The position numbers and the translations under genes are program-made. Under the pieces are notes generated by a model, which was given only the letters and a program-made list of their open reading frames with translations, was not told the DNA's origin and did no database searches. From NCBI GenBank assembly GCA_025054935.1, contig JANWZD010000001.1, forward strand, positions 201,008 through 265,007: a DNA stretch of 64,000 nt, in the 5' to 3' direction. This document shows, one piece after another, positions 1 through 64,000 of this stretch; positions within the stretch are counted from its first letter, which is position 1, and the number at the start of each line of letters is the position of its first letter. The DNA is from Dehalococcoidia bacterium. Its GTDB lineage: Bacteria; Chloroflexota; Dehalococcoidia; SpSt-223.

Positions 1-1566
1 GTAGCGCTGCTCGATGTCGGCGGCGCGGCGGGCGAGCCCCTGCACCTTCTTGTTGGCGAAGATTAGGCGCGTGCCCTGAACCATGAACAGATACGGCGGG
101 TCGTTGTGGATGATCTCGAGCGCGCGCTGGAGGAGCTCCCGACGGCGGTTCTCGTTCACCTCAACGACGGATGCCATGTAGACCCGGTCGAACTCGGGAT
201 TGTTATAGTGCCATCGCCCCGGGTCAGCTTGGCAGGTGCAGAACCAGACGAGGGCGAAGTCTGCATCAAGCGCGGGCGTGTTGATCAGACCGGGCGCAAA
301 CAGGTCCGTGCGCTGGCGAACGCCGTAGAAGTAGTCGCGGAAGACGGCGTATTCGCCGATCGGCTGGATCTCAAGCTGGACCCCGATCTGGCGCAGCTGA
401 TCCTGCACCAGCAGGGCCTGCGCGTTCGCCTCCGCGTTGATGGTCAGCATGGCGAGCGTCAGCCGGAAGCCGTTGGCGTAGCCTGCTTCGGCGAGCAGCT
501 GCCGCGCCCGGTTCGGGTCGTAGGGGTACATCTTCAGGTTCGGATTGAACCCGAAGGTCTCCGGCTGGACGAACTGGCCCTGCTCCGGCTTGGTGTAGCC
601 CTTGTAGATGTTCCGGGCGACAAGCTCCTTGTCGATCGCGTAGTTCAGCGCAAGGCGAACGCGGCGGTCAGCAACGGGACCAGTCTTCGGCTCGCGGCCG
701 ACGACCGTGTCAATCCAGTAGCCGGTCGAGCTGCCGGAGTCGACAACGATGACGTTGAATCCGGCGGCCTTGAGGCTATCGGCTTGATCGATCGGGATGT
801 TGTCGGCCATATCAAGCTCGCCCGACTTCAAGCCGGCGACGCGCGCTGCGGCCTCCGGGATGTTGCGGATCTCGACTTCAGTGACGCCGGTCGCCTTGCG
901 GAACGGATGCTCCGGCACAGCCCGGACGACCACCTTGCTGTCGGGGATAAACTCGACGAGCCGGAAGGGCCCCGTGCCGATCGCCTTGTTGCCGAACTCG
1001 GCGTCGCCCACGCGCTCGAGATACTCTTGCGGCAGCACCGAGACCATCGCCATCCGTTTCAGCAGGAGCCCGTCGGGCTGCTTGGTGATGACGCGGACCG
1101 TGGTGTCGTTCACCTTAACGGCGTCGGCGATCGTTTCGAGGCGGCTCGTGATTGCGTACTTGAACGAGATGTCGGACGCGCGCTTGATGCTGAAGACGAC
1201 ATCTTCGGCGCGCATCGGCGTCCCGTCGTGGAACTTCATGTCCTGACGGATCGTGAACTCCCATGTCGTGGGGTCGACCGACCGCCAGGCGATCGCGGCG
1301 CCGGGCTCGACGCTGCCGTCATCCTTCTGATGAAGAACCGGGTCGAAGACGTCATAGCGCCGCTGCGTGCAGCAGATCGAGATGTAGGGATGCATCTGGG
1401 GCGTGATTGACGCTTGGCCGATGACGAGCCGCTGCGGCCCGCTCGGCGGTCTTTGTCCCTCTGGCCCCATGACGCCGCCCGGCTCAACCGCGGGGGCGCA
1501 GGCGGAGAGGATGATCGCGATGCCGGCAAGACCGGCGAAGGCGCGCGAACGGTTCCACGATCGCAT
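1..1566 (-). CDS. ABC transporter substrate-binding protein, family 5 (peptide/nickel type), lipoprotein; 3' end runs off the window
   Basis: Reverse-strand translation from ATG 1566 gives MRSWNRSRAFAGLAGIAIILSAC (signal peptide with lipobox L-S-A-C). SBP_bac_5-like body follows (GTGPFRLVEF..., KSGELDMADNIP..., LNYAIDKELV...). SD AAGGAG lies 5-10 nt upstream. The long + strand ORF 106..1410 is its antisense shadow. Confidence 0.85.
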   Translation of the reverse strand, partial: MRSWNRSRAFAGLAGIAIILSACAPAVEPGGVMGPEGQRPPSGPQRLVIGQASITPQMHPYISICCTQRRYDVFDPVLHQKDDGSVEPGAAIAWRSVDPTTWEFTIRQDMKFHDGTPMRAEDVVFSIKRASDISFKYAITSRLETIADAVKVNDTTVRVITKQPDGLLLKRMAMVSVLPQEYLERVGDAEFGNKAIGTGPFRLVEFIPDSKVVVRAVPEHPFRKATGVTEVEIRNIPEAAARVAGLKSGELDMADNIPIDQADSLKAAGFNVIVVDSGSSTGYWIDTVVGREPKTGPVADRRVRLALNYAIDKELVARNIYKGYTKPEQGQFVQPETFGFNPNLKMYPYDPNRARQLLAEAGYANGFRLTLAMLTINAEANAQALLVQDQLRQIGVQLEIQPIGEYAVFRDYFYGVRQRTDLFAPGLINTPALDADFALVWFCTCQADPGRWHYNNPEFDRVYMASVVEVNENRRRELLQRALEIIHNDPPYLFMVQGTRLIFANKKVQGLARRAADIEQRY

Positions 1567-1636
1567 AAGGCTCCTTTCCCGGCGATCTCCGCTCCCTTTG
1601 CGGGGTGGGTGACGGCTCTGCCTCATTGTCGTCTTC

Positions 1637-1665
1637 ATTAGGCAATCTACTGTTTTCCATGTCAA
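1637..1665 (-). promoter_or_regulatory. sigma70-like promoter for the SBP gene: TTGACA - 17 nt - CCTAAT on the minus strand
   Basis: AT-rich patch in a GC-rich genome. Reverse complement reads ...aatacTTGACAtggaaaacagtagattgCCTAATgaag..., about 65 nt upstream of ATG 1566. Confidence 0.35.
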
Positions 1666-2007
1666 GTATTGCATGTATGCCTTTTTGGGCTCCCCCGTTC
1701 AGGCTATCTATCGCCGGTCATTTGCTGTCCTGAAGGCGGGCGCGGCACTCCGCTGCCGCGGCGCGCTCACCAGCGGGGCAGCGCTGCTTGGCGGCAACGC
1801 TTCCCGGCACGCGCTCTCCTCGGCAGGCGCTCTGGCATCTTCTCGGGGGTAAGCGCCGAGCGGCCCTCGCTAATGCGCAAGCGAGCGCCGCGTTCGAGGG
1901 GATGAGCGGCATGCCGCTGCGCGAGTGGCGCGCTGCTGCGGCAGCGTCGCTCGTGATCCGGGGCCGAACAGCCGCTCCTGAGGAGGGGAACTGACCGCTT
2001 GAGAAAA

Positions 2008-2070
2008 CAGCTGCGGCTGTTCCTCCGATAAAGAAAAGAGCGGCCTCTGCCTCGCGGGCAGAAGCCGCCG
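2008..2070 (-). terminator. Tandem intrinsic terminator hairpins downstream of the DUF4397 gene
   Basis: On the minus strand: gcggcttctgccCGCGAggcagaggccgc (about 11 bp stem) followed by tcttttctttat. A second hairpin acagcCGCAgctgt followed by tttctc. Lies just 3' of the stop codon at 2086. Confidence 0.5.
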
Positions 2071-2085
2071 AAGCTGGGGGATGCC

Positions 2086-2847
2086 TTAGCGCGGTCGCGC
2101 GGCGAAGGCGATGATGCGGGCGATCACGCTCTGGATGTCGGTTGCCGTTTGCGGGAAGCGGGCATCTGCCGCGACTTGCGCGCGAATGGGGGTGCGCGTC
2201 AGGAAGCCGATGGCGGCAACGCTCAGAACATCACCCGCCTGCAGCTGCGTATTCGGCAGCGCGAGAGCGACGGTGGTCGTCCCGGCAACGCGGACTTCGA
2301 GATTGTAGGTCCCGGCGTCCACCTCGAGATAGGGGGTTACCTCACGGAAGGCGAGGTTGCGCACGAGCACCGGTCCGCCGGCGACGGCGATGTCAACCGC
2401 TGGCGCATCGGGAGAGAGGTGAAGAACTCGGATCCTCGTTTTCCCCTGCGCTGGCGCGATGATGGCGTCCTCAACGACGACCGGCGCGATCTGGGCGAGG
2501 GGACCTGTCGCAATCACGGTGAAGTTCCGTCCCGCCACCGGAGAGACGCGGGCGTCGATCACCGGGGTTGCGGCCGCCGGGTTCGCGCCGGCCGCGAACA
2601 CCTGAATTCGGCGCTCGCCCGCTGGCACCGCGGCATAGGCCGAAACTTCGCCGAAGGCGAGGTTTGCAATGGCGCGCTGACCATCGATATAGATATCGAC
2701 CGGCGGTGCATCCGGCGACGCATGCCAGGCGCGGACATTCGCGGTTGCCGCCTGAGCGCCTGCGCTTGCTGGCATCAGCGCTAGGCTTCCGATGAGCGCC
2801 GCAAGCGCAGCGCTGACCACGCCGCGACGCGAGAACGAAAATCGCAT
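2086..2847 (-). CDS. Secreted DUF4397 domain-containing protein (two tandem repeats)
   Basis: N-terminal signal peptide MRFSFSRRGVVSAALAALIGSLALMPASAGA. Two repeats of the pattern (V)R(A/V)(W/L)H(A/L)SPDAP.VD(I/Y)..G; SD GGGAGG lies 8 nt upstream of ATG 2847. Confidence 0.8.
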   Translation of the reverse strand: MRFSFSRRGVVSAALAALIGSLALMPASAGAQAATANVRAWHASPDAPPVDIYIDGQRAIANLAFGEVSAYAAVPAGERRIQVFAAGANPAAATPVIDARVSPVAGRNFTVIATGPLAQIAPVVVEDAIIAPAQGKTRIRVLHLSPDAPAVDIAVAGGPVLVRNLAFREVTPYLEVDAGTYNLEVRVAGTTTVALALPNTQLQAGDVLSVAAIGFLTRTPIRAQVAADARFPQTATDIQSVIARIIAFAARPR

Positions 2848-3293
2848 TTGAACCTCCCACGGAACAGGATCGTCACTAGTATAAATCTCGAGTCAAGATT
2901 TATAGAGGCGCTGTTGACGCCTCCGCCGCTTTTCCCGACAATCGCCGGTCTCAGCGAGGGCAGCTCGCGTCCGAGAGTGTCGTCGGGCGTCGCTGCCCTC
3001 ATCTTGACTGGTGTTGCTCTCGCGTCGGGGGTGTCGACCGAGCGCTGCTCTCCTTTCTGCTGCTTCTTCTCGGTCACGGATTTCTGCTCAGCCTGAGCCG
3101 GCTTGAGGCGGGTCCCCACGACCAGCTGCTCGAGGTCGTGGCAGCGTTCGGCCTCGCTCTCGTCCTCTTCCTTGACTCGGTCAAGCTCCCGCTGGATGAG
3201 CTGTGCCAAGAGTAGTGCGTTCCTCTGCTTAGGCGAGGGCATGGCACGCTGCTCGTCATCGCCGGGGGCAGCGATCGCCGCGACTGAGATCAT
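2781..3293 (-). CDS. Hypothetical protein (charged/helical; possible small regulator). Doubtful: the 3' end overlaps the DUF4397 start and crosses the AT-rich palindrome
   Basis: ORF-track frame 2781..3311 contains a protein-like stretch (LLAQLIQRELDRVKEEDESEAERCHDLEQL...KSVTEKKQQKGEQRS). First in-frame ATG is at 3293. No convincing SD. Confidence 0.25.
   Translation of the reverse strand: MISVAAIAAPGDDEQRAMPSPKQRNALLLAQLIQRELDRVKEEDESEAERCHDLEQLVVGTRLKPAQAEQKSVTEKKQQKGEQRSVDTPDARATPVKMRAATPDDTLGRELPSLRPAIVGKSGGGVNSASINLDSRFILVTILFRGRFKCDFRSRVAAWSALRLRRSSEA
2881..2903. promoter_or_regulatory. AT-rich inverted repeat ATAAATCT-N7-AGATTTAT (candidate operator) overlapping a TATACT -10 element upstream of the DUF4397 gene
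   Basis: Perfect 8 bp arms read directly from the sequence. Located 34-56 nt upstream of start 2847. Minus-strand reading: ctctataaatcTTGACTcgagatttaTACTAGtgacg. Confidence 0.4.
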
Positions 3294-3593
3294 GAGGACC
3301 GCCCAACTCAAGGGTCTGCCGCTGGGCGCAGTGCTCGCCTCGACTAACCGGGGCGTTCTCCGTGACCCTCAGCGGTCCGGCGGGCGCGCTCCGCTGAAGC
3401 GGGCACCGACGACATCGTCGTACTGCCATCGTCCAGATCCTCATTGCGCTTCTGCATCGGCGCCCGGCTAATCGCGAAAGCGGATGCTGCCGTTGGGATG
3501 CGGCGTGAAGAGCAGGCGCTCGCCTCCCCGCTCGCGGCCGACTTCGCGGGCGCCGACGCCCGATTGCCGGGGAGGGGCGCGTGCGCGCAGCTG

Positions 3594-4058
3594 TCAGGGA
3601 ACGGTGCTCAAACACTCGACCCCAATCGCCTTCATGCCGGCGGCGCCGGCCCACGCCTTAAACAGCTCGCCGGATGGCCAGAGCACTGCCTGTCCTGCCG
3701 CGATCGCTCTCCGGTCGCCGCTCTCGCCCCCAATCCGCACGAAACCGGAGCCGTGGGTCACCACGAAAATGATCGGGAAGCGCGATCGCCGCTCGCCCGT
3801 CTCCCCGTAGGGGTCAAACTCCATTGCCATCACGCTGACCGGCTCATCGAGAATGATCGGTCTGCCGTTGAAGCGAGCTGCCAGCTCCTCGGGCGAGAAC
3901 CGTTCGGCAAACGAGCGCCGGATTTGGATCGCGTTGACGCGCAGCCCGCGGCTTTCTCCGAGCTCGGTCTCGGTCAAAAATGGCGTGAAATCGCGTATCT
4001 CCACCACGCTCTCCCTCCTTCCTCCGCCCAGGGTACGATAAAACCGATGCGTCACCAT
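3594..4058 (-). CDS. Cupin domain-containing protein
   Basis: C-terminal half (FVVTHGSGFVRIGGE...AGQAVLWPSGELF) matches cupin_2 motifs. Start is uncertain; an internal Met (MAMEFDPYGE) would give a shorter cupin-only protein. Confidence 0.55.
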   Translation of the reverse strand: MVTHRFYRTLGGGRRESVVEIRDFTPFLTETELGESRGLRVNAIQIRRSFAERFSPEELAARFNGRPIILDEPVSVMAMEFDPYGETGERRSRFPIIFVVTHGSGFVRIGGESGDRRAIAAGQAVLWPSGELFKAWAGAAGMKAIGVECLSTVP

Positions 4059-4481
4059 CTTGCGGTCTTCGCCCCGCAGCCGCTTGCCGACATTCTCGCC
4101 GGGCGCAAAACGATTGAGAGCCGCTTCGCGCGCGACCGCCGCCCTCCATACGGGCGGGTCGCCCCGGGCGATCTCCTCTGGCTGAAGCAGAGCGGAGGAC
4201 CGCTCGTCGGGGTCGCGACCGCGGCGTGGGTAGAGGAGGTCGCGAACTTGACGCCGGACCGCGTGACCGAGCTGTTCGAGCGCTATCCCGGCATCCTTGC
4301 TGACCCGCCCTACCGCGCCGCAAAGCGGAGCGCGCGCTTCGCCACGATCATCGGGCTGACTGCGGTGCGCCCGCTCGACGCCTGCGTCATCGCCGGGCGC
4401 GGCCGCAGTGGATGGCGGCTCCTTGCCGGTCCTCCGGTCGACTGCTCAGTCTTCCCCTCCCCGCGTCTCCCGCGAAGATGA
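4047..4481 (+). CDS. ASCH domain-containing protein
   Basis: MRHHLAVFAPQPLADILAGRKTIESRFARDRRPPYGRVAPGDLLWLKQSGGPLVGVATAAW... fits the ASCH (ASC-1 homology) beta-barrel family pattern (GxKTIExR). It is the 3' portion of + ORF 3444..4481. Its start overlaps the divergent cupin gene start by 12 nt. Confidence 0.6.
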   Translation: MRHHLAVFAPQPLADILAGRKTIESRFARDRRPPYGRVAPGDLLWLKQSGGPLVGVATAAWVEEVANLTPDRVTELFERYPGILADPPYRAAKRSARFATIIGLTAVRPLDACVIAGRGRSGWRLLAGPPVDCSVFPSPRLPRR

Positions 4482-4914
4482 ACGGCCCAGTCGGCTAGAC
4501 TGGAAACGACGCCGCGACCGTGGGGGGCTTCTGTCGCTTGCTCACCTCCTGCTGATTGGGCTTGGCGGCGCTCTCGGTGCGCTCGCCCGCTTCTTCATTG
4601 CAAATGTGCTCGCGCTCTGGCTGGGGCCGCACTTTCCCTTCGGGACGTTTGCAGTCAACGTCTCGGGGAGCTTTGCTGTCGGCATGCTCCTTGCAGTCAT
4701 CGTGCCCCGCGTCTCGGAGGCGAGCGAACTGCGAGCGTTCCTCGTTGTTGGGTTCTTCGGCGCATACACCACGTTCTCGACGTGGTCCTACGAAACGCTC
4801 GCGCTCTTCCAAGCGGGCCGGTTTGTCGCGGCGGTGGTCAATCTGGGCGGTCAGCTCGCGCTGGGATTGGCCGCCGTCGTGCTCGGGAGCGCGATCGGTC
4901 GCTTGCTGCTGTAG
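4408..4914 (+). CDS. crcB: Fluoride ion channel CrcB/Fluc
   Basis: GGALGALARF...FPFGTFAVNVSGSFAVG...GFFGAYTTFSTWSYE are the CrcB hallmark motifs. No in-frame ATG/GTG/TTG lies between the ASCH stop (4481) and the first TM helix, so the start is probably ATG 4408, overlapping ASCH by 74 nt, or a non-canonical start. Confidence 0.8.
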   Translation: MDGGSLPVLRSTAQSSPPRVSREDERPSRLDWKRRRDRGGLLSLAHLLLIGLGGALGALARFFIANVLALWLGPHFPFGTFAVNVSGSFAVGMLLAVIVPRVSEASELRAFLVVGFFGAYTTFSTWSYETLALFQAGRFVAAVVNLGGQLALGLAAVVLGSAIGRLLL

Positions 4915-5016
4915 CGCCTTTCGGGCGGCGCTGCTCCTCTGCTCAGCGCGAGCAGTTCCGCTCGGCGCACCGCTGAGAACGGGCGCAGCGGCAGAGGAAG
5001 CGCGGGTGACGCTCTG

Positions 5017-5889
5017 TTAGCGCCAGTTGGTAACGAGCAGTTCGCTCACGAGGCCGCGGCGCTCGGGGTCGGAGTTGATCGCCCGGGGAGCGCTCACCGT
5101 CTCGATGCGATAGTCGGCGTAGAGCCAGCGCGTGAAGGGCGTGTCGCTGTTGGAGAGCAGCACGTAGACGCCGCGTTCGGTCAGGCGGTCGACAAGGGCT
5201 TTCAGCCATTTCTGGTCGTTCTCGCTGAAGCCGTGGGCGTTATAGCGAGTAAAGGAGGCGGTGTGCGCTGTCGGCCAGTAGGGCGGGTCAAGGTAGACGA
5301 AATCGCCGGCTTGGGCAGTCTGGACGCTGCGGTCGAAACTTGCCAGCATGATCTCGGCATGCGCTAGGGCTGCGCTTGCGGCAAGCAGCACGTTGGGATC
5401 GTAGAGGCGAAGCGGGCGCCGGTAGCGCCCCATCGGAACGTTGAACTCGCCTCGTCGGTTGACCCGATACAAGCCGTTGTAGCACGTCCGGTTGAGGTAG
5501 AGGAAGCGCGCTGCGCGCGTCTGGCGGTCTAGTGCTGCTGCCGGAAGCGCGCGGACACGGTAGTAGACGTCGCGGTCATACTCGTAGCGGTCGAGTGCCC
5601 GCATCAGCCCGACGGGGTCGTCGCGCACCTCGAGGTAGGCGCTGATCAGATCTTCGTTGATATCGCCGAGCACTGCCCGCGGGGGCCGGAGCGCGAAAAA
5701 GAGCGCGCCGCCGCCGAGAAACGGCTCGAAGTAAACGCCGAAGCGGGGGGGAACCCGCCGCATCAGCTCAGGGAGCAGGCTGGTTTTGCCGCCTGCCCAT
5801 TTCACGAATGGCTGGGCAGCGGGCGCTCCCCTCCCGACGCCGGACGAGGATGACGCCGGGCGAGGCCCGTTCGCTGTTCGCTCAATCAT
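5017..5889 (-). CDS. dam: DNA adenine methyltransferase, Dam/D12 class (N6-adenine, GATC-type family)
   Basis: N-terminal FVKWAGGK (SAM-binding motif of the PF02086 D12 class) and catalytic DPPY (in YLDPPYWP). About 290 aa. ATG 5889 overlaps the stop of the upstream small ORF by 8 nt (ATGATTGA). Confidence 0.85.
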   Translation of the reverse strand: MIERTANGPRPASSSSGVGRGAPAAQPFVKWAGGKTSLLPELMRRVPPRFGVYFEPFLGGGALFFALRPPRAVLGDINEDLISAYLEVRDDPVGLMRALDRYEYDRDVYYRVRALPAAALDRQTRAARFLYLNRTCYNGLYRVNRRGEFNVPMGRYRRPLRLYDPNVLLAASAALAHAEIMLASFDRSVQTAQAGDFVYLDPPYWPTAHTASFTRYNAHGFSENDQKWLKALVDRLTERGVYVLLSNSDTPFTRWLYADYRIETVSAPRAINSDPERRGLVSELLVTNWR

Positions 5890-6334
5890 CGGCTCCGATG
5901 CTGGGGCGGTCGGGAGAGTCGCGCTCGGGGGCGCCGCTCACCGCGGAAGGGAGGCCGAGCCCGGCGGGACGGTGTGCCTCGAGGAGCGAGAAGATGACCG
6001 GGATGGCGTCGGCAGGCTGCGGGAAGAGCCGCTCAACAAACTCGTTGAGGAACCAGGCGCGCAGCCGGGCTTGAATTGGTCCCCGCCGGAACAGACGGGC
6101 GAGACGACGGGCGAGCCCTGTCCGCTCGAACCCTCGGTTGACCTCAACGATAACCCGCAGCCCCTCTCCCCGCAGCTCGAAGTCGCTGCTGCCGGCAGGG
6201 AAGATCATCTCCCAGCGGCCGCGCAGCTGGCGCGCCTCGACCTCCCGTTCTATCGCCCGGACGAGCGCTTCGGCAACGGCCCGCGGCTGATCCGCTCCCG
6301 GCTGCACCCGCTGCCCTCGCGATTGGTCGCTCAT
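5882..6334 (-). CDS. Hypothetical protein (150 aa), translationally coupled between the EF-G paralogue and dam
   Basis: Protein-like composition (…RQLRGRWEMIFPAGSSDFELRGEGLRVIVEVNRGFERTGLARRLARLF…). Starts 3 nt after the EF-G stop. Its stop overlaps the dam start. I recognise no family. Confidence 0.5.
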   Translation of the reverse strand: MSDQSRGQRVQPGADQPRAVAEALVRAIEREVEARQLRGRWEMIFPAGSSDFELRGEGLRVIVEVNRGFERTGLARRLARLFRRGPIQARLRAWFLNEFVERLFPQPADAIPVIFSLLEAHRPAGLGLPSAVSGAPERDSPDRPSIGADD

Positions 6335-8400
6335 GAGACGTTCTCGGCCGCTTTCTTCGCCTCCGCAATGATCCCTTGGGCGAGGTGGGGAGGCACTTCC
6401 TCATAGTGACTGAACGACATGGTGAAGGAGCCGCGCCCTTGGGTAATCGACCGGAGGTCGGTGGCGTAGCGGCGCATCTCGGCGAGCGGCGCCTGCGCCG
6501 TGATGACGCTCACGCCGCCGCTCGTTGTCATCCCTTGGACACGGCCGCGCTTGGTGTTCAGGTCGCTGAGGATATCGCCGAGGAACTGCTCCGGCACCGT
6601 GATCTCGACATTCATGATCGGCTCAATGAGGACGGGGTTTGCCTGCATGACGCCCTTTTTCAGCGCTTGGGCAGCGGCGATTTTGAAGGCGATTTCCGAA
6701 GAGTCAACCGGGTGATAGCTCCCGTCATAGAGGACAACGCGCAGGTCGACGATGGGATAGTGCGCGAGCACCCCTTCCTGAAGCCCCTCTTCGATCCCCT
6801 TCTGCACCGCGGGGAAGAAGTTCTTCGGGACTGTGCCCCCGACGACACGCTCGGCAAACTCAAATCCCTCGCCGCGCGGCTTTGGCTCGAGCTCGATCAT
6901 CACATGACCGTACTGACCATGCCCGCCGGTCTGTTTCTTGTGCTTGTATTCGGCGGTCGCTTTGGTCGTGATCGTCTCTTTGTACGGGACGCGCGGCAGG
7001 GTCGTGGTCAGGTCGACCCCGAACTTGCGCTTCAGCTTCTCGAGCGAGACATCGATGTGCGACTCGCCGAGACCGGACAAGATTGTCTCGTTGGTGTCAG
7101 GGTCGCGGCGCACAGTCAGCGTCGGGTCTTCTTCGACGAGCCGCGCGAGGGCGGTGCCCATCTTGTCGACATCGGCTTTCGACTTGGGATGCACTGCCGC
7201 CGAGAAGACCGGCTTCGGGAACTCGATCGCCGGCAGCAGGATGGGCCGCTCGCGGGTTGTCAGCGTGTCGCCGGTGCCGGTCTCCGTGAGCTTTGTTACT
7301 GCGCCGATATCTCCCGCGGCAAGGGCTTGCACGGCTTCTTGGTGCTTTCCGCGGACGACGTAGACTGTCCCAATCCGCTCTTCTTTGCCTTTATTGGCGT
7401 TGAAGACGTGGCTGTCTGCTTTGAGTGTCCCCGAGTAGACGCGGAAGTAGGTCAGCTTGCCCACAAACTGGTCGGCCGAGGTTTTGAAGACGAGGGCAGC
7501 GAGCGGACCGGCGGGGTCCGGAGCAAGGTCGACCGGCTGACCGTTGACGGTCGCGGGAACGGGACCGCGGTCGGCCGGGGAGGGAGCGAGGTCGATGAGC
7601 GCGTCAAGGAGGAGCGAGCACGCCTTGTTGGCGAGCGCCGACCCGACCAGCACCGGCGTCAGCTTGGCGGCGCGAATCCCGTCTCGCAGTCCCTTGACGA
7701 TCTCTTCGACCGAGAGCTCTTCTCCTTCGAGATACTTGGTCATCAAGTCGTCGTCCTGCTCCGCGACTGCCTCAACGAGCATCTCCCGGTAGGAGGCGAC
7801 CTCATCGGCGAGTTCGCTGGGGATCGGGCCGGCCTCCAGCTTGGGCCCGCTTCTCGCTTCCCGTCGGATCAGGTCGACGACGCCGACGAATCGGTCCTGC
7901 GCCCCGATCGGCGCTTGGATAGGGACGCAGGATGCCCCAAACAGCTCGCGGATCTGGGCGAGCGTCTTCGCGAAATCGGCATTCTCGCGATCGATCTTGT
8001 TGATGAAGAGAAATCGCGGCAGGCGTGCCTCCTGCGCGACTTTCCAATTCAATTCGGTGCCCACCTCAACGCCGCTGACAGCGTCGACGACAAAAACGGC
8101 GGTATCCGCGACGCGGAGGGCTTCTCGGACCTCGCCGACGAAGTCGGCATACCCGGGAGTATCCAGGACATTGATCTTGTGGTCGCGCCACTCACAAGGA
8201 AGAACGGAGAGGCTGATCGAGATCCGGCGTCGCTGTTCATCCGGCTCGAAGTCGGAGACGGTCGTCCCTTCTTCGACTTTGCCAAGCCGCGTGATTGCGC
8301 CGGACGCGAACAGCAGCGCCTCACCGAGGCTCGTCTTGCCGGCGCCGCCATGGCCGACTAGAGCCACATTCCGCAACTGCTCAGTGCGGTAGCTCTTCAT
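6331..8400 (-). CDS. Elongation factor G family translational GTPase (EF-G paralogue; not in a str-operon context)
   Basis: G1 AHVDHGKTT-type motif as LVGHGGAGKTSLGEAL, then DTPGYADF, NKIDR. C-terminal EF-G domains IV/V present (HYPIVDLRVVLYDGSYHPVDSSEIAFKIAA). ATG 8400 is preferred because an SD GGAGGA lies 7 nt upstream; the ORF-track start at 8415 is itself part of that SD. Confidence 0.9.
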   Translation of the reverse strand: MKSYRTEQLRNVALVGHGGAGKTSLGEALLFASGAITRLGKVEEGTTVSDFEPDEQRRRISISLSVLPCEWRDHKINVLDTPGYADFVGEVREALRVADTAVFVVDAVSGVEVGTELNWKVAQEARLPRFLFINKIDRENADFAKTLAQIRELFGASCVPIQAPIGAQDRFVGVVDLIRREARSGPKLEAGPIPSELADEVASYREMLVEAVAEQDDDLMTKYLEGEELSVEEIVKGLRDGIRAAKLTPVLVGSALANKACSLLLDALIDLAPSPADRGPVPATVNGQPVDLAPDPAGPLAALVFKTSADQFVGKLTYFRVYSGTLKADSHVFNANKGKEERIGTVYVVRGKHQEAVQALAAGDIGAVTKLTETGTGDTLTTRERPILLPAIEFPKPVFSAAVHPKSKADVDKMGTALARLVEEDPTLTVRRDPDTNETILSGLGESHIDVSLEKLKRKFGVDLTTTLPRVPYKETITTKATAEYKHKKQTGGHGQYGHVMIELEPKPRGEGFEFAERVVGGTVPKNFFPAVQKGIEEGLQEGVLAHYPIVDLRVVLYDGSYHPVDSSEIAFKIAAAQALKKGVMQANPVLIEPIMNVEITVPEQFLGDILSDLNTKRGRVQGMTTSGGVSVITAQAPLAEMRRYATDLRSITQGRGSFTMSFSHYEEVPPHLAQGIIAEAKKAAENVS

Positions 8401-8511
8401 CCGTCGATCCTCCATGCGAGGTGCATTGCCGGCGCGCCAAAATTGCCAGACGGCAGGATGAGCGGGGGAAGGAGGTCGTGCCGTCGAGGCGCGCCGGATT
8501 AGGTATGCGCT

Positions 8512-8540
8512 ATTCTATCGGAACATCCTTTTCGTCTCAA
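8512..8540 (-). promoter_or_regulatory. sigma70-like promoter TTGAGA - 17 nt - TAGAAT driving the EF-G paralogue operon
   Basis: Minus strand reads ...tTTGAGAcgaaaaggatgttccgaTAGAATagcgca... Predicted TSS is about 8505, giving a roughly 90 nt leader to ATG 8415/8400. Confidence 0.4.
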
Positions 8541-8953
8541 AATCCGAGACCGAAGACGCGACGGATAGACGGGCGCGTCAGGAGGCCGATCGAGAGCAGC
8601 GCGTGCGCCATCGGGATGGGCGCCGGGGGGACAAGCACGCCAGCTGTCAGGAAGCTGACAAGGGTCGGCACTGTCGAAAGGCCGCCGATGAGCAGCGCCA
8701 ACGCGATCGACAGGGTCCTCCCCCACGGCCGGTAGGAAAGCACGCCGGCGCCGGCAACGACAAGCGCGCCGCCGGCAGCAAGGTAGAGAGGGGCGAGCGC
8801 GGGGGGCGGCGCATCGTCTGGCGGAGCGACGAGAGCGAGCGCTCCGCCAATCAGTGAGAGTGTGCCGAGAATGACATGCTCCCAGGCGAGGAGGCGCAGG
8901 AGGAACAGCCAGCCGGGTGGCGGCTGACGATCGGGAGAGAGGTCCGCGCTCAT
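8537..8953 (-). CDS. Hypothetical integral membrane protein (about 138 aa, 4 predicted TM helices)
   Basis: MSADLSPDRQPPPGWLFLLRLLAWEHVILGTLSLIGGALALVAPP...LLIGGLSTVPTLVSFLTAGVLV... is hydrophobic and helical. The ATG at 8953 is internal to ORF-track frame 8537..9136. Confidence 0.5.
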   Translation of the reverse strand: MSADLSPDRQPPPGWLFLLRLLAWEHVILGTLSLIGGALALVAPPDDAPPPALAPLYLAAGGALVVAGAGVLSYRPWGRTLSIALALLIGGLSTVPTLVSFLTAGVLVPPAPIPMAHALLSIGLLTRPSIRRVFGLGF

Positions 8954-9061
8954 ACGGAGAGTGTAGCGACATCCGCCGTCCGGTGTCGCCCCGCTCTCCG
9001 GTATGATTGACGGTGCGCGAGGGCGAGGCGGTGCGCAGCGTCTGGCCAGCGGGAGGGCGCG

Positions 9062-9718
9062 ATGTGTGGTCGCTATACACTCACAGCCGTGTCGCAACTG
9101 CGGGGCCGTTTTTCCCTTGACGACATGCCCGCGCACCTGCCGCAGCGGTTCAATATCGCCCCTTCGGAGCCGGCGCCGATCATCAGCCGGGCAGGCCGCA
9201 ATCAGCTCGAGATACTGCAGTGGGGAATCCAGCCGCGCTGGGCGAAGGAGCGAGCGGGAGGACGGCTGCTCATCAATGCGCGCGCCGAGTCGGTCGCCGA
9301 CTCTCGGCTGTTCGCCCCCGCCCTCCGCGCCCGTCGTGTCATCGTCCCTGCCACCGGCTGGTATGAGTGGAAAGAGACCCCCGCGGGGAAGCAGCCCTAC
9401 TACTTCCGCCGCAAGGACGGCGAGTTGGTAGGGTTTGCGGGCCTAGCGCTTGAGGAGCCTGAGGAGCGGGGCTTCGTCATCATCACTACGGAAGCGCCTC
9501 CGCACCTCCGCCAGGTCCACGATCGGATGCCGGCGGTCCTCCACCGCGAGGATGAGGATCCTTGGCTCGACCGGCACAACCGCGAGCCGGCTGATGTGCT
9601 GCCGCTCCTGCGGCCGTACGACGAGGAGCTGCTCGTCTGGTATCCTGTCTCACGAATGGTTAACCGCAGCGGCTACGACGACCCCCGCATGATCGAGCCC
9701 CTCCCCGCCAGTTCCTAG
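9062..9718 (+). CDS. SOS response-associated peptidase (SRAP/YedK/HMCES family; abasic-site DNA-protein crosslinking)
   Basis: Starts MCGRY with the catalytic Cys2. The rest of the sequence is SRAP-like (WGIQPRW, RLLINARAESV, PATGWYEW, DRMPAVL). Confidence 0.85.
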   Translation: MCGRYTLTAVSQLRGRFSLDDMPAHLPQRFNIAPSEPAPIISRAGRNQLEILQWGIQPRWAKERAGGRLLINARAESVADSRLFAPALRARRVIVPATGWYEWKETPAGKQPYYFRRKDGELVGFAGLALEEPEERGFVIITTEAPPHLRQVHDRMPAVLHREDEDPWLDRHNREPADVLPLLRPYDEELLVWYPVSRMVNRSGYDDPRMIEPLPASS

Positions 9719-9988
9719 GGGCGCACGGCAAGGTGTAGAGCCTCTCCTCTGCCGCTGGCGCTATTTGCGGGCAGCGCAGTCGGGGCAGATCCTGCCGAAC
9801 GGCGCGCAACCGGCCAGCTCCTGCAGCGTCGGCGCTCATCATCGGCAGGGCGGTCCGCGCCGCTCGGCGACATGCCGTGACGGTATCCTCTCGCAGTGCC
9901 TCCCTCCCCCTCTTCCGCAGCAGGGATTGGCTCGCCCTGCCGATGCTTGCTGCCGCTGGTTGTGCCGTCAGCAGAGGGCCAAGGGCGC

Positions 9989-11236
9989 TTAGATCACAAT
10001 GAACGGTACCCGCATTTCCGACGGCGTCAGCCCAGAGTGATGGGAGACAAGAGCGGCGAACCGGTCCACTTTTCCGGGGGCATATTCGATGACGTCGGTG
10101 CCGGTCGAGATGACGATCAGGTCGCCGAGGCGGGCGCGGGTGTGGCTGCTCAGCGGGCCGGGCCCAAACAGTTCGAGGCGCTCTGCTTCGTCAGTTGAAA
10201 TCACCAAGAATCGCGAGCCGTAATGGTGATGGAACCAAGCCCGCACCCGGTCAGCCGCTCCATCGCGGACATGGAGGTAGAGCACCCGGCTATCGCCTGA
10301 GGGAGGAAAGCGCAGAGCTTCGAAAAGGCCGGCGGACGGCCGCAGATAGTGGCGGGCCGTCACCGGCGTGTCGAGGAGACCGTGGTCGGCCGTGATCACG
10401 ATCCGGCTCCGACCGTTGAGGCTGCGTGCGAGCCGTTCGACCTGACGGCTCAGTTCGGCGATGGCGGTTCCGACCATCGGATGAAAGACCCCGTGGTAAT
10501 GCGCTTCGAGATCGATCTGGGGCGCGTAGAGATAGCTGTAGGTTGGTTCGCACGCTCGGGCGATGCGGTCGACCAGAAAATCGACTGCATCGGTCAGCGC
10601 CCGATAGCCGCCGCGAACTCGCTCTCCCGTGAAGTAGGCAGATGAGACACTGTTGACCAAGTTGTCGGGGAAAAGCGCGATGGTGTCCCGCCGCAGCGCC
10701 GCATAGACCGATGGAATTGGAAACGCTTGAGAGACGGTAATCCCGAGACTGGCGAGGGAGCGGCCGCCCGCGCGGGTCGCGAACTGAAGGAGCCCCGCTG
10801 CCGCCTCCGCCTCGGGCAGGTGGGTCCATTGCCCGGTCACGCCGTGGAGGTTGGGCCAGGTGCCGGTCGCAAGCGAGGTGAGCGCCACCGAGGAGGTGGA
10901 GGGGAAGACAGTCCGCAGTTCGTCGACGACTGCTGCGGCGAGAATGTTGTCCCGCGGCAGCCGCTCCACCAGGTTCATCCCGAGCCCATCCGCTAGAATG
11001 AAAATCAAATGATCCGGGTCGCCAATGAGGGCGGCGAGCTTACGCGCGGTCGGGGTCAGGTCAACGGTGTCGGCTCCGGCGACGTGAGCCAGCGCCCGCG
11101 AAAGGTCAACGATGTTCGGGGACGCGGCGCTGGGGCGCAGCAGAGACCCTTCCTCAAATCGTCGCAGCAGCCGGTGGACATCAGTCTGGTCGGTCAGTTT
11201 GGCGTTCCCCCCTCGGTCAGATCTCAGGTGCGACAT
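9989..11236 (-). CDS. Alkaline phosphatase superfamily protein (type I phosphodiesterase/nucleotide pyrophosphatase-like)
   Basis: LIFILADGLGMN, STSSVALTSLATG and IVITADHGL are the metal-binding/nucleophile motifs of the AP/NPP family. The start is uncertain; the gene lies only 23 nt from the divergent GTG of the next gene. Confidence 0.75.
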   Translation of the reverse strand: MSHLRSDRGGNAKLTDQTDVHRLLRRFEEGSLLRPSAASPNIVDLSRALAHVAGADTVDLTPTARKLAALIGDPDHLIFILADGLGMNLVERLPRDNILAAAVVDELRTVFPSTSSVALTSLATGTWPNLHGVTGQWTHLPEAEAAAGLLQFATRAGGRSLASLGITVSQAFPIPSVYAALRRDTIALFPDNLVNSVSSAYFTGERVRGGYRALTDAVDFLVDRIARACEPTYSYLYAPQIDLEAHYHGVFHPMVGTAIAELSRQVERLARSLNGRSRIVITADHGLLDTPVTARHYLRPSAGLFEALRFPPSGDSRVLYLHVRDGAADRVRAWFHHHYGSRFLVISTDEAERLELFGPGPLSSHTRARLGDLIVISTGTDVIEYAPGKVDRFAALVSHHSGLTPSEMRVPFIVI

Positions 11237-11259
11237 AATCCTAGCGCAGCGAGGGCGCA

Positions 11260-13422
11260 GTGCTAGCAGCGTTCACGCTCGACGATCTCGCCGCCCAGCT
11301 TGGAGAAGAGTACTGCACGTTGCCGGAGGCCGACCGCCGACGTCACCTTGAACTGCTGCGCGAGGTGCGTCGCCCTGATGCCGTTGCACTCGACGTAACG
11401 CCGCTCGGCGAGAACCGCTGGCGGGTGACAGTCTGTATGGCAGATGCGCTCGGCGCGCTCTCGGTGCTGGCCGGACTGTTTACCGCGCTCCGCTTAGATA
11501 TCGTTCGCGCGGATATTTACACCGTTCGGGTTCCTGTGCGCCAGACGGGAAAGCGGCCCCTCTTTCGCCGGGGAACGAGTGAACTTCCTGAGCCCTCGCG
11601 CCGACTGCTCGATATCTTTGAGGTGCGCGACCTCGCGGCTCGCTCCAACGCGCTGTGGGAGGAGTTTGCCGCCGAACTGCGCCGCCTCGTCGCTGCCCGG
11701 GTTGCGGGAGCGTGGGAGAATGCGCGGGCCGATCTTATCGACCGGGTGAGCGCGGTCTTCCGCGAGGCAGAGCCAGGGTCGGTGCGGGTGCGGCCCGTAC
11801 AGATCGACGTGGCCAACGACCCGGGGGTCCCCCTCACCCGGGTGACGGTCCGTTCTGCCGACAACCTCGGCTTTCTCTTTGCCTTCACCAACGCGCTCGC
11901 CGGGATCACCGTGAATATCGAACGCGCGACGGTCCGGACCGATGCCGGCGAGGCGGTCGACACCTTCTGGGTGACCGATGTTGCCGGTCGGCAGATCACC
12001 TCGCCGGAGCAGCTCCGTGAACTGCGGGTGGCCACCGCCCTCATTAAGCAGTTCACCGACCTGCTTCCGCACTCGCCGGACCCGGCGCAGGCGCTTCACC
12101 AGTTCAGCGCCCTCATCCAGCAGATGCTCTCGCGTCCGCAGTGGACGAACGAGCTCGCCGACCTCGAGTCGCCGGCTGTCCTCGAGACCCTCGCCGAGCT
12201 GATGGGAGTCAGCCGCTTTCTCTGGGAGGACTTTCTCCGGCTCCAGCATGAGAACCTCTTTCCGGTGCTGCTCGACCTCGGCGGACTGAGCCGGTCCATC
12301 ACCCGCGACCAGCTTGAGCAGCGGCTGAACAGCGTGCTCGCCCCGCTTGCCAGCCGCGCCGAGCGGGTCGACGCTCTGAATGCCTTTAAGGACCGCGAGA
12401 TGTTCCGGATCGATCTCCGGCACATCACCGGCCGCAGCACCTTTCAGACCTTTTCCCGCGAGTTGACTGACCTCGCCGAGCTCGTGATCGACACCGCTGT
12501 TCGCCTCAGCTACGACGAACTTGTTCTCCGCCACGGCGAGCCGCGCAGCGGGAGCGGCCGGTGCGGCTGGGCGGTCGGCGGGCTGGGCAAGTTTGGCGGC
12601 CAAGAGCTCGGGTTTGGCTCCGACCTTGAGCTTGTGCTGGTCTTTGAGGAGGAGGGCGAGACCGCAGGGCCAGAGGTGGTGCGCAACTCGCAGTTCTTTG
12701 CCCAGCTCGTTCTCTCGTTGAAAGAGCACGTGCGCGCTCGAGAGCAAGGGATCTTTCAGCTCGACCTCCGCCTCCGTCCCCACGGCGAGGCTGGCGCACT
12801 TGCCTCCTCCCTTGAGGGATACGCGGCCTACTACACTCCGGGCGGAGGCGCAGAGCAGTTCGAGCGGCTCGCGCTCGTTCGCTTGCGGCCGGTAGCAGGC
12901 GACCGGTCGGTCGGCGAGCGCATGCTCGCTATTCGGGATGCCTTCGTCTATGCCGACCGCCCGCTTGATTTTGACAACATTCTTCACCTTCGCCACCGTC
13001 AAGCCACCGAGCTGGTTCCCCGAGGGCGGCTCAACGCGAAGTACAGTCACGGCGGGCTGGTCGATATTGAGTACTACGTTCAGGCATGGCAGATCGGCGC
13101 CGGCCGAACCGACCACTCCGTTCGCGTCACGAACACCCTGCTCGCCACAGAGCGGCTGCGCGCCGGCGGCCATCTTCCTGAGCTCCTTGTCGAGGAGCTC
13201 CAGTCGACCTACAGCTTCCTGCGGCGCCTGATCGATGCGCTCCGTGTCGTCCGCGGCAATGCCAAGGACCTGACCATCCCCGAGGAGCGGTCGCGCGAGC
13301 TCGCCTATCTTGCCCACCGGCTTGGAATTGCCGAGCCGTCTCTCCTGCTCACCGCTATCCGTGACCGGATGGCATTTGCGTCTCGCCTGTGGCAAGGGCC
13401 GCTTCCGCGATGGGACAACTGA
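11260..13422 (+). CDS. GlnE/GlnD-family nucleotidyltransferase with two N-terminal ACT domains (putative glutamine-synthetase adenylyltransferase-like regulator)
   Basis: NTase signature GWAVGGLGKFGGQELGFGSDLELVLVFEEEG. It is followed by a GlnE-type helical domain (LDLRLRPHGEAGALASSLEGYAAYY...FERLALVRLRPVAGD). Two ACT-like segments at the N-terminus (RVTVCMADALGALSVLAGLF...; RVTVRSADNLGFLFAFTNALAGITVNI). GTG start with a GAGGG SD. Confidence 0.8.
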   Translation: MLAAFTLDDLAAQLGEEYCTLPEADRRRHLELLREVRRPDAVALDVTPLGENRWRVTVCMADALGALSVLAGLFTALRLDIVRADIYTVRVPVRQTGKRPLFRRGTSELPEPSRRLLDIFEVRDLAARSNALWEEFAAELRRLVAARVAGAWENARADLIDRVSAVFREAEPGSVRVRPVQIDVANDPGVPLTRVTVRSADNLGFLFAFTNALAGITVNIERATVRTDAGEAVDTFWVTDVAGRQITSPEQLRELRVATALIKQFTDLLPHSPDPAQALHQFSALIQQMLSRPQWTNELADLESPAVLETLAELMGVSRFLWEDFLRLQHENLFPVLLDLGGLSRSITRDQLEQRLNSVLAPLASRAERVDALNAFKDREMFRIDLRHITGRSTFQTFSRELTDLAELVIDTAVRLSYDELVLRHGEPRSGSGRCGWAVGGLGKFGGQELGFGSDLELVLVFEEEGETAGPEVVRNSQFFAQLVLSLKEHVRAREQGIFQLDLRLRPHGEAGALASSLEGYAAYYTPGGGAEQFERLALVRLRPVAGDRSVGERMLAIRDAFVYADRPLDFDNILHLRHRQATELVPRGRLNAKYSHGGLVDIEYYVQAWQIGAGRTDHSVRVTNTLLATERLRAGGHLPELLVEELQSTYSFLRRLIDALRVVRGNAKDLTIPEERSRELAYLAHRLGIAEPSLLLTAIRDRMAFASRLWQGPLPRWDN

Positions 13423-13477
13423 GCCGCACGTCGTCGCGCGCTCTTCTTCGGCGGCACGGGAGCGCACGATCGTAGCG

Positions 13478-15169
13478 TCATCGCCGGCGAATGCTCGCCC
13501 CCGCGCCCTGATGCCCGCGCTCCATTCGCGGGTCGCGTTGGTTCGGGTCGATTTTGACGGCGATGAAAACGGGGCCGTCGATCGTGCCGAGCCCTGCTAA
13601 AACCCGGCGATACTCCTCTGCGCTGGCAACATTGAAGGCACGGCATCCCATCGCCGCGGCAATTGCCGCAAAGTCGGGGTTGTCGAAGTCGCTCAGGAAG
13701 GTCGGCTCGCCGCGCGTCTGGAAGAGAACGCGCTCCGCGCCGTAGCCGCCGTCGTCTTCGCAGATCACCAGAAGCGGAATGCGCTGTCGGGCGGCGCTTT
13801 CGAGTTCTGCCACTGTCATCATCAGGCCGCCGTCGCCGATGAAGAGGACAGTCAGCCGGTCGGGCCGGCCGACTGCCGCGCCGATCGCCTCCGGAAGCGC
13901 TGTGCCGATGGCGCCCAGTCGCCACGGGAAGAGCAGGTCATCGGGATGGGGCGTCCGCAGGTGCGCGGCGGGCAGGCCCATGAAGTGACCGATGTCGACG
14001 ACGAGCAACCGATTAGCCGGTAGCAGCTCGTCGGCGATCTGCACCACGAGCCGCCGGTCGAGGTAGCCGGGCGATCCCGCGAAGGAGCCTTCGCGCCAGG
14101 GGTCGATTGCCGCGATCCGCAGCGCCAATTCTTCGCTGCGCCAGCCTCGGCGCGCGCCCGGCCCGAGCGCCTCGGCCAGAGCGTGCGCCGTTGCGCGGGC
14201 GTCGGCGATGATGGCGCGGTCGACCCGCGTTATCGCGCCGATAGCAGCCGGGTCGGTGTCGATCTGGACAAGCGTTGCCTCCGGAAAGAGACGTCCAGCG
14301 TCGAGCGTGTAGTGCGTGAGCGCTGCCCCAAACGCGAGCACGAGGTCGGACTCGTTGAGAATGGCGCGAGCGTCTTCGGGAGCAAACCCGCCGGCCAGCC
14401 CCACGTTAAAGGGATGCCCGTCGAACCAGCCGCGGGCGAATAACGTCGTCGAAAGCACCGCTCCGATCCGGTCGGCGAGGGCGATCAAGGCGTCGCGAGC
14501 GCCGGCGCGGATGGCGCCGCGGCCGGCAAGGATGACGGGACGCTCGCTGCGTTCCGCCAGCTGGGCCACCTCGGCAACGAGCCGAGGGTCGGGGAGCGGA
14601 GCTTGCCGCTCCGGCAGCACTCGCTCCGCCGGCTCATAGCGCCAGCCCGCAGGCAGCGGCTGCTCAGCGACGTCATAGCTGAGCTGGAGCACAATCGGCC
14701 CCTGCCCGAGACGGGCGTGGCGGAAGGCGAGCTGAATCTCTTCGGCGGCGGTGGCGGGGGTTGAGATCGGCTGGAGCGCCCCGGCGGTTGCGAGGATGAT
14801 CGGGGGCTGGTCGATGTCCATGTTCCCGAGTCGGCTGCCGGCGGGCTTATCCGCGGCGATGACGACGAGAGGCGTCCGCGACAGCCGCGCCGCGGTAAGG
14901 GCGGTGGCCGCATTTGTCAGCCCGGGGCCTTGGGCGACCACGGCGACCCCCACTCGCCCCGTCGCGCGCGCGTAGCCGTCGGCCATGTGAACCGCCCCTT
15001 GCTCATGCCGCGCCGCAATGTATCGCCGGCGGTGGCGTGTCACCCAGTCGAGCATCATCCGGTCGATGACAGCTCCGACGACGCCGAAGACCACCTCGAC
15101 GCCTTCCGCCGCAAGCGCATCTGTCACGCCGTGGATGACCTGAAACGAGGCCTGCTCATCGCCGCTCAT
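13478..15169 (-). CDS. Thiamine pyrophosphate-dependent enzyme (acetolactate synthase/benzoylformate decarboxylase family)
   Basis: Three-domain TPP-enzyme layout, with an N-terminal Pyr domain (HEQGAVHMADGYARATGRVGV) and a C-terminal TPP-binding motif (LFIGDGGLMMTVAELESA). Confidence 0.8.
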   Translation of the reverse strand: MSGDEQASFQVIHGVTDALAAEGVEVVFGVVGAVIDRMMLDWVTRHRRRYIAARHEQGAVHMADGYARATGRVGVAVVAQGPGLTNAATALTAARLSRTPLVVIAADKPAGSRLGNMDIDQPPIILATAGALQPISTPATAAEEIQLAFRHARLGQGPIVLQLSYDVAEQPLPAGWRYEPAERVLPERQAPLPDPRLVAEVAQLAERSERPVILAGRGAIRAGARDALIALADRIGAVLSTTLFARGWFDGHPFNVGLAGGFAPEDARAILNESDLVLAFGAALTHYTLDAGRLFPEATLVQIDTDPAAIGAITRVDRAIIADARATAHALAEALGPGARRGWRSEELALRIAAIDPWREGSFAGSPGYLDRRLVVQIADELLPANRLLVVDIGHFMGLPAAHLRTPHPDDLLFPWRLGAIGTALPEAIGAAVGRPDRLTVLFIGDGGLMMTVAELESAARQRIPLLVICEDDGGYGAERVLFQTRGEPTFLSDFDNPDFAAIAAAMGCRAFNVASAEEYRRVLAGLGTIDGPVFIAVKIDPNQRDPRMERGHQGAGASIRRR

Positions 15170-15322
15170 CCGTCCGCCCTCCGAACGTTGCTCGGTCCAG
15201 CATACACGGTGCTGCCGAGGCAGGGTTCACGCACCTGGTTGCGTTCTGCACCTAACCAAGCGCAGAATTTGCCCGTCTCGCGGTGCGCGACGGCGGGCCG
15301 GAGCGAGGCGAGTGAGGGGAAC

Positions 15323-17278
15323 GTGCAGGTCAAGACGGCGCTCGCAGCAAGCATGCTCATGCTGGCGGGAAGCGCCCTTTTTTTGCTTGGGGTCGTCGCC
15401 GCGGTCGTGATCGCGGAAGGGCGAGGCGCGCCGCTCGAAGAGCGGTTCTTCGAACTCCCGCTTCTGCCGACTGCCTCCCCAACCGCGACGGCGACGCAAG
15501 TCCGGCCCTCGCCGACGGCAACAGCGCCGCCTCCCCCGGCTTCCCAGCTCTATTTCCGCTGTAACGACGGCACGCTGCTCATCGGCACAAGCCGGGTCGG
15601 CGCCTGTGAAGGACGCGGCGGAATTGCCCAAGTGTCCGATGTGCCATTTTCCGCCGAGAGCCCGGTGCCTGCCTTGATCCCGCCGCTGCTGGCTACTCCT
15701 CCCGCTGAGACCGGCGCTCCCAGCACTCCCACGCCGACCCCGACGACCTTCACCTCTTTCGCTCCCGCGTTGCCGAATGCTCCCCGGGAAGCTGCGCAGC
15801 CGTCTCCCACCCCAACCCCAGAAGCGACCCCAGAGCCGACCGCAACGGCCACGCCGACCCCTCGCGCAGAGCCGACGCCGACCCCAACCCCGCTCCCTGC
15901 CCCAACGGTCACTGTCGTTCCAGCCGACCAGCAGCCTCGGCTGCCGCCGGGCGCGCCAGCCAGCCGCTCCACCCTCGCCGGGCTGTGGCACGCGCCGGTC
16001 GAAGATGATGTCTTTCTCGGACGACTGGAGGAGAGCGGCGCAGGATGGGTGCGCATCTTTCTGAGGTGGGAGCGTATCGAGCCGGTTGAAACGACGCCGC
16101 CGTCGTACGACTGGGCAGCGAGCGACCAGGCGCTTCGATTCGTGCGCGAGCGCGGGCTTCAGCCTCTCGTCACCATCGTTGATCCGCCGTCATGGGCAGC
16201 ATTTCCGACCTGTGGTCCCTTCCGGACTGAGGCGGCGCGGGACCGCTGGCTGCGGTTCGTCCGCGCGGCGGTCGAACGCTACTCGCGGCTTCCCTACGCC
16301 GTTCGCTATTGGGCGCTCTACGACGAGCCGGATTTCCGCATCCAGAACCCGAACGACAAGTTCGGGGGAGGCGCGGGCGGCGGCTGCTGGGGCAGCCATC
16401 CAGCCGACTACGGCGCGATGCTGCGGGCAACCTACCCTGTCATCAAGGCCGCGGACCCTGCGGCGCTCGTTGTGCTCGGACCGCTCGCTGCTGATGGCTG
16501 CGAGCCGACCTACAACTGCGAGTTCTTGCGTGAGGTCCTCGACCCGGCGAAGGGAAACGCGGGCGCAAGCTTCGATGTGGCGGCGTTCAATTACTTTCCC
16601 GTGTACCGCCGCGGCTGGGAGCGGTTTGGTGCCTCATTGCTTGGGAAAGCGGAAGGCATCCGGCGCACGATGGCCGAGTTCGGGGTCTCGAAACCGGTGC
16701 TGGTCGCCAAAACAGGCATTCTGCTCGACGGCAGCGAGGCGGCAAGGGCGCAAGCGAATTACGTCGCTCAGGCGCTTACGCTCGGCTTGGCCGACGCGGG
16801 CCGCCCTGACGGCCTCGGGACGCAGGCGGTCATCTGGTTCTCGCTTCGGGATAGCGATGACCCCAACGACCGGTGGGGGCTGGTTGATGCCTCGGGAAAC
16901 CCGAAAGAGTCGTTCTTGGTCTTCCAGGCATGGGTCAAGGAGATGACGGGGCTGCGCTTCGCCCGGAATGAGAGCGAGCCGACCTACGGCAGCGGCCCGG
17001 CGACGCCCTGCGACAGCGGCCCCTATCGATGCGACGCGCTTCAGAAATATGTCTTCGCCGCCGGAGACCGGGAGAAATGGGTGCTCTGGGTTGACGCCGG
17101 TCCCCATCGCCAGCCCGACCGGTTCACCACCACCGCAACGCGGGTTGTCGAGGTGCCTGCTTCCCGGGTGATCGCGCTGCGCAATCGCACCGGCGACCCT
17201 CTTCCCTATGAAGTCGTCCAAGATCAGGCGCGCATTGTGGTGGGAGAGAGCCCGCTCTATCTGACGCTCCGCCGCTAG
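15323..17278 (+). CDS. Membrane-anchored glycoside hydrolase-like protein (GH5/GH39-type TIM-barrel) with an N-terminal Cys-containing DUF3761-like module and a Pro/Thr-rich linker
   Basis: GTG 15323 with a GAGGGG SD. N-terminal TM anchor (ALAASMLMLAGSALFLLGVVAAVVIA). YFRCNDGTLLIGTSRVGACEGRGG module. A roughly 90 aa PT-rich linker. The catalytic domain carries WALYDEPDF and GH-like motifs. Upstream ORF-track residues (from 14930) are antisense to the TPP gene. Confidence 0.7.
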   Translation: MQVKTALAASMLMLAGSALFLLGVVAAVVIAEGRGAPLEERFFELPLLPTASPTATATQVRPSPTATAPPPPASQLYFRCNDGTLLIGTSRVGACEGRGGIAQVSDVPFSAESPVPALIPPLLATPPAETGAPSTPTPTPTTFTSFAPALPNAPREAAQPSPTPTPEATPEPTATATPTPRAEPTPTPTPLPAPTVTVVPADQQPRLPPGAPASRSTLAGLWHAPVEDDVFLGRLEESGAGWVRIFLRWERIEPVETTPPSYDWAASDQALRFVRERGLQPLVTIVDPPSWAAFPTCGPFRTEAARDRWLRFVRAAVERYSRLPYAVRYWALYDEPDFRIQNPNDKFGGGAGGGCWGSHPADYGAMLRATYPVIKAADPAALVVLGPLAADGCEPTYNCEFLREVLDPAKGNAGASFDVAAFNYFPVYRRGWERFGASLLGKAEGIRRTMAEFGVSKPVLVAKTGILLDGSEAARAQANYVAQALTLGLADAGRPDGLGTQAVIWFSLRDSDDPNDRWGLVDASGNPKESFLVFQAWVKEMTGLRFARNESEPTYGSGPATPCDSGPYRCDALQKYVFAAGDREKWVLWVDAGPHRQPDRFTTTATRVVEVPASRVIALRNRTGDPLPYEVVQDQARIVVGESPLYLTLRR

Positions 17279-17453
17279 GACGGGTGCGAGGCAGCCGCGG
17301 CAGCTGGGCCCGCAGGCCTAGCGCGGCTCCCCGAGTCCGATCATGGGCTCGGCACGGGAAAGTCGGCGCAACCGGGACACAACTCCTTGTTTCGACCCTT
17401 GCGGGTCAGGTATTTCACAACCACGCCAAGCGTCGTCTCATCGGGAGTGTTGG

Positions 17454-17993
17454 ATGCCTGTGGTCGAAGCGAAGCCGACGGTCGACGCCGCCTCGCCGAT
17501 CGTCCGGCTGACGGCTGACCTCCGCCGCAGCACAATTGCAGCCTGCGAAGATGAACGCGGCCGCCCGTACGTTCTCGTCACTGCGGAACCGCTGCGCTTC
17601 GACCGTGAGCATCTGCTCGCTGAGGCAGACAGCAACTTTGGCTTCTGTCTTGTCATTCGCCTCACGGGGCACGCGCCGGCGATTGGGATCCTCCGCCAAA
17701 CCGAGCGCGGCTTTCGCGAATATTGGCGCACCCTTGCGCCAAGCGCGCGGGCACTGCTCCGGCGGCTTCAGACTGCGGTCGAAGAGGCCGAGACGGTCCC
17801 GGTCTTCTGGCGAACGGCAGATGACACCGTCGTTGAGTTTCACCTCGGCGGCTATAACCGCCAGCACCGTGTCTGGTACAGTCGGCTCGACGCCGTGGAC
17901 CCGGAGGCGCCGCTCTTTCTCCTCTGTCCGCCGACCCCCGACGAGCCGGAGCGCCGCCCGCTCCGCTACGGCAGTCCAGCGCCGCGCCGGTAG
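17454..17993 (+). CDS. Hypothetical protein (about 180 aa)
   Basis: ATG 17454 preceded by a GGAGTG SD. Protein-like composition. I recognise no family. The upstream part of the ORF-track frame is Ser/Arg-rich junk. Confidence 0.45.
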   Translation: MPVVEAKPTVDAASPIVRLTADLRRSTIAACEDERGRPYVLVTAEPLRFDREHLLAEADSNFGFCLVIRLTGHAPAIGILRQTERGFREYWRTLAPSARALLRRLQTAVEEAETVPVFWRTADDTVVEFHLGGYNRQHRVWYSRLDAVDPEAPLFLLCPPTPDEPERRPLRYGSPAPRR

Positions 17994-18001
17994 GCGGGCC
18001 C

Positions 18002-18436
18002 TCAGGCCCATACCCAGGCGAGCGTAAAGCCGAGAAGCGCGCCGGCGACGACCTGGATGGGGGTGTGGCCGATGAGCTCGAAGAGCCGCTTCTCAGAGAA
18101 TCGATGCTCCACAAAGTACTCGTCGAGCATCCGGTTCAAAATGCCGGCCTGAATGCCCACAGCACGCCGGACGCCCGCGGCGTCATACATCACGATCGCC
18201 GCGAAGACGAGACTGAGCGCGAACAGCGGCGTATGCACGCCGTCCAGCTTGCCGATAACCGTGGCGAGGGACATGACGACTGCGGAATGAGCGCTCGGCA
18301 TGCCGCCGGGCCGGGTGAACGTCCGGGGGCTGAGGCGATGCTCGCGGATGAGGATCCAGAGCACCTTAATGCTTTGACTGAGTAGCCACGCGAAGAAAGG
18401 AATGGTCAGATATTTATTGGCAAGCAGCGCTTCCAT
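18002..18436 (-). CDS. Divergent PAP2 family membrane protein (YuiD-like, acid phosphatase/haloperoxidase-related)
   Basis: MEALLANKYLTIPFFAWLLSQSIKVLW...GGMPSAHSAVVMSLATVIG...MYDAAGVRRAVG matches the PF02681 'divergent PAP2' pattern (PSxHSA). Start ATG 18436. Confidence 0.75.
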   Translation of the reverse strand: MEALLANKYLTIPFFAWLLSQSIKVLWILIREHRLSPRTFTRPGGMPSAHSAVVMSLATVIGKLDGVHTPLFALSLVFAAIVMYDAAGVRRAVGIQAGILNRMLDEYFVEHRFSEKRLFELIGHTPIQVVAGALLGFTLAWVWA

Positions 18437-18512
18437 CGTGTCTACGCCGAGAGCGGCTGGCGGACGGGAGCTCGCCGGTCTGCGCGACCTGGCGCGCCTC
18501 TCGTCGATCGGC

Positions 18513-18728
18513 TCAGCGCGGCGGAAGGTCGGTCTCGTCTTGGAGTTGGACGAGGCGAAGCTCCGCCGTTTCGATAATGGTGGCACAGGTCTTGACGAGG
18601 CGCATCCCCTGTTCGTAAAGCCCCATCGCCTCTTCCAGCTCGAGCCCCCCTTCTTCGAGCCGTTGGACGATCGCCTGCAGCTGGGCAAAGGCAGCCTCGA
18701 AGGTTAGGGGGGCAACGTCATTCGTCAT
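18513..18728 (-). CDS. xseB: Exodeoxyribonuclease VII small subunit
   Basis: 71 aa; FEAAFAQLQAIVQRLEEGGLELEEAMGLYEQGMRLVKTC is the canonical XseB sequence. Overlaps the xseA stop by 11 nt. Confidence 0.85.
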   Translation of the reverse strand: MTNDVAPLTFEAAFAQLQAIVQRLEEGGLELEEAMGLYEQGMRLVKTCATIIETAELRLVQLQDETDLPPR

Positions 18729-19929
18729 GGTACCCCTCGCTCTTCAACTCGATGGCGTTCGCGGTCGCGCGGACTGTCCCATCCACGAACAGAATGCGCA
18801 GCGTATCGCCCGCCTCTATCGCTGTTGCGCGCCGAACGACGGCGTGCCGGGTCGCATTTTCAACAACGGCGTAGCCTCGCGCCAGCGTTTGCGCCGGGCT
18901 GAGCGTTTCGAGGCGTTGGCGGATGCCGGCGAGATGGGCGGCGTGCAGCTGCAGCATCGCCCGCGCGCTGTCGCCGAGACGGCGGCCGAGATCGTCGACC
19001 TGCTGGCGCAGCCGGTTAAGGTCTGGCGCTGCCCGGTCAAGGCGGTGGCGGAGGAAGCGGAGCTCGGCTGCAGCCTCGGCGAGCCGGTTTGTCATCTCGC
19101 CGACCAGCGTGGCGCGACAAGACTCGAGCTGCGCCTGCAGCTCGGTGATGTCCGGAACGCACAGCATCGCCGCAGCAGAGGGGGTCGGTGCGCGGAGGTC
19201 GGCGACGTAGTCAGCGATCGTGAAGTCGGTCTCGTGGCCGACCGCCGAGACGACAGGGATACGGCTGGAAAAGATCGCCCGGGCGACACGTTCATCGTTG
19301 AAGCACCAGAGGTCTTCCGCTGACCCGCCGCCGCGCGCGACGATGATCAGGTCGATATCGTCGCGCGCGTTGACCCGCGCGATCGCCTCGGCGATCTGGG
19401 CGGGCGCCGCATCTCCTTGGACCTGACAGGGTGCAAGCACCAGCTCGACCAAAGGGTAGCGCTGGGCGATGATGGTGTAGATATCGTGCAGGACTGCCCC
19501 GCTCGGCGAGGTGACGAGCGCAATTCGGCGGGGGAAAGCAGGGAGCGGACGCTTGCGGGAGGGGTCGAACAGCCCTTCTGCTTCCAGCCTCGCTTTGAGA
19601 AGCTCGAACTGAAGCTGCAGGGCGCCGAGACCGGCAGGCTCGATGAGGTCGGCGACAATCTGCAGCTCGCCGCGCGCCTCATAAACCGACAGGCGGCCAT
19701 GGACGACGACGTGGTCTCCATCGGCGATCGAGTGCGCGGACTTCCCTCGGCGGAAGAAGACACACTTAATCGCCGCGTTCGTGTCCTTCAGCGTGAAGTA
19801 CAGGTGGCCAGCCGTCGAACGGTACGAGTTCGAGACCTCTCCCTCCACGAAAACGTCGGCGAGAGCGCTCTCTCGCTCAACAACCTCCCGGAGATAGCCG
19901 ACCAGCTCGGTCACCGAGAGAACCGTCAT
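18718..19929 (-). CDS. xseA: Exodeoxyribonuclease VII large subunit
   Basis: N-terminal OB fold (LSVTELVGYLREVVE...VFVEGEVSN...HLYFTLKD). Catalytic core with conserved motifs. 403 aa. Confidence 0.9.
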   Translation of the reverse strand: MTVLSVTELVGYLREVVERESALADVFVEGEVSNSYRSTAGHLYFTLKDTNAAIKCVFFRRGKSAHSIADGDHVVVHGRLSVYEARGELQIVADLIEPAGLGALQLQFELLKARLEAEGLFDPSRKRPLPAFPRRIALVTSPSGAVLHDIYTIIAQRYPLVELVLAPCQVQGDAAPAQIAEAIARVNARDDIDLIIVARGGGSAEDLWCFNDERVARAIFSSRIPVVSAVGHETDFTIADYVADLRAPTPSAAAMLCVPDITELQAQLESCRATLVGEMTNRLAEAAAELRFLRHRLDRAAPDLNRLRQQVDDLGRRLGDSARAMLQLHAAHLAGIRQRLETLSPAQTLARGYAVVENATRHAVVRRATAIEAGDTLRILFVDGTVRATANAIELKSEGYHDE

Positions 19930-20378
19930 GGCTGCGGCGTCCCAATCCGGAAGAGCGGCTGGCCGTAGCCGACCCCTTCGCCATCGGCGACGAGCACCTC
20001 AAGGATCGTCCCGGCGCATTCCGCGATCACGTCATGCACAACCTGCACTGCTTCGATAACGGCAAGGCGCTGGCCGGCCTCCACCGTTTGGCCGACGTCG
20101 ACGAGGGGCGGACCGTCAACTGTCGCGCTGCGTCGGAACCAGCCGACGACCGGAGCCGTGACGATGGTGCTGTCCTCCTCTGCCTGCAGCGCAAGCGGGG
20201 CAGCCTCATCTCCACTCGGTGCCGGCGCAGGCGCCGCCATGCTCCGCCGGATGCGCAGCCGCACCCCTCGGCGTTCGAACTCCAGCTCTTCGACATCGGA
20301 GTGGGCAAGAAGCCGGAGAATGTCGGTTGCCTCTCCGGTGAGGTAGGCGATGGGGTCGGGTGGGTCCTGGTCGGCCAC
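19926..20378 (-). CDS. Biotin carboxyl carrier protein (AccB)-like protein lacking the canonical biotinyl-lysine
   Basis: BCCP N-domain (ATDILRLLAHSDVEELEFERRGVRLRIRR) and biotinyl-domain fold (GQTVEAGQRLAVIEAVQVVHDVIAECAGTILEVLV). Where E. coli BCCP has EAMKM, this protein reads EAVQV, with codon CAG (Gln) at the Lys position. Confidence 0.75.
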   Translation of the reverse strand: MADQDPPDPIAYLTGEATDILRLLAHSDVEELEFERRGVRLRIRRSMAAPAPAPSGDEAAPLALQAEEDSTIVTAPVVGWFRRSATVDGPPLVDVGQTVEAGQRLAVIEAVQVVHDVIAECAGTILEVLVADGEGVGYGQPLFRIGTPQP

Positions 20379-20383
20379 GGCGC

Positions 20384-20947
20384 TTAGCTCGTCACCCGCT
20401 CGATATAGCTTCCATCCCGCGTATCGATGCGGAGAATATCGCCGACGTTGATGAAAAACGGCACATTGACGACGACGCCCGTCTCCAGCGTCGCCGGTTT
20501 GGTGCTCCCGCTGGCAGTGTCGCCTTTGAAGCCGGGCGGCGTGTCGACCACCGCGAGGTCAACCGTGAACGGCAGCTCCAAGCTGATCGGGATCTCGTCC
20601 TGGAGGAGCAGGTCGAGCGTCATCCCCTCTTTCATGAACGGCGCGGCATCGGCCACCTGCTCGGCGTTCATCTCAAACTGCTCGAACGTCTCGCGGTCCA
20701 TGAAGTGGAAAGTGTCGCCGTCGCGGTAGAGGAATTCGACCGGCCGGCGGTCGAGGCGAACGCGATTGAACTTTTCTCCCGCTTGGAAAGTCCGTTCGAT
20801 GGTGTGGCCGGCTTTCACATCCTTCAGCTTGAGCCGGATCTGGGCGCTCCCCCGCCCCATTTTGATGTGCTGGTACTCCACGACGCTGTAGAGCTTGCCG
20901 TCGAGCTCGATGACAATGCCGCGGCGGAGATCCCCGACGCCGATCAT
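20384..20947 (-). CDS. efp: Elongation factor P
   Basis: 187 aa, canonical EF-P three-domain sequence. The loop residue equivalent to E. coli K34 is Arg (KMGRGSA). Confidence 0.9.
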   Translation of the reverse strand: MIGVGDLRRGIVIELDGKLYSVVEYQHIKMGRGSAQIRLKLKDVKAGHTIERTFQAGEKFNRVRLDRRPVEFLYRDGDTFHFMDRETFEQFEMNAEQVADAAPFMKEGMTLDLLLQDEIPISLELPFTVDLAVVDTPPGFKGDTASGSTKPATLETGVVVNVPFFINVGDILRIDTRDGSYIERVTS

Positions 20948-22026
20948 CCTCTCCTCCTGATCGCTGGCTCTTTGGGCGCTTTGCTCAGCACACGCACGCC
21001 CTCCTCTTCCAGCACAACAAGATCTTCGATCCGCACCCCGAACTTGCCGGGGAGGTAAATGCCGGGCTCGACCGAAAAGACCATCCCAGGCTGCAGCACG
21101 TCTTCACTCTCGCGGCGGACGAGGGGTCCCTCATGGGTCTGCAGTCCGATCCCATGGCCGAGGCTGTGCCCGAACTGGTCGCCGTAGCCCGCTTCGGCGA
21201 TCAGATCGCGCGCGATCTTGTCTGCCTCGCCCCCTTTCATCCCCGGCCGAATCCCAGCCTCGGCCGCCTGCTGCGCTCGCAGGACGATGTCATAGATCTC
21301 AAGGTAGTAGGGGTCCGGCTCTCCGAGGCAGAACGTTCGGGTCAGGTCGCTGCGATAGCCATCGACGATGCAGCCGAGATCGAGGACAATCGGCTCGCCC
21401 GCCTCGATCCGCTTCCTTGTCGGCTGGGCATGGGGAAGCGCGCCCCGCGCGCCGCTTCCCACGATCACGGAGAAGGCGAGGCCTTCTGCGCCCGCCTCGC
21501 GCATCCGCTTCTCGAGCTCCCACGCTACCTCGAGTTCGGTGACCCCCGGACGAAGCCAAGCGGCAACCGCCTCGACAGCGGCGTCAGCGATGGCGACGGC
21601 GCGCTCGATCGCATTCAATTCCTCGCGGTCCTTGATCATCCGCACCGGCTCCACTATCTCTTTGGTCGGCACAAGCTCGATCCCCGCCTCCGCGGCAGCG
21701 GCCTGCAACTGCTCCCATTGGAGGTAGGTCAGTGCGCCGGCCTCAAACCCCAGCTGCGTCAGCCCAAAATCGCTTTTGAGCGCCGGCAGTTCTTTGAGGA
21801 GGCCGTTCTCCAGCTTGCGGACGACGAAATGAGGCGCTTCCTCGGCCGCTTGTTCGACATAGCGAAAGTCGGTGAGGAGCACGGCCTCGGTCGGCGTGAT
21901 CAGGAGATGGCCGGCAGAGCCGGTGAACCCGCTCAGATAGCGCCGGTTCTCAGCACTGCTGATGAGGATGGCTGGCAGGGAGCGCGCTGCCAAGATCGCG
22001 CGGACACGCTCTACTCGATCGCTCAT
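20944..22026 (-). CDS. pepP: Xaa-Pro aminopeptidase / M24 family metallopeptidase
   Basis: From MSDRVERVRAILAARSLPAILISS... to HGIGLQTHEGP...VFSVEPGIY, i.e. Creatinase_N plus the M24 'pita-bread' metal ligands. ATG 22026; the 4 nt overlap with efp suggests an operon. The N-terminal part of ORF-track frame 20944..22269 is a spurious extension. Confidence 0.85.
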   Translation of the reverse strand: MSDRVERVRAILAARSLPAILISSAENRRYLSGFTGSAGHLLITPTEAVLLTDFRYVEQAAEEAPHFVVRKLENGLLKELPALKSDFGLTQLGFEAGALTYLQWEQLQAAAAEAGIELVPTKEIVEPVRMIKDREELNAIERAVAIADAAVEAVAAWLRPGVTELEVAWELEKRMREAGAEGLAFSVIVGSGARGALPHAQPTRKRIEAGEPIVLDLGCIVDGYRSDLTRTFCLGEPDPYYLEIYDIVLRAQQAAEAGIRPGMKGGEADKIARDLIAEAGYGDQFGHSLGHGIGLQTHEGPLVRRESEDVLQPGMVFSVEPGIYLPGKFGVRIEDLVVLEEEGVRVLSKAPKEPAIRRRG

Positions 22027-22049
22027 CGCTTCCTCGTTGTGCGTAGAGT

Positions 22050-24299
22050 CTACCGGCGCGCGCCGGCCGGCGTCCGGTCGCCACGGGAAGAGCGGGCCGT
22101 GCGGGACGTTCGGCGCGAGGTCGTGCTGCCGGCGCCCTGCTTCGCGGCCGAGCCGGTTGGGCTCGTCTGCGCGGCGGCAGCAGGCGCTGGCTCGCGGATG
22201 ACGGGGTTTTCCGTCAAACATCGCGCGCCGCTCGCCGTCTGCACCTGGAAGCCGCCGCAGTTGGGGCAAGGCTCAGGAAGAGGGCGGTCCCACACTGTGA
22301 AAGTGCAGGCGGGATAGCGGTCGCAGCCGTAGAAGGTACGACCTTTCTTGCTCGACCGGACGACAAGCTCTCCCTCGGCGCACGCCGGACAGCGGACGCC
22401 GACCTTCTCCAGAAGCGGCTTTGCGTTCCGGCAGGTCGGAAAGCCGCTGCAGGCGATGAAGCGCCCGAAGCGCCCCCGTTTGATCACGAGGGGACGCCCG
22501 CATTTGTCACAGTCTTCGCCGTACGGCTCATCTTCCACCTTCACCGTCGGCATCGCCTCGGCGGCGCGCTCAACCTCCCGGTGGAAGGGGAGGTAGAAGT
22601 CGCGCAGCACCGGAACCCATTCGCGCTCTCCATTGGCGATGTCGTCCAACTGCTCCTCGAGCTGCGCCGTGAAGCCGACGTCGACGATATTGGGGAAGTA
22701 GGTCACGAGCAGGTCGTTGACGGTGACCCCGAGCTCTGTGGGCACCAGCCGGCGGTCAACGCGCTTGACATATCCCCGTTCGATAATCGTCGAGATGATG
22801 GGGGCATAGGTGCTGGGCCGTCCGATCCCCTGCTCCTCTAGCGCCTTGACGAGCGAGGCTTCGGTATAGCGCGGGGGCGGCTGCGTGAAGTGCTGCTCCG
22901 GAACGAGCGCGACGAGGTCGAGCTGATCGCCGACTTGGAGCGCCGGCAGCGGGCGTTTTCCCTCGTCGTCGACTTCCCCCTCCTCATCTGTGCTCTCGCG
23001 ATACAGTTCGAGGAAGCCGGGGAACTTGATGACCGACCCGCTTGCGCGGAGCAGATAGTCTGTTCCGCTCGGCGTGTCGCTGGCGCGGATCTCCACCGTC
23101 GTCGTGTCGAGGGTGGCGGCTTCCATCTGGCTGGCGACGAAGCGCTTCCAAATGAGTTCGTAGAGGCGATACTGCTCCGGGGTGAGCGCCGCTTTGATGC
23201 GCTCCGGCTCGCGGAACGTACTCGTCGGGCGGATCGCTTCGTGCGCCTCTTGCGCGTTGCGGGCTTTCTTTGTGAAAACTCGCGGGGCGGCAGGCACAAA
23301 GTCGCCGCCGAACTTCTGCGCGATGTACCGGCGCGCCTCCTGCTGAGCCGACTCGGCGACGTGTGTCGAGTCCGTGCGCATATAGGTGATGAGCCCGACG
23401 CTTTCTCCCTCGTCAGGCAGGTAAATGCCCTCGTACAGCTGCTGGGCGACGAGCATCGTCCGTTTGGCGGTGAAGCGCAGCTTGCGCGCTGCTTCCTGCT
23501 GGAGGGTGCTTGTCGTAAAGGGAGGCGCGGGCTGCCGCTGCACCTCCCGTCGGCGCACCTCGGCGACAGTGAATGTCGCCGGCCGGAGGTCAGCAACAAG
23601 CGCCGAGGCCCGTTCCTCGTTCGGGATCGTGAGCTTTTCGCGCTGCCCCCACTGCCCGATCAGGCTCGCCCGAAATTGATCGCGCTTGCTCCGAGACTGC
23701 TGCTTTGTCAGGTCGGCGTCGATCGTCCAATACTCGGTCGGCACAAACGCGGCGATCTCCCGCTCTCGGTCGACAATCAGCCGCACTGCCACGGATTGGA
23801 CACGGCCGGCGGAGAGCCGCCCTTTCACTTTCCGCCACAGGAGCGGGCTGAGCTCATAGCCGACTAAGCGATCGAGGATCCGGCGCGCCTGCTGGGCGTT
23901 CACCAGTTCCATGTCGATCGTGCGCGGGTGACGGAAGGCTTCAGTCACCGCCTCCTTTGTGATCTCATGGAAGACCACGCGCCGTACCTTGGCCGGGTCG
24001 ACGCCGGTCGCCTCCGCGAGGTGCCACGAGATTGCCTCTCCTTCTCGATCGGGGTCGGTGGCGAGCCAGACCGACGGCGCCTCTTTGACCGCCTCGCGCA
24101 GTTCTTTGATCAGCTCCTTTTTCTCGCGCGGAACGAGATATTTCGGAGCGAAATCGTGCTCGACATCCACGCCGAGCTGGCTCTTCGGCAGGTCGCGGAC
24201 GTGTCCGAGTGACGCTCGAACCGAGTAGCGAGCCCCGAGAAACCGGCTCAGGGTTTTGGCTTTCGTGGGCGACTCGACAATGACGAGGTCTTTTGCCAT
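22050..24299 (-). CDS. topA: DNA topoisomerase I with C-terminal zinc-ribbon repeats
   Basis: TOPRIM N-terminus (LVIVESPTKAKT...GHVRDLP). Catalytic Tyr region. Three to four C4 zinc ribbons (CDKCGRPL..C; CPACAEGELV; CPNCGG). Basic tail. Confidence 0.9.
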   Translation of the reverse strand: MAKDLVIVESPTKAKTLSRFLGARYSVRASLGHVRDLPKSQLGVDVEHDFAPKYLVPREKKELIKELREAVKEAPSVWLATDPDREGEAISWHLAEATGVDPAKVRRVVFHEITKEAVTEAFRHPRTIDMELVNAQQARRILDRLVGYELSPLLWRKVKGRLSAGRVQSVAVRLIVDREREIAAFVPTEYWTIDADLTKQQSRSKRDQFRASLIGQWGQREKLTIPNEERASALVADLRPATFTVAEVRRREVQRQPAPPFTTSTLQQEAARKLRFTAKRTMLVAQQLYEGIYLPDEGESVGLITYMRTDSTHVAESAQQEARRYIAQKFGGDFVPAAPRVFTKKARNAQEAHEAIRPTSTFREPERIKAALTPEQYRLYELIWKRFVASQMEAATLDTTTVEIRASDTPSGTDYLLRASGSVIKFPGFLELYRESTDEEGEVDDEGKRPLPALQVGDQLDLVALVPEQHFTQPPPRYTEASLVKALEEQGIGRPSTYAPIISTIIERGYVKRVDRRLVPTELGVTVNDLLVTYFPNIVDVGFTAQLEEQLDDIANGEREWVPVLRDFYLPFHREVERAAEAMPTVKVEDEPYGEDCDKCGRPLVIKRGRFGRFIACSGFPTCRNAKPLLEKVGVRCPACAEGELVVRSSKKGRTFYGCDRYPACTFTVWDRPLPEPCPNCGGFQVQTASGARCLTENPVIREPAPAAAAQTSPTGSAAKQGAGSTTSRRTSRTARSSRGDRTPAGARR

Positions 24300-24468
24300 G
24301 AGGGCAATTTCCAGCTAAAAGGATACCCCTCTCGTGCGAAGACCGCTCGGACAGGTCGTCCGAGCGGCTCCTTCCTGAGTGTACCAAAGGGGGATCGGCG
24401 GGTCCAAGGCGCTCGTCGCTCATTTCTCCCCTCTCGCGCTACACTTTTCCCGCTGCACTGGAGGAGCG

Positions 24469-24921
24469 ATGAAGATCGTCGTCGGAAGCGATGAGCGGAC
24501 ACCCCTTACTGACGCGGTCGTGCGCGAATTGCGCGAGCGCGGGCATGAGGTCGAAATGCTGCTCCCCGACCCGGGGGCGACCCTCCCGTGGGCCGAGGTG
24601 GGGGCGTGGGTTGGCTGGAAGGTAGCGCGCGGCGAGGCGGAGCAAGGCGTGCTGTTCTGCTGGACAGGCACCGGCGTCAGCATGGCGGCGAACAAAGTGC
24701 CCGGCGTGCGTGCCGCGCTCTGCGGCGACCCCGAGACAGCGCGCGGCGCCCGCCGGTGGAATGACGCCAATGTGCTTGTGATGAGCCTGCGCGCTACTGC
24801 TGAGCCGGTCGCTAAGGAGATCCTTGACGCATGGTTCAGCACGCCGCCGAGCGACCAGCCAGAGGACCGCGCCAATATCGCCAAACTCGAAGAAATCGCC
24901 CAGTCCCCCTCCCTCGCCTGA
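24469..24921 (+). CDS. rpiB: Ribose-5-phosphate isomerase B (RpiB/LacAB family)
   Basis: MKIVVGSDERTPLTDAVVRELRERGHEV...CWTGTGVSMAANKVPGVRAALC matches RpiB. GGAGGAG SD 6 nt upstream. Confidence 0.85.
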   Translation: MKIVVGSDERTPLTDAVVRELRERGHEVEMLLPDPGATLPWAEVGAWVGWKVARGEAEQGVLFCWTGTGVSMAANKVPGVRAALCGDPETARGARRWNDANVLVMSLRATAEPVAKEILDAWFSTPPSDQPEDRANIAKLEEIAQSPSLA

Positions 24922-24993
24922 GCGTCCCGCAGGCGAGGACACCCCCTTCCTCGGCGGGCACCGCCGCGCAGCGGGGCTGCTTCCGCTGCGTAC

Positions 24994-25022
24994 TTGACAG
25001 TGCCGATCACTGCGAGTAGGGT
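24994..25022 (+). promoter_or_regulatory. Near-consensus sigma70 promoter TTGACA - 17 nt - TAGGGT ending 6 nt before the LLM gene ATG (implies a leaderless mRNA)
   Basis: cgtacTTGACAgtgccgatcactgcgagTAGGGTtctcgcATG; the spacer is exactly 17 nt, so the predicted TSS falls at or near the A of ATG 25029. Confidence 0.45.
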
Positions 25023-25028
25023 TCTCGC

Positions 25029-26129
25029 ATGCACGCAGGACTGTATCTCAACCCCCAGACTCGCGGCCCCGAAGACGACCACGGCATCATTCAAGCAGTG
25101 ATCGATCACACTCGGCTGGCTGAGCGTGTTGGCTTTCGCGCCGTCTGGGCGACGGAGCACGCCTTCACGGGGTACAACGCCTACAGCGACCCCATCGTGC
25201 TCGGAAGCCATTTGGCCGCGGTGGCACCGCGGCTGCATATCGGCTTTTCGGTGGCGGTCGGCCCGCTGCATCACCCGATCCGGTTCGCGACTCAAGTCGC
25301 GCTCCTCGATAACCTGACAAATGGCAAGACGATCGCGGGGGTGGGGAGCGGGATCGGCCCGGATGAATATGCCGGCTACGGGCTTGACGCTAAGGACCGG
25401 CATCAGCTTTTTGACGCCTGGGCCGAGATTGTCCTCGGGGCGTGGCAGCATCGTGGGCCGGAGCCGTTCGTCTACGAAACGCCATGGTGGAGAGGCAAGG
25501 TCGACGGCCGGATCATTCCCGCTCCGGTCCAGAAGCCCTATCCCCTTTTTGCGCGCGCGACGCTCACGCCCGCCTTCTGCCGCAGGTGGGGGAAGATGGC
25601 GCAGCCGCTGCTTCTCTCGCTGACGGCCGGCACCGGCGAGCTGCTTTGGAACTCCTATCTCGATGGCCTTGCGGAGAGCGACGCGCCGGAGGAGCAGAAA
25701 CGCCGCGCTCTGGAGTGGAGCTGCTTCACCCAGCAGACCCATATCAGCGACGCAGCTGACCCTGTCGCTGAGATCTGGGAATACTCTAAATACTACCTGC
25801 ACAAAGGCGTGCGGGCGAACATGGGCTACGACTGGGCACCGCCCGAGGAGTGGGAGCGACGCAAGGCAAACTACCGACGGGGGACAATGCTCGCCGGCTC
25901 GCCGCAGAAGGTGCTGGAGAAGCTTGCGCCCTGGGCAGAGCGCGGTCTCGGTCATGTCATGATCTGGGCGTACTTCGGGGCGATGCCGCCGGAACTGGCT
26001 GCCGAGACAATCCAGCGGTTCGGCGAAGAAGTGCTTCCCCACCTCGAGCGGATTCGCCCCGCTGCCCCCAGCAAAGCGCCGGTTCCTGAAGGCGTCGAAG
26101 CAGCCCGCCCGACGATCCTGGCGCCGTAG
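25029..26129 (+). CDS. LLM class flavin/F420-dependent oxidoreductase (luciferase-like monooxygenase family)
   Basis: TIM-barrel LLM hallmark N-terminus (GFRAVWATEHAFTGYNAYSDP) and overall length. Paralogue of the gene at 51591..52730. Confidence 0.8.
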   Translation: MHAGLYLNPQTRGPEDDHGIIQAVIDHTRLAERVGFRAVWATEHAFTGYNAYSDPIVLGSHLAAVAPRLHIGFSVAVGPLHHPIRFATQVALLDNLTNGKTIAGVGSGIGPDEYAGYGLDAKDRHQLFDAWAEIVLGAWQHRGPEPFVYETPWWRGKVDGRIIPAPVQKPYPLFARATLTPAFCRRWGKMAQPLLLSLTAGTGELLWNSYLDGLAESDAPEEQKRRALEWSCFTQQTHISDAADPVAEIWEYSKYYLHKGVRANMGYDWAPPEEWERRKANYRRGTMLAGSPQKVLEKLAPWAERGLGHVMIWAYFGAMPPELAAETIQRFGEEVLPHLERIRPAAPSKAPVPEGVEAARPTILAP

Positions 26130-26135
26130 CCCGCG

Positions 26136-27317
26136 CTAGCGGCTCAGTTCGCGCAGCCGAGCGAGAAACTGCCGCGCGCGCGCTTGGTAGTCGGCCTCGA
26201 GAAGCGCGAGGGCGTCCTCCTCACTGCTACCGCTGGCGAGCAGTTCCGCGCCTCGGCGCAGCACTGCCGCACGATCTTCTTCCTGCGCCTCGCGCAGCGC
26301 TTGGAGGGCTGCGGCCGACCAAGCGCTGAGCGGGGTTTCCGGCGGCTGTCCGACCGCGGCATTCAGTTCTTCCCGGCTTGCGGGACGACGGAGAAGGCGC
26401 CGCAGCCGCGCCTCTTGCGCACGTCGCTCATCCAGCAGGGGCCGCGCGCGCTCGATCGCTGCGGCAGTGGAGCGAATAGCGTGGCGGCGGCACCACGCTT
26501 CAACCGCATCGAGCGAGGCCGGCAGCGTCGCGGCGTGTTCGGCGAAGAGCGGCCGCGTGAGGCGGCCGACCGCCCCCGCAACGGCGGCGCCAAGACGGTA
26601 GTAGGCTTCGGCGAGGTCAAAGTCGTCGTGAATCGGCCCGATTTCATCGAGCTCGGTCAGCCAAGCGGCAATCGGTGCGGCAGGCAGCGGCGGGAAGAAC
26701 TCTTCGATGGCGGCATCCACCCAGCGGATGAGGGGACGGCCCGGGACCCGCGCGCGTCGGTTTGACTGGCTGGGGGGAGAGACGAGCGCGCCGGGCACCA
26801 GGCGCTCGGTCCAGTCCCCCCGCAGACGATGCTGAAGGGCCATCTCGAGACGGGCGGCAAACCGCTCGCCGAGAAGCTGCCCCGCCGCGACGGCGACCTC
26901 GACCCCGATCTGTCCTGCCTCGGCGTGGTCGAGCGAAAATTTGAAATCGACCGGCTGGATGATGACAGCGCGGTGGGATCGTCCGACGACGAGGGCATCC
27001 GGCGCCCGCTGACCGGCCACGCTCAGTCGAAGGCCGAACTCAGCGTCAATGCCCAGCGGCACCACGGCGAGCGGGCGATACCGCTCCCCGCCCGGCAGGA
27101 GCCACGGGCGCCGATCGTCGAGCAGCCGCGCCGCAGCGTAGCGTTCCCACGCGCTGCCAAGGTGGTTACTCGCGTGGCCCCAATCGCCGAGGCGGCGGAT
27201 CTCCGCGAGCGACCACGGGATCTTCTGCCATCCAGCCGGGCGGCGCTTGATCGCCTCGTGGGCGTTCCCCGACCCGCCTCGCTGGCTGACCGGTGCTGCC
27301 GAGGCTGAAGGGGACAC
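26136..27317 (-). CDS. Hypothetical protein (393 aa), last gene of the yebC operon
   Basis: Long protein-like ORF. Start abuts the stop of the upstream Trm112-like gene. I recognise no family. Contains PLGIDAEFGLRL, weakly reminiscent of an actin-like/ASKHA phosphate-1 motif. Confidence 0.55.
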   Translation of the reverse strand: MSPSASAAPVSQRGGSGNAHEAIKRRPAGWQKIPWSLAEIRRLGDWGHASNHLGSAWERYAAARLLDDRRPWLLPGGERYRPLAVVPLGIDAEFGLRLSVAGQRAPDALVVGRSHRAVIIQPVDFKFSLDHAEAGQIGVEVAVAAGQLLGERFAARLEMALQHRLRGDWTERLVPGALVSPPSQSNRRARVPGRPLIRWVDAAIEEFFPPLPAAPIAAWLTELDEIGPIHDDFDLAEAYYRLGAAVAGAVGRLTRPLFAEHAATLPASLDAVEAWCRRHAIRSTAAAIERARPLLDERRAQEARLRRLLRRPASREELNAAVGQPPETPLSAWSAAALQALREAQEEDRAAVLRRGAELLASGSSEEDALALLEADYQARARQFLARLRELSR

Positions 27318-27854
27318 TTAGCGGCGGAACCACCCGCGGCGGGCTGGCGCAGCGGGGAGGCGAACCTCTGGCAGGTCGGGCAGCCGCTCGCGCAGTTCTG
27401 AGACGGGCGGGAGACGAAGGTCCTGCACCTGTTCGCGCAGGTCGGCAAGGTTTGGCATCTGCGGGAGCTTGACATCGCTCAAGCTTGGTACCTCGACCTT
27501 GCCCACGACGGGGAGGGTCACCATCTTTTTCTGACGGCGCGCTCGTCCGCGCAGGAAGAGCGCGAGGAACACGAGCCCAACGACGGCAGCGATGCCGAGG
27601 AGGATCGGAATGATGGGGCGCGACTCCTCCTCGTCAAAGTCATCGAGGTCTTCAAAGTCGTCGGCGCCGCTCGCTTCGCGGAGGCTCGGCGGACGAAGGT
27701 CGGGGATGGTGTCCGTGATGGGATAGACTTCGCCGCACTGCTTGCAGGTGAGGGTGCCCCGAACGATCTCCTGATCGTTCTCTTCTTCGACCTTCAGCTC
27801 AAATTCGCCCTTGCACGTTGGGCAGGCGAGGATATCCATCAAGTCGCGCTTCAT
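27318..27854 (-). CDS. Trm112-family zinc-ribbon domain fused to a transmembrane helix and a repetitive C-terminal tail
   Basis: MKRDLMDILACPTCKGEFELKVEEENDQEIVRGTLTCKQCGEVYPITDTIPDL is the Trm112p-like CxxC...CxxC fold. Followed by IIPILLGIAAVVGLVFLALFL (TM helix), then an LP-rich tail. Strong GGGAGGAGG SD before ATG 27854. Confidence 0.65.
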   Translation of the reverse strand: MKRDLMDILACPTCKGEFELKVEEENDQEIVRGTLTCKQCGEVYPITDTIPDLRPPSLREASGADDFEDLDDFDEEESRPIIPILLGIAAVVGLVFLALFLRGRARRQKKMVTLPVVGKVEVPSLSDVKLPQMPNLADLREQVQDLRLPPVSELRERLPDLPEVRLPAAPARRGWFRR

Positions 27855-27876
27855 CGGCAACCTCCTCCCAGTAAGC

Positions 27877-28623
27877 TTATCCGAGCCTGCTGAGGACAGC
27901 GTCGTCGAGTTCAGCGTTGGTAAAAACCTGCTGAACGTCGTCCAGCTCCTCAAGCCGGTCGATCAGGCGTATCAGCGCTTCCGAGTCCTTCGCGTTGAGC
28001 GGGATCGGTGTCGAAGGCACCATGGAAACTTCGGCATGAAGGACCGAGCGCTTGGCCGACTCAAGCGCGCTCTTGACGGCTTCAAGCTGGGCAGGATCGG
28101 TATATACGATGACCTCGTCGCCTTCGACCTTGGCGTCTTCGGCGCCCGCTTCGATGGCCTCGAGCGCGATTTCGTCGGGATCGTGGCCGGTCGCGGCGAC
28201 GGTGATGACGCCGAGATTGCGAAACTGCCAGGCGACTGACCCCGCTTCGCCAAGGCTGCCGCCGCTGCGCGTAAGGACATTGCGCACTTCCGCGACCGTC
28301 CGGTTGCGGTTGTCAGTCATCGCTTGGATCAGCAGCGCCGCTCCGCCGGGGCCGTAGCCCTCATACAGCACCTCATGAAGCTCCGTGGCGTCAGTGGCGC
28401 CCATTGCTCGCTTGATCGCCCGCTCGATATTTTCAGCAGGCATGTTATTTTCGCGGGCATGCTGGATCGCGAGCCGCAGCCGAAAATTATGTTCTGGGTC
28501 GGGCAGACCAGATTTCGCGGCGATCGTGATCTCCCGCGCCAGTTTCGTAAAGATTGCGCCCCGCTTCATATCAGCGGCGCCCTTTTGCCGCTTGATCTGG
28601 GCCCACTTCGAGTGGCCAGCCAT
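27877..28623 (-). CDS. yebC: YebC/PmpR family DNA-binding transcriptional regulator
   Basis: MAGHSKWAQIKRQKGAADMKRGAIFTKLAREI... is the invariant YebC N-terminus. Full-length family match. Confidence 0.9.
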   Translation of the reverse strand: MAGHSKWAQIKRQKGAADMKRGAIFTKLAREITIAAKSGLPDPEHNFRLRLAIQHARENNMPAENIERAIKRAMGATDATELHEVLYEGYGPGGAALLIQAMTDNRNRTVAEVRNVLTRSGGSLGEAGSVAWQFRNLGVITVAATGHDPDEIALEAIEAGAEDAKVEGDEVIVYTDPAQLEAVKSALESAKRSVLHAEVSMVPSTPIPLNAKDSEALIRLIDRLEELDDVQQVFTNAELDDAVLSRLG

Positions 28624-28745
28624 TGAGAACGCTCCGAAACGAACCGTCACACGCGTCTAGGATGCGCGAAGTATAGGCTGCCGTTTCGAGAGCCGACAAG
28701 GCAGCATTCGGGGTACCATTCGAGAAACCACGATCAGGACACCCT

Positions 28746-31040
28746 ATGTCGGACGAATCACCGCGGCAGTCGCGTCGCCGTGTCGGGAGCGAAGCCGGCG
28801 CTCGCTCTTCCGCTGTCGCAGCAAGCGACTGGCGGCCGTCGGCGTTCCGGCCTACTCCTGTCGCGCGTCAACGGGCAGCGCAGTTCGCCGCCCGCTACCC
28901 GTTCGAGTTGGACCCCTTTCAGCGCGACGCGATCGCTGCGCTCGCTGATGGTCACTCGCTCCTCGTCACGGCGCCAACCGGCACAGGCAAAACCGTCATC
29001 GCCGAGTTTGCGGTGCAGGACGCGCTCGATGCCGGCCAGCGCCTGATCTACACCACGCCGCTGCGCGCGCTCTCGGCGCAGAAATTTCGCGATTTCGTTG
29101 CCATTTGGGGGGCAGAGCGCGTTGGCATGGTGACCGGCGAGACAGCGATCAACGATCGTGCTCCGATCCTCGTCATGACCACGGAAATCCTGCGCAATCG
29201 CCTCGTCAGCGAGGGGGGAGACGAGGTGCGCGACCTGCGGGCGGTTGTTCTCGATGAGTTTCACTATCTCGCTGACCTCGACCGGGGGCGGGTCTGGGAG
29301 GAGGTTGTCCTGCTCATTCCTCCCTCCGTTCAGTTAGTCTGCCTCTCGGCCACTCTTCCGAACGTCGCCGAGGTGGCAGACTGGCTGCACGAGGTTCACG
29401 GCTCGACGGTTGTGGTGACCCATGATCAACGCGCCGTTCCGCTCGATGTCTACTACTTCGATGGAAGCAAGCTGCTCCGCGTCGCCGACCCCTCCGGGAA
29501 GATCGTGGCTCGCCCGCGCGGGCGGACACGCGACCCCGAGAACCCGGACCTTCTCGCTGCCGAGGTCGTCGCGCACCTGGCTCAGCGCCAGTTTCTCCCC
29601 GCGATTGTTTTCGTCATGAGCCGACGGCGGACGGAAGAGCAATGCGACTTGACTGTCGACTCCGGGCTCGACCTGCTCCTCGACCCGACGGCGCGCGACG
29701 ACATCGAGCGCGAAATCCGGGCCGTCGAAGAGCGGATCGGGAGCGAGGAGCTGGCGATGGCGCAGCTCGACCGGCTGGCGGCGGCGCTGCCGCGCGGGGT
29801 CGCGTTTCACCATGCGGGCTTGGTGCCGGCGCTGCGCGAACTGGTCGAGCGACTCTTCGAATCCGGTCGCATCGGTGTCGTCTTCGCAACGGGCACGCTG
29901 GCGCTGGGGATCAACATGCCCGCCCGCACCGTCGTTCTCGAGCAGCTCTCCACGCGGGACGAACGGGGGTGGCGCCCGCTGCACAAGCGCGAATTTCTGC
30001 AGATGGCCGGGCGTGCCGGCCGGCGAGGCAAGGATCGCCTCGGCCATGTTGTGGTCCTAAAGCATCCCTTCGACCTCTTTGACCATCTGGAGCGGCTGCT
30101 CAAGCTGCCACCCGAGCCGATCACAAGCGCCTTTCAACTGGACTACGCCTCGGCGCTCTACCTGCTCGACCGGTATGGAGCGGAGGGGATGGTGGAGATG
30201 TACCGCCGCTCGTTCGCAACCTTTCAGAAGCTGCGGGCGGCAGAGGCGATTGCGCGAGGAGGGAAAAGGAGCCGGTCGGGGGAGCCCCTCTTCCTCGTTC
30301 GCCGGCGCGCCCAAATCGAGAACGACATCATCGACCACGCCCGCCGGCTCGAATCGATACTCGGCCGCTACGGCTATTGGGATGGAAGGCGCGTGACGCT
30401 GCGGGCGGCGTTTCTCCGGCGGTTTTTCCACGGCAATGCGCTGCTCACGAGCGAACTCGTCATCGGGGGAGCGCTGAAAGGGCTGCTGGCGACAGAACTC
30501 GCCGAGGTCGCGAGCTGGCTTGAAGGCGGCGGTCGGACGGGGCGGGGACGGCGCCCTCCCTCTCTGCCGCCGCGACTTGCTCACCTCTACCGGGTCATCT
30601 GGCTGAAAAGCCGGGTAATCGAGCGCCACGAGCAGGAGAACCTCCTCGCGGTTTCTGCCGGTTTGGGCCCGCCTGCGCTGCACGGCCTCGTCTGGCGCGC
30701 CGTGCGCGGCGAGTCCTTGGCAAAGCTGTGCGAGGATTACGCTGTTGACCCGGGAGACGTCTACGGGCGGCTGACCGACACGGCGATGTGGCTGCGGCAG
30801 CTCGAGAGCGCCCTGCTCGCCTCCGGGCTCGACCCGGCACTGGCGGATGTCGCTCGGACGGCGCGACACCTCCTTGTCGAGCGCGCCGGCTCAGTGGGGT
30901 TCACGCCGCTGATCCCCTCGATCGCGGCAATTGCCGAGCCGCCCGAGCCCGCCCTCGACATTCCCGAACCCGATTCTCCGATCGACCGCCCCCCGGAGGA
31001 GGACCATCGCTATGGCCGACCCATTACGTCCGAGCGCTGA
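28746..31040 (+). CDS. Ski2-like DEAD/DEAH-box helicase (HelY-type)
   Basis: Motif I TAPTGTGKT, motif II DEFH, motif VI QMAGRAGRRG. The C-terminal region is Ski2/HelY-like. Confidence 0.85.
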   Translation: MSDESPRQSRRRVGSEAGARSSAVAASDWRPSAFRPTPVARQRAAQFAARYPFELDPFQRDAIAALADGHSLLVTAPTGTGKTVIAEFAVQDALDAGQRLIYTTPLRALSAQKFRDFVAIWGAERVGMVTGETAINDRAPILVMTTEILRNRLVSEGGDEVRDLRAVVLDEFHYLADLDRGRVWEEVVLLIPPSVQLVCLSATLPNVAEVADWLHEVHGSTVVVTHDQRAVPLDVYYFDGSKLLRVADPSGKIVARPRGRTRDPENPDLLAAEVVAHLAQRQFLPAIVFVMSRRRTEEQCDLTVDSGLDLLLDPTARDDIEREIRAVEERIGSEELAMAQLDRLAAALPRGVAFHHAGLVPALRELVERLFESGRIGVVFATGTLALGINMPARTVVLEQLSTRDERGWRPLHKREFLQMAGRAGRRGKDRLGHVVVLKHPFDLFDHLERLLKLPPEPITSAFQLDYASALYLLDRYGAEGMVEMYRRSFATFQKLRAAEAIARGGKRSRSGEPLFLVRRRAQIENDIIDHARRLESILGRYGYWDGRRVTLRAAFLRRFFHGNALLTSELVIGGALKGLLATELAEVASWLEGGGRTGRGRRPPSLPPRLAHLYRVIWLKSRVIERHEQENLLAVSAGLGPPALHGLVWRAVRGESLAKLCEDYAVDPGDVYGRLTDTAMWLRQLESALLASGLDPALADVARTARHLLVERAGSVGFTPLIPSIAAIAEPPEPALDIPEPDSPIDRPPEEDHRYGRPITSER

Positions 31041-31833
31041 GGAAGCGATTGCCGAATGGCGGCGCCGTGTCCGCGCCAACCGCGAACAAGTCGACCGCGT
31101 GCGCGAAGTCGAGGATGGCGCCGACTTTTACGCCCCAGTTGCCTCTGCCTTCCGCGCCGATCCTCACCGTCAGGATGATCCTGTGCTCAATGTCCTGCGG
31201 ACGATGATCCGTCCCCACGAATGCTGGCTCGACATCGGCGCCGGCGGCGGACGCTACGCGCTTCCGATTGCCCTTCAGGCGCGCGAGGTGATCGCCGTCG
31301 AGCCGTCCGCAGGGATGCTGGCGGTGCTCCAAGAAGGGATGGAGAACTACGGCATCCGCAATATCCGGATCGTCCATGGCCGCTTCCCGATGAGCGGGCT
31401 CGAAGCGGATGTCGCCCTGATCTGCCACGTCGGCTATGACATCGAAGAGATCGGCCCCTTTCTCGCGATGATGGAGCGGAGCGCTCCGCGCCGGATAGCG
31501 GTGCTTTTCGAGCGGCAGCCCACCGCGCCCGCCGACGCGCTCTGGCCGGCAGTGCACGGCGAGCCGCGGGAGACCCTCCCCGCCCTTCGCGAGTTCATCA
31601 TCCTGCTGCTCGCGCGGCGGGTCGTCCCGAACATTGTCACGCTCGAGGTGCCCGGCCCCTCCTACGACTCGCCCGAGCGGGCGCTCGACTTCGCCCGCCG
31701 GCAGACGTGGGTGCGGCCGGGAAGTGAGAAGGACGCGCGTCTCGAACGGATTGTCCGCGAGCGGCTGATCGAGCGCGATGGCCGGTTTGCCTATAGCTGG
31801 GACCCGGTGACGATCGGGATCGTCAGCTGGTAG
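31012..31833 (+). CDS. Class I SAM-dependent methyltransferase
   Basis: Rossmann motif I WLDIGAGGGRYAL. GGAGGAGG SD before ATG 31012. Overlaps the helicase 3' end by 29 nt. Confidence 0.7.
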   Translation: MADPLRPSAEEAIAEWRRRVRANREQVDRVREVEDGADFYAPVASAFRADPHRQDDPVLNVLRTMIRPHECWLDIGAGGGRYALPIALQAREVIAVEPSAGMLAVLQEGMENYGIRNIRIVHGRFPMSGLEADVALICHVGYDIEEIGPFLAMMERSAPRRIAVLFERQPTAPADALWPAVHGEPRETLPALREFIILLLARRVVPNIVTLEVPGPSYDSPERALDFARRQTWVRPGSEKDARLERIVRERLIERDGRFAYSWDPVTIGIVSW

Positions 31834-31968
31834 CAGACGTGGGGGCATAGGGCGCTGCTGCAGAGGCAGGGAGGCGACGGGGCACCAGCTGCGTTTCCCC
31901 GCGCTGGCCGCCGGCGCCGCTGCCCAGCACTGTCGGCCCGAGGAGGAGCGCGCCGCAGCCTGGGAGGT

Positions 31969-32415
31969 TCAGTAGCGGATCCGAGTTGCGCGATGTTTCG
32001 CGACCAGCTTGCCGTGCTGATTGGTGTAGGTCGTCTCCCAGACCGTGAAGACCATCTGTCCAAGCCGACCGGTGCGCTCGTAGAGGTCGGTCCATTTCGC
32101 GATCACGACAATGATGTCGTCGGGACGAACAACGCCGAAGTACTCGAACTCGTCGCCCCCGTTGAGGAGCCGAGTGGTCTTGAGCGGAAGTTCCGGAAAC
32201 GCGCCCGGCTTGAGGTTGTAGACGAAGGTCGGGGGAGCGATGATGCCGCCCCACCGGGTCGTTCGGGCGTACTCTTCGTCAAAGTAGAGCGGGTTGGGGT
32301 CGCCAATCGCCTCGGCAAAGAGCCGGATCTGGCTCCGGTCGACGCGGTGGACGCCCGGCTCGCTGGTGACCCCAATCATGGCGCGCGCTTCGTCGGTGAT
32401 CAGGCTCTCCGTCAT
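31969..32415 (-). CDS. MaoC/FAS1-like (hot-dog fold) dehydratase domain protein
   Basis: MTESLITDEARAMIG...IGDPNPLYFDEEYAR...PPTF pattern (PF13452). GAGGGAGG SD before ATG 32415. Confidence 0.75.
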   Translation of the reverse strand: MTESLITDEARAMIGVTSEPGVHRVDRSQIRLFAEAIGDPNPLYFDEEYARTTRWGGIIAPPTFVYNLKPGAFPELPLKTTRLLNGGDEFEYFGVVRPDDIIVVIAKWTDLYERTGRLGQMVFTVWETTYTNQHGKLVAKHRATRIRY

Positions 32416-32435
32416 CGCCTCCCTCTTCGCGTCTG

Positions 32436-33428
32436 TCACGGCGACGGATCGGCAGTCGGCGCCGCGAGCCCGAGACGGGTGAACCGCCACTGGCTGTAGA
32501 CAAAGAGCGCCCCGGCACCGACTGCGACGCCGAACCACAGTGTACACGCTCGAATCAGGATCGTGGCGGCGGCGGTAACGTCGCTCGGCGCCCCGACGAG
32601 CAGCCTGGTCAGGGCGGCGATCCCGCCTTCGGCGACCCCAAGCCCGCCCGGGGTGAGGAAGAGACCGCCTGCGAGCGATGAGACTGCGAGGATAAAACTT
32701 GCCTGGAGGAGGAGCATGCCGCTCGGCTCGAGGCCGAGGCCGGCGAGGACGAGAAAGAAGGCGACGCATTCGCCCGCCCAGGAGAGAACGCCAAGGGCGA
32801 TCCCGAACCCGAAGCTGGGACCGCGGAAGAGCACCGCGCTGCCCTCATAGAAATGCCGAAGGTGGTGCGCGCGGGTCCGGATGAGGGGGAGGCGCTCAGC
32901 AAGGGCAAGCACAGCCACAGCGAGCGGCGGATACTGGCTCAGGAGGAGCACCATCGCGGCCAAGAGGAGCGTGCCCACCATCACCTCAAACCCGAGCCCG
33001 AAAACAACGATCCCGGCGCTGGCGAGGATTAGAAGAGCAAGACCGTCAGTCAAGCGCTCCGCGATGATAATCGGCGCTGCCCGGCTGAACTGAATGCCGC
33101 TCTGCTGCTGGAGCAGGTAGCATTTCAGCCACTCGCCGACCTTTCCCGGGGTGATGGTCATGCTCAGGCCGCTGAAAAAGATAAGCAGGCTATCGAGCGG
33201 AGCGACCGTGCGCGCCCCGAGCAGCCGGATGTAGTAGTGCCATTTCCCGAAGCGGATGACATAGTTGGCCAGCGTTAGGCCGATGATGGCCGGCAGGAGC
33301 CCGACCTGGAAGCGACTGATTGCGGCGACAGTCTCAGACAGGTCGCCATAGACGAGGAGCGCAAGCAGCACGAGAACGCCAAAGGCGAGCGAGAGGAGAA
33401 TGCGCCCGCGGAAGCGTGCGAGGTTCAT
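32436..33428 (-). CDS. Lysylphosphatidylglycerol-synthase-TM-region-like (UPF0104, flippase-like) integral membrane protein
   Basis: Eight or more TM helices. Conserved N-terminal RFGKWHYYIRLLG-type motif of PF03706. Confidence 0.75.
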   Translation of the reverse strand: MNLARFRGRILLSLAFGVLVLLALLVYGDLSETVAAISRFQVGLLPAIIGLTLANYVIRFGKWHYYIRLLGARTVAPLDSLLIFFSGLSMTITPGKVGEWLKCYLLQQQSGIQFSRAAPIIIAERLTDGLALLILASAGIVVFGLGFEVMVGTLLLAAMVLLLSQYPPLAVAVLALAERLPLIRTRAHHLRHFYEGSAVLFRGPSFGFGIALGVLSWAGECVAFFLVLAGLGLEPSGMLLLQASFILAVSSLAGGLFLTPGGLGVAEGGIAALTRLLVGAPSDVTAAATILIRACTLWFGVAVGAGALFVYSQWRFTRLGLAAPTADPSP

Positions 33429-33438
33429 TCGGTTCGCG

Positions 33439-34560
33439 TCAGTATTGGTTGAACAGCGCGCCCCACGGGCCCTCTTTGATCTTCTGGATCCGTTTCAGCC
33501 CGTGGACGCGGTACCAATACCAATTGTGATAGATATTGGAGGCAAGATAGCTCCACGGCACCAGCGGAGAGCGAAGCAGCAGGTTTTCGAGCGGCTTCAA
33601 CGGACCGTGATAGATCAGCTTTTGTCCTCGGCTGGCAAACGTGTCTTGATTGCCGTGGAAATGCCAGTTGACGTTTGAGATGTCATCGCCGACGTACTCG
33701 ATCGCGCGCGTGTCGCCGACGCCGAGACCGCGCTCGTGCCCATTGCGAATGAACCCGATCGAGAGGGGGTCGAACCCCATCAGCCTCGCTGAGGTGGCGT
33801 CAATCGCCACCTGATCGCGGCTGGCGAGGATCACGTTCTTGACGTGGGGCACCATGCAGCGGGGTCCAGGGCCGTCCCCGGCGATGGTGCCATCCATGAC
33901 AGCGAAGACGCCGGGATGGATCTCGTACTGGATCGCGAGCAGATCGATGATCGCTTGATGGATCACCGAATGGGTCCAATGCCGCTGGAAATTAAGAAGC
34001 CCCCCGAAGGCATTTTTGACTGCCCCGGTGATCTGGGTGAAGACGTGGGTCTTCACGGTCGGGAGATGGATGATGTTTTTGCCGATCAAAAAGTCTGGGA
34101 TGTAGATGCCGTCGGGGTAGACATCGTTCAGCACTTCCATCTTGGCGCGCGGCTCGTAGCGGATCCACTTCACCGGCGGCTCTTCGAGGTGAACGGAAGG
34201 AACGCCGTGCCGGTCTGTCACCGCTTGATGCTTGTTCTTGATCGCTCCCTCGTGGGCGTCGACCACGACCGTGCTGTTATGCACGGCGACAAGGCGGTCA
34301 AACCCCTGCGCCTTCAGCGAGCGGATCGTGCCGTCCAGCTGCCACGGGGCGGTCGAGCAGCCGGGGTACCAATGCTGCCACGAAATGTTGACCTTCAGGA
34401 TCGTATCGACGCTGCGGTCGAGTTCCTGGTCGACGTCGGCAAGCCGGATGAGACGGTCATAGTCGTCGAGGACAGTCTCCGGTGACGTGAACAGGACCGC
34501 CACTTTCGGCTTGCCGGTATAGCGCGGCCCCGCGGGCCGGCTGGGCGATGTCTGGATCAT
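33439..34560 (-). CDS. DUF362 domain-containing protein
   Basis: Full-length match to DUF362-like proteins (AVMDGTIAGDGPGP...). First gene of a three-gene minus-strand operon, with 10 and 20 nt intergenic gaps. Confidence 0.8.
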   Translation of the reverse strand: MIQTSPSRPAGPRYTGKPKVAVLFTSPETVLDDYDRLIRLADVDQELDRSVDTILKVNISWQHWYPGCSTAPWQLDGTIRSLKAQGFDRLVAVHNSTVVVDAHEGAIKNKHQAVTDRHGVPSVHLEEPPVKWIRYEPRAKMEVLNDVYPDGIYIPDFLIGKNIIHLPTVKTHVFTQITGAVKNAFGGLLNFQRHWTHSVIHQAIIDLLAIQYEIHPGVFAVMDGTIAGDGPGPRCMVPHVKNVILASRDQVAIDATSARLMGFDPLSIGFIRNGHERGLGVGDTRAIEYVGDDISNVNWHFHGNQDTFASRGQKLIYHGPLKPLENLLLRSPLVPWSYLASNIYHNWYWYRVHGLKRIQKIKEGPWGALFNQY

Positions 34561-34661
34561 CAGTTCCTCCGAGGCGCTCGAGCAGGGCCGAGTATAGGAG
34601 TGTCAACCTGGAGGCGTCCACCTGATGCGCGGAAGCAAGCGCGTCGGCGAGCGGTCCTGCT

Positions 34662-35663
34662 CTAGCGCTCAATGCGGACGACGCGCCGCTCGGCGGCCGA
34701 GCGCGCGATCGCGTGGGTCAGCCGTACGCCCTCTAAGCCATCATAGCCGGTGGCGAGGAGCGTTCCGCCCTCGAGGATAACCGAGCTAATCTGCTCAATC
34801 TCGGCGACGTACACATCGTAGTTCGGCCGTGGCGGCACAAACTCATACGTCCGGCGGCCGTTCGGGAGCGTGACTTCAACCTGCCCGGCGATGTCGTAGG
34901 AGATCGTGCCCGCGGTGCGGACGTACCCGCGGGTTGCGTGGACGACAAGACCGTTGGCGGGATACGGCAAGCGTCGGCTCGAGAGCATCTGGGCGAAGAT
35001 TCCTCCATCGAGACGGAGGGAGGAGACTGACAGCTCCTCGACCCCTCCTTCCACCGCGTCATCGAGCGCTGCGACGAGCTCGACTTCCTTGTTGGTCACG
35101 TAGCGGAGAAGGTCGGCGGCATGGATGCCGATATTGAGCAGCGACCCGCCGCCCCGCTCGGCGCGGTAGCGCCATTCAGCATGGCGGACGAGGCCGGCGT
35201 TTGCGCAGTCGGACCGGATGAAAACGACTTCCCCGATCTCACCCGAGAGGATCAGCTCTCGAACGACGATATGTCCGGGCTGGTAGCGGTTGTTGTACCC
35301 CGTTGCAAGGAGCCGGCCGCACTCGTCGGCGACATCGATCATCCGTTGACACTGTTCCACTGTCACGGCGAGCGGCTTATCGCACAAGACATGCTTGCCG
35401 GCGCGCAGTGCGGCGATCGTTTGCTCGCAGTGCACATCGTTCGGAGAGCCGATATAGACCGCCTCAATCGTCGGGTCTGCAAGAAAGGCGGCAAGGTCGC
35501 TGTAGGCGCGCGGCGCGCCGTGTTTGGCGGCAAAGGCCTCTGCCCGGCGTTGATCTCGGCTGTAGACGCCGACGAGGCGAGCGTTCCTGCTGTTGACAAT
35601 CGCCGGCGCCATCCGCGCGTCAGCGTGCCGGCCGATCCCGATGATCCCCCATCCGACGCTCAT
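34662..35663 (-). CDS. Gfo/Idh/MocA family NAD(P)-dependent oxidoreductase
   Basis: N-terminal Rossmann fold GIIGIGRHA...; EAVYIGSPNDVHCEQTIAALRAGKHVLCDKP is the family consensus. Confidence 0.85.
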   Translation of the reverse strand: MSVGWGIIGIGRHADARMAPAIVNSRNARLVGVYSRDQRRAEAFAAKHGAPRAYSDLAAFLADPTIEAVYIGSPNDVHCEQTIAALRAGKHVLCDKPLAVTVEQCQRMIDVADECGRLLATGYNNRYQPGHIVVRELILSGEIGEVVFIRSDCANAGLVRHAEWRYRAERGGGSLLNIGIHAADLLRYVTNKEVELVAALDDAVEGGVEELSVSSLRLDGGIFAQMLSSRRLPYPANGLVVHATRGYVRTAGTISYDIAGQVEVTLPNGRRTYEFVPPRPNYDVYVAEIEQISSVILEGGTLLATGYDGLEGVRLTHAIARSAAERRVVRIER

Positions 35664-35719
35664 CGCTCTCGCTCCAACGCCTCATCGTAGCAGCCTGAGG
35701 AAAAGAGAGGCGATATACT

Positions 35720-35735
35720 TGTGACAAAGCTCACA
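35720..35735. promoter_or_regulatory. Perfect CRP/FNR-type palindrome TGTGA-N6-TCACA in the Gfo/typA divergent intergenic region
   Basis: Sequence tTGTGAcaaagcTCACAg read directly. It sits immediately downstream of a TATACT -10-like hexamer (35714-35719). Confidence 0.35.
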
Positions 35736-35751
35736 GAACAGCCAGAGCAGC

Positions 35752-35774
35752 GGGCGCGTCGTCGCGCCTTTTTT
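35752..35774 (+). terminator. Intrinsic-terminator-like hairpin (GGCGCG-tcgt-CGCGCC + TTTTTT) in the typA leader, 18 nt upstream of ATG 35793
   Basis: 6 bp all-GC stem, 4 nt loop, run of six T; an unusual feature in a 68% GC genome. No upstream same-strand gene to terminate, so it is a candidate attenuator or the end of a short leader RNA. Alternative reading: it lies inside the CDS if typA starts at GTG 35721. Confidence 0.45.
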
Positions 35775-35792
35775 GTGCAGCAGAGAGAGACC

Positions 35793-37655
35793 ATGCGCAC
35801 CCAACGGACTGATCTTCGCAATCTTGCGATCATCGCGCACGTCGACCATGGGAAGACGACCCTTGTCGACGCGATGCTGAAACAGAGCCGGGTCTTTCGC
35901 GAGCACCAGCAGGTGGGGAGCCTCATTCTCGACTCGCATGAGTTGGAGCGTGAGCGCGGCATCACCATCTTGGCCAAGAACACCGCAATCCGCTACCGGA
36001 ACGTCAAGATCAACATCATCGATACGCCCGGCCACGCTGACTTCGGCAGCGAAGTGGAACGAGTGCTGACGCTGGCCGACGGCTGTCTCCTGCTTGTCGA
36101 CGCGGTCGAAGGACCGATGCCGCAGACACGCTATGTGCTCAAGAAGGCCCTTGCGCTCGGGCTGCGCCCTATCGTGGGAATCAACAAAGTCGACCGGCCG
36201 CGCGCCCGTCCTCTCGAGGCGCTCGAAGCGACCCAAGACCTCTTCCTTGAAGTAGCGACCGACGCTGATCAGCTGGAGTTTCCCGTCGTCTATCTGGTCG
36301 CCAAAGAGGGGCGCGCCGGTGTTCAGCCCGACGCGCTCGCGCCGGACTTGACCCCCCTGTTCGAAACGATCCTCGCCGCCATCCCGTGCCCGACGGTTGA
36401 ACGGGATGCGCCCGTTCAAGCCCTGATCGCCGCGCTCGACTATGACCCGCACCTCGGCCGGATCGCTATCGGCCGCCTCATGCGCGGAACGCTTCGAACC
36501 GGCGCGCCGGTGGTGCGGGTGCGAAGCGATGGAGCCATCGCCCCCGAAAGCGGGCGCAAGGTCCGGCAGCTTCTCGTGTTCGAAGGGTTGAAACGGGTCG
36601 AGGTCACCGAGATCGCGGCTGGCGAGATCGTTGCGCTGGTCGGGCTCGACGACGTCGCGATCGGCGACACAATCGCCGACCCGGCATTCCCGGAGCCGCT
36701 GCCGGCGATCGCGGTCGATGAGCCGACAGTCCGGATCACGCTCGGCGTCAATACCTCGCCCTTCGCCGGCCGCGAGGGCAAATACCAGACCTCCCGCCAA
36801 CTGCGCGATCGGCTCGAGCGCGAACTGGAGACGAATCTCGGGCTGCGGGTAGAGGAGACCGAAAGTCCTGACCGCTTCCTCCTCAGCGGGCGGGGAGAGC
36901 TGCACCTCTCGATCCTGATCGAGACGATGCGTCGCGAGGGCTATGAGTTCGAAGTGTCGCGGCCGGAAGTGATCGTGAAGCGGGTCGATGGTCAGCTTCA
37001 GGAGCCGGTCGAAGAGCTCGTGATCGACACGACCGACGAGTACGTCGGCGCCGTCGCCGAACTTGTTGGGCCCCGCCTCGCGCGGCTCGTGAATATCCGC
37101 CACCGGGAGACAAGCGCCGGCACGACCGACGTTCGGCTCGTCTACCGCATTCCGACACGCGGGCTTATCGGGCTGCGCACCCAGCTGCTGACTGCTACCC
37201 GCGGCAACGCGACAATGAGCACTCTCTTTCTCGGCTATGAACCGTGGCAAGGCCCGCTCGCAGCGTCGCGCGGCGGCGCTCTGATCGCAACCGAGTCGGG
37301 CCGCGCCGTCGCCTACGGGCTGGCGAGCGCCCAAGAGCGGGGCCAGCTGTTCATCGAACCCGGGACCGAGGTGTATGAAGGGATGATTGTCGGCGTGGCG
37401 CCGCGGGCACTGGATATTCCGGTGAACGTCTGCCGTCAGAAGAAGGCGACGAACATTCGCTCCTCAACAGCAGAGATCGCCGTCAAGCTGACGCCGCCGC
37501 GCCGCCTCAGCCTCGAGGATGCGCTCGACTTTCTCGCCGCCGACGAACTGCTTGAGGTGACGCCAAAGAGCTTGCGTTTGCGGAAGCGGCTGCTCAGCGA
37601 GCACGAACGCGCTCGGGCGCGCAAGCAGGAAGCGAAGGCGGCTCTCGCGCTCTAG
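35793..37655 (+). CDS. typA: Translational GTPase TypA/BipA
   Basis: [36 protein letters not shown]. BipA-specific C-terminal domain. ATG 35793 gives an E. coli-like N-terminal length; GTG 35721 is an alternative. Confidence 0.9.
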
Positions 37656-37734
37656 CCGCTCGCGCTCTCCTCAGGCAGCGGCCGCTTGCCCGCCCGGCTG
37701 CAGGCGGGAGCAGGCACCCGGCGGAGACGGATGG

Positions 37735-40700
37735 CTAGTTCTCAATCACGATGCGGACGACTTTTCTGCCTCCTGTATCGACGACATAGAACCTGCCGTC
37801 GTCCGCCGCGACAATCTCAACCGGCAGCGTGAACAGCCCGGGCGCGCCGCCAACCTGCTGGACCCCTTCACGAACGTCGTAGCGCACGAGGCGGCCTCGG
37901 TCCGGGTCGGTGACCACCGGTCGGGAAGCAGCGTCGAGCACGAGGTGAGGTCCGTTCAGCGGGACAGACCAGTTGATCGGCCATTCCGCTTGATAGCGGC
38001 CGCCGGGGTCGAACCATTGGAGACGCTTGTTGCCGGTGTCGAGAACGAGGAGGTCGCCGGTCGGAAGCAGGGCAGCGTCGGTCGGTTCCAGCATCTCGCC
38101 CGGACCGGCGCCCTTTCTCCCGCCGTAGATGGTCAGCAGCTGGCCGTCGGAAGCGAACTTGAGCACGCGGTTTTGCCCCGTGTCGGAGATATAGAGATTG
38201 TCCGCCTCATCGATCGATAACCCGCGCGGCTTGTAGAAGTCGGACCGCGCTAACGGCAGCCGCCCCACAAACCGGCCGTCATCAAGGCGGTATTCGTGGA
38301 TCCCGGCTGTTGTCGCATCAAGGATGAACACTCGCCCCGATCGGGTGATGGCGATCCCGGTCGGCTCTTGGAGGCCGCCTGCTGTCGGCTCTGGACCCGC
38401 ATACGCGCGGATAAACTGCCCCTGGGGATCGAAGACGAGCACTCGCCGCGCTCCTCCATCAAGCACGTGCAGAGCGCCGGTAGGGTCAAGAGCAGCAGCG
38501 CGCGGCTCCTCAAGCCGTCCCTCAGGGGAAAGTCCGTAGGTCATCTCGACTCGAAGCGAGAGCGGCGGGCCGCTTGCGAAGCGCACGACGCCGCTCGGGA
38601 CGCGGACGGCGGCCTCTCGGGGAGCCGCAGGCACGGTCGGGCTCGGGGGAAGATCGCTCCCTTGGGGAGGCAGCAGCACCGCTGACGGGATCAGCTCGCG
38701 TCGTCGCCCTGGCGGCGTCCAGTAGAGGTAGATGCGCGAATAGGGATCGCGGTCGACGAACTTCAGCTGGAGATCGTGCAGCCCTGCCTCGAGCGGCACA
38801 TCTACCTCGTGGAGTTCGCTGCCGCGACGATTGTCGATAATCAGCCGGCCATTGAGAAAGAGTTGGGAAGTGCTGATCTGCTCTGTCCCAAAGCGGTAGA
38901 CACCTGGCTGGTCGATCCGGAGCGTGCCGCGCCACTCCACGCTGTAGGGGCGAGGAAGGGGCAGAATGTGGAAGTACATGCCGATCTGCGGATCGATCCG
39001 GAGAAGGGCGGGCTCTCCTGCCCACTCGGCGTTGGGATAATACGCGCCGAGCAGCCCTGTCGCCGCAACGGGAGGGAGATAGAAGAGGTTGGAGGGGATC
39101 GGGCTGAGCGTGCCGCCCGGCGGCTCCCAGGCCAATCGGACTGGTTGGCCTGGGCGGTCGGCACGAGCTCGGAGCAGGAGAGCGTGGTTGCCGGCTGCGA
39201 GGGTCAGCCGCGCTGCCTGGCCTCCGGTGAGCACGCGCGCGCCGTTGAGGAACAGCTCGGCACTGCTCGGTCCTTCAAGGAGCAGCCGGTAGCTGCCGTG
39301 CCGGGGAACGTGGAGCGTGCTCCGCCACTCCGCAAGCACCGGAACCGCGAGGCCGAGCGTGGCCGGGTCGATGTTGATCTCGGTCTCGCGGCGGCTGAGA
39401 TCGGGCCGCTCGCGTTCAGTTCCGTGCGCGAAGTAGCGCGCCTCAACGCCTTGGATGGCGACGATATCGGCCGGCGCGAGCTGAACAGCGTAGACGAGCG
39501 GAGGTCCGCCGAAGGGCGGACGCAGCTCCTCGACTTGGGCGCTGGGATAATAGAGCCGAAGCTGGCTGAACGCCGCCTGCTCGCTCGGGTCGAGGAAGAA
39601 GAAGGTCCGCGGAGCAACGGCGCGCACCGGTACGTCTGTTGCGGCGTTGAACAGGGCGCCTTCGGGCGCCTTCGGGGCGAGGAACCGGATTGTAGGCGGT
39701 CGGCCGGAGAAGAACTGGCTGAGGTAGACTGCATCGTTCGGAGAGAGCTCGCGAAGCCGCAGGGCAACGAGCGTTTCGGCCGCGGAATGGGCCGCAAAGG
39801 CGGCGAAGTCGTTTGCCCAGGCGACGAAGTAGCGATGATGGTTGACGACGGCGACGAAGAGGAGGGCGCTGCCGAGAGCGATGGTGCCCCCCGCTCGCCA
39901 AGCTCGCGACCATGCCGACGGGCCATGCCACCGCGCGGGGAGACGCGGAAACGTTCCAACCAGCAGCGCTCCGAGCGAGAGCGGGGTGCGGCTGCTGCGC
40001 GCGGCGGCCGCCGGGTTGCCGTACGTCCCCCAGGGGCTGCGCACCCAGCGGTCCCAGAGCGCGCCGAGCGGCAGCGCCGCAAAGATGAGCGTCGGCGGCA
40101 GCGCGGTCGATGCGCGCAGCGACTGCGGAGCTTCAAAGTTGAGGGAGAGGATCCCTCCAAGCAGCATCGTTCCCCACCAGATGATGAGGGTCGGCCCAGT
40201 CGGGCGGCGAAGCAGTCCCAACGTCAGCCCCACGCCGAGAACGAAGAGCGGCGCCAGAAGCGGGTCGAGCATCGGCCGGCCGGGAAGGTTATGGCGGCCA
40301 TTGCGGTCCCCCGCCACGTTAAACATCAGCAGGTGCTTCTCGATGTTGTCGAGCAGCGGGCCCCAGTGACCGGCTCGCTCCACTTCGGGCATCACGCTTG
40401 CGACCCCAAGCCTACGGTTGAACTCCTCGGGGAAGCGGACTGCAAACCATGCCAACGGCCCGGCCGCAATCAGCGCCGCGAGGGCGAGGAGGAGTGCGCC
40501 TTGGCTGATCGATGGCCAGAGCGATCGCCGCCAGAGCGCAGCCGCGAGGAGCAGAACGGCGAGGGTTACCGGGAAGATCCGTGACGGGAAGTAGAACTGG
40601 AGGTCGAACCCGACAAGAAGGCCGGCGATAACGAAGTCGCGCGGCCGGCGGTCTTGCAGTCCCCGCACGAGGAAAAACAGGACGAGCGTCTCGAGGGTAA

Positions 40701-41550
40701 TGCTGAAGATTGCGGTGCTGGTCGGAAAGCGGCTTAGGGTGACGTGCCAGCTGGAAACGGCGAGAAACCACGCCGCAATGAGCGCGATCCGCGGCGAGCC
40801 GAAGAGCCGGCGGGTGAGGAGGTAGATCGCGGGGATCCCCACGGTTCCCGCAATCGCTGTGGTCACCCGCAAGGCAAGAGGAGTCTCTCCGAAGACGAGC
40901 ATCGCGAGGGCGGCAAGGTAGATATTCGCCGCCGGGTTTTGGTTTTCGACGTAAAAAATCGGCCGGTATGTCGGCGAGGCGAGGATCTGCTGGGCGCCAA
41001 GGCCGACGACCGCCTCGTCGTACCACACTCCGAAGGGGAGCGTCGCTAGTTCTGCGGTACGGAACCAGAGCCCGACTGCGGTCGCGAGGGCGAGGATGGC
41101 CAGTTCAGCTCGGCCGATTGGCGGGCTGACCGGTGTCCGCGTGCCGGCCGGCAGCAGGAAGGCTGCGCCGAGTGTCATCGCAACAGCGGCGAGGTAGAGG
41201 AGCCAGGCGAGGTTTGGATTGCGGTCGCTTGAAAACAGCCAGAGGGAGCCTCCAAGGAAGAGGAAGGCAGCCGCGCCGGCAAAAGCTGACGGAAGCGCGG
41301 CCGTCAGCCGCGGCCAACGGCCTGTGCTCTCCCAGCCGTCAGGACCGGTGGCGGGCAGCGCGTACTGCGCCAGCGCGATTGCAATAAGGAACGCCGCCCC
41401 AGCAGCGATGAGGTCCGGCGGCTGGCTCAGGTAGCGAGCATTGGCGGCGACGGCGAGGACAATGGCGACGATCCCAGCGAGGAGGCGGCGCGGCTGCGAC
41501 GGGAAGAGGAGCCGGGTCGCCGAGCGGGAGGAGGGCGCCGCTGGTGCCAT
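37735..41550 (-). CDS. Large GT-C/GT39-like polytopic membrane glycosyltransferase homologue fused to tandem PA14 domains and a C-terminal NHL-repeat beta-propeller (1271 aa)
   Basis: N-terminal about 550 aa with more than 10 TM helices and a PMT/ArnT-like loop (GVWYDEAVVG). Middle: two PA14 signatures (GLLGAYYPNAEWAGEP...YRFGTEQISTSQLFLNGRLIID...LYW and an earlier degenerate copy). C-terminus: NHL repeats (YISDTGQNRVLKF, LVLDTGNKRLQWF, FYVVDTGGRKVVRI). Confidence 0.8.
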   Translation of the reverse strand: MAPAAPSSRSATRLLFPSQPRRLLAGIVAIVLAVAANARYLSQPPDLIAAGAAFLIAIALAQYALPATGPDGWESTGRWPRLTAALPSAFAGAAAFLFLGGSLWLFSSDRNPNLAWLLYLAAVAMTLGAAFLLPAGTRTPVSPPIGRAELAILALATAVGLWFRTAELATLPFGVWYDEAVVGLGAQQILASPTYRPIFYVENQNPAANIYLAALAMLVFGETPLALRVTTAIAGTVGIPAIYLLTRRLFGSPRIALIAAWFLAVSSWHVTLSRFPTSTAIFSITLETLVLFFLVRGLQDRRPRDFVIAGLLVGFDLQFYFPSRIFPVTLAVLLLAAALWRRSLWPSISQGALLLALAALIAAGPLAWFAVRFPEEFNRRLGVASVMPEVERAGHWGPLLDNIEKHLLMFNVAGDRNGRHNLPGRPMLDPLLAPLFVLGVGLTLGLLRRPTGPTLIIWWGTMLLGGILSLNFEAPQSLRASTALPPTLIFAALPLGALWDRWVRSPWGTYGNPAAAARSSRTPLSLGALLVGTFPRLPARWHGPSAWSRAWRAGGTIALGSALLFVAVVNHHRYFVAWANDFAAFAAHSAAETLVALRLRELSPNDAVYLSQFFSGRPPTIRFLAPKAPEGALFNAATDVPVRAVAPRTFFFLDPSEQAAFSQLRLYYPSAQVEELRPPFGGPPLVYAVQLAPADIVAIQGVEARYFAHGTERERPDLSRRETEINIDPATLGLAVPVLAEWRSTLHVPRHGSYRLLLEGPSSAELFLNGARVLTGGQAARLTLAAGNHALLLRARADRPGQPVRLAWEPPGGTLSPIPSNLFYLPPVAATGLLGAYYPNAEWAGEPALLRIDPQIGMYFHILPLPRPYSVEWRGTLRIDQPGVYRFGTEQISTSQLFLNGRLIIDNRRGSELHEVDVPLEAGLHDLQLKFVDRDPYSRIYLYWTPPGRRRELIPSAVLLPPQGSDLPPSPTVPAAPREAAVRVPSGVVRFASGPPLSLRVEMTYGLSPEGRLEEPRAAALDPTGALHVLDGGARRVLVFDPQGQFIRAYAGPEPTAGGLQEPTGIAITRSGRVFILDATTAGIHEYRLDDGRFVGRLPLARSDFYKPRGLSIDEADNLYISDTGQNRVLKFASDGQLLTIYGGRKGAGPGEMLEPTDAALLPTGDLLVLDTGNKRLQWFDPGGRYQAEWPINWSVPLNGPHLVLDAASRPVVTDPDRGRLVRYDVREGVQQVGGAPGLFTLPVEIVAADDGRFYVVDTGGRKVVRIVIEN

Positions 41551-41555
41551 CGCGG

Positions 41556-44500
41556 TTAGGGAAGCGGGTCAAATCGTTGGACGCGAGCGTTATTGCTGTC
41601 AACGACAAAGAGCGCGCCGTCCGGCCCGACGGCGACGCCAATGGGGAGATTGAAGCTCCCGGGCTCGGCGCCGAAGCGGCCCACGACATTGAGAAGCTGC
41701 CCTTCCGGCGAGAACCGGAGCAGCCGGTGGTTCTCGGGGTCGGAGACGATGACATTGCCGCTCGGGTCGACCGCGAGATACGGCTTGTTCAGAATGCCGG
41801 TGCTCTCCCAGCCGCGGATCGGGGTCGCCCCCAGGGGGCGCAGGCTCGCGTCGAACCGCTGGATCCGTCGGTTCCAAGTGTCGGCGACGAAGATCGTGCC
41901 ATCGGGAGCAACGGCAATCCCGACCGGTTCTTGGAACTGCCCGAGCATGGCGCCGGCGCCGCCGAAGGCGCCGAGAAACTGCCCGTCCGGCCGGAAGCGC
42001 TGTATCCGCTTGTTGCCGGTGTCGGTGACGAGCAGCGACCCGTCATCGAGGAAGGCGATCGCGCGCGGCCCGTAGAACCGGCCGGGATTTCCCGTCACCT
42101 GCCCGACCGACTCGCCGAACTCGCCAAACTTCCGCAGAAAGCGGAGATCGGCGGTGAACTGCTGGAGGCGATGGTTCCAGGTATCAGCGACCCAAACGGT
42201 GCCGTCAGGCGCGATGGCGATCCCCCACGGCTCGGTGAATTCACCATCAAGCGTTCCCCGGCGGCCGACCTGAGCGACCACGCGGCCGGAGGGATCGAAC
42301 TTCTGCACCCGATGGTTACCCGTATCGACGACGTAGATGAAGCCGTCTCCATCGACGGCGATGCCGCGGGGCTCGAGCAGTTGTCCTGCGCCGCTGCCGC
42401 GAGCGCCGAAGGCTGCGCTCGGCTGAAGAGGGGTAAGCGCGAGAGCGTATTCATCCGGTTGCGCCGGCCGCGCCGGGCCGGCGGTCAGCGGCTCGCCGGC
42501 GAGAAGGGAGCTCTTGACGAAGAAATAGCCGTCTTCCGAGCCGAGCGGCTTGCCCAGGTCGCGGTTGAAAAAGTACTGCCACAGCCGTTCTAGCCCGGTG
42601 GGACTGAGCGACGCCGCGACGGCATCGCTGAACCCAAACGCGCTGTTCGGGCGTCCCGGCTGAGCGGCCAAGGGGGAGCCCATCGCGGCCACCCACTCGA
42701 TAGCGCTCTTGTAATCCTCGGGGAACCACCAGCGATGACGGTAGCGCTGCCCGGGGGTGTAGTCGCTCAAATACGGGCGCATCCGCTCCACATTGTTGGC
42801 GTGGATAAGCACCACCTGCCCGGCGGGCGGAGCAGCAGCACCGCTGTAGGAGGGGTAGTCGACGTTCGGGTAGTGGCGGAGATACCACGCCCAGGGCCAA
42901 GTAAAGCCGCTGGTGCTGTCGACGGAAATGCGCAGCTCTTTTCCGCCTGTAGCCCGGAGAGAGAGCCGTTCGATTTCGCGGTACAGCCGAGGGATATCCG
43001 GGGAGGTTTGGGTGTAGATCAGCATCTCGGTGGCGATATCGCCGTGTTTGTAGGTGACAGTCCACGCAGCGCGCATCGTGAGGACGAGCAGGATCAGGAC
43101 GATCGCGCCGCTTGCGGCGCGGACGATCCCCGAGCCCCCGAACGGTGCCCCAACCTGAACAGCGGCCCCGACAAGGAGCAGCGCGATCCCGATCAGGGCG
43201 AGCGCTTGGCCGTTCCATCCCGGTGCGAGGTCGGCGGCGGCTTGAATCAGGCCGGCGGCCCCTGCCGCAAGAACGACCGCTGCCGCGATGAAGAGCGCAA
43301 CCACCGCGGCGGCCCGCCACGCCACGTCCGAGTTCCACCGCACCCCCTCAAGCCACCAGCCTGCTGAGCGACCCGCAAGCACGATCAGCGGCAGCGCGAC
43401 GTGGACAAGCAGCCACGGCATCTTCTCGCCTGCCCAGCTGTACGCAACGAGCGAGCCGACAAACCAGTAGAAGAGAAACGCAACGAATGGTGTCAGCCTC
43501 TCCCGGTGGCGAACGAGGGAGGCAATCCCTGCGCCGGCAAGGGCAAGCGGAAGGAATTCATAGAGCGGCAGCAGCAGGAGGTAGTAGTACCACGGCTGGT
43601 TGCCGCGCTGCACCCCATGCTGGTCGAGCCAGTAGGCGAGACTGCCCCAGACCCCAGACCCGATCCCCGGCAGATTGGTAAAGAAGGTGCTGTACAGGAG
43701 CACGAACACTGTCCAGAAGAGCGCCGCATATCCCGGCCAGACGGTTCGGTTCCACCACAAGCCGACGGCGGTCGAGATGACAAAACAGATGCCAGCGATC
43801 ACGAACTGCGAGAAGATCGCCCGCGTGGTCACCCAGGGCCCAAAAGCGATGACAGTCGGGTCTGTCGAGACGAGGGGTGTCAGCTTCGCAAAAGCGGCGA
43901 GCAGGGGCAGAGTGAGCGTGCCGAGCAGGATCAGGACGCCGAAGATCCTGTTGTCCCGCACCTCCTCCAAGCGAGGAAGGCGCCCTTTCCCAGCGAGATC
44001 CCACAGCCAATAGGCGGTGAAAAAGCTGCCGAACACCGCAACGGTAATGTAGTGGGTCTCCTTTGCCGAAAAGCCGAGCGCCATCATCAGCGTCCCGAGA
44101 TAGAGCCAGCGAACTTCCTTGCGCTCGATGTACCGCCAGGCCGCGAGTGCCAAGAGGAGGGTGAAGACCGCCATCAGGATGTCGTTGCGGGAAAAGCGGC
44201 TGTAGTACAGCATCGTCGGCGAGAAGGCGAGCAGCACCGCCGTGACGAGCGCGCCGCCGCGGCCGAGGAGGTCGCGCATGAAGAAGGGGAGGAGAACGAG
44301 GACGGTCCCAAAGGTCGCGTAGAGGAGGCGAGCCGTGACGTCGTTGTCGCCAAACAGAAAGTAGATCAGGGCGTTTACGTGAAACTGAAAGGGGCCGTGC
44401 ATCATCGGGTCGTGCTGGTAGCCCCGCCCGGCGTAGAGATACCAGCTATAGAGCACGTGCAAGCTCTCATCGTGATGCATCGCGCGCGTTCCGAGATCCC

Positions 44501-44660
44501 AGAACCGCATGATGGCTGCGACAAGGGTCAGCCCAGCGTAGGCCAGCGTCTCCCAAGTGACGCTGACGACGCTGAACACCCGGTCAACAGCGTCGCCGCG
44601 AGCGGAGAGCGAGCGGAGAGGGAGAAGAGCTCGAGTCATGCGCCTGCTCCTCGCTGGCAC
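41556..44660 (-). CDS. GT-C fold membrane protein (DE motif HHDESLH; TIGR03663-like by my recollection) with a C-terminal six-bladed NHL-repeat beta-propeller (1034 aa)
   Basis: N-terminal roughly 650 aa hydrophobic, with an extracytoplasmic first-loop DE motif typical of GT39/GT83. C-terminal NHL repeats (YVVDTGNHRVQKF, WVADTWNHRLQQF, LVTDTGNKRIQRF, FVADTWNRRIQRF, IVSDPENHRLLRF, FVVDSNNARVQRF). 5 nt gap to the downstream gene. Confidence 0.8.
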   Translation of the reverse strand: MPARSRRMTRALLPLRSLSARGDAVDRVFSVVSVTWETLAYAGLTLVAAIMRFWDLGTRAMHHDESLHVLYSWYLYAGRGYQHDPMMHGPFQFHVNALIYFLFGDNDVTARLLYATFGTVLVLLPFFMRDLLGRGGALVTAVLLAFSPTMLYYSRFSRNDILMAVFTLLLALAAWRYIERKEVRWLYLGTLMMALGFSAKETHYITVAVFGSFFTAYWLWDLAGKGRLPRLEEVRDNRIFGVLILLGTLTLPLLAAFAKLTPLVSTDPTVIAFGPWVTTRAIFSQFVIAGICFVISTAVGLWWNRTVWPGYAALFWTVFVLLYSTFFTNLPGIGSGVWGSLAYWLDQHGVQRGNQPWYYYLLLLPLYEFLPLALAGAGIASLVRHRERLTPFVAFLFYWFVGSLVAYSWAGEKMPWLLVHVALPLIVLAGRSAGWWLEGVRWNSDVAWRAAAVVALFIAAAVVLAAGAAGLIQAAADLAPGWNGQALALIGIALLLVGAAVQVGAPFGGSGIVRAASGAIVLILLVLTMRAAWTVTYKHGDIATEMLIYTQTSPDIPRLYREIERLSLRATGGKELRISVDSTSGFTWPWAWYLRHYPNVDYPSYSGAAAPPAGQVVLIHANNVERMRPYLSDYTPGQRYRHRWWFPEDYKSAIEWVAAMGSPLAAQPGRPNSAFGFSDAVAASLSPTGLERLWQYFFNRDLGKPLGSEDGYFFVKSSLLAGEPLTAGPARPAQPDEYALALTPLQPSAAFGARGSGAGQLLEPRGIAVDGDGFIYVVDTGNHRVQKFDPSGRVVAQVGRRGTLDGEFTEPWGIAIAPDGTVWVADTWNHRLQQFTADLRFLRKFGEFGESVGQVTGNPGRFYGPRAIAFLDDGSLLVTDTGNKRIQRFRPDGQFLGAFGGAGAMLGQFQEPVGIAVAPDGTIFVADTWNRRIQRFDASLRPLGATPIRGWESTGILNKPYLAVDPSGNVIVSDPENHRLLRFSPEGQLLNVVGRFGAEPGSFNLPIGVAVGPDGALFVVDSNNARVQRFDPLP

Positions 44661-44696
44661 GGGTGCGGCCAGCTCGCAGAAGAAGTCGAAGCGGTG

Positions 44697-46493
44697 TCAT
44701 CTCAGTATGACCAGAAGAGCTTCGCGGCGAAATCCCGTTTCGCCGGCCGTGCGCCAGACATACCAGCGCCAGAAGGAACGCGCCCCTTCTGGCGGACCGT
44801 AACTTCCAAGAGCGTAGACGCTGCGTATCCCGCTTGCTGCCGTCTCCGGGAGAGACGTGCCGACCGGCACAATCGCTGCATCGAGCCCTCCCGCGAGGTC
44901 AGCGCGCATGCGCATGCCCGGCTGATCGCGGAGGAGCCAGGCAAACGGAACCCGCAGCTCCGGGGCGACACCGTAGGCGATGATGCCTCCCCGCGCGGCG
45001 CGCAGTTCCGCAATCTGCTCGGGAAAGATCTGCGCGGCGGGGCCGGGAACGTCTGGCAGCACCCACTCCCCGGCGCTCGGTCGGGCGTTCAGCGCGAACG
45101 AGGCGTGGATCGACCCCATCAGCAGGAGCGCCGCTCCGGCAAGTGCCGTCACCGGCAGGGCGTTCCGGCCGAGGGAAGCAACGACGAGCACGCTGTAGCC
45201 GCCGGCGAGGGCAAGACTGAGAAAAACGGCCAGCCACTGCAGCGGCGTTCCCCCATCGCTGCGTGTCAGCACCGCCGATTGGATATAGGCGTAGACCAAG
45301 AGGGGGATTGCGCCGAGCAGCGCTGCTCCTCGCGCGAGGTCGTCGCGTCGCAGCGCGCAAAGTACATCCGCAAGCGCGGTGGCGGCGAGGAGGGCAAGGG
45401 GGAACGCGATCGCGGCGAGCGGTCCGACGAGGCGCTGTCCGCCGAGCACCGCGACGGCAAGCGCGACACCGCTCCAAAGAGCGAGAAAAGCGAGCGCCTG
45501 CCGGCTCCGCGGCTCGCGCGCTCTCCCGCTCAGCAGCCACAGGATGCCCGCAGTCCCCGCGCCGAGCGTGAGCGGGTCGTAGCTCACCAACGCCAGGGGC
45601 GGCAGGAGCGCGCTGCCGCCGGTCGTAAATTCGCGGACCCAGCCGTTGACCGCGGGCAGCGCGAGCCCGCTCGGGTCGAGGAAGAACCGGGTCGAGACGA
45701 GAAGGAACAACAGGAGCGCCGCAAGCACTGCACCGCCGAGCGAGGGGGTCTGCCCCCTCTCAGTGCGCCACCGCGTCAGGAGCGCCGTGAGCGGCGTCGA
45801 CGTCCCGAGCAGCCGGGCGATGACGAGAGCGACGGCAGCCGCGAGGAGGAGGGTGACCGCGCGAGGACCGCTCGTCAGCAGCATGGCGAAGGCGAGAATG
45901 GCCGTCGCGGCCCAGCCGGCCTGGCCATCCCGCTCGAAGCGCAGGAGACCAAGCAGCGCCACCACCGCCGCCAGAAGAGCGAGCGCGTCCGGTTCCCCGC
46001 GGCGCGAGATGGCGAGCGAGAAGGGACTGACGGCGAGCAAAAACGCGGCCAGAAGGGCGGCAAGCCGCCCGAGGAACGGTCGGAACGCGGGCATCAGGGC
46101 GACTGTCGCCGTTCCAGCGACGACCGACGGAAAGCGGGCAGCGAGATCTGAGGGAGTGGCAAGGAAGAAAACCAGCGCAGTGAGCAGGTCGGCGAGCGGC
46201 GCGCTGCTCCCCGCGGGGCGGCCGAGAGTGAGGTCAAGCGCTGCAAGCGCGGTCGCGCTTTCACCGAGCGAGAGCGGGTCGCTCGCGGCGAGCCCAAGCC
46301 GCAGTCCGGCAGCGACGACAATCGCCACGCCGTAGAGGAGCCATTCGAGCGGGACCGCAACCGCGGGGCGGTTGAGCATCGCCTCGAGAGCGGGAGGCGC
46401 GCTGCCGCTCGCGCTGCGGACGGAGGGCGACAGCTCTGCCACCGCGCTAGCGGGCTCGGAAAATCGTTGCGCTGCCATTCTGAAATGCCACAT
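44697..46493 (-). CDS. GT39-like polytopic membrane protein (putative glycosyltransferase), start uncertain
   Basis: Multiple TM helices and a D..E-containing first loop. ORF-track frame begins at TTG 46559, overlapping the YYY gene by 113 nt. ATG 46493 or 46478 avoids the overlap. Confidence 0.6.
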   Translation of the reverse strand: MWHFRMAAQRFSEPASAVAELSPSVRSASGSAPPALEAMLNRPAVAVPLEWLLYGVAIVVAAGLRLGLAASDPLSLGESATALAALDLTLGRPAGSSAPLADLLTALVFFLATPSDLAARFPSVVAGTATVALMPAFRPFLGRLAALLAAFLLAVSPFSLAISRRGEPDALALLAAVVALLGLLRFERDGQAGWAATAILAFAMLLTSGPRAVTLLLAAAVALVIARLLGTSTPLTALLTRWRTERGQTPSLGGAVLAALLLFLLVSTRFFLDPSGLALPAVNGWVREFTTGGSALLPPLALVSYDPLTLGAGTAGILWLLSGRAREPRSRQALAFLALWSGVALAVAVLGGQRLVGPLAAIAFPLALLAATALADVLCALRRDDLARGAALLGAIPLLVYAYIQSAVLTRSDGGTPLQWLAVFLSLALAGGYSVLVVASLGRNALPVTALAGAALLLMGSIHASFALNARPSAGEWVLPDVPGPAAQIFPEQIAELRAARGGIIAYGVAPELRVPFAWLLRDQPGMRMRADLAGGLDAAIVPVGTSLPETAASGIRSVYALGSYGPPEGARSFWRWYVWRTAGETGFRREALLVILR

Positions 46494-48786
46494 CAAGGTG
46501 CGACGCCAGCCGCTCTCCGACGCCTGCGCCGTATTTCTGCCTTTCGAGGCTGCCGACAAAGACGTACTCTGCGTTGTACTTCTTCAGGAGAGCAAGCAGT
46601 TCGTCGCGGCTTGCAGCAGTGTAGATGCGGTCGATCTCGGCATCGCGGCCGCGGAACGGCGCGTCGGACCCGCGCCACTGACGCTGATGGCCTGCCCAGC
46701 CGAGGATCGTCGGAATTCCGGTGCGCGCCGAGACCCGCCCAAACTCGGAGTACTGCCCCCCTGTCGCCTCAACGACGACGGCGCCTCGGCTCGCCTGAGC
46801 GGCCAGCCAGTCGATCGCTTCCGCTTCCCCGGGGGCAGCGGCGCGGGCGAACGCCAAGCCGTCGAGCGTCGGCTGCCCGGTGAAGCCGTCAGCCCTGCTC
46901 CACGTTGCAGCAAGCGTGTAATACATTCCCCCTGCAATCAGGATAAGACATGCCGCGACGATCACCCCGCGCTTCCACTGGCGCAGCGTTTGCGGCCAGA
47001 GCGAGACAAGAGCGTAGCCCCCTGCGACGGCGAGGAGGGTCCACGCTTGGAAATACAGCTTGAAGACCGTGTTCATTCGGTTCCCAAAAACGTCCAGAAT
47101 GAAAAAGTGTTCGGCCGCAAGATGCAAGAGGAAGGCGGTGCCGAGGAGCAGCGCTGCGAAGGCATCAGGGCGCGAGGGGGTCCGAAAGGCAACTAGGAGC
47201 GCAAGGGTGACGATGGCGGCAAGAGGAAGCGAGATCGCCGCCTTCGCCGGCAGAGAGTCGATCACGAGCGGCGCTGTCCCAGTGCGCACGGCGGCGGGCA
47301 GCGTCACCAGCAGCCAAGCAGCTGGGAGAGCGGCCCCGATGAGGAGCGCCGGCTGAAGCGCGCGGCGCCAGCCGGCATCGAGCTGCCCCAGCTGCCAGCC
47401 GACGAAGGCGATGGCCGGGAGAGCCAGGGGGCCCCAGAAGAGCGCCCAATGGTGCGGCTGGGTCGCGACTTGGACGACAGGGCGAATGCCCGACGCCTGT
47501 GACGAGAACGAAAGGTAGAACGGAAGGTAGAGAACGAGACTTGCTCCTCCAAGCGCGAGGGCAAACAGGCCGACATCGCGGATCAGCCGGCGGTCGAGAT
47601 GGCCAGCTTTGCGGTACGCGCTCAGGGCGACTGCCGCGACGACGAGCCCGCCGTAGGTCGGCAGGTCCCACGAGTTGAGAAAGCCGAGCGCGCCGACGCA
47701 GATCGGTAGTGCCGCTGCCTGCCAGGGGTGAGCGCGCGCCCACCGCATTCCCCAAGGATACGGAGAGTGAAAGGCAGCAGCAGCGATGCCGACAACGAGG
47801 AGGTTAAACGGCAGGGCCAGCACGTGCGGATGCAGATCGCCGAGCACGAAGCTGAAGATCGGGAACTCGTTGATGGTGTAGTCGATTCCTTGGCCGTCAC
47901 GGAACGTGTTGATGACCCGGGTCGCCTTCCACCACCACCAGTGTTCTGTTGGGGTCCAACTGGCGGCACGGTAGGGATGCGTCAGCCCGTCGATGGCAAG
48001 CGCGCTCCAGAATTCCGCGGTGCCCCAGCCCCGCGACCGCGCGAAATCGAGCAGGCCGACCAAGTTGCCCATCCCGACCAGCAGCACCGTGCCAAGCAGG
48101 CCGGCGAGCATGGTCTGCCGCGGCGTGGCCGCAGGCCAGCGCGCAATGACGAGCGACGAGACGAGCCCGAAAGCGGCGTGAGCGGAGAGCGCCATGACGA
48201 GCGCCAAGGCGAGATTGAACGCGACCGAGGCCGGGGTTGCGGCGAGGTGGGCGAGCATCCCAACGAGGACATAGCCGAAGTAGTAGTACGAGACGGTGTA
48301 GCCGGCAAGCCAGGGGTCAGGGGGAGGGAAGGCGTCGGCGCGCAGCACCGCATTGAGGAACAGCAGCTCCATCGGCTTCTCGGTGCCGGCAATCTCGGGA
48401 GCGTAGGCGCGGACACTTGCCCACCCGATGAAGATCACCGCAAAAAGCGCCTCGCCCGCCAGCAGCCGTTGCCAGTTGTCGCGCATCCAGGCAAGCTGCA
48501 GCGCTGCCTGCACGCGTCCGCCGAGCGCTGCCAGCCCGCCGAGAGCGAGGAGAGCCACGCCGAGCACCGCAGCCCCGCGGTTTGGCGGAAACAGAGAAAG
48601 CGAAGCGCCAATCCAGAAGAAGAAGCCCGTGAAAATGATGCCGAGCGGCCGCGCGAGGCTGAGGCCGCGGTCGGCAAGCTCCGGAAAGAGGCGCAGTGCC
48701 AAGGGCGCCGCCGCAAGCCCAATCAGGGTGGAGAGCAGCCACCAGCCGAGAACTGGCAGCGCGACTGCCTCGATCAGCGCGGACAT
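46447..48786 (-). CDS. DUF2298 / 'Chlor_Arch_YYY' family polytopic membrane protein
   Basis: The YTVSYYYFGY motif and the overall about 780 aa multi-TM layout match what I recall as the TIGR03662-type family, which is restricted to Chloroflexi and Archaea. C-terminal soluble domain (EATGGQYSEFGRVSARTGIPTILGW). 3 nt gap after ftsY. Confidence 0.8.
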   Translation of the reverse strand: MSALIEAVALPVLGWWLLSTLIGLAAAPLALRLFPELADRGLSLARPLGIIFTGFFFWIGASLSLFPPNRGAAVLGVALLALGGLAALGGRVQAALQLAWMRDNWQRLLAGEALFAVIFIGWASVRAYAPEIAGTEKPMELLFLNAVLRADAFPPPDPWLAGYTVSYYYFGYVLVGMLAHLAATPASVAFNLALALVMALSAHAAFGLVSSLVIARWPAATPRQTMLAGLLGTVLLVGMGNLVGLLDFARSRGWGTAEFWSALAIDGLTHPYRAASWTPTEHWWWWKATRVINTFRDGQGIDYTINEFPIFSFVLGDLHPHVLALPFNLLVVGIAAAAFHSPYPWGMRWARAHPWQAAALPICVGALGFLNSWDLPTYGGLVVAAVALSAYRKAGHLDRRLIRDVGLFALALGGASLVLYLPFYLSFSSQASGIRPVVQVATQPHHWALFWGPLALPAIAFVGWQLGQLDAGWRRALQPALLIGAALPAAWLLVTLPAAVRTGTAPLVIDSLPAKAAISLPLAAIVTLALLVAFRTPSRPDAFAALLLGTAFLLHLAAEHFFILDVFGNRMNTVFKLYFQAWTLLAVAGGYALVSLWPQTLRQWKRGVIVAACLILIAGGMYYTLAATWSRADGFTGQPTLDGLAFARAAAPGEAEAIDWLAAQASRGAVVVEATGGQYSEFGRVSARTGIPTILGWAGHQRQWRGSDAPFRGRDAEIDRIYTAASRDELLALLKKYNAEYVFVGSLERQKYGAGVGERLASHLDVAFQNGSATIFRAR

Positions 48787-48789
48787 GGG

Positions 48790-49749
48790 CTACTCGAACA
48801 ATTGCCGCACGTACTCGGCTGGGTCGAAGTCGACAAGATCGTCGAGCTGTTCCCCAGTCCCCAGATAGCGGATCGGCAGGCCCAGCTCATTGGCGATGGT
48901 GAAAGCGATCCCGCCCTTGGCAGTGCCATCGAGCTTTGTCAGCACGATCCCGTCGATATCGGCGGCTTGGGCGAACGCTTCCGTCTGCAGGATACCGTTC
49001 TGGCCGGTGGTGGCATCGATGACGAGCAGCACCTGATGGGGCGCGGTCGGGTCGACCTTAGCGATGACGCGCCGGATTTTCCGCAGTTCCTCCATCAAGT
49101 TCGTCTTCGCGTGCAGCCGGCCAGCGGTATCGATGATGACCACATCTGCTCCCCGGCTGCGTCCCGCTTCAACGGCGTCGTAGGCAACAGCGCCGGGGTC
49201 GGCGCCGGGCTGATGGGCCACAACTTGGACGCCGATCCGGTCCGCCCACACCTTCAGCTGCTCGATGGCGGCGGCACGGAAGGTATCTGCGGCGCCGATC
49301 AGTACCCGCTTCCCCTGCCGGTGCCAGCGGTGCGCAAGTTTGGCGATAGTCGTCGTTTTGCCAGTTCCATTGACGCCGACGATAAGGAGTACGAAGGGTC
49401 GGCCGTCGGGAAATCGCCGCGGTTCCCGCTCAAAGGGGCGGTCGTCCTCCTCCTCCACCTCGCGCAGCACGGCGCTCATCTCTTCTTGCAGCGCCTGCTT
49501 GGCGCGGTGCGCATCCGTAATCCCCTCCTCGCGGACACGCTCGCGGAGCCGGCTGAGGAGCTCTTCCGTCGTGCTCAGGCTGAGATCGGCGCTAATCAGC
49601 GTCTCTTCCAGCGCTTCCCAGAAAGCATCATCGATCTGACGGCGCTCAAAGACCGCCGCAACGCGCTGGAAGACCGCGTCTCGGGTTCGACGGAGGCCAA
49701 AGTCGATCTTGCGAAGGCGCTCGAACATCGCTCTCTCGAATGCTAGCAC
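48790..49749 (-). CDS. ftsY: Signal recognition particle receptor FtsY (short form)
   Basis: SRP54-type GTPase motifs: GVNGTGKTTT, DTAGR, TKLDG. GTG 49749 or ATG 49728 start. Confidence 0.9.
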   Translation of the reverse strand: MLAFERAMFERLRKIDFGLRRTRDAVFQRVAAVFERRQIDDAFWEALEETLISADLSLSTTEELLSRLRERVREEGITDAHRAKQALQEEMSAVLREVEEEDDRPFEREPRRFPDGRPFVLLIVGVNGTGKTTTIAKLAHRWHRQGKRVLIGAADTFRAAAIEQLKVWADRIGVQVVAHQPGADPGAVAYDAVEAGRSRGADVVIIDTAGRLHAKTNLMEELRKIRRVIAKVDPTAPHQVLLVIDATTGQNGILQTEAFAQAADIDGIVLTKLDGTAKGGIAFTIANELGLPIRYLGTGEQLDDLVDFDPAEYVRQLFE

Positions 49750-49790
49750 CGCTCTCGGCGCAGCACCATCGCGCTGCCGGCGTCATGTCG

Positions 49791-50150
49791 CTAGGGAAGA
49801 AAGAGGCGGACTGTTGTTCGCTGACCGTAGGCACGCTCAATATCGCGGCCGAATTCCCGGTCGGGAGCGTAGAGATCGATCCATCCCTCGCTGCCGAGAT
49901 TTCCTCGGTCGAGGCAGATCACCGGCCGGCCATCCTTGAAGACGGCGACCGTGCCGAGGGGGATGTCCCACGAACAGGCAGCCGCCCCGACAAACGGCGG
50001 GATGCCGGAAAAGGTAGCTCGCCCGGTCGGAAGATAGTAGCTGACGCGGACCTGCTTCGCGGGGACAAAAGTGACCGCGCCGGCGACCCCCGGATTTGTC
50101 CCGACGACCACGATCAGGGCGGCAGCGATTGCGCTGAAGCGAAGGATCAC
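49791..50150 (-). CDS. 3D (MltA-like) domain protein with an N-terminal signal anchor
   Basis: YLPTGRATFSGIPPFVGAAACSWDIPLGTVAVFKDGRPVICLDRGNLGSEGWIDLY fits the 3D-domain pattern (TASG...IPxGT...DxG..I.G..IDxY). Only start candidate in frame is GTG 50150 (VILRFSAIAAALIVVVG); poor SD spacing. Confidence 0.5.
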   Translation of the reverse strand: MILRFSAIAAALIVVVGTNPGVAGAVTFVPAKQVRVSYYLPTGRATFSGIPPFVGAAACSWDIPLGTVAVFKDGRPVICLDRGNLGSEGWIDLYAPDREFGRDIERAYGQRTTVRLFLP

Positions 50151-50276
50151 GCCAGGAAGATAGCAGGTCCCCTCTCCCCGATCGAGCGTTTCCCATGCGA
50201 CCGCCCGACTTCGATATGCTTCAGGAGCGCGCCTCCGGCGCCAGGGAAATGTCGTTCCACCTTCTCGAGGTGTCGC

Positions 50277-51584
50277 TTGGTCCAAGCACAGAATACTGAC
50301 GTGGCGGCGCTGCGCGCGCTGCCGCGCGAGGAGCTCGCAGAAGACCTGCTCAGCCGGAGCCCGAGCGAACTCGCCGAGCTGTTGAGCCGGCTGGGGGATG
50401 ACGCGCTCGCGGAGATCGTTGCCGAGCTCGATCCTGCCGACGCGGCACGGCTTTTGGGGAAACTGAGCCGCGCCCAGGCAGCGGCGCTGCTCGAAGAGAT
50501 GGACCCCGACGATGCCGTCGACATTGCCGGCGAACTCGAGGACGATGATGCCGAGGCGATCTTCATCGAGATGAACCCCCATGACGTCGAGGAGTTACGC
50601 CGGCTGATGAATTACCCGCCGGACAGCGCCGGCGGGATCATGACGACAGATTACGTCGCGATCAGTCCCGATCTCACTGCCGATGAGGCCTTAGTCGCGC
50701 TGCGCGCCGTGGCGGAGGAAGCGGAGACAATCTACTACATCTACGTCACCGACCCGGCAACGAACCGGCTGCTCGGGGTGCTCTCCCTGCGCAATCTCGT
50801 CCTCACTCGGCCGGAGACCCCGGTCCGCGACCTCATGGTGACGGAGATCGTCAAGACCCGCGTCGATGCCGACCAAGAGGAAGCCGTTCGCCTCCTCGAC
50901 CGGTACGGGCTCCTCGCGCTGCCGGTCGTCGACGAGGAGGACCGCCTTGTCGGCATTATCACCGCCGATGACGCCGCTAGCGTCCTGATGGAGGAGGCAG
51001 GAGAGGACATCGAGCGCCTCGGCGGCTCGCAACCGCTCGAAGAGCCGTATCTTCGGGCATCGATCCTGCATCTCGTCCGAAAGCGGCTTCCTTGGCTGCT
51101 CATCCTCTTTGTCGGCGGCGCCTACACCGGAACGGTGATCGCGGCGTTCGAGGAGACGATCTCCCAAGTGGTGGCGCTGACATTTTTCATCCCGATGCTG
51201 ATCGGCACCGGCGGCAATGCCGGATCGCAAATCGTGACGACCCTCGTTCGAGCGCTCGGCATGGGCGAAGTCAATCTGGGTCACCTCGGGCGCGTCCTCT
51301 GGCGCGAAGTGCGGGTCGCGGCGCTGCTCGGCACTGCGATGGGGATAGCGACCTACATCCGCGCCTGGACCTTGGGGGTCGGGGTCGAGATCGGCCCGGT
51401 TGTTGCCCTTTCGACCGTGACCATCGTTCTCTGGGCGGCGATCGTCTCCTCGCTCTTGCCCCTGCTGATCAGCCGGACCCGGATCGACCCTGCGGTCGTC
51501 TCGACCCCATTTATTACGACCCTCGTCGACGGCACCGGCCTGCTTATCTACTTCGTTATCGCGAGCAGGCTGCTGGGGATCTAG
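50277..51584 (+). CDS. mgtE: Magnesium transporter MgtE
   Basis: MgtE_N then tandem CBS domains then 5-TM MgtE domain (FIPMLIGTGGNAGSQ). TTG 50277 start with a GAGGTG SD. The upstream part of ORF-track frame 49740..51584 is not coding. Confidence 0.85.
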   Translation: MVQAQNTDVAALRALPREELAEDLLSRSPSELAELLSRLGDDALAEIVAELDPADAARLLGKLSRAQAAALLEEMDPDDAVDIAGELEDDDAEAIFIEMNPHDVEELRRLMNYPPDSAGGIMTTDYVAISPDLTADEALVALRAVAEEAETIYYIYVTDPATNRLLGVLSLRNLVLTRPETPVRDLMVTEIVKTRVDADQEEAVRLLDRYGLLALPVVDEEDRLVGIITADDAASVLMEEAGEDIERLGGSQPLEEPYLRASILHLVRKRLPWLLILFVGGAYTGTVIAAFEETISQVVALTFFIPMLIGTGGNAGSQIVTTLVRALGMGEVNLGHLGRVLWREVRVAALLGTAMGIATYIRAWTLGVGVEIGPVVALSTVTIVLWAAIVSSLLPLLISRTRIDPAVVSTPFITTLVDGTGLLIYFVIASRLLGI

Positions 51585-51590
51585 CGCCCG

Positions 51591-52730
51591 TTACGGGATC
51601 GGCTGCGTCGGAAGGAGCGGCTCGGCCGGGGAGTCGACGTTGCGGGTCCTCCCGGTCACCTCGCCGGCGCGGATGCGGGCGATCCAGTCCTCATCGACCG
51701 GGGTCTCTTTCAGCACGGGCAGAACGCGCGTCGCGAACCGTTCGATCGAAGCGCGCACGATCCGGTCCTCGAGATGGCCGAAGGCGAACCAGCACATCAG
51801 ATTGCGGAAGCCGAGGCGGGCGAAGGGGCGAAGACGCTCGATCACTTCGTCCGCAGTTCCGGCAATGAGCCAGTTTTTGAGGTAGCCGATCTTGCGCTGC
51901 TCAAGGTCGGTTTTGGAGAGGTCGTCGATGCCGACATTCGCTTTCGCGCTCTTGCGGAGATAGACCTCGATCGCGTCGCCGAGCGTATCGAGCCAGTCCT
52001 CGCCGGGCTCAGCGACGTAGATCTGACGGTTGAAGCCTGTGTGATCGAGAGCCCGCTGGCGCGCCGCCTCGTCCAACCCGGCCTCGTCTTGGCCCTTGAA
52101 GTAGTAATACAGGCGGCTTGCGAGACTGTCCGGGTCGTGGGGGCCGGCGAGCAGCGACCATCCCTTCCGGCCGATACGCTCGAGGGTAGCGGGGGTCGCC
52201 GAGGCGTACGCGATCGGCGGATGCGGCTTCTGATATGGGGCGGGGATAATCCGGCCGTTCACCACGCCTCGGTAGTAGCGCCCGTCGTACCGAAATCCCT
52301 CCGGCGGCGCGTTCCACGCTTGTTCCATTACAGCGAGAAACTCCTCCATCATCGCATGGCGCTCGCTCGCGGAGAAGCCGAACCCGGCGAATTCATCCGG
52401 CGAGTTGCCCGCGCCGATGCCGACGACCAAGCGGCCTTTCGACAACTGGTCGAGCAGGTTGCACTCAGTGACGAAGGTGATGGGGTGGCGAAGCGGGAGG
52501 ACGGCGACCGCAAACCCGATCCGCAGCGAGCGGTTGCGCTGGCTGATCGCGGCGGCAAGGGTGATCGGCTCGGAGTAAGCGTTGTAGCCGGTGAACTGAT
52601 GGTCGGTCAGCCAGACATCGCTGAAACCGAGCCGCTCCGCGAGATCGACCTGCCCGAGCACCTCGTCGATAACGCGGCCGTCATCGTCCGGTCCGGGGGT
52701 CTGAGGATTCAGGTAGATCGAGAAGCGCAT
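51591..52730 (-). CDS. LLM class flavin/F420-dependent oxidoreductase (paralogue of 25029..26129)
   Basis: MRFSIYLNPQTPGPDDDGRVIDEVLGQVDLAERLGFSDVWLTDHQFTGYNAYSEP aligns closely with the N-terminus of the other copy. Confidence 0.8.
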   Translation of the reverse strand: MRFSIYLNPQTPGPDDDGRVIDEVLGQVDLAERLGFSDVWLTDHQFTGYNAYSEPITLAAAISQRNRSLRIGFAVAVLPLRHPITFVTECNLLDQLSKGRLVVGIGAGNSPDEFAGFGFSASERHAMMEEFLAVMEQAWNAPPEGFRYDGRYYRGVVNGRIIPAPYQKPHPPIAYASATPATLERIGRKGWSLLAGPHDPDSLASRLYYYFKGQDEAGLDEAARQRALDHTGFNRQIYVAEPGEDWLDTLGDAIEVYLRKSAKANVGIDDLSKTDLEQRKIGYLKNWLIAGTADEVIERLRPFARLGFRNLMCWFAFGHLEDRIVRASIERFATRVLPVLKETPVDEDWIARIRAGEVTGRTRNVDSPAEPLLPTQPIP

Positions 52731-52744
52731 CGCTCCCTCCTCCG

Positions 52745-53773
52745 CTAGCGGTAGCGCTCCCAGCGCGTGATATCGTCTCCCTCGCAGACGAGCAGCCCGA
52801 TCCCGGACACGCCTTGAGCGCTGAACCCGACGTAATACAGCTTGAGCGAGCCGTCCGGCTCCGGCACAAGGTAGGGCGTTCCCATTGCGCGCTCGTCAAA
52901 CGAGCCCGCAGCGCCGTAGTCGATAAGCGACCCTTTCGGGCCGCGGCCGGCGACCCGGCGCCACGACTGCCACTCATCGGCTTCGGCCATGCCGAGCCGA
53001 AACCGTCCTTCGGCGTCGATCGCTTCGTAGACCATCAGCAGCCGGCCGCGGTAGGCGACGATCGAGCGGGAGCCGACCGAGCGCGCATCGAACGCTGCCT
53101 CGTCGCTGGAGGGGAAAAAGATAGGCCCCCGTTTCTCCCAGTGAAACCCGTCTGGGGAGTCGGCCATCCCGATCGCGGGACCGTTTCGGCCCGCCCCGGA
53201 ATAGGTCATGCGGAACGTGCCGTCGCTCAGGACGGTGACGCGGGGAAAGCCGGCGTACCATTCGTCCCACTCCCCGGGAGCACCGTGAGCGAGGATCGCG
53301 CCGCCCGGCAAGGAACCTGGCACGCGGCGAAAGTGGATCCCGTCGGGGGAGACCGCCAGCCCGACGTTGAGCGGGAACCCCTTGCGCCGCTGCGTGCCGA
53401 CAAGACCTTCGCTCTGCCAGCCGCCTTGATAGTAGAGACGGTACTCGCCTTCCCACAGCAGGACGTCCGTCCCGCCGACCTGGAACGAGTCGAAGCAGCC
53501 CGGCTGCGGGTTGGGGTCGAGCACCGAGCCTCGGAACCCCGGTCCTGAGACTTTTTGCCACTGGACCCCATCGCGCGAGATCGCAAGACCGGTGCGCCCC
53601 ATCGGGATGACGCTGCGCTCATTCTCGGGGGTGACGCCGGGGAAACCGCGCTCGCGGCCGTAATACCACATCCGATAGCCGTCGGCGGCGTGGCGGACGC
53701 CCGGGCTGGAGGCCCGGTCGTCGTCCCAATTTCCAAGCGGCCCCGGGCCGAAAAGAAAGCCGGGGTCTGTCAT
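52745..53773 (-). CDS. Five-bladed beta-propeller glycoside-hydrolase-like protein (GH43/GH32/GH130 clan; family not resolved)
   Basis: Repeated blade motifs (RMWYYG, RLYYQGG, LAVSPDGIHF, RMTYSGAG, LKLYYVGF) plus acidic residues typical of the furanosidase/phosphorylase clan. 14 nt upstream of the LLM gene. Confidence 0.55.
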   Translation of the reverse strand: MTDPGFLFGPGPLGNWDDDRASSPGVRHAADGYRMWYYGRERGFPGVTPENERSVIPMGRTGLAISRDGVQWQKVSGPGFRGSVLDPNPQPGCFDSFQVGGTDVLLWEGEYRLYYQGGWQSEGLVGTQRRKGFPLNVGLAVSPDGIHFRRVPGSLPGGAILAHGAPGEWDEWYAGFPRVTVLSDGTFRMTYSGAGRNGPAIGMADSPDGFHWEKRGPIFFPSSDEAAFDARSVGSRSIVAYRGRLLMVYEAIDAEGRFRLGMAEADEWQSWRRVAGRGPKGSLIDYGAAGSFDERAMGTPYLVPEPDGSLKLYYVGFSAQGVSGIGLLVCEGDDITRWERYR

Positions 53774-53828
53774 GCTTCTCCCTTGCCCCGCAGCGTCCTT
53801 GCGCGCGCTGCCGGCCCCCTGCCTCGCG

Positions 53829-54584
53829 CTACGTACCGCGCCCCGTCAGCTTGCGGGCAACCCATGCCACGGGGTCATAGTAGCGCGAGACAACGCGCTC
53901 TTTCAGCGGAATGATGGCGTTATCGGTGATGTGAATGTGCTCGGGGCAGACCTCGGTGCAGCATTTGGTGATGTTGCAGAATCCAAGCCCCGCCTGATAG
54001 CGCAGGAGCGGGATGCGGTCATTGGTATCGAGCGGGTGCATCTCCAGTTCGGCGAACCGGAGGAAGAGGCGCGGACCGGAGAACGCTTTCTTGTTCTCTT
54101 CGTGGTCCCGAATGACGTGGCAGACGTTTTGACACATGAAGCATTCGATGCACTTGCGGAACTCCTGCAAGCGATCGATGTCTTCTTGGTACATCCGCCG
54201 CTTGCCGTCGGGGTCGACCGGCTTCGGCTTGAAGGGGGGAACCTCTTTCGCCTTCTCGTAGTTGAACGAGACGTCGGTGACGAGGTCGCGGATGATCGGG
54301 AAGGTTTTCAGCGGGGCGACGGTGACTGTCGCGCCGGCCGGAAACTGATCCATCCGCGTCATGCACATCAGGCGCGGCTTGCCGTCGATCTCGGCGCTGC
54401 AGGAGCCGCATTTGCCGGCCTTGCAGTTCCAACGCACGGCAAGGTCAGGCTGGGGGCCCGCTTGAATGCGGTGGATGACATCGAGCACCACCATTCCTTC
54501 GTCGACCGGCATGACATAATCGTGAAAAGCGCCGCCGCTGGCGTCTCCACGCCAGACGCGCATCGTGTAGTTGACGGTCGGCAT
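53829..54584 (-). CDS. sdhB: Succinate dehydrogenase/fumarate reductase iron-sulfur subunit
   Basis: 2Fe-2S (CKAGKCGSCS), 4Fe-4S (CIECFMCQNVC) and 3Fe-4S (CNITKCCTEVCP) cysteine clusters. Confidence 0.9.
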   Translation of the reverse strand: MPTVNYTMRVWRGDASGGAFHDYVMPVDEGMVVLDVIHRIQAGPQPDLAVRWNCKAGKCGSCSAEIDGKPRLMCMTRMDQFPAGATVTVAPLKTFPIIRDLVTDVSFNYEKAKEVPPFKPKPVDPDGKRRMYQEDIDRLQEFRKCIECFMCQNVCHVIRDHEENKKAFSGPRLFLRFAELEMHPLDTNDRIPLLRYQAGLGFCNITKCCTEVCPEHIHITDNAIIPLKERVVSRYYDPVAWVARKLTGRGT

Positions 54585-56389
54585 CAGTGCGACTCCTCGA
54601 ACAACTTCTTCAGTTCATCCGGCATCTCGGGCAGCGGCTCGGGCGTGACCGTGAACTCGCCATTCCGCACCCGAGTGACAAAGTTCACCTTGCCGAGTTG
54701 GGGATCGGCGTTGGGATAGTCTTCGCGGGTATGACCGCCGCGGCTCTCTTTGCGTGCGAGGGCGGAGCGGGTCGTCGCCTCGGCGACGGTCAGCATGGAG
54801 TGCAGGTCTAGGGCGAGGTGCCAAGCGGCGTTGTACATCCGGCTGCCGCTGACAGCGACCCGGCTGAGCCGATGGCGAAGCTTGGCGATCTCCTCGAGCG
54901 CGATGAGCAGTTCGCTTTCAGTCCGGATGATGCCGACGTGGGTCTGCATCAGGTCCTGCAGGTCAGCATGGATGGCGTACGGGTTCTCTCCCTCGTGGCG
55001 TTCCCACGGGGCAAGCATCGCCGCCACCGCCGCCTGCACTTGAGCGGGGTCAAGCGCCGGCAGGGTCTTGACGCACTTGGCATATTCAGCGGCGGCGAGG
55101 CCGGCGCGCCGTCCAAAGACCAGCAGGTCTGAGAGCGAGTTGCCGCCGAGACGGTTTGCGCCATGGAGGCCGGCAGCGACTTCGCCGGCGGCAAAGAGGC
55201 CGGGCACCGTCGCGGCGGTAGTCTCGGCGTCCACTCGGACCCCGCCCATGATGTAGTGGCAGGTCGGCCCGACTTCCATCGGCTCTTTCGTGATATCGAT
55301 GCCGGCGAGCTGGAGGAATTGGTGATACATTGAGGGGAGGCGCCGCTTGATGTACTCCGGGGGACGCCGCGTCGCAATATCGAGGTAGACGCCGCCGTGC
55401 GGGCTGCCGCGCCCGGCTTTCACCTCGGCATTGATCGCACGGGCGACTTCGTCGCGAGGCAGGAGGTCGGGCGTCCGGCGATTATTTTTCTTATCCTCGT
55501 ACCAGCGGTCGGCCTCGGCCTCGTTGTCGGCGGTCTCCGCCTTGAAATACTCCGGGATGTAGCGGAACATAAACCGCTCGCCGTCTTTGTTGCGCAAGGT
55601 GCCTCCGTCGCCGCGGACGCCTTCGGTGACGAGGATCCCGCGCACGCTCGGCGGCCAGACCATACCGGTGGGATGGAACTGGACCATCTCCATATCGATG
55701 AGGTCGGCGCCGGCATCTGCGGCGAGCGTGATGCCGTCCCCTGTCGACTCCCAGGAGTTGGAGTTGATCTTCCAGACCCGGCCAGTGCCGCCAGTGGCGA
55801 GCACCACGGCTTTGGCGCGAAACACCGCGATTTCGCCGCTCGCGCGCCAGTACGCGACAAGCCCGGCAATCCGGCCGCCGTCAAGCAGCAGCCGCTGCAC
55901 TGTCATCTCCATGAAGATGTCGATCGGCTGGTGAATCGCATGCTGCTGCAAAGTCCGGATCATCTCGAGGCCGGTCCGGTCGCCGACATGCGCGAGGCGC
56001 GCGTAGCGATGCCCGCCGAAGTCGCGCTGGAGGATCAGCCCATCTTTCGTCCGGTCGAACAGCGCCCCCCACGACTCCAGTTCGAGGACGCGGTCTGGCG
56101 CTTCCATGGCGTGGATCTGCGCCATGCGCCAGTTGTTCAGCATCTTCCCGCCGCGCATCGTGTCACGGAAGTGCACTTTCCAGTTGTCTTCCGGCCAGAC
56201 ATTGCCAAGCGCGGCGGCTATCCCGCCCTCGGCCATGACCGTATGCGCTTTGCCGAGGAGCGATTTGCAGATAATGGCGGTTTTCACGCCGAGAGCGGCG
56301 GACTCGATCGCGGCGCGCAGCCCGGCGCCCCCGGCGCCGACGACGACGACATCGTATTCGTGAGTCTCGTAGCGAGCAGTGACATCCAT
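54584..56389 (-). CDS. sdhA: Succinate dehydrogenase/fumarate reductase flavoprotein subunit
   Basis: FAD dinucleotide fold (YDVVVVGAGGAGLRAA). Active-site HPTGM...; RLGGNSL. ATG 56389 overlaps the sdhC stop (TGATG). The N-terminal 30 aa of the ORF-track frame is an extension. Confidence 0.9.
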   Translation of the reverse strand: MDVTARYETHEYDVVVVGAGGAGLRAAIESAALGVKTAIICKSLLGKAHTVMAEGGIAAALGNVWPEDNWKVHFRDTMRGGKMLNNWRMAQIHAMEAPDRVLELESWGALFDRTKDGLILQRDFGGHRYARLAHVGDRTGLEMIRTLQQHAIHQPIDIFMEMTVQRLLLDGGRIAGLVAYWRASGEIAVFRAKAVVLATGGTGRVWKINSNSWESTGDGITLAADAGADLIDMEMVQFHPTGMVWPPSVRGILVTEGVRGDGGTLRNKDGERFMFRYIPEYFKAETADNEAEADRWYEDKKNNRRTPDLLPRDEVARAINAEVKAGRGSPHGGVYLDIATRRPPEYIKRRLPSMYHQFLQLAGIDITKEPMEVGPTCHYIMGGVRVDAETTAATVPGLFAAGEVAAGLHGANRLGGNSLSDLLVFGRRAGLAAAEYAKCVKTLPALDPAQVQAAVAAMLAPWERHEGENPYAIHADLQDLMQTHVGIIRTESELLIALEEIAKLRHRLSRVAVSGSRMYNAAWHLALDLHSMLTVAEATTRSALARKESRGGHTREDYPNADPQLGKVNFVTRVRNGEFTVTPEPLPEMPDELKKLFEESH

Positions 56390-57168
56390 CAGAACACCCA
56401 CCGTGGTTCGCTGATGATGCCGGCGGCAAGAAGCCGGACGTAGAGGTCGGTCAGCGCGACGCCGATGAGGCTGACCCACGCGATTTGCATGTGTCGCTCG
56501 TTGAGGCGGCTGACGATCTTCCAGAGGGAGAAGCGGACCGGCGCCGACGAGAACTGCTTAAGGCCCCCACCGCAGAGATGCCGCCCGGCATGACACGACG
56601 CCGTGTAGAGCGTGAGCAGCGTCGTGTTCGCCGCAAGGATCACAGTCCCCAAGCCGATCCCGAAGCGCCCGTCAAAGTTGAACGCCATGAAGACGTCGAC
56701 CCAGAGGAAGACGAGGATAGGGATCGACAGCCAGAAGAAGTAGCGATGGAGGTTTTGAAGGATGAAGGGGAATTTCGTCTCCCCGCTGTAGCGCTTTCTG
56801 GCGTCCGGCACTGCGCAGGCGGGAGGCGACCAGAAGAACGCCCGGTAGTACGCCTTGCGATAGTAGTAGCAGGTAGTCCGGAAGCCGAGCGGCACCCAGA
56901 GGATCAGAATGGCTGGCGACAACGCCCACCACGCTCCAAAGAGCGGCAAGCTCACATGCTCGCACGTCACCACTAGGCACGGCGAGTAGAACGGCGAGAG
57001 ATAGGGCGCCGCGTAATACCCAGCGTTGCCGAAGAGGGCTGCCCACGTGGCATAGAGACCAAACGCTACCAAGACGAGCCCGGAGATCAGCGGCTCGACC
57101 CACCAACGGTCTTTCCGTTCGATTGCGGGACGGAATTGCTGGCCGGGACGAAGGGCTTCCGTCGTCAT
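56389..57168 (-). CDS. sdhC: Succinate dehydrogenase cytochrome b (b558-type) membrane subunit
   Basis: Five TM helices with conserved His ligands. Bacillus-type single-anchor SdhC. AGGAGTG SD before ATG 57168. Confidence 0.8.
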   Translation of the reverse strand: MTTEALRPGQQFRPAIERKDRWWVEPLISGLVLVAFGLYATWAALFGNAGYYAAPYLSPFYSPCLVVTCEHVSLPLFGAWWALSPAILILWVPLGFRTTCYYYRKAYYRAFFWSPPACAVPDARKRYSGETKFPFILQNLHRYFFWLSIPILVFLWVDVFMAFNFDGRFGIGLGTVILAANTTLLTLYTASCHAGRHLCGGGLKQFSSAPVRFSLWKIVSRLNERHMQIAWVSLIGVALTDLYVRLLAAGIISEPRWVF

Positions 57169-57248
57169 CTGCTCACTCCTGTTCGCAAAGACACCGCGCT
57201 CCTCCTTTGCCTGCGCTATTGGCTGGTGCGGCAATGACTCTCGTCGTC

Positions 57249-57257
57249 AGTATACCA
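57249..57257 (-). promoter_or_regulatory. Extended -10 element TGGTATACT upstream of sdhC
   Basis: Minus strand reads ...ggctttGGTATACTgacgacgagagtc... about 75 nt upstream of ATG 57168. No good -35 at canonical spacing. Confidence 0.3.
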
Positions 57258-57917
57258 AAGCCGTTCTAGAACCGATTGTCAAAAGGGAAAAGGGTGAAGA
57301 GGAGAGCGCTCCTCTCTTTCGAAATTGGGGCGCATCTCCGCAACGCAACAACGATCTGACGATATACAGCGTACGGCGCGCAAAACATCTCGTCTCGATG
57401 CGACGAAATATTCTCGCTGCTGCTCCGAAAACGAGGCGGAAAGAGCGCGGAGATCCCGCTCTTGCTGCGGTCAATGGCCGAAGGTTCACTCCGTTCTCAA
57501 CGTGTGAAAAGGCCGCACCAGGGAGCGCCATCAGCGCACATGCTGACCGAGACGACGGCAGCGGGAAGCGACTCGCCGGCCGAGGGGCGGTCAGTATTTC
57601 CCGCGGCTTGCTGTGCCGCGCCAGAGTTGTCGGGCGCTCTTCTGCAATCCGGGGCTGCTTCCGGGAGGAGCCAAATTCGCTCTGGCACGGCGCGTCCGCC
57701 TCGATAGCGGGAACGAAAAGGAGCGCCTCTCTCACAGGGCGTATTACAGCAGGATGCCGGAGCACATCGTCGGCGCCGCAGCCGTTCATCTCCTTGGGCT
57801 ACCTGCCGAGGGCGCTCTTCTCTATCCTGAAGAACGCAGGCGTGGACCGACGGGGCTGGGAAGCGACCTGCGCCCGCACGTGTGCGCCGGGCCAGCACGG
57901 CGAGTGAGGAGACGAAG

Positions 57918-58721
57918 ATGACCGGGTCGCTGCAGGGACAGGTGGCGCTTGTCACCGGTGGCGCGGGGCTGATCGGGGCGGCGATCTCGCGGCGTCTCGC
58001 GCGCGAGGGAGCCGCTGTCGTCATCAACGGACGCGACCGCGCCAAAGCTGCGCAGCTCGCGGCCGCGCTTGCGGCGGCAGGAGGACATGCTGAGGTGGCG
58101 ATTGCCGATGTCCGCGATGAAGCGGCAGTCAGCGACATGGTCAGCGGCATTCTTGCGCGTCATGGTCGGTTGGACATCCTGGTGAACAATGCCGGGGGCG
58201 TGCGCGTGGCGGGTGCCGGCCGGCCGGCATATGTTGCTGACACGCGCCTCCAAGACTGGCAGCAGGTGCTCGATCTGAACTTGACAGCAGCGTTTCTCTG
58301 CACCCGCGCGGTTCTCCCGGCAATGGTCGAGCGGCGGTACGGCCGGATTGTCTCTATCTCCTCGGCAGGGCAGTTCGGGGTGATGGGGCTCGCCCACTAC
58401 GCGGCGGCGAAAGCCGGCCTGATCGGCTTGACGAAGACGGTCGCGCTCGAGTACGGCCGCCTCGGGATTACCGCGAACATCGTCGCCCCCCACCTGACCG
58501 AGAGCGGGCGGCCGCGCTCGGCGATGGCGGAGACCCTGCTCGCGCAGCAACCGATCCCGCGCTATGGTCGGCCGGAGGAGATCGCGGGAGCGGTCGCCTA
58601 TTTGGTCGGGCCGGATGCAGCCTATATCACCGGCCACGTGATGAATGTGATGGGCGGCTTGGAATGGCTCGGCCCGACGATCGACATGACGGCGCTCCGC
58701 CGAGCCGATGGCGCCCCCTAG
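57918..58721 (+). CDS. SDR family oxidoreductase (FabG-like 3-oxoacyl-ACP reductase family)
   Basis: TGGAGLIGAAI (TGxxxGxG), NNAG, catalytic YxxxK (YAAAKAG). GAGGAG SD 6 nt before ATG 57918. Confidence 0.85.
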   Translation: MTGSLQGQVALVTGGAGLIGAAISRRLAREGAAVVINGRDRAKAAQLAAALAAAGGHAEVAIADVRDEAAVSDMVSGILARHGRLDILVNNAGGVRVAGAGRPAYVADTRLQDWQQVLDLNLTAAFLCTRAVLPAMVERRYGRIVSISSAGQFGVMGLAHYAAAKAGLIGLTKTVALEYGRLGITANIVAPHLTESGRPRSAMAETLLAQQPIPRYGRPEEIAGAVAYLVGPDAAYITGHVMNVMGGLEWLGPTIDMTALRRADGAP

Positions 58722-58790
58722 CGGCCGGGCTCTCCTGCACGGCGGCCTGATGCGATCGGTGCTACCATTTCAGTTGCTGGGAGCGCGCAC

Positions 58791-59918
58791 ATGCAGTCTG
58801 GTCGACCGGGGTGCTATCAGCTCGGCCTCGTCGCCCTCATCAGTCTGATCGTCGGAAGCGCGGCGGGCGCGGCCGCGGCGATCCTCGTTCCGCCGCTCGT
58901 GGGGTATCGGCCGGCGGTCATCGACCGGTCGCCGGCGGCGCAGGTGAATGTTGCGCTCCGGCTGACAGAAGAGTCTGCGATTATCCAAGCCGCCGAGCGC
59001 GTCGGACCGGCGGTGGTCACTCTGCAGACCAGCAACCGGATCTCCTTCTACCGCACGGGGGAGATCAGCGGCTTCGGGTCGGGGGTGATTTTCGATCGCC
59101 GGGGCTATGTCCTGACGAACAAACACGTCATCGAAGGTGCCCGCCAGATTGTGGCAGTGCTGGCCGACGGCCGTCGGGTCGAGGCGACTACGCTGGGGCT
59201 GGACCCGCTGACCGACTTGGCGATTGTCAAGTTGCGCGACGGCGACTATCCTGCTGCGGAGCTCGGCGATTCCTCGGGGCTCCGGCCGGGGCAGTTGGTG
59301 ATCGCGATCGGCAGCCCCCTCGGCTCCTATCAGAATAGCGTGACCGCCGGCGTGGTGAGCGCTGTCAACCGGACAATCGAAGCTGACCAGACCAACCGGG
59401 GGGAGCCGCTGCACGACCTGATCCAGACCGACGCCGCGATCAACCCCGGCAACAGCGGCGGCCCGCTCGTCAATGCTCTTGGCCAAGTGATCGGCATCAA
59501 CACCGTGATTGCGAGCCGCGCCCAGAACATCGGCTTCGCGATCGCGATCAACAGCGCCAAACCGATCGTGGCGTCAGCGCTTGAACAAAATCGCGTTGTT
59601 CGGCCGTGGCTCGGGATCCGCTATCTGCCGAACAGCCAAGCGGTAGCGGCGGCGCAAGGACTGCCGATCGATTATGGAGTGGTGATCTACTCGGAGAATC
59701 CGCGGCTGCCGGCGGTGGAGCCGAACAGCCCGGCAGCGCGCGCCGGGCTGCGCCAAGGAGATATCATCACCGAACTGAATGGCCAGCGGCTCGATGCTAC
59801 GCGGAGCCTGGCGGATGTGATCCAGAAACTGCGGGTCGGCGACCGCGTTCCTCTCAAGGTGTATCGCGACGGCGTCGAGCGCACGCTCGAGATCACCTTA
59901 GTCGAGCGTCCTTCCTAG
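58791..59918 (+). CDS. HtrA/DegP-family trypsin-like serine protease with a PDZ domain
   Basis: N-terminal TM anchor. Catalytic triad motifs (TNKHV; DLAIVK; GNSGGPL). C-terminal PDZ. Confidence 0.85.
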   Translation: MQSGRPGCYQLGLVALISLIVGSAAGAAAAILVPPLVGYRPAVIDRSPAAQVNVALRLTEESAIIQAAERVGPAVVTLQTSNRISFYRTGEISGFGSGVIFDRRGYVLTNKHVIEGARQIVAVLADGRRVEATTLGLDPLTDLAIVKLRDGDYPAAELGDSSGLRPGQLVIAIGSPLGSYQNSVTAGVVSAVNRTIEADQTNRGEPLHDLIQTDAAINPGNSGGPLVNALGQVIGINTVIASRAQNIGFAIAINSAKPIVASALEQNRVVRPWLGIRYLPNSQAVAAAQGLPIDYGVVIYSENPRLPAVEPNSPAARAGLRQGDIITELNGQRLDATRSLADVIQKLRVGDRVPLKVYRDGVERTLEITLVERPS

Positions 59919-59922
59919 AGCC

Positions 59923-60471
59923 GTGCGGGTGACCGGCGGCACCTGCCGCGGACGTCCGCTTCTTGTTCCCAAGACTGGCGCGACCCGGCCCACCTCCGAC
60001 CTGCTGCGCGGCGTCATTTTCAACCTGCTTGAGCGCGAAGCGGAGACGTGGGAGCGCGTGCTCGATCTCTACGCGGGGAGCGGAGCACTCGGCATCGAGG
60101 CACTCAGCCGGGGGGCGGGGCACGCAACCTTTGTCGAGCGTCATCCCGAGGCGTGCCGCACGATAGCGGAGAACCTGCGCCGGCTCGGCCTCACCGACCG
60201 GGCTACTGTCCGCTGCCAAGCGGTTCGGTCGGCGCTCGCAACGCTGACAGACCCCTACTCTATAATCTTCCTCGACCCGCCGTACGCCGATCCTGACGTC
60301 GACGCGGTACTGGCCGAGCTTGCCGGCTCGCCGGTGGTGGGGCCGGAAACGGTTATCGTTCTCGAACATTCTCGGCAGCGCGACCCAGCCCCAGCTCCGC
60401 CGCGGTTGCGGCGTGTCACGCTGCGCTGCCATGGCGACACCTGCGTCTCACTATTTCGGCGTGGGGAGTGA
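59923..60471 (+). CDS. rsmD: 16S rRNA (guanine966-N2)-methyltransferase RsmD
   Basis: LDLYAGSGALGIEALSRGA and DPPY motifs; about 180 aa. GTG start 4 nt after the htrA stop. Confidence 0.8.
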   Translation: MRVTGGTCRGRPLLVPKTGATRPTSDLLRGVIFNLLEREAETWERVLDLYAGSGALGIEALSRGAGHATFVERHPEACRTIAENLRRLGLTDRATVRCQAVRSALATLTDPYSIIFLDPPYADPDVDAVLAELAGSPVVGPETVIVLEHSRQRDPAPAPPRLRRVTLRCHGDTCVSLFRRGE

Positions 60472-60474
60472 GCG

Positions 60475-60963
60475 GTGGTCCGTGCCCTCTACCCCGGGAC
60501 CTTTGATCCGGTGACGAATGGCCATCTCGACGTCACCGAGCGCGCCTCTCGGCTGTTCGACGAGGTGATCGTCGCCGTTTACGATGCTCCTCCGAAGCAG
60601 CTGCTCTTCTCGACGGAGGAGCGCGTGGCCCTTTTTCAAGCGGCGGTCATGGAGCGAGGGCTCGCAAATGTCCACGTCCAATCGTACACCGGCCTGACTG
60701 TCCGCACCGCGCGCCGCCTTGGCTGCAGTGTCGTTGTCCGCGGCATCCGGGCGCTGGGGGATTTTCTCTACGAGGCCGATATGGCGATGACGAACCGCTC
60801 TCTCGAACCAGACGTGGAAGTGGTCTTTTTGATGACCCTTCTTGAATATTCTTTCATCAGCTCCAGCCGGGTGAAAGAGTTGGCGGCGCTCGGCGAGCCA
60901 GTCGGCAATTACGTGCCGAAGCCGGTGGAACGGGCGATCGTCGAGAAGCTGGCGCGGCGGTAG
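60475..60963 (+). CDS. coaD: Pantetheine-phosphate adenylyltransferase
   Basis: YPGTFDPVTNGHLDV (HxGH nucleotidyltransferase motif) and the full CoaD sequence. Confidence 0.9.
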   Translation: MVRALYPGTFDPVTNGHLDVTERASRLFDEVIVAVYDAPPKQLLFSTEERVALFQAAVMERGLANVHVQSYTGLTVRTARRLGCSVVVRGIRALGDFLYEADMAMTNRSLEPDVEVVFLMTLLEYSFISSSRVKELAALGEPVGNYVPKPVERAIVEKLARR

Positions 60964-60977
60964 AGGAGGCGACGGCC

Positions 60978-61466
60978 GTGGACATTCTCCATCTGATCGA
61001 CCGTCTCGAAGCATTGGTCGCCCAGGGCACCCGGGTGCCCGGGCTTGGCAAAATCATCGTCGACCCTGACCAGCTGCTCGACCTCATCGATCAGATGCGG
61101 ATCTCGGTGCCGAAAGAGATGCATGAGGCACGGCGGATCCTCGAAGAGCGCGACCTCCTTTTGTCGCAAGCGCGAGCTGAAGCGGAGTCGATGCTGGCCG
61201 CCGCGCGCGAGGAGATCGAGCAGCGGCTGCAATCGAGCGACATTGTGCGCCAGGCCCAGGAGCGCGCCCAAGAGATCATTGCGCAGGCGCAGCGTTCTGC
61301 CCAGCTGATCGAGGCCGATGCGAACGCCGACGCAGCAGCAACCCGCCGCGAAGCCGACGAATACTCGATCGACGTTATCCGGCGGATGCTGGCGCAGATT
61401 GAGTCGGTGGAAGGTCAGCTTCGCCGCTATATTGAACAGGTGCAGCAAGGTGCTGGCCGCGGTTGA
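60978..61466 (+). CDS. Hypothetical coiled-coil protein (162 aa)
   Basis: Heptad-rich Glu/Arg/Ala/Gln sequence. GTG start 14 nt after coaD. Followed by a strong terminator. Confidence 0.5.
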   Translation: MDILHLIDRLEALVAQGTRVPGLGKIIVDPDQLLDLIDQMRISVPKEMHEARRILEERDLLLSQARAEAESMLAAAREEIEQRLQSSDIVRQAQERAQEIIAQAQRSAQLIEADANADAAATRREADEYSIDVIRRMLAQIESVEGQLRRYIEQVQQGAGRG

Positions 61467-61500
61467 ACCGAATAGCCGCCTCGGGCTACACTTGACAAAG

Positions 61501-61534
61501 AGCCGGGGTGCGCCCCGGCTCTCCTTCCTCTTGA
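61501..61534 (+). terminator. Intrinsic terminator: perfect 9 bp hairpin GAGCCGGGG-tgcg-CCCCGGCTC followed by TCCTTCCTCTTG
   Basis: Read directly from the sequence. Lies 35 nt after the stop at 61466. A second perfect 9 bp hairpin GTTCTCGCC-ggcgga-GGCGAGAAC follows at 61555-61578, just upstream of yceD. Confidence 0.55.
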
Positions 61535-61590
61535 GGTGAGAAGACGAAAGCGCGTTCTCGCCGGCGGAGGCGAGAACACCCTCGATCACA

Positions 61591-62112
61591 ATGCAGTACA
61601 ACGTTTCGCAGTTTCTTCGCAGTCCTGTTGGGGAAACCCGCCACTTTCCCGTGGAAGGGGACATCAGCGGCGTGGACGACCGCCGGCAGCGGACGGCGGT
61701 GACCGGCTCGGTCGAACTGCTCCGCACCAACCAGGGGGTCCTTGCGCGGGTCGTTGCCGGCCTCCACTCGATTGAGGAGTGCAGCCGCTGCCTTGCGCTG
61801 TTTGAGCATCCCCTCACCATTACGTTCGAAGAAGTGTTCTATCCCACCATCGACCCAGTGTCCGGTTTTCCGCTTCCCCTGCCCCCTGAAGACGACCCCT
61901 TCCTGATCGACCACAACCATCTGCTCGACCTGAGCGATGCGATCCGCGAATATGCGGTGATGGCGCGTCCGATCCAGCCGCTCTGCCACGCCGAGTGCGC
62001 TGGCCTCTGCCCGACCTGCGGCGTTAACCGGAATGAAACCGCCTGCCGGTGCGCCGACGCGCCCGTCGACCCGCGCTGGGCAGCGCTTTGGCAGCTGCAC
62101 CTTCAGGAGTAA
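61591..62112 (+). CDS. yceD: YceD/DUF177 family protein (ribosomal large subunit accumulation protein)
   Basis: C-terminal CxxC...CxxC (CHAECAGLCPTCGVNRNETACRC). Position immediately upstream of rpmF is conserved. Confidence 0.8.
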   Translation: MQYNVSQFLRSPVGETRHFPVEGDISGVDDRRQRTAVTGSVELLRTNQGVLARVVAGLHSIEECSRCLALFEHPLTITFEEVFYPTIDPVSGFPLPLPPEDDPFLIDHNHLLDLSDAIREYAVMARPIQPLCHAECAGLCPTCGVNRNETACRCADAPVDPRWAALWQLHLQE

Positions 62113-62115
62113 TCG

Positions 62116-62313
62116 ATGGCTGTTCCGAAGAAGAAAACTCCGCGCTCCTACAAGTTGAGTCGCCGGAGCCACCACCATCTGACGAAGCCCCAACTGCAGC
62201 CCTGTCCGCAGTGTCGTCAGCCCATGCTTAGTCACCGCGCCTGTCCTCACTGCGGCACCTACAACGGCCGTGAGGTCATTCCCGAGAAGGCGCAACTGCC
62301 AGACTCACGCTAA
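62116..62313 (+). CDS. rpmF: 50S ribosomal protein L32
   Basis: [23 protein letters not shown]...[25 protein letters not shown]. Confidence 0.9.
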
Positions 62314-62318
62314 GCCCG

Positions 62319-63203
62319 GTGGCGGACGGCGCGCCGGTCTTCGATGTGGCGGCACTGCGTGCTGGGGTCGCTCCGCTGGGGGTGCCGCTCGACGACGATC
62401 GGCTCGCTCAGCTCGACCAGTACGCGCGGCTCATTCTCGCTTGGAACCAGCGTATCAATCTGACGGCCGTTACCGACCCGACCGGGATCGCGCTCCGGCA
62501 TTTTGCGGACTCGCTCTCGGTGGCCGCCGTTTGGCAGCCAAAGCGAGCCGAGACCGTGGTTGATGTCGGCAGCGGCGCCGGCTTCCCTGGGCTCGTCCTC
62601 AAGATCGTCTGGCCCGCGATTGCGCTCACGCTCATCGAGGCAACGGGCAAAAAAGCGGCCTTTCTTCTCGAGGCGGTGCGGGTTCTTCAACTTGGAGGAG
62701 TGCAGGTCGTTGCTGCCCGTGCTGAAGAAGCGGCGCACCGCCCCGACCTGCGGGAACAGTTTGACCGGGCCCTCGCTCGCGCTGTCGCTCCCCTGCCGAC
62801 CCTGCTGGAGCTGACAGTGCCGTTCCTCAAGGTCGGCGGCCGGGCGCTCCTGCATAAGTCCGGCGACCTTGGCGGCGAACTTACTGCTGCTGAGCAGGCG
62901 ATGCGCCCGCTCGGCGCTGCCGGCCTGCGCGTCATCCCGGTGGACCTGCCCGGCCTCAGCCGCCGGCTCCTCGTCGAGGTCAGCAAAGATGCGCCGACCC
63001 CCCCTGCCTATCCCCGTCGTCCGGGCATTCCCAGCAAGCGCCCTCTCGGGAGCCGCGGGGAGCGGTCGGCTCAGGCGCGCAGCGTTTCGAAGTTCGCGAC
63101 ACCGAACGTCGGGCTGGGAGGAAGCACGCCGGCGCGGAGGGCGTCGAACCAACGGTCGGTTGCCCAGAGCAGCGTTGGGGCGCCCGCGGTCGGCAGGAGG
63201 TAG
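62319..63203 (+). CDS. rsmG: 16S rRNA (guanine527-N7)-methyltransferase RsmG (GidB) with an unusual about 55 aa basic C-terminal extension
   Basis: VVDVGSGAGFPGLVLKI (SAM motif) and the RsmG-family core through ...LLVEVSK. The ORF continues to stop 63203, overlapping the convergent CMD gene by 133 nt. Confidence 0.8.
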   Translation: MADGAPVFDVAALRAGVAPLGVPLDDDRLAQLDQYARLILAWNQRINLTAVTDPTGIALRHFADSLSVAAVWQPKRAETVVDVGSGAGFPGLVLKIVWPAIALTLIEATGKKAAFLLEAVRVLQLGGVQVVAARAEEAAHRPDLREQFDRALARAVAPLPTLLELTVPFLKVGGRALLHKSGDLGGELTAAEQAMRPLGAAGLRVIPVDLPGLSRRLLVEVSKDAPTPPAYPRRPGIPSKRPLGSRGERSAQARSVSKFATPNVGLGGSTPARRASNQRSVAQSSVGAPAVGRR

Positions 63204-63733
63204 CTGAGCGCTTCGGCAATCTCGACTTCCGCGGCACCGGCATCGTGCAGACGGCGGAGATGATAGGTAAAGGCGCCAGCGCGCTGATGGATCGCCTGCA
63301 CTGTCAGCAGCGCGAGGTCGGCGAGCCGAGGCTCGATCGTTCCGCGAACGGTGTCAACCAAGCGCTGATACTGCTCCTCCGGGCTGCTCTGGAGCCAAGC
63401 AGCCCAGTGCTCCGCGCCGAAGGCGAGCGCGGTCCACCCGTCGCCCGCGGCGGCGAGCGCAACCGCTGCTCGCATCTCCTCAGGGGGAACGCCGGCTGCA
63501 ACGGCACGGTCAAGGTGGAGGCTGCCCACCCGCTGTCGCTGGGCGGTCAGCAGGGCAATCCAGATGATTTCGCGCTCACGGTTGGTCAGGCGTCTCGGAA
63601 CGAGATTGAGCGTCCGGTAGAGGTCGCCCCACTTTTCGAGCACTGTCGGCTCAAGGTGACCGTAAACAATGTGGTAGCTGAGGGTGTAGCCGCGTTCTCG
63701 CTGGATCCGCTCCAGCAGCGCGTGGTCTGCCAT
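63071..63733 (-). CDS. Carboxymuconolactone decarboxylase (AhpD-like) family protein, two CMD repeats
   Basis: Two helical CMD-like halves (…EREIIWIALLTAQRQRVGSLHLDRAV…; …ALLTVQAIHQRAGAFTYHLRRL…). 220 aa. Confidence 0.6.
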   Translation of the reverse strand: MADHALLERIQRERGYTLSYHIVYGHLEPTVLEKWGDLYRTLNLVPRRLTNREREIIWIALLTAQRQRVGSLHLDRAVAAGVPPEEMRAAVALAAAGDGWTALAFGAEHWAAWLQSSPEEQYQRLVDTVRGTIEPRLADLALLTVQAIHQRAGAFTYHLRRLHDAGAAEVEIAEALSYLLPTAGAPTLLWATDRWFDALRAGVLPPSPTFGVANFETLRA

Positions 63734-64000
63734 TGCTCCTCCTCGTGAGTCTCCGGCGCAGTCTAGCGTGCGAGCGGGTGGAGCAGCGGGCAGAGGCGCG
63801 GCAGGCTTGGCAGAGAACGACGTCCGAGTTGACTGCTTGGCTGTTCTCCACCAAGATCTGCGCGTGCGCGTCCTCGTCGCTCTTCTTCTCGTGAGTATCG
63901 TTCTGATCCCCCTTCTGCTGCGCGAGCTGCCCGAGCGCGCGTCCGCTGCGCCCCTCCCGCCTCCTGCTCCGGCGAAAGGGATTGGCTATGGCGTAATGAC

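Follow-up and report, generated by a model that had tools for sequence, protein, structure and literature searches.

Why should a gene for a Dam-family DNA methyltransferase (hereafter Dam) lie in one tight run with a small gene and a gene for elongation factor G (EF-G), and do these genes amount to a compact restriction–modification (R-M) module, as had been proposed? The locus comes from a Dehalococcoidia (Chloroflexota) MAG and was analyzed within a stretch of 64,000 nucleotides, referred to here as the window.

Layout of the locus

Three minus-strand ORFs, encoding EF-G, the small protein and Dam, are present; they are tightly packed and co-oriented, as the preliminary description of this DNA had reported. 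The features are listed below by window coordinates.

8512–8540, minus strand: sigma-70-like promoter, TTGAGA-17-TAGAAT (10 of 12 consensus positions match)
8401–8511, minus strand: conserved leader of about 105 nt (alignment and consensus fold, five lineages)
6331–8415, minus strand: EF-G ORF, matching all EF-G domains
6331–8400, minus strand: EF-G paralogue, by its hallmarks of EFG II type, 689 aa, all EF-G Pfam domains present
5882–6334, minus strand: small-gene ORF, 150 aa if ATG 6334 is used
6314–6318, minus strand: putative ribosome-binding site GAGGG, 6 nt before GTG 6307, homologous to the GGAGGG-GTG of lineage L001
5882–6307, minus strand: small clade-restricted protein, 141 aa from GTG 6307 (probable start), 16 homologues
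5017–5889, minus strand: Dam, 290 aa, overlapping the small-gene stop
5882–5889, minus strand: overlap of the Dam start and the small-gene stop, ATGATTGA, read from the sequence

We infer that EF-G, the small gene and Dam form one real three-gene operon, co-transcription being predicted from the gene spacing, the match to the promoter consensus and the absence of terminators. The downstream neighbor of Dam is a convergent CrcB gene, and a scan of the whole window against Rfam returned no RNA family match.

The preliminary description had also envisaged a promoter serving these genes, and the sequence predicts that the unit has its own conserved one upstream of EF-G. Two sigma-70-like sites were found in the region where 0.4 were expected, and both hexamers of the promoter listed above are kept in L001, L009, L014, L013 and L008. 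In the predicted fold of the leader, a CCUC/GGAG hairpin covers the Shine-Dalgarno site and an AUCCG/CGGAU pairing covers the start codon; the base pairs are invariant among the five lineages and so lend the fold no covariation support.

The EF-G gene encodes an EFG II-type paralogue

The upstream ATG of the EF-G ORF, at 8415, is GTG in relatives, and the conserved start is ATG 8400, which is preceded by a conserved GGAGGA and gives 689 aa, the same length as in all orthologues. The best NCBIfam model for the protein is NF009381, 'elongation factor G' (975 bits), whereas the EF-G2 model NF009377 scores 679 bits, below its cut-off of 890; likewise, it scores 731 bits against Thermus thermophilus EF-G and 511 bits against T. 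thermophilus EF-G2. The protein carries Gly16 and Leu25 (the type I positions), its G1 motif VGHGGAGKTSL begins with Gly, its G2 motif is RRISI (residues 58–62), and DTPGY is present; in its relatives G2 reads RRISV, RHGSI or RRGSI. In EFG II the G2 motif is relaxed to xxxSx (r/kxxSI in Chloroflexi) instead of RGITI (PMC3150367), and the hallmarks Gly16, Leu25, RRISI and DTPGY fit the published EFG II criteria (PMC3150367, PMC12172202). Neither rpsL, rpsG nor tuf lies beside the gene, which places it outside the str operon. By its hallmarks and this location, then, the protein can be assigned to the EFG II type, in agreement with its earlier recognition as a paralogue. An EFG I copy is expected elsewhere in this genome, since the EF-G of genomes that have just one is always EFG I (PMC3150367). 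A search of the literature found no EFG II described with a dedicated downstream partner or with a methylase.

The small gene: start site, coding status and family

To place the start of the small gene, its junction with EF-G was read in four other lineages (L001, L009, L014 and L017). In the first three the small-gene frame is not open until the EF-G stop or beyond it, which rules out a start ahead of that stop; in L017 it opens earlier. The best candidate start in these lineages is a GTG that lies 13 codons (L001 and L014), 9 codons (L009) or 11 codons (L017) into the open frame. This puts it 24–39 nt past the EF-G stop in the first three and 6 nt past it in L017. GGAGGG precedes this GTG in L001. 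The conserved start in the window is probably GTG 6307, rather than ATG 6334. The preliminary description was therefore right about the EF-G stop at 6331 and the existence of an ATG at 6334, but probably not about that ATG as the start of the small gene. An ATGA overlap (6334/6331) does join this ATG to the EF-G stop in the window, but it is specific to the window, being formed by a TCA Ser codon plus TGA; translational coupling of the small gene to EF-G is therefore doubtful.

The small gene encodes a protein under purifying selection, with pairwise dN/dS of 0.12–0.28, a predominance of third-position differences (e.g. 24/16/76 by codon position) and 16 homologues at 50–100% identity. The same three observations rule out that the ORF is a high-GC artefact. 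An HMM search of 1.84 billion representatives recovered only the family itself and two weak multi-stretch matches to giant proteins, and the protein has no match in Pfam, NCBIfam, PADLOC or PHROGs. Origin of the small protein by domain duplication of EF-G or Dam was considered and rejected by hhalign comparison of the alignments (probability 0.1%).

The small protein has a predicted alpha/beta core and no nuclease signature

AF2 predicts an alpha/beta core followed by a conserved, acidic, disordered tail (pLDDT 77 overall, with residues 15–120 of the core confident and the tail below 50); conservation is 0.82 in the tail and 0.71 in the core. The preliminary description had proposed that the 150-aa protein might be an unconventional nuclease or specificity factor. 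The predicted topology, alpha-beta-beta-beta-alpha-beta-beta-alpha, does superficially resemble the alpha-beta-beta-beta-alpha-beta core of PD-(D/E)xK enzymes, and the acidic residues E53 and E/D64 are conserved on neighboring strands. However, the PD-(D/E)xK signature itself is not conserved: D51 varies among homologues (D, A or S), and residue 64 is followed by x-N or x-G and never by Lys or Gln (E-V-N, or E/D-V/I-G in the deep branch). The HNH signature is also absent, as the protein has no Cys and H121, its only conserved His, lies in the stretch just before the disordered tail. Foldseek searches against PDB and BFVD returned no nuclease and no match with E < 0.001; the weak top matches are PUR-alpha repeats (E 0.14 or worse), and the sole match of the family profile among PDB sequences is a designed protein (E = 0.0011). 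Domain and fold searches found neither a helix-turn-helix nor a known methyl-DNA reader fold. Several Arg residues (R40, R60, R90, R92 and R102) are conserved. On these comparisons the small protein is probably neither a nuclease nor an R-M component.

Distribution across lineages

We examined 23 small-gene loci representing ten lineages, and EF-G lies directly upstream of the small gene in every one of them (23/23 loci, 10/10 lineages). Dam follows the small gene in seven of the ten lineages, with the 8-nt overlap in six and after a 70-nt gap in L017, and is absent from this position in three (L005-7, L008 and L028). Beyond the clade, the EF-G of outgroup L029 is 66% identical and its gene is monocistronic, followed by a terminator hairpin, with no small ORF and no Dam; on this ground the small gene and Dam are regarded as clade-specific additions. 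Hundreds of equally close EFG II orthologues also occur without the small protein. The next-closest Dams outside the clade lie beside a second Dam and an AlwI-type restriction endonuclease (REase) in L021, beside a DUF6996/6997 REase candidate in L019 and L022, and after an unrelated gene in L024; a search of the literature on DUF6996/6997/7226 found nothing.

The trio stays a block while its flanks differ between L003/L013 and the window and L001. Synonymous sites are saturated (dS > 1).

A Dam-family methyltransferase with conserved GATC-contact residues

The Dam-class identity read from FVKWAGGK and DPPY in the preliminary description is borne out by profile matches to PF02086 (1e-56, 193 bits against a cut-off of 22) and TIGR00571 (1.6e-81, 273.9 bits against a cut-off of 114.85). 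With the E. coli-type equivalog NF008152 the score is 188.7 bits, under the cut-off of 441, so that by sequence the protein is a member of the Dam family but not an orthologue of enterobacterial Dam. Besides FVKWAGGK it has the AdoMet loop EPFLGGGALFF and the motif YLDPPYW, with DPPY encoded at 5278–5289. Its best solved relative is M.DpnII-1 (221 bits), followed by E. coli Dam (EcoDam; 160 bits). The roles of the EcoDam residues that contact GATC have been described (PMC4417163), and in a phmmer alignment all of them (K9, Y119, N120, L122, R124, P134 and Y138) are identical in the window Dam; they are conserved in its orthologues too. Dam most likely methylates GATC, judging from these residues.

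The overlap of the small-gene stop with the dam ATG, already noticed in the preliminary description, is real in the sequence (5889/5882), and the overlapping start (GATGATTGA) is conserved in six lineages; an identical 8-nt overlap is seen in L001, L009, L003/L013, L014/L015 and L025. This start/stop overlap suggests that Dam translation is coupled to the small gene. The codon for Asp149 of the small protein is GAT in all six lineages with the overlap and GAC in all four without it, while no more than 27% of Asp codons are GAT. The NCBI annotation gives a shorter Dam of 262 aa that begins at a GTG (V29); with this start the two genes would be 77 nt apart and uncoupled. The N-terminal extension, of about 25 aa, is variable between orthologues.

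A second Dam and a distant REase candidate

In agreement with the preliminary description, no recognizable REase lies beside Dam, whose neighbors are the small protein, with no nuclease signature, and the CrcB gene; the other large ORFs scanned contain none either. The same genome, however, encodes a second Dam paralogue (P0031), 57% identical and 100 protein accessions away, on a contig of matching length (649,107 bp). It keeps the same GATC-contact residues, and its translation is coupled to that of a type II REase candidate, a 440-aa DUF6996/6997/7226 protein with a PADLOC REase_II match (1.9e-32). Both Dams are also carried by the STL-CHL33 MAG, and an NJ tree, which has no support values, places the operon Dams next to the R-M Dam group. 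The label 'orphan' given earlier to the window Dam consequently needs care: it holds for the locus, where no REase is recognizable, but a cognate REase plausibly exists at a distance, with the paralogous Dam. A link between the window Dam and this REase candidate is conjecture.

GATC under-representation had been suggested as a check on restriction. There is no depletion in the window, where 466 GATC sites are observed against 486 expected under a Markov model (ratio 0.96), although this is a weak criterion.

Explanation of the locus

We favor as probable, taken as a whole and with the roles of Dam and the small protein included, an operon in which lineage-specific genes accumulated behind an EFG II-type EF-G. 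In related Chloroflexota the EF-G gene stands by itself, with a terminator after it. A new small protein gene would have been placed directly after EF-G in one narrow Dehalococcoidia clade, and in a sub-clade a Dam-family methyltransferase gene would have been placed next, its ATG overlapping the small-gene stop. Transcription of all three genes would start at the conserved promoter and pass through the leader ahead of EF-G, and Dam would be made by translational coupling to the small gene. Dam would methylate GATC as a solitary enzyme whose paralogue belongs to a type II R-M pair about 100 genes away, and it may either back up protection against the distant REase or provide GATC methylation for housekeeping or epigenetic purposes. 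The small protein would be an accessory factor that touches EFG II or the ribosome with its strongly conserved acidic C-terminal peptide; gene order is the basis for regarding this role as the likeliest, because EFG II is the only constant partner of the small protein, whereas the hundreds of equally close EFG II orthologues that do without it speak against such a role.

There is a small chance that the small protein is the first dedicated EFG II partner. Its Arg-rich core and highly conserved acidic C-terminal peptide (GAPELDSPDRPSIGADD) would then bind EFG II or the ribosome and adjust the activity of the paralogue, and the coupled Dam would tie GATC methylation to the same expression signal.

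It is unlikely that the small protein assists Dam methylation on the DNA side, serving as a regulator of dam expression or as a reader of (hemi)methylated GATC, with its position behind EF-G incidental. Such a role would suit the conserved coupling to dam in six lineages and the combination of many conserved Arg residues with an acidic tail, which some nucleic-acid binders share, and the PUR-alpha repeats among the weak top fold matches do bind nucleic acids; those matches are not significant, however, and come without a helix-turn-helix or methyl-DNA reader fold. The linkage to EF-G is universal and the linkage to Dam is not, although the R-M Dam paralogue could be present even in lineages with no Dam at this position.

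We think it quite improbable that joint regulation of EFG II and Dam serves a purpose, such that GATC methylation tracks the stress or slow growth in which EFG II is used. Preservation of the trio as a block while the flanks change, despite synonymous saturation, is compatible with this idea, but genes that overlap are not easily pulled apart by rearrangement, whatever they do. The conserved structured leader does suggest regulated expression; against the idea of a purposeful link, only one small clade shows the linkage, the deep branch and the outgroup have no Dam here, and no known mechanism joins the two activities.

Very improbable, finally, is the compact R-M-like module in which the small protein would be an unconventional restriction nuclease or specificity subunit working with the coupled Dam: the overlap of the small-gene stop with the dam start does resemble many R-M operons, but the small gene persists behind EF-G in the three lineages without Dam, where an REase without its methylase would not be tolerated, the protein has neither of the nuclease signatures sought above, GATC is not depleted in the window, and at 138 aa the protein would be smaller than known type II enzymes.

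The value of these results is mainly corrective, in that the locus does not appear to be a hidden miniature R-M system. They also define a new protein family of 16 members that is always attached to an EFG II gene, and any specific EFG II partner would be useful. In addition, the locus shows cleanly how a start codon for a methylase could arise in nature: a synonymous GAC to GAT change would have made it when dam joined an existing operon.

Comparison with known systems

The window EF-G resembles the EFG II subfamily, of which T. thermophilus EF-G2 (PDB 1WDT/2DY1) is an example, in Gly16, Leu25, the Gly-first G1 motif, the Ser for Thr in G2 and a location outside the str operon; it differs in scoring higher against the canonical T. 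thermophilus EF-G than against EF-G2 and in falling below the cut-off of the EF-G2 model. Dam aligns over the full length of the D12-class domain with M.DpnII-1 (DpnM, PDB 2DPM) and E. coli Dam (PDB 2G1P), both GATC-specific alpha-class N6-adenine methyltransferases, and shares with them FxKWAGGK, an FxGxG-type loop and DPPY. The surroundings differ: DpnM is encoded in one R-M operon together with the DpnII endonuclease, but no REase adjoins the window Dam, and E. coli dam belongs to the aroK-aroB-damX-dam operon rather than lying behind a translation factor. In lying directly upstream of a methylase gene and overlapping it, the small gene is comparable to those of controller (C) proteins and other small R-M ORFs, but it has no helix-turn-helix, Pfam or PADLOC match, and the methylase is absent in three lineages. 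DpnII and MboI are R-M systems served by two Dam-class methylases; in contrast to such systems, the two Dams here are about 100 genes apart and not in one operon. As with R-M-derived solitary methyltransferases, the window Dam has no neighboring nuclease, and its genome also carries a paralogue whose gene is coupled to one resembling a type II REase; the two Dams group together in the NJ tree.

Three minus-strand ORFs, those of the preliminary description, lie at its positions in this chromosomal Chloroflexota/Dehalococcoidia MAG stretch of 65% G+C, and the observation stands with small corrections. Both overlaps are present in the sequence, ATGA between the EF-G and small ORFs and ATGATTGA between the small ORF and dam. 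The NCBI proteins identical to the last two (100%) are MCS6800494/MDW8253674 for the small ORF and MCS6800493/MDW8253675 for Dam, encoded on a contig of 649,107 bp.

Features of the unit
6331 to 8415, minus strand: EF-G ORF, with all five EF-G domain families (NCBIfam NF009381, 975 bits)
8149 to 8163, minus strand: EF-G switch II DTPGY (residues 80-84), common to all relatives, outgroup included
5882 to 6334, minus strand: small unknown ORF
5017 to 5889, minus strand: Dam-family methyltransferase (PF02086, 1e-56; TIGR00571, 1.6e-81), with FVKWAGGK and DPPY

The EF-G paralogue and its promoter

The EF-G starts at a conserved ATG (8400) behind GGAGGA, giving 689 aa, the same in all relatives. 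It carries Gly16, Leu25, a G1 motif that begins with Gly (GHGGAGKT) and RRISI instead of RGITI at G2. Published work gives these features as hallmarks of EFG II proteins, among them the Chloroflexi pattern r/kxxSI (PMC3150367; PMC12172202). Against this assignment, the NCBIfam EF-G2 model scores under its cut-off and canonical T. thermophilus EF-G outscores EF-G2 as a match. The tyrosine of DTPGY occupies the place of the catalytic histidine in canonical translational GTPases. The gene has no str-operon neighbours at this locus, and because single-EF-G genomes always carry EFG I (PMC3150367), a second EF-G copy is expected in the genome.

Upstream elements, with their equivalents in four related loci
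8540 to 8512, minus strand: sigma-70-like promoter TTGAGA-17-TAGAAT, 10/12 consensus positions, kept across lineages
8401 to 8540, minus strand: promoter and leader upstream of the EFG II gene, conserved
L001 5777 to 5894, L009 4044 to 4161, L013 3797 to 3926, L014 3763 to 3894: equivalent promoter and leader

In the leader of about 105 nt, an invariant CCUC-loop-GGAG hairpin covers the Shine-Dalgarno site and a 5-bp AUCCG/CGGAU pairing covers the EF-G start codon; the pairs show no covariation and the leader has no Rfam match. It could be a translational control element. No terminator-like site was found on the minus strand between the three genes. The EF-G promoter is separated from the SRAP gene by a gene (8537 to 9136, minus strand) for a hypothetical protein of at most 199 aa, with membrane-like hydrophobic segments by eye and no family match; L001 and L009 have an unnamed ORF in the same position, the likeness being positional. 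Elsewhere in the window, a run of very large minus-strand genes with PMT_2 glycosyltransferase, NHL-repeat, PA14 and DUF2298 domains (37735 to 48786) coincides with an AT skew that is strongly positive (0.16-0.32) between 39 and 49 kb.

Coding status and start of the small gene

Since long spurious ORFs are plentiful in the high-GC DNA of the window, the coding status of the small ORF was tested directly. Among 5.8 billion proteins it has 16 homologues, all unnamed and 50-100% identical. Searching 1.84 billion cluster representatives with a profile added no relatives to these, and there was no match in Pfam, NCBIfam, PADLOC, PHROGs or PDB sequences. Codon alignments across eight lineages place most differences at third positions (e.g. 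24/16/76), with dN/dS of 0.12-0.28 where dS is saturated or beyond, and on this pattern the small ORF is a protein under purifying selection.

When the EF-G junction was read in four other lineages (L001, L009, L014 and L017), the small-gene frame was found to be open only from the EF-G stop onward, so the gene cannot begin earlier there. A GTG a few codons into the open frame makes the best start candidate; it lies 24-39 nt beyond the EF-G stop (6 nt beyond it in L017), and in L001 GGAGGG precedes it. The homologous pair in the window is GAGGG (6318 to 6314) and GTG (6307). The EF-G of the window ends in a TCA codon, which alone creates the ATG at 6334, and translational coupling of EF-G to the small gene is therefore doubtful.

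Gene order across relatives

Genomes, metagenomes and read assemblies yielded 23 loci that represent about ten lineages. In 23/23 the gene immediately before the small gene is EF-G, and Dam follows in seven lineages, overlapping in six and 70 nt off in L017. A deeper branch (L005-7, L008 and L028) is without Dam: in L005-7 and L008, whose small protein shows about 50% identity, a convergent hexapeptide-repeat-like gene comes next, and L028 (60% identical) has no Dam start in the 125 nt remaining past the stop. The outgroup EF-G P0145, of the same type and, at 66% identity, as close as the deep-branch copies, is monocistronic, followed by a terminator hairpin and a convergent TldD/PmbA gene, with neither small ORF nor Dam at its locus. 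Other Chloroflexota EF-Gs at 60-66% identity number in the hundreds, against a mere 16 proteins in the small family. The constant EF-G, the Dam-less deep branch and the monocistronic outgroup therefore indicate that a stand-alone EF-G paralogue gained first the small gene and then dam.

Start and predicted specificity of Dam

In six lineages the Dam ATG overlaps the small-gene stop, the sequence there being GATGATTGA or GATGACTGA. The codon for Asp149, which supplies the AT of that ATG, is GAT in 6/6 overlap lineages and GAC in 4/4 lineages where no Dam overlaps; only 27% of the Asp codons here are GAT. This conserved overlap at 5889, correlated with a rare codon in the upstream gene, supports a long Dam of 290 aa translationally coupled to the small gene over the NCBI call of 262 aa from GTG V29, which drops the conserved Phe of FxKWAGGK (5805 to 5889, minus strand). 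A CrcB fluoride-channel gene (4408 to 4914, plus strand) runs convergently towards dam; at Rfam gathering thresholds the whole window gave no fluoride riboswitch.

Of the relatives with solved structures, M.DpnII-1 scores best (221 bits), followed by E. coli Dam (160 bits). All the residues with which EcoDam contacts GATC (K9, Y119, N120, L122, R124, P134 and Y138; PMC4417163) are identical in the window Dam, whose predicted target is GATC or a site containing it. GATC is not under-represented in the window, which holds 466 sites against 486 expected.

Restriction-modification and the small protein

Loci of related Dams
L021 2975 to 6542: two adjacent Dam-class methylases, then an AlwI-family restriction enzyme, on an unrelated metagenomic contig
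L019 8001 to 10171 and L022 5001 to 7144: second Dam and 440-aa REase-like gene, translationally coupled, syntenic in two MAGs

The closest non-orthologous Dams sit in restriction-modification contexts, and the Dam-Dam-AlwI arrangement of L021 shows that close relatives of the window Dam serve GATC-containing type IIS systems. The same genome has a second Dam, P0031 (MCS6800593; 57% identical), 100 accession numbers or about 100 genes away, which retains the same GATC-contact residues and adjoins the operon Dams in a neighbour-joining tree of the 120 best hits, built without support values. Its stop overlaps the gene of a DUF6996/DUF6997/DUF7226/AAA_assoc_C protein of 440 aa, whose entire length is matched by PADLOC REase_II (1.9e-32), so the pair is probably a type II system built on three Pfam DUFs; the STL-CHL33 MAG also holds both Dams (L014 and L022). 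The window Dam had been called an orphan, and no restriction enzyme is recognised at its locus, but the paralogous Dam-REase pair in the same genome weakens that status.

Neither the suggestion that the 150 aa protein could be a nuclease nor that of a compact restriction-modification-like module is supported. Conservation fails at the candidate PD-(D/E)xK positions, where D51 varies and E64 has no Lys after it, the family has no Cys or His pattern of the HNH kind, and Foldseek against PDB and BFVD gave no significant match and listed no nuclease. Descent from EF-G or Dam is dismissed, the family being unrelated to either.

AlphaFold2, run on the 16-sequence alignment, predicts a confident core (residues ~15-120; block pLDDT 81-96) in the order alpha-beta-beta-beta-alpha-beta-beta-alpha, after which come 30 tail residues at pLDDT <50. 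Conservation, as mean majority frequency, is higher in this tail (…SGAPELDSPDRPSIGADD; 0.82) than in the fold (0.71), and only the hairpin RLRAWFLNEFVER exceeds it (0.91); being both disordered in the model and conserved, the tail suggests a docking peptide. EFG II is the only constant associate of the small protein, whose function is inferred.

The unit is best accounted for as a lineage-specific operon, in which the promoter of the EFG II gene would drive a solitary GATC methylase and Dam would be translated through coupling to the gene of a clade-restricted small protein. The one lead worth pursuing is a candidate interaction, the possible binding of the small protein to EFG II; nothing at the locus departs from known kinds of system.

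Follow-up and report, generated by a model that had tools for sequence, protein, structure and literature searches.

What does a GlnE-type nucleotidyltransferase (NTase) modify when a pair of ACT domains is placed in front of it, and which enzyme takes the modification off again? These questions are raised by a gene for a 720-aa protein in the 64,000-nt stretch of Dehalococcoidia DNA analysed here (the 64-kb window). Both protein AMPylation and the covalent-modification cascade have their founding example in GlnE, which adenylylates glutamine synthetase (GS); to our knowledge, nearly all work on this modification comes from Proteobacteria and Actinobacteria. Canonical GlnE lacks an ACT domain and is controlled through PII and glutamine. 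Altogether, our results favour, with a probability of about 0.45, a model whereby this gene and its divergently transcribed neighbour encode a writer/eraser pair for protein adenylylation, in which the writer would be an amino-acid-gated (probably glutamine-gated) GS adenylyltransferase and the phosphorolytic AR module of GlnE would have been replaced by a hydrolytic de-AMPylase of the NPP type.

The open reading frame of the original prediction was confirmed; it begins with GTG, and a Shine-Dalgarno-like GAGGG lies 4 nt 5' of the start codon (Table 1). The predicted domain order is also correct according to Pfam, the NCBIfam GlnD models, and the AlphaFold model (pLDDT 84.9) with Foldseek; the Pfam scan detects PF03710 once and PF08335 once, and the Pfam and NCBIfam scans find no HD domain in the protein, as had been claimed. 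The possibility that the gene is simply a truncated or fragmentary canonical glnE is ruled out by about 100 full-length homologs of 704-753 aa that match it end to end, and it is further opposed by an identical NCBI gene call and by conservation from residue ~5 onward. Homologs number 1650, and the identical sequence has been filed from a Chloroflexota MAG as 'hypothetical protein'. The architecture is non-canonical, as predicted, and it is not confined to this genome, for the unnamed family of full-length proteins spreads over at least 208 species genomes, and the ACT-ACT region alone has 261 representatives at 50% identity.

Table 1 Features of the ACT-NTase/phosphodiesterase locus, in window coordinates.
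Feature	Position	Strand	Details
NPP-type two-metal phosphodiesterase (PDE) gene, 415 aa, PF01663	9989..11236	-	Pfam E 2e-17, 64.1 bits vs cut-off 23
Divergent intergenic gap, 23 nt	11237..11259	.	Between the PDE and ACT-NTase genes
ACT-ACT / GlnE-type NTase / helical-domain protein gene, family short form	11260..13422	+	GTG start, 720 aa
ACT unit 1, residues ~42-124, disordered insertion 91-113, beta1-alpha1 loop motif D62-x-x-G65	11383..11631	+	GlnD-model alignment, model
ACT unit 2, residues ~181-245, loop motif D201-x-x-G204-F205	11800..11994	+	Pfam ACT, model
GlnE-type nucleotidyltransferase domain, PF03710, residues 309-556	12184..12927	+	Pfam E 2e-44, 152 bits vs cut-off 24
Catalytic NTase motif G443-K-F-G-G-Q-E-L-G-F-G-S454-D455-L-E457	12586..12630	+	DxE variant, 'ELG[FY]' signature
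Third-carboxylate motif D502-L-R-L-R-P507	12763..12780	+	D502, R504, L505, R506, P507 invariant in family
C-terminal helical domain, PF08335 (GlnD_UR_UTase type), residues 590-690	13027..13329	+	Pfam E 1e-8; helical in model

The reading of the N-terminal region as an ACT pair holds on the strength of its alignment with GlnD models and of the ACT fold in the structural model, the direct Pfam score being sub-threshold (PF01842, residues 194-240, 18.7 bits, under the cut-off of 27). Residues 13-256 align with the ACT-ACT region at the C-terminal end of three GlnD equivalog models (E 9e-16 to 4e-13), and hhalign of the region against the first ACT domain of one E. coli GlnD sequence gives a weak match (E 7e-4, probability 26%). 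Unit 2 scores 30.7-39.4 bits, over the ACT cut-off, in homologs at 50-57% identity, and unit 1 of one homolog matches ACT_4 at 22 bits. The AlphaFold model contains two beta-alpha-beta-beta-alpha units with a ferredoxin-like fold (residues 42-148 and 181-271), for which Foldseek returned the ACT-like domain of GL3 (TM 0.74), the regulatory domain of IlvA, PGDH, and SerB; ACT and tandem-ACT matches reach probabilities of 0.97-1.0 and TM-target values up to 0.74, and the tandem-ACT matches span ~200 aligned columns. Within the loop motifs, which are of the D/N-x-x-G ligand-loop type, G65 as well as the nearby L67 in unit 1 and G204 and F205 in unit 2 are invariant in the family, D62 is nearly invariant, and D201 is conserved. 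The response of GlnD to glutamine needs its ACT domains, according to Zhang et al. 2010 as cited in PMC11190351.

The catalytic domain is GlnE-like in sequence and fold. Its closest counterparts in the PDB are the AT (3k7d) and AR (1v4a) domains of E. coli GlnE (b3053), which it matches at ~1e-30 by sequence and at 3e-20 and 4e-18, respectively, by Foldseek. The 720-aa protein and GlnE both combine an NTase with a helical fold (PF03710 plus PF08335), and both carry G-x-G-G-x-E...S-D-x-[DE] and D-x-R-L-R-P motifs. G443, K444, G446, G447, E449, S454, and D455 are invariant across the family, E457 is at least 90% conserved, and DxE is present in 100 of 100 short forms checked, whereas GlnE has DxD. 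The protein differs further from GlnE in having one NTase module, with the AR half missing and the ACT pair preceding the NTase, and all of its whole-protein NCBIfam GlnE equivalog scores lie far below the cut-offs (NF008292, 222 vs 487; NF010706, 211 vs 724; NF010707, 166 vs 625).

Attempts to assign the module to the AT or AR type by HMM, BLAST, or Foldseek gave no separation: it lies equally far from the AR and AT halves of E. coli GlnE, at 29-30% identity to either and HMM scores of 177 and 163 bits, and only a short ELG/ELN motif tells the two types apart. The 'ELG[FY]' signature of the short forms is also found in the E. coli AT domain (ELGYSSDLDL), the E. coli AR domain having ELNFSSDIDL. 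The same motif separates the modules within the family, the constant core of which is the ACT-ACT-NTase unit, with or without a second GlnE module, in four arrangements. In phyla other than that of the window, an AR-like module may be fused in front (AR-ACT-ACT-NTase, ~1200 aa) or behind (ACT-ACT-NTase-AR, ~1150-1300 aa), or may be encoded by a separate gene of the same operon, 3-5 nt upstream of the ACT-NTase gene on the same strand; in the fourth arrangement the ACT-ACT-NTase unit stands by itself. In every arrangement the ACT-adjacent module carries ELG[FY]xSDxE, the motif type of E. coli AT, and in relatives with two modules the one that is not adjacent to the ACT pair carries ELN[YF]SSDxDL, as in E. 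coli AR; the third-carboxylate motif is found in both modules of the long forms. Judged by sequence, the family is a GlnE derivative, some members of which join ACT-ACT-NTase to a second, AR-like GlnE module. The short motif, the position of the module in fused relatives, and the logic of the arrangement suggest that the 720-aa protein acts as a writer.

If so, the candidate for the eraser lies across the intergenic gap. The alkaline-phosphatase-family neighbour noted in the original prediction was confirmed in its position, orientation, and family. No other ATG, GTG, or TTG start precedes the conserved part of the PDE. The 23-nt gap is too small for two separate promoters, and each promoter must therefore lie in or beyond the 5' end of the other gene; a consensus scan found no sigma-70-like site, an Rfam scan of the window gave no family at threshold, and no inverted-repeat operator emerged from the divergent intergenic regions of the family, where the highest count was 6 loci, compared with at most 5 under the null. 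In two independent alignments D83, D242, H246, D284, H285, and H400 of the PDE are invariant and make up a complete two-metal site, and position 115 (Thr/Ser) aligns with the autotaxin nucleophile. In a model built with database homologs (pLDDT 93), the best 50 Foldseek matches in the PDB are all ENPP/NPP enzymes. The PDE thus shares with Xanthomonas NPP (2gsn), ENPP1-7, and snake-venom PDE (7cba, 5gz4, both among those 50 matches) the PF01663 family, the two-metal site, the Thr/Ser nucleophile, and the fold; it differs from them in that its identity is only 12-18% and its TM ~0.6 to solved NPPs, in that the Asn after the nucleophile (the FPN motif of ENPPs) is not conserved, and in its genetic pairing with a putative protein-AMPylating enzyme. 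No N-terminal signal peptide or membrane anchor is evident, and the PDE is therefore probably cytoplasmic; from its sequence and model, it looks like an active cytoplasmic NPP enzyme.

We surveyed the gene neighbourhoods of 80 species-genome loci of the family. The PDE is present at 44 and an AR module at 15, with no locus having both, and this mutual exclusion points to the PDE as the eraser. All 44 PDE-linked loci are from Chloroflexota/Dehalococcoidia, and 40 of these PDE genes are divergent from the ACT-NTase gene, with gaps of 28-334 nt (median 88 nt) in relatives. Unbiased ORF clustering across the 80 loci found no other broadly conserved neighbour; a TPP enzyme and an SRAP protein encoded nearby in the window were rejected as partners, because their conservation does not reach beyond the 1-3 closest genomes. 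The PDE still accompanies the ACT-NTase gene at PDE identities as low as 40% and NTase identities as low as 45%, and such retention at 40-50% identity, where all other synteny has gone, would be difficult to account for if the two were not functionally coupled. The suggestion of a phosphodiester-processing partner therefore stands, the PDE being the only broadly conserved neighbour, while the exclusion between PDE and AR suggests more than the mere shared regulatory region that had also been proposed. This exclusion tracks phylogeny, because all PDE-linked loci are Chloroflexota, and it may reflect one or two evolutionary events only; the neighbour-joining tree carries no support values.

For close relatives, the pairing is also seen from the side of the PDE. 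Among independently collected metagenomic PDE homologs with at least 42% identity and enough flanking sequence, 10 of 15 have an ACT-NTase gene divergent and adjacent, compared with ~1 of 22 below 42% identity, and at least 26 PDE matches apparently lie on the same contigs as ACT-NTase matches. The best 120 AR-profile matches include none that apparently lies on the ~18 chromosome-scale contigs with PDE-paired genes, and a Dehalococcoidia label is absent among the named matches of these 120; the PDE-linked genomes include the complete Dehalococcoidia chromosomes OZ242025.1, OY821663.2, and OZ253588.1. The AR module may be absent from the rest of the PDE-linked genomes as well, the survey itself having covered loci.

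The same data bear on a different reading, in which the 720-aa protein is an ACT-gated GS adenylyltransferase and the PDE is not its eraser: AMP would be removed by a distal AR or by the NTase working in reverse, or not at all, adenylylated GS disappearing by dilution or turnover, and the PDE would be co-located for another purpose, e.g. nitrogen-coregulated scavenging of nucleotides or phosphodiesters. We consider this unlikely, though well worth weighing. A distal AR gene is possible, because the survey covered loci, but both of the standalone AR genes examined lie directly upstream of an ACT-NTase gene, and the AR-profile matches offer no candidate on the chromosome-scale contigs. The ACT-NTase gene has neither PDE nor AR nearby at 21 of the 80 loci, including a Desulfuromonadales clade and a small Dehalococcoidia sub-clade, and it can thus exist without an adjacent eraser; at these loci the neighbours are mixed (PCC, DUF4136, NUDIX, SDR, ABC ATPase, GAPDH, PFOR-beta), and none is a conserved eraser-like gene. 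PF01663 enzymes usually act on small-molecule phosphodiesters, and unpaired PDE homologs occur in unrelated contexts, among them purine-synthesis genes and a DUF255 protein. Against a scavenging role, the PDE lacks the evident signal peptide of typical scavenging NPPs, its family recurs beside GS genes, and its pairing with the ACT-NTase outlasts all other synteny. In favour of this reading, the sequence of the NTase module does not assign it to AT or AR.

Returning to a writer/eraser pair acting on GS, tblastn detected neither glnA nor a PII gene nor a second GlnE module in the window itself, in agreement with the claim that neither glnA nor PII is nearby. Across the family, however, a GSI glnA lies within 10 kb of 7 of the 80 members, 5 of the 15 that are AR-linked and 2 of the 44 that are PDE-linked (L006 and L010, with the order glnA-PDE<>ACT-NTase), and a PII gene lies beside none. 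The scarcity of glnA near PDE-linked loci counts against a GS-directed pair. The PII query was validated against PDB 1pil and the GS query by its positive matches at other loci. The six complete glnA genes all contain the GSI-beta insertion and retain the Tyr that is adenylylated (N[IL]Y[DE].xPEE), and some of these GSI-beta genes stand beside relatives with two GlnE modules. The original prediction of a non-canonical enzyme with an 'unknown' target was therefore too cautious in the second part, because Tyr-retaining GSI-beta glnA genes adjoin 7 of 80 members and PII genes adjoin none.

This distribution also weighs on the idea that the protein is an analogue of GlnD, an ACT-gated NTase that uridylylates or adenylylates PII or another regulator on a tyrosine, with the PDE in place of the uridylyl-removing HD domain. 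GlnD (NTase-HD-ACT-ACT) shares with our protein the homologous tandem ACT pair, the PF08335 helical domain, and the common logic of an amino-acid sensor fused to a protein nucleotidyltransferase, to which hydrolytic removal would be added should the PDE be the eraser. In favour of this idea, GlnD takes UMP off by hydrolysis, as an NPP enzyme would, whereas the AR reaction of GlnE is phosphorolytic, and glnA is absent from the window. In contrast to GlnD, however, the 720-aa protein has its ACT pair ahead of an NTase that is of the GlnE type, its scores with GlnD equivalogs, far below the cut-offs (TIGR01693, 48.5 vs 519; NF003467, 56.7 vs 959), arise only from the ACT region, and its relatives carry a second, AR-like GlnE module and not an HD domain. 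With glnA and not PII as the recurrent neighbour, we regard a GlnD analogue as improbable. It is highly improbable that the two enzymes synthesize and degrade a small-molecule nucleotide signal or have a small molecule, not a protein, as their substrate (CBASS-like defence or an activity like that of aminoglycoside NTases), for although an NTase with a phosphodiesterase is a generic synthase/hydrolase layout for second messengers and Foldseek gives weak matches to the aminoglycoside NTases AadA and ANT(4''), the strongest sequence and structure matches are all protein-AMPylating (GlnE AT, GlnE AR, DrrA), family members without the PDE may have a GlnE AR-like module as partner instead, glnA recurs among the neighbours, and PADLOC returned nothing relevant to defence, the NTase having no match and the PDE no more than a weak similarity to a PglZ motif.

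In our model of the writer/eraser pair, the target is most likely a type I-beta GS. The tandem ACT domains, as homologs of the glutamine-responsive pair of GlnD, would bind an amino-acid effector, most likely glutamine, and binding would gate the adjacent GlnE-type NTase via a long helical linker. When nitrogen is plentiful, the NTase (GKxGGxELG..SDxE, DxRLRP) would use ATP to adenylylate GS on its regulatory tyrosine, so that nitrogen status would be read directly, bypassing the GlnD/PII cascade. In other phyla the second, AR-like GlnE module would strip AMP by phosphorolysis; at the Chloroflexota/Dehalococcoidia locus, which has no AR, the cytoplasmic NPP-family PDE would hydrolyse Tyr-O-AMP, freeing AMP and reactivating GS. 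In this scheme the substrate (GS), the effector (glutamine), and the transferred group (AMP) are presumed, as is the action of the PDE on AMP-tyrosine. Taken to its full extent, the model would give the Chloroflexota/Dehalococcoidia a PII/GlnD-independent two-gene GS switch, in which glutamine is sensed directly by GlnD-like ACT domains and the ancestral phosphorolytic AR domain has been non-orthologously replaced by a standalone cytoplasmic NPP-family PDE, the first dedicated protein de-AMPylase of the alkaline-phosphatase superfamily and a counterpart in nature to the laboratory use of snake-venom PDE; in this extended form it is possible, if on balance doubtful.

For an NPP-type enzyme that would act as a de-AMPylase, the one precedent is biochemical. 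The use of snake-venom PDE on adenylylated GS goes back to 1967. It is the classical tool for stripping AMP from adenylylated GS in vitro (PMC12409994), and the dedicated de-AMPylases listed in the same 2025 review include no NPP-family member. A precedent for the two-gene layout is found in DrrA (SidM) and SidD of Legionella, whose genes for writer and eraser are neighbours (PMC12409994). DrrA has a GlnE-like NTase and is the fourth-best fold match of the ACT-NTase (E 7e-5), and its eraser, as is the case for the partner PDE, has the fold of an unrelated metal-dependent hydrolase. However, SidD is PP2C-like and not NPP-like, DrrA is without an ACT sensor, and both are secreted effectors that act on host Rab1 and not housekeeping regulators. 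In the literature outside subscription-only papers, we found no paper that joins GlnE with ACT, de-AMPylation with nucleotide pyrophosphatase, or Chloroflexi with GlnE.

The family may show that a single sensor-enzyme can stand in for the cascade, its ACT domains replacing GlnD and PII, and that the eraser half can be exchanged in evolution. Should the PDE be that eraser, a fourth mechanistic class would join the known de-AMPylases (the GlnE AR domain, Fic/FICD, and SidD), making it tempting to speculate that cytoplasmic "alkaline phosphatase family proteins", which are numerous, would thereby gain a physiological role. A clear definition of the family should also improve the annotation of nitrogen regulation in abundant uncultured lineages, such as marine and subsurface Dehalococcoidia, Planctomycetota, and Verrucomicrobiota. 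Finally, we note that database entries for its members are currently labelled "hypothetical protein", "ACT domain-containing protein", or, misleadingly, as the full bifunctional GlnE.

Altogether, our analysis places the product of the GTG-initiated gene in a widespread but unnamed version of the GlnE system, in which ACT domains form part of the putative writer itself (ACT-NTase). Within one large lineage, the genomic position of the adenylyl-removing module is taken by a conserved phosphodiesterase of the NPP type (PDE). The gene lies where the original prediction had put it. The tandem N-terminal ACT domains claimed for its product score below the Pfam cut-off in the protein itself (18.7 bits versus 27), but are supported by profile and structural comparisons: residues 13-256 match three GlnD equivalog models over their C-terminal ACT pair (E 9e-16 to 4e-13), homologs at 50-57% identity reach the ACT threshold, and an AlphaFold model (pLDDT 84.9, pTM 0.73) contains two units of beta-alpha-beta-beta-alpha order (residues 42-148 and 181-271), both of which match ACT and tandem-ACT structures in Foldseek. 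The remainder of the protein matches the adenylyl-transferring (AT) domain (3k7d, 3e-20) and the adenylyl-removing (AR) domain (1v4a, 4e-18) of E. coli GlnE. As predicted, ACT-NTase has no HD domain and the 64-kb window, searched with validated queries, has no glnA or PII gene; nor did these queries find a second GlnE module there.

Coordinates of the ACT-NTase gene, its protein domains, the divergent PDE gene and the upstream element found at related loci (L numbers)
Feature	Position	Strand	Details
ACT-NTase ORF	window 11260-13422	+	GTG start, 720 aa; GAGGG Shine-Dalgarno-like motif 4 nt upstream
GlnE NTase domain	residues 309-556 of ACT-NTase		Pfam E 2e-44
GlnD_UR_UTase-type helical domain	residues 590-690 of ACT-NTase		Pfam E 1e-8
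PDE gene	window 9989-11236	-	415 aa, PF01663 (Pfam)
11-nt element	L005:7455, L006:3373, L007:9870, L008:8248, L012:9870, L017:9896, L018:9891, L020:9870, L032:9916, L034:9820, L038:9800, L046:9785, L048:9796	coding	ATG[CT]TATCATG

The same architecture recurs well beyond this genome. With each GTDB species represented by one genome, a pattern scan located 208 ACT-NTase loci in Dehalococcoidia, other Chloroflexota (Anaerolineae, Caldilineales), Planctomycetota, Opitutales, Desulfuromonadales and Abditibacteriales; 1650 homologs were returned, with about 100 of the best 120 at 704-753 aa, and the ACT-ACT region as sole query recovered 261 representatives (50% identity clusters, E <= 1e-10). It is a family and not an oddity of one genome, and more than a mis-annotated glnE. 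The identical protein has been deposited from a Chloroflexota MAG as "hypothetical protein", and family members are annotated at source as "hypothetical", as "ACT domain-containing protein" or under a generic GlnE name. No NCBIfam model covers the family, ACT-NTase scores far under the cut-offs of all NCBIfam GlnE and GlnD equivalog models, and the literature searched yielded no paper on GlnE together with ACT domains. PF26956 is among the precomputed Pfam matches of seven homologs (P0012, P0021, P0046, P0054, P0075, P0105, P0124) and is missing from the results for P0012 and P0021 scanned against a local Pfam copy; it may be a newer model over part of the ACT/linker region.

All family members share the ACT-ACT-NTase-helical unit, which occurs in four arrangements: fused to a second GlnE module that precedes it (arrangement a, ~1200 aa) or follows it (b, ~1150-1300 aa), with that module as a separate ~475-aa gene 3-5 nt upstream on the same strand (c; Opitutales, Abditibacteriales and others), or alone (d), as in this window. 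In the permuted long forms of arrangement b (P0452, P0453, P0461, P0462, P0464, P0479, P0487, P0498, P0504 and P0505; 1150-1300 aa), the ACT pair is followed by an AT-like NTase, ending its motif in SDxE where the motif search located it, and then by an AR-like NTase (ELN[YF]SSDxD[LF]); thus, the second module can fuse on either side of the core. The catalytic signatures of the two module types stay distinct in every arrangement, with GK[FL]GGxELG[FY]xSD[IL]E in the ACT-adjacent module (DxE in 100 of 100 short forms checked) and GKLGGxELN[YF]SSD[IV]DL in the second. By this motif, which in E. coli GlnE reads ELNFSSDIDL for the AR half and ELGYSSDLDL for the AT half, the module beside the ACT pair is AT-like and the other one AR-like. 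Because the NTase module of the window is nearly equally similar to both E. coli halves (~29-30% identity to each; HMM scores of 177 and 163 bits), we infer, rather than read from overall similarity, that ACT-NTase is an AT-like writer.

The alkaline-phosphatase-family neighbour of the original prediction is the divergent PF01663 gene, which lies 23 nt away and has no alternative start codon ahead of its conserved part. Its suggested role as a phosphodiester-processing partner is strengthened by conservation of the pair: homologs of the window PDE (40-83% identity) are found at 44 of 80 genome loci, all 44 in Chloroflexota/Dehalococcoidia, and 40 of these are directly upstream of and divergent from ACT-NTase (start-to-start gap 28-334 nt, median 88). 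An AR-like module, fused or adjacent, is present at 15 of the 80 loci, neither partner at 21, and both together at none. The PDE/ACT-NTase pairing persists between deeply diverged loci that have lost all other synteny; TPP enzyme and SRAP neighbours are common to the closest relatives of the window only, and unbiased clustering of all ORFs revealed no other broadly conserved neighbour. When PDE homologs were found independently in metagenomes, an ACT-NTase gene adjoined 10 of 15 with at least 42% identity and enough flank versus about 1 of 22 below 42%, indicating that the pairing is specific to one subfamily of a broader PDE family. Moreover, at least 26 PDE database matches lie on contigs equal in size to those of ACT-NTase matches.

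We propose, with a probability of about 0.45, that ACT-NTase carries out ACT-gated AMPylation of glutamine synthetase (GS), most probably in response to glutamine, and that the PDE reverses it hydrolytically. The ACT pair would bind an amino acid, most probably glutamine, since it is homologous to the ACT pair that GlnD requires for its glutamine response (Zhang et al. 2010, cited in PMC11190351). Effector binding would activate the adjacent AT-like NTase to AMPylate GS; in most phyla the AR-like module would undo this modification by phosphorolysis, while in the lineage of the window the PDE would do so by hydrolysis. The two-metal site of the PDE is invariant (D83, D242, H246, D284, H285, H400), position 115 (Thr/Ser) aligns with the autotaxin nucleophile, and no signal peptide is apparent from the sequence of the polar, disordered N-terminus. 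In the structure model (pLDDT 93, pTM 0.91), the best 50 PDB fold matches are all ENPP/NPP phosphodiesterases, including snake-venom phosphodiesterase. AMP-tyrosine is a phosphodiester, and snake-venom phosphodiesterase is the reagent with which AMP was first freed from adenylylated GS. The known erasers given in a 2025 review are the GlnE AR domain, FICD and SidD; none is of the NPP type (PMC12409994).

It is also conceivable, if unlikely, that the PDE owes its position to something else and that the eraser gene is at another site or there is none. Short-form ACT-NTase genes with neither partner within 10 kb occur in Desulfuromonadales and other Deltaproteobacteria MAGs (L056-L059, L063-L068, L071-L073) and in Dehalococcoidia (L033, L051, L052, L055), and no conserved neighbour was found at the neither-partner loci. 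In a neighbor-joining tree without support values, AR-linked forms are basal and spread across phyla and PDE-linked forms make up large Dehalococcoidia/Chloroflexota clades, so that the mutual exclusion of PDE and AR module could rest on few evolutionary events. An AR-profile search gave no more than indirect evidence that PDE-linked genomes lack a distal AR gene. In the same tree, L065 (labelled Pedobacter sp.) falls in a Desulfuromonadales clade and L014 (labelled Gemmataceae) in a Chloroflexota clade, making their MAG labels doubtful and suggesting mis-binned contigs or horizontal transfer.

GS as the target of the proposed AMPylation is consistent with gene neighbourhoods. Seven of 80 family members, at 5 of the 15 AR-linked loci and at two PDE-linked loci (L006, L010) with the order glnA-PDE<>ACT-NTase, have a GSI gene within 10 kb, often directly adjacent. 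All six complete glnA genes encode the GSI-beta insertion and retain, within an N[IL]Y[DE].xPEE motif, the adenylylation tyrosine, and the L006 glnA product matches solved GSI structures (up to E 4e-194). PII genes adjoin ACT-NTase at 0 of 80 loci. Despite the homology of the ACT pair to that of GlnD, a GlnD-like action of the two proteins on PII, in which the PDE would replace the HD domain, is therefore improbable: the NTase is GlnE-type, relatives have AR-type partners, and glnA, not a PII gene, adjoins family members. A role of the two proteins in small-molecule signalling or in defence is highly improbable and has no PADLOC support.

More distant PDE homologs (32-39% identity to the window PDE; L104, L126, L140, L141, L151, L154, L158 (7258-8301, minus strand) and L160) have a compact, GSII-like GS of ~347 aa (Gln-synt_N and Gln-synt_C) directly downstream in convergent orientation; upstream there is usually a DUF255/thioredoxin protein. 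Together with the glnA-PDE order in L006 and L010, the PDE family thus recurs beside GS genes; most of the distant loci have common synteny and so represent few independent events.

An invariant 11-nt element lies 40-270 nt upstream of ACT-NTase genes at 13 loci, one of which has its PDE 6.6 kb away. A search of both strands of the loci (1.42 Mb) for its 10-mer TG[CT]TATCATG gave 13 occurrences, each upstream of ACT-NTase, and the flanks are not conserved between clades. The element looks like an extended -10 box, and its invariance suggests an operator or the site of a special sigma factor. It is absent from the window, where the closest look-alike is GACATAATCC at 11232-11241.

The window has no Rfam matches, and its remaining genes are housekeeping. 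Downstream of the TPP enzyme gene, a called 651-aa protein (~15320-17278, plus strand; L001:10240-12195) is of low complexity and rich in Pro, Thr and Ala in its N-terminal half and has no recorded Pfam family. Unrelated to the ACT-NTase finding, two adjacent, very large genes (37735-44660, minus strand; 1271 and 1034 aa) encode an N-terminal PMT_2 glycosyltransferase-like membrane domain and NHL repeats, with PA14 in the first, within a stretch of strongly positive AT and GC skew.

Follow-up and report, generated by a model that had tools for sequence, protein, structure and literature searches.

The closest described counterparts of the gene analyzed here are the biotin carboxyl carrier protein (BCCP) AccB (TIGR00531; E. 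coli AccB, PDB 1BDO and 4HR7) and the plant BADC proteins. In E. coli AccB, the N-terminal domain oligomerizes and regulatory roles independent of biotin have been reported, with residues 1-68 of the protein repressing transcription (PMC11160672). Plant BADCs, which are homologous to BCCP, have no biotinylation motif and are not biotinylated. They serve as non-catalytic subunits that bind biotin carboxylase (BC) and BCCP, and have been described as unique to plant htACCase (PMC11926652). Chloroflexus has a fused BC-BCCP, with which a separate carrier is in principle no longer needed (PMC11077971). Our literature search found no bacterial lysine-less BCCP and no explanation of the linkage between efp and accB.

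A lysine-less AccB-type protein downstream of efp

The whole stretch of Dehalococcoidia DNA that was analyzed, 64,000 nucleotides in length and referred to as the window, carries an AccB-type gene, here termed BCCP', in which the biotinyl-lysine is replaced by glutamine. BCCP' and its neighbors are arranged as follows.

18002..18436, minus strand: DUF212 / divergent PAP2 family gene, 144 aa when read from the Met shared with relatives; last member of the conserved block
18513..18728, minus strand: xseB (exonuclease VII small subunit), after xseA
18718..19929, minus strand: xseA (exonuclease VII large subunit), with an ATG start that overlaps the stop of BCCP' (ATGA; CCATGA, 19926-19929)
19926..20378, minus strand: BCCP' gene, lysine-less AccB-type BCCP of 150 aa with a GTG start (NCBI MCS6800506.1)
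20384..20947, minus strand: efp (elongation factor P), ending 5 nt upstream of BCCP'
20944..22026, minus strand: pepP-like Xaa-Pro aminopeptidase (M24), 360 aa when read from the Met shared with relatives; runs into the start of efp
22050..24299, minus strand: topA (topoisomerase I), which in many relatives belongs to the syntenic block on its upstream side

Residues 108-117 of BCCP' read IEAVQVVHDV where EAMKM is expected. The Met residues flanking the site in the hairpin are swapped as well (EAVQV), and the entire protein contains no lysine. The parts of the gene are listed below.

20244..20354, minus strand: N-terminal alpha/beta/beta domain, aa 9-45, with a helix at 9-25 and strands at 31-36 and 39-44 (AF2); aligned to 4HR7_B
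20172..20243, minus strand: Pro/Ala-rich flexible linker, aa 46-69, with pLDDT <50 for aa 49-66
19941..20171, minus strand: biotinyl-type beta-sandwich domain, aa 70-146, with pLDDT >93; compared with 1BDO in Foldseek
20106..20129, minus strand: thumb segment, aa 84-91 (E. coli AccB 94-101), of unchanged length, with the canonical Pro (P97) and the neighboring Tyr (Y92) replaced
20043..20045, minus strand (ctg on the plus strand): codon CAG for Gln112, at the tip of the beta-hairpin in the place of the biotinyl-lysine (E. coli K122)

BCCP' matches Pfam Biotin_lipoyl with E = 8e-12. It is AccB-type, more than a generic biotinyl domain, because its best NCBIfam match is TIGR00531 (80.9 bits, which lies below the equivalog cutoff of 115.2), the profile of the lysine-less proteins matches E. 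coli AccB 4HR7_B from end to end, N-domain and thumb included (E = 1.3e-32), and the predicted fold agrees. The AF2 model (pLDDT 81.8) consists of an alpha/beta/beta domain, a disordered linker and a beta-sandwich, and also superposes on Arabidopsis BCCP1. In Foldseek, the C-domain was superposed on E. coli BCCP 1BDO with an rmsd of 0.7 A, a TM score of 0.91 and 35% identity over 75/80 residues. Both structural hallmarks of AccB are present: the ACC-specific thumb-bearing beta-sandwich, as judged from AF2, Foldseek and a thumb as long as that of E. coli, and an N-terminal alpha/beta/beta domain followed by a Pro/Ala-rich linker. The N-domain corresponds to the N-terminal oligomerization and BC-anchoring domain of AccB, the alignment to the E. 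coli protein beginning at residue ~4. BCCP' did not qualify as a lipoyl domain or GcvH protein, with 20.8 bits against the GCV_H cutoff of 22.2 and no lysine.

BCCP' thus shares the three-part architecture of AccB and its position downstream of efp, but lacks the biotinyl-lysine and an accompanying accC. Without the lysine, its sequence predicts that carriage of biotin and shuttling of CO2 between BC and carboxyltransferase (CT) are chemically impossible. Biotinylation or lipoylation by way of another lysine was ruled out, as there are 0-2 lysines per protein in the window's clade and none in BCCP'. An earlier note on this DNA, made from its letters alone, had described a BCCP intact in structure yet unable to accept biotin, a CAG codon at the modification site that is a single change from AAG, and an efp-xseAB setting with no accC following. 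The predicted fold and EAVQV site, the codon read at 20043-20045, and the gene order together with a scan of the open reading frames in the window bear this description out.

Lysine loss and selection among relatives

Nine close homologues with 53-70% identity to BCCP' all lack Lys at the site, carrying Q or, in one of them, E. The site codons in four genomes are CAG, CAA, GAA and CAA. A sequencing or assembly error, or a strain-specific AAG to CAG mutation, would gain some plausibility from the one substitution that separates the two codons, but it is excluded, since Lys is missing from nine independent homologues that come from different assemblies and samples, and Gln is encoded by both CAG and CAA. 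The relative with GAA, the absence of any lysine from BCCP' and the replacement of the flanking Met residues also stand against it. The earlier note had proposed an alignment of orthologues and had allowed for Lys turning up in them; none of the nine has it, and the Q (or E) is conserved in a gene that is under purifying selection.

Omega was 0.08-0.22 in the C-domain, 0.07-0.45 in the N-domain and about 0.4-1.3 in the linker, with efp (0.04-0.11) and xseB (0.10-0.27) as controls, all of these values being approximate because dS was saturated (>1). Both folded domains of BCCP' are therefore under purifying selection at levels like those of xseB and pepP, and the linker alone is near neutral. 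Relative to E. coli AccB, the altered positions are K122, Y92, T90, the thumb P97, C116 and E126; the structural Gly/Pro/Val/Phe positions, E119-A120 and the N-domain are retained. Such a pattern fits a protein that would have lost biotin chemistry and retained its fold and contacts. From these comparisons, the lysine loss is real and old, with selection acting around it.

The loss extends well beyond the close homologues. Among new matches to the profile, 96/102 had no Lys, with G, R, N, Q or T at the site, and across the wider family the residue is G, R, Q, E, N, H, D, T or S. All named members of this family are Chloroflexota/Dehalococcoidia MAGs, and full length, fold and N-domain are kept across hundreds of divergent lysine-less sequences. 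The window's clade thus belongs to a much larger lysine-less family and is not a one-genome oddity. Because the site residue is so varied, the site is free of constraint, with Gln as such not special, and the same variety ruled out a dedicated new reaction at Gln112, for example one of the transglutaminase type. A scan of GTDB genomes with narrow patterns returned 3 loci only, and a metagenome scan with a generic pattern returned mostly canonical BCCPs, which served as a control set.

Free drift at the site (Q/E/R/G/N/H/D/T/S) and the loss of the catalytic residue could also mark a functionless relic, that is, a decaying accB whose reading frame is kept for translational coupling to xseA or for operon spacing, and the 4-nt overlap with xseA in the window would suit this. 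A relic is nevertheless very unlikely, given that both folded domains are under purifying selection, that nothing but the linker is near neutral, and that length, fold and N-domain are preserved throughout the divergent family. Spacing between BCCP' and xseA, taken from gene coordinates, also differs among loci, the extremes being an overlap of 8 nt and a gap of 66 nt, so coupling to xseA is not the conserved feature.

The retained residues bear on a further alternative. E119-A120-M121 are kept, as is E147 in most of the lysine-less family; we take these residues to flank the site recognized by biotin protein ligase (BirA), with E147 presumably a determinant of that recognition. BCCP' might accordingly be an autoregulator that represses transcription through its AccB N-domain, or an unbiotinylatable pseudo-substrate that titrates BirA. 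The strong conservation of the N-domain and the E. coli precedents (PMC11160672) would agree with such a role. In the window's Q clade, however, the equivalent of E147 is Gly (G137) and that of M121 is V111, which weakens a decoy role here. Neither birA nor bio genes were found near BCCP', and no operator or promoter signal stood above chance. We consider this alternative unlikely.

Gene order around the lysine-less genes

The order pepP-efp...accB-accC...xseA-xseB is old in Firmicutes/Terrabacteria, and the efp-accB linkage therefore predates the lysine loss. The usual order at lysine-less loci is (topA-)pepP-efp-BCCP'-xseA-xseB-DUF212. Directly upstream lies efp in every lysine-less locus examined that has upstream sequence (~11 independent loci with very divergent variants), and the tie to the widespread efp-accB linkage that the earlier note had suggested thus holds. 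Directly downstream lies xseA at all lysine-less loci examined but one (L013, which has no xseA). The carboxylase genes are missing from this setting: accC was absent beside the lysine-less genes at all loci examined, about 45 major open reading frames scanned across the window included no BC, CT, BirA or other biotinyl domain, and no BC, CT, BirA or K-bearing biotinyl domain was present within 10 kb at ~11 related lysine-less loci. In the control set, 43/50 K-bearing BCCPs had biotin carboxylase directly downstream.

Because a relative that retains the lysine (P0054) occupies the identical pepP-efp-accB-xseA-xseB slot, BCCP' is better regarded as the orthologue of accB by position, and not as a paralogue. 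The earlier note had offered a decoy or regulatory BCCP paralogue or a non-enzymatic partner; a non-enzymatic or regulatory role is still the likeliest one that we infer, and the paralogue is replaced by an orthologue in position.

The constancy of the neighbors raises the possibility that BCCP' was exapted to a role independent of biotin and of carboxylases, recruited by the other products of the operon. It might then serve as an adaptor, either alongside EF-P/PepP in translation and proteolysis related to proline, or alongside exonuclease VII. Efp is constant upstream and xseA nearly so downstream, the overlap of the BCCP' stop with the xseA start suggests translational coupling, and ACC genes are absent nearby. 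However, ordinary K-bearing BCCPs can likewise be encoded next to efp (8/60 in a general sample, in addition to P0054), consistent with a linkage older than the lysine loss, and xseA is dispensable to the arrangement at L013. The EF-P loop HxKxGRGSA is the same in lysine-less and K-bearing loci, which ruled out co-variation of EF-P with the lysine loss. In B. subtilis, moreover, the modification state of EF-P was unchanged by knock-down or overexpression of accB (PMC5885033). Exaptation of this general kind seems to us rather unlikely, and its specific form, a carrier-fold adaptor acting with EF-P/PepP on proline-rich nascent chains or with exonuclease VII, quite unlikely. If the adaptor reading were true, it would explain the wide bacterial conservation of the efp-accB linkage.

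A candidate non-catalytic subunit and its meaning

We tentatively favor, at a probability of roughly 0.45 and by analogy, the explanation that BCCP' is a positional orthologue of accB turned into a non-biotinylatable structural or regulatory subunit, a bacterial analogue of plant BADC. In a Chloroflexota lineage, an accB situated between efp and xseA without accC would have lost its biotinyl-lysine. The resulting protein, with its N-domain and carrier-domain surface, may co-assemble with, scaffold or compete at a complex of BC and genuine BCCP. That partner complex would be encoded elsewhere in the genome, for instance as a fused BC-BCCP alpha-subunit as in Chloroflexus, and co-transcription with efp, pepP and xseAB would represent inherited synteny with no functional link. 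At several positions in or close to the thumb and hairpin, BCCP' departs from canonical BCCPs, and binding to BC or CT might also have been lost.

BADC is the closest functional model, since both it and BCCP' are BCCP-like folds that lack the biotinylation motif, and in BCCP' this combination is maintained under selection. The two also differ. BADCs are eukaryotic, plastid-targeted paralogues that coexist with BCCP1/2 and share 25-30% identity with BCCP, whereas BCCP' takes the place of accB itself. Common descent of the two is unlikely, and any resemblance would be convergent; no plant-like lysine-less protein was obvious among the best 150 representatives.

The fused BC-BCCP alpha-subunits of Chloroflexus and of actinobacterial acyl-CoA carboxylases place the carrier on the carboxylase itself, which would render a stand-alone carrier catalytically redundant. 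Unlike BCCP', they keep EAMKM and are biotinylated, and neither the window nor the related loci examined contained one. Three long matches considered as BC-BCCP fusions (P0051, P0099 and P0113) look by eye like carboxyltransferase-BCCP fusions. A tandem of lysine-less and K-bearing BCCP (P0030), considered as Rosetta-stone evidence, belongs to another system, a pxpBCA-type cluster, and is only weakly relevant.

Automatic annotation routinely labels proteins of the lysine-less family 'acetyl-CoA carboxylase biotin carboxyl carrier protein', and reconstructions of Chloroflexota/Dehalococcoidia MAGs that count the gene as a functional component of ACC or another carboxylase are therefore wrong at that point. 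Non-biotinylatable BCCP homologues have otherwise been known and studied in plants only, where BADCs control fatty-acid synthesis at its committed step. That the same type of defect marks a large, conserved family in bacteria suggests a wider use of dead carrier subunits, and the family provides a simple prokaryotic setting in which their function could be studied. The adjacency to efp has outlasted catalysis, which makes the long-noticed and unexplained efp-accB linkage testable. If that linkage is functional, the lysine-less family would be the easiest place in which to isolate a role of AccB outside ACC.

The lysine-less gene and its operon

The lysine-less AccB-type protein (BCCP') and the adjoining efp are encoded as follows:

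19926..20378, minus strand: BCCP' gene, GTG start, 150 aa
20384-20947, minus strand: efp, 5 nt upstream of BCCP'

As the earlier note had read it, the BCCP-like ORF has Gln in place of the biotinylation Lys: the translation contains IEAVQVVHDV, with Gln112 encoded by CAG (ctg on the plus strand, 20043-20045), and the whole protein contains zero lysines. Pfam detected a Biotin_lipoyl domain (E = 8e-12), and the top NCBIfam model was TIGR00531, the BCCP equivalog for acetyl-CoA carboxylase, whose cutoff of 115.2 bits was not reached (80.9 bits). BCCP' has the architecture of AccB and lacks its defining chemistry, the biotinyl-lysine; since its score also falls below the curated cutoff, it is not to be classed as a functional BCCP.

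The gene order of the window bears out the proposed placement in an efp-xseAB operon without accC. A pepP-type M24 aminopeptidase gene is overlapped by efp, the BCCP' stop codon overlaps the xseA ATG (CCATGA, 19926-19929), and xseA is followed by xseB and then a DUF212/PAP2 gene. Within the block, a scan for minus-strand promoter and terminator consensus sequences gave nothing above chance, which fits a single long operon from topA to DUF212. No biotin carboxylase (BC), carboxyltransferase (CT), BirA or other biotinyl domain was found among the ~45 major ORFs scanned in the 64 kb window.

Other features of the region were also recorded. In the window EF-P the tip residue of the modification loop is Arg (HIKMGRGSAQ), a loop type common to efp in all related loci (L001-L019), beside lysine-less or lysine-bearing BCCPs alike. 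Convergent with the DUF212 gene is an ORF without a Pfam match (17343-17993, plus strand), whose position is held in L001, L003 and L005 by genes of 173-179 aa, likewise without a Pfam match; this suggests a conserved hypothetical gene of the lineage, a call made uncertain by an overlapping ORF on the opposite strand. A 782-aa ORF (14930-17278, plus strand) contains a long Pro/Thr/Ala-rich low-complexity region, and L001 has a gene of ~680 aa without a Pfam match at a comparable position. Three successive large genes (37735-46559, minus strand; 1271, 1034 and 620 aa) encode PMT_2 glycosyltransferase domains, with NHL repeats in two and a PA14 domain in one; a similar PMT_2/NHL gene lies close to the efp block in L017 and on the contig of database protein P0188.

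Selection and fold

The identical protein (NCBI MCS6800506.1, on a 649 kb contig of a Dehalococcoidia MAG) came up in a homology search covering 5.8 billion proteins. Alignment of orthologues, a check proposed in the earlier note, found the biotinylation lysine in none of nine homologues at 53-70% identity (Q in eight, E in one); remoter matches have the canonical EAMK. The site codon in the four genomes with DNA is CAG, CAA, GAA and CAA. Nei-Gojobori omega for BCCP' was 0.20-0.31 over the whole gene, 0.08-0.22 in the C-terminal domain, 0.07-0.45 in the N-terminal domain and about 0.4-1.3 in the linker, with 0.04-0.11 for efp, 0.10-0.13 for pepP and 0.10-0.27 for xseB at the same loci as controls; the values are approximate because dS > 1, and the contrast between folded domains and linker is still clear. 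A sequencing or assembly error at the CAG codon is ruled out by the nine lysine-less homologues, the differing site codons and the purifying-type omega. Selection maintains BCCP' without its catalytic residue. That the gene is a functionless relic retained for coupling to xseA is very improbable, as both the selection pattern and the varying distance between BCCP' and xseA contradict this reading.

The sequence profile of the lysine-less proteins aligned over its full length with E. coli AccB (4HR7 chain B, E = 1.3e-32), N-terminal domain and thumb included. The thumb region is what sets ACC carriers apart from other biotinyl domains. An AlphaFold2 model of BCCP', with a 129-sequence alignment as input (mean pLDDT 81.8), has an N-domain in which a helix (9-25) is followed by strands 31-36 and 39-44, then disordered residues 49-66, and a beta-sandwich with pLDDT > 93, in which strands 104-110 and 113-118 form a hairpin with Q112 at its tip. 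Superposition of the C-domain on E. coli BCCP 1BDO gave 0.7 A (TM 0.91, 35% identity); it also superposes on Arabidopsis BCCP1. These matches agree with the earlier claim of an intact N-domain and biotinyl domain, and BCCP' is a folded, selected AccB that is not biotinylatable. The modelled N-domain has the same alpha/beta/beta motif as residues 1 to ~30 of E. coli AccB, a region that forms oligomers and plays regulatory roles (PMC11160672). A regulator acting on transcription through this domain, or titrating BirA, is a doubtful explanation of BCCP'.

Residues were compared between 138 lysine-less and 124 lysine-bearing sequences (E. coli numbering). K122 (variable), Y92 (mostly R), T90, thumb P97, C116 (G) and E126 (R) are altered in the lysine-less set; P86, V88, G89, F91, G106, G112, E119, A120, G133, V146, G149 and L152 are retained, the N-domain is well conserved, and E147 is retained in most of the family and is Gly in the window's clade. 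Apparent gains in conservation are to be discounted because one subfamily dominates the lysine-less sample. Even so, the pattern fits a protein that has been freed of biotin-related constraints and has kept the fold and the N-domain.

Origin and extent of the lysine-less family

About 11 independent lysine-less loci were compared: the Q/E loci (window, L001, L003, L005/6 and L010), L011 (Q, different subfamily), L013 (G), L015 (R), L017/18 and the P0188 contig (G/R), and L076 (N). The usual order is (topA-)pepP-efp-BCCP'-xseA-xseB-DUF212; efp is directly upstream in all ~11, xseA-xseB downstream in all except L013, and in none does a biotin carboxylase gene follow. For control stand-alone BCCPs with lysine, from a generic metagenome sample, biotin carboxylase is directly downstream in 43 of the 50 loci with room, and efp directly upstream in 8/60. 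The lysine-retaining relative P0054 (VEAMKVMNEI) has the identical pepP-efp-accB-xseA-xseB arrangement without accC. This single example suggests that accC separation preceded lysine loss; it also points to the window gene as the positional orthologue of accB. The earlier interpretation, a decoy or regulatory paralogue or a non-enzymatic partner, holds in part, with "paralogue" the term to be replaced. Given the Bacillus order, pepP-efp...accB-accC...nusB-folD-xseA-xseB, the efp-BCCP'-xseAB block looks like an inherited Terrabacteria arrangement.

When 1.84 billion representatives were searched exhaustively with a profile, the window's Q/E clade proved small, with two representatives at 50% identity followed by a sharp fall in score. 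Among GTDB species representatives just three have the window's exact motifs; of these KatS3mg060, at least, may be a hot-spring MAG. Lysine was missing at the aligned site in 34 of the 169 sequences gathered by then, and a neighbour-joining tree placed most of these, the window's clade included, in one grouping, with a few isolated losses elsewhere. The profile of the main grouping matched 1834 proteins at E <= 1e-10; among the new matches listed, 96/102 are without the lysine (G 56, R 35, N 3, T 1, Q 1), and AVEAM[G/R]MLNR[IV]Q is the prevailing motif. Lysine loss generalises to a large family, every named member of which is from Chloroflexota (Chloroflexota, Chloroflexi or Dehalococcoidia MAGs), most being annotated as ACC BCCP.

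The searches also returned other unusual carriers. P0092 and P0148 are BCCP-like with AM[S/N]IPKD, having S/N at the canonical site and Lys three residues on; they may have an acceptor site shifted in register, or may likewise be dead carriers. P0022 (546 aa), P0023 (344 aa) and P0047 (353 aa), all outside the window, have an odd architecture in which an N-terminus that is TIR-like by eye (FISYRRxDS...) is fused to 2-4 biotinyl/BCCP-type domains, lysine being present in some only. P0051, P0099 and P0113 (613-643 aa) look by eye like a carboxyltransferase (PycB/OadA-like) fused to a full-length AccB-type carrier including the N-terminal domain, rather than like BC-BCCP fusions. P0030 (281 aa; L021:6215-7060) is a tandem protein, with an AccB-like N-domain and a degenerate lysine-less biotinyl-like module first, then another N-domain and a canonical IEAMKMF module; its gene directly follows pxpB/pxpC/pxpA-type genes (CT_C_D, CT_A_B, LamB_YcsF).

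Candidate function

An operon-linked role of BCCP', exapted to work with EF-P/PepP or ExoVII, is unlikely: efp-accB linkage is found with normal BCCPs too, EF-P loops are identical in lysine-less and lysine-bearing loci, and manipulation of accB left EF-P modification in B. subtilis unaffected (PMC5885033). The functionally nearest known system, by analogy, is probably that of the plant BADCs, BCCP homologues without the biotinylation motif, which are non-catalytic subunits assembling with BC and the genuine carrier and have been described as unique to plant ACCase (PMC11926652); common descent with BCCP' is unlikely. The literature searched, of incomplete coverage, yielded no account of a lysine-less AccB in bacteria or of its linkage to efp, which is absence of evidence only.

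By this analogy, and with a probability of roughly 0.45, BCCP' may be a non-catalytic subunit whose N-domain and carrier surface would let it join or scaffold a complex of BC and genuine carrier encoded elsewhere in the genome, or compete there. Fused BC-BCCP subunits exist in Chloroflexus, and thus in the phylum (PMC11077971), so that a separate carrier would be catalytically dispensable.
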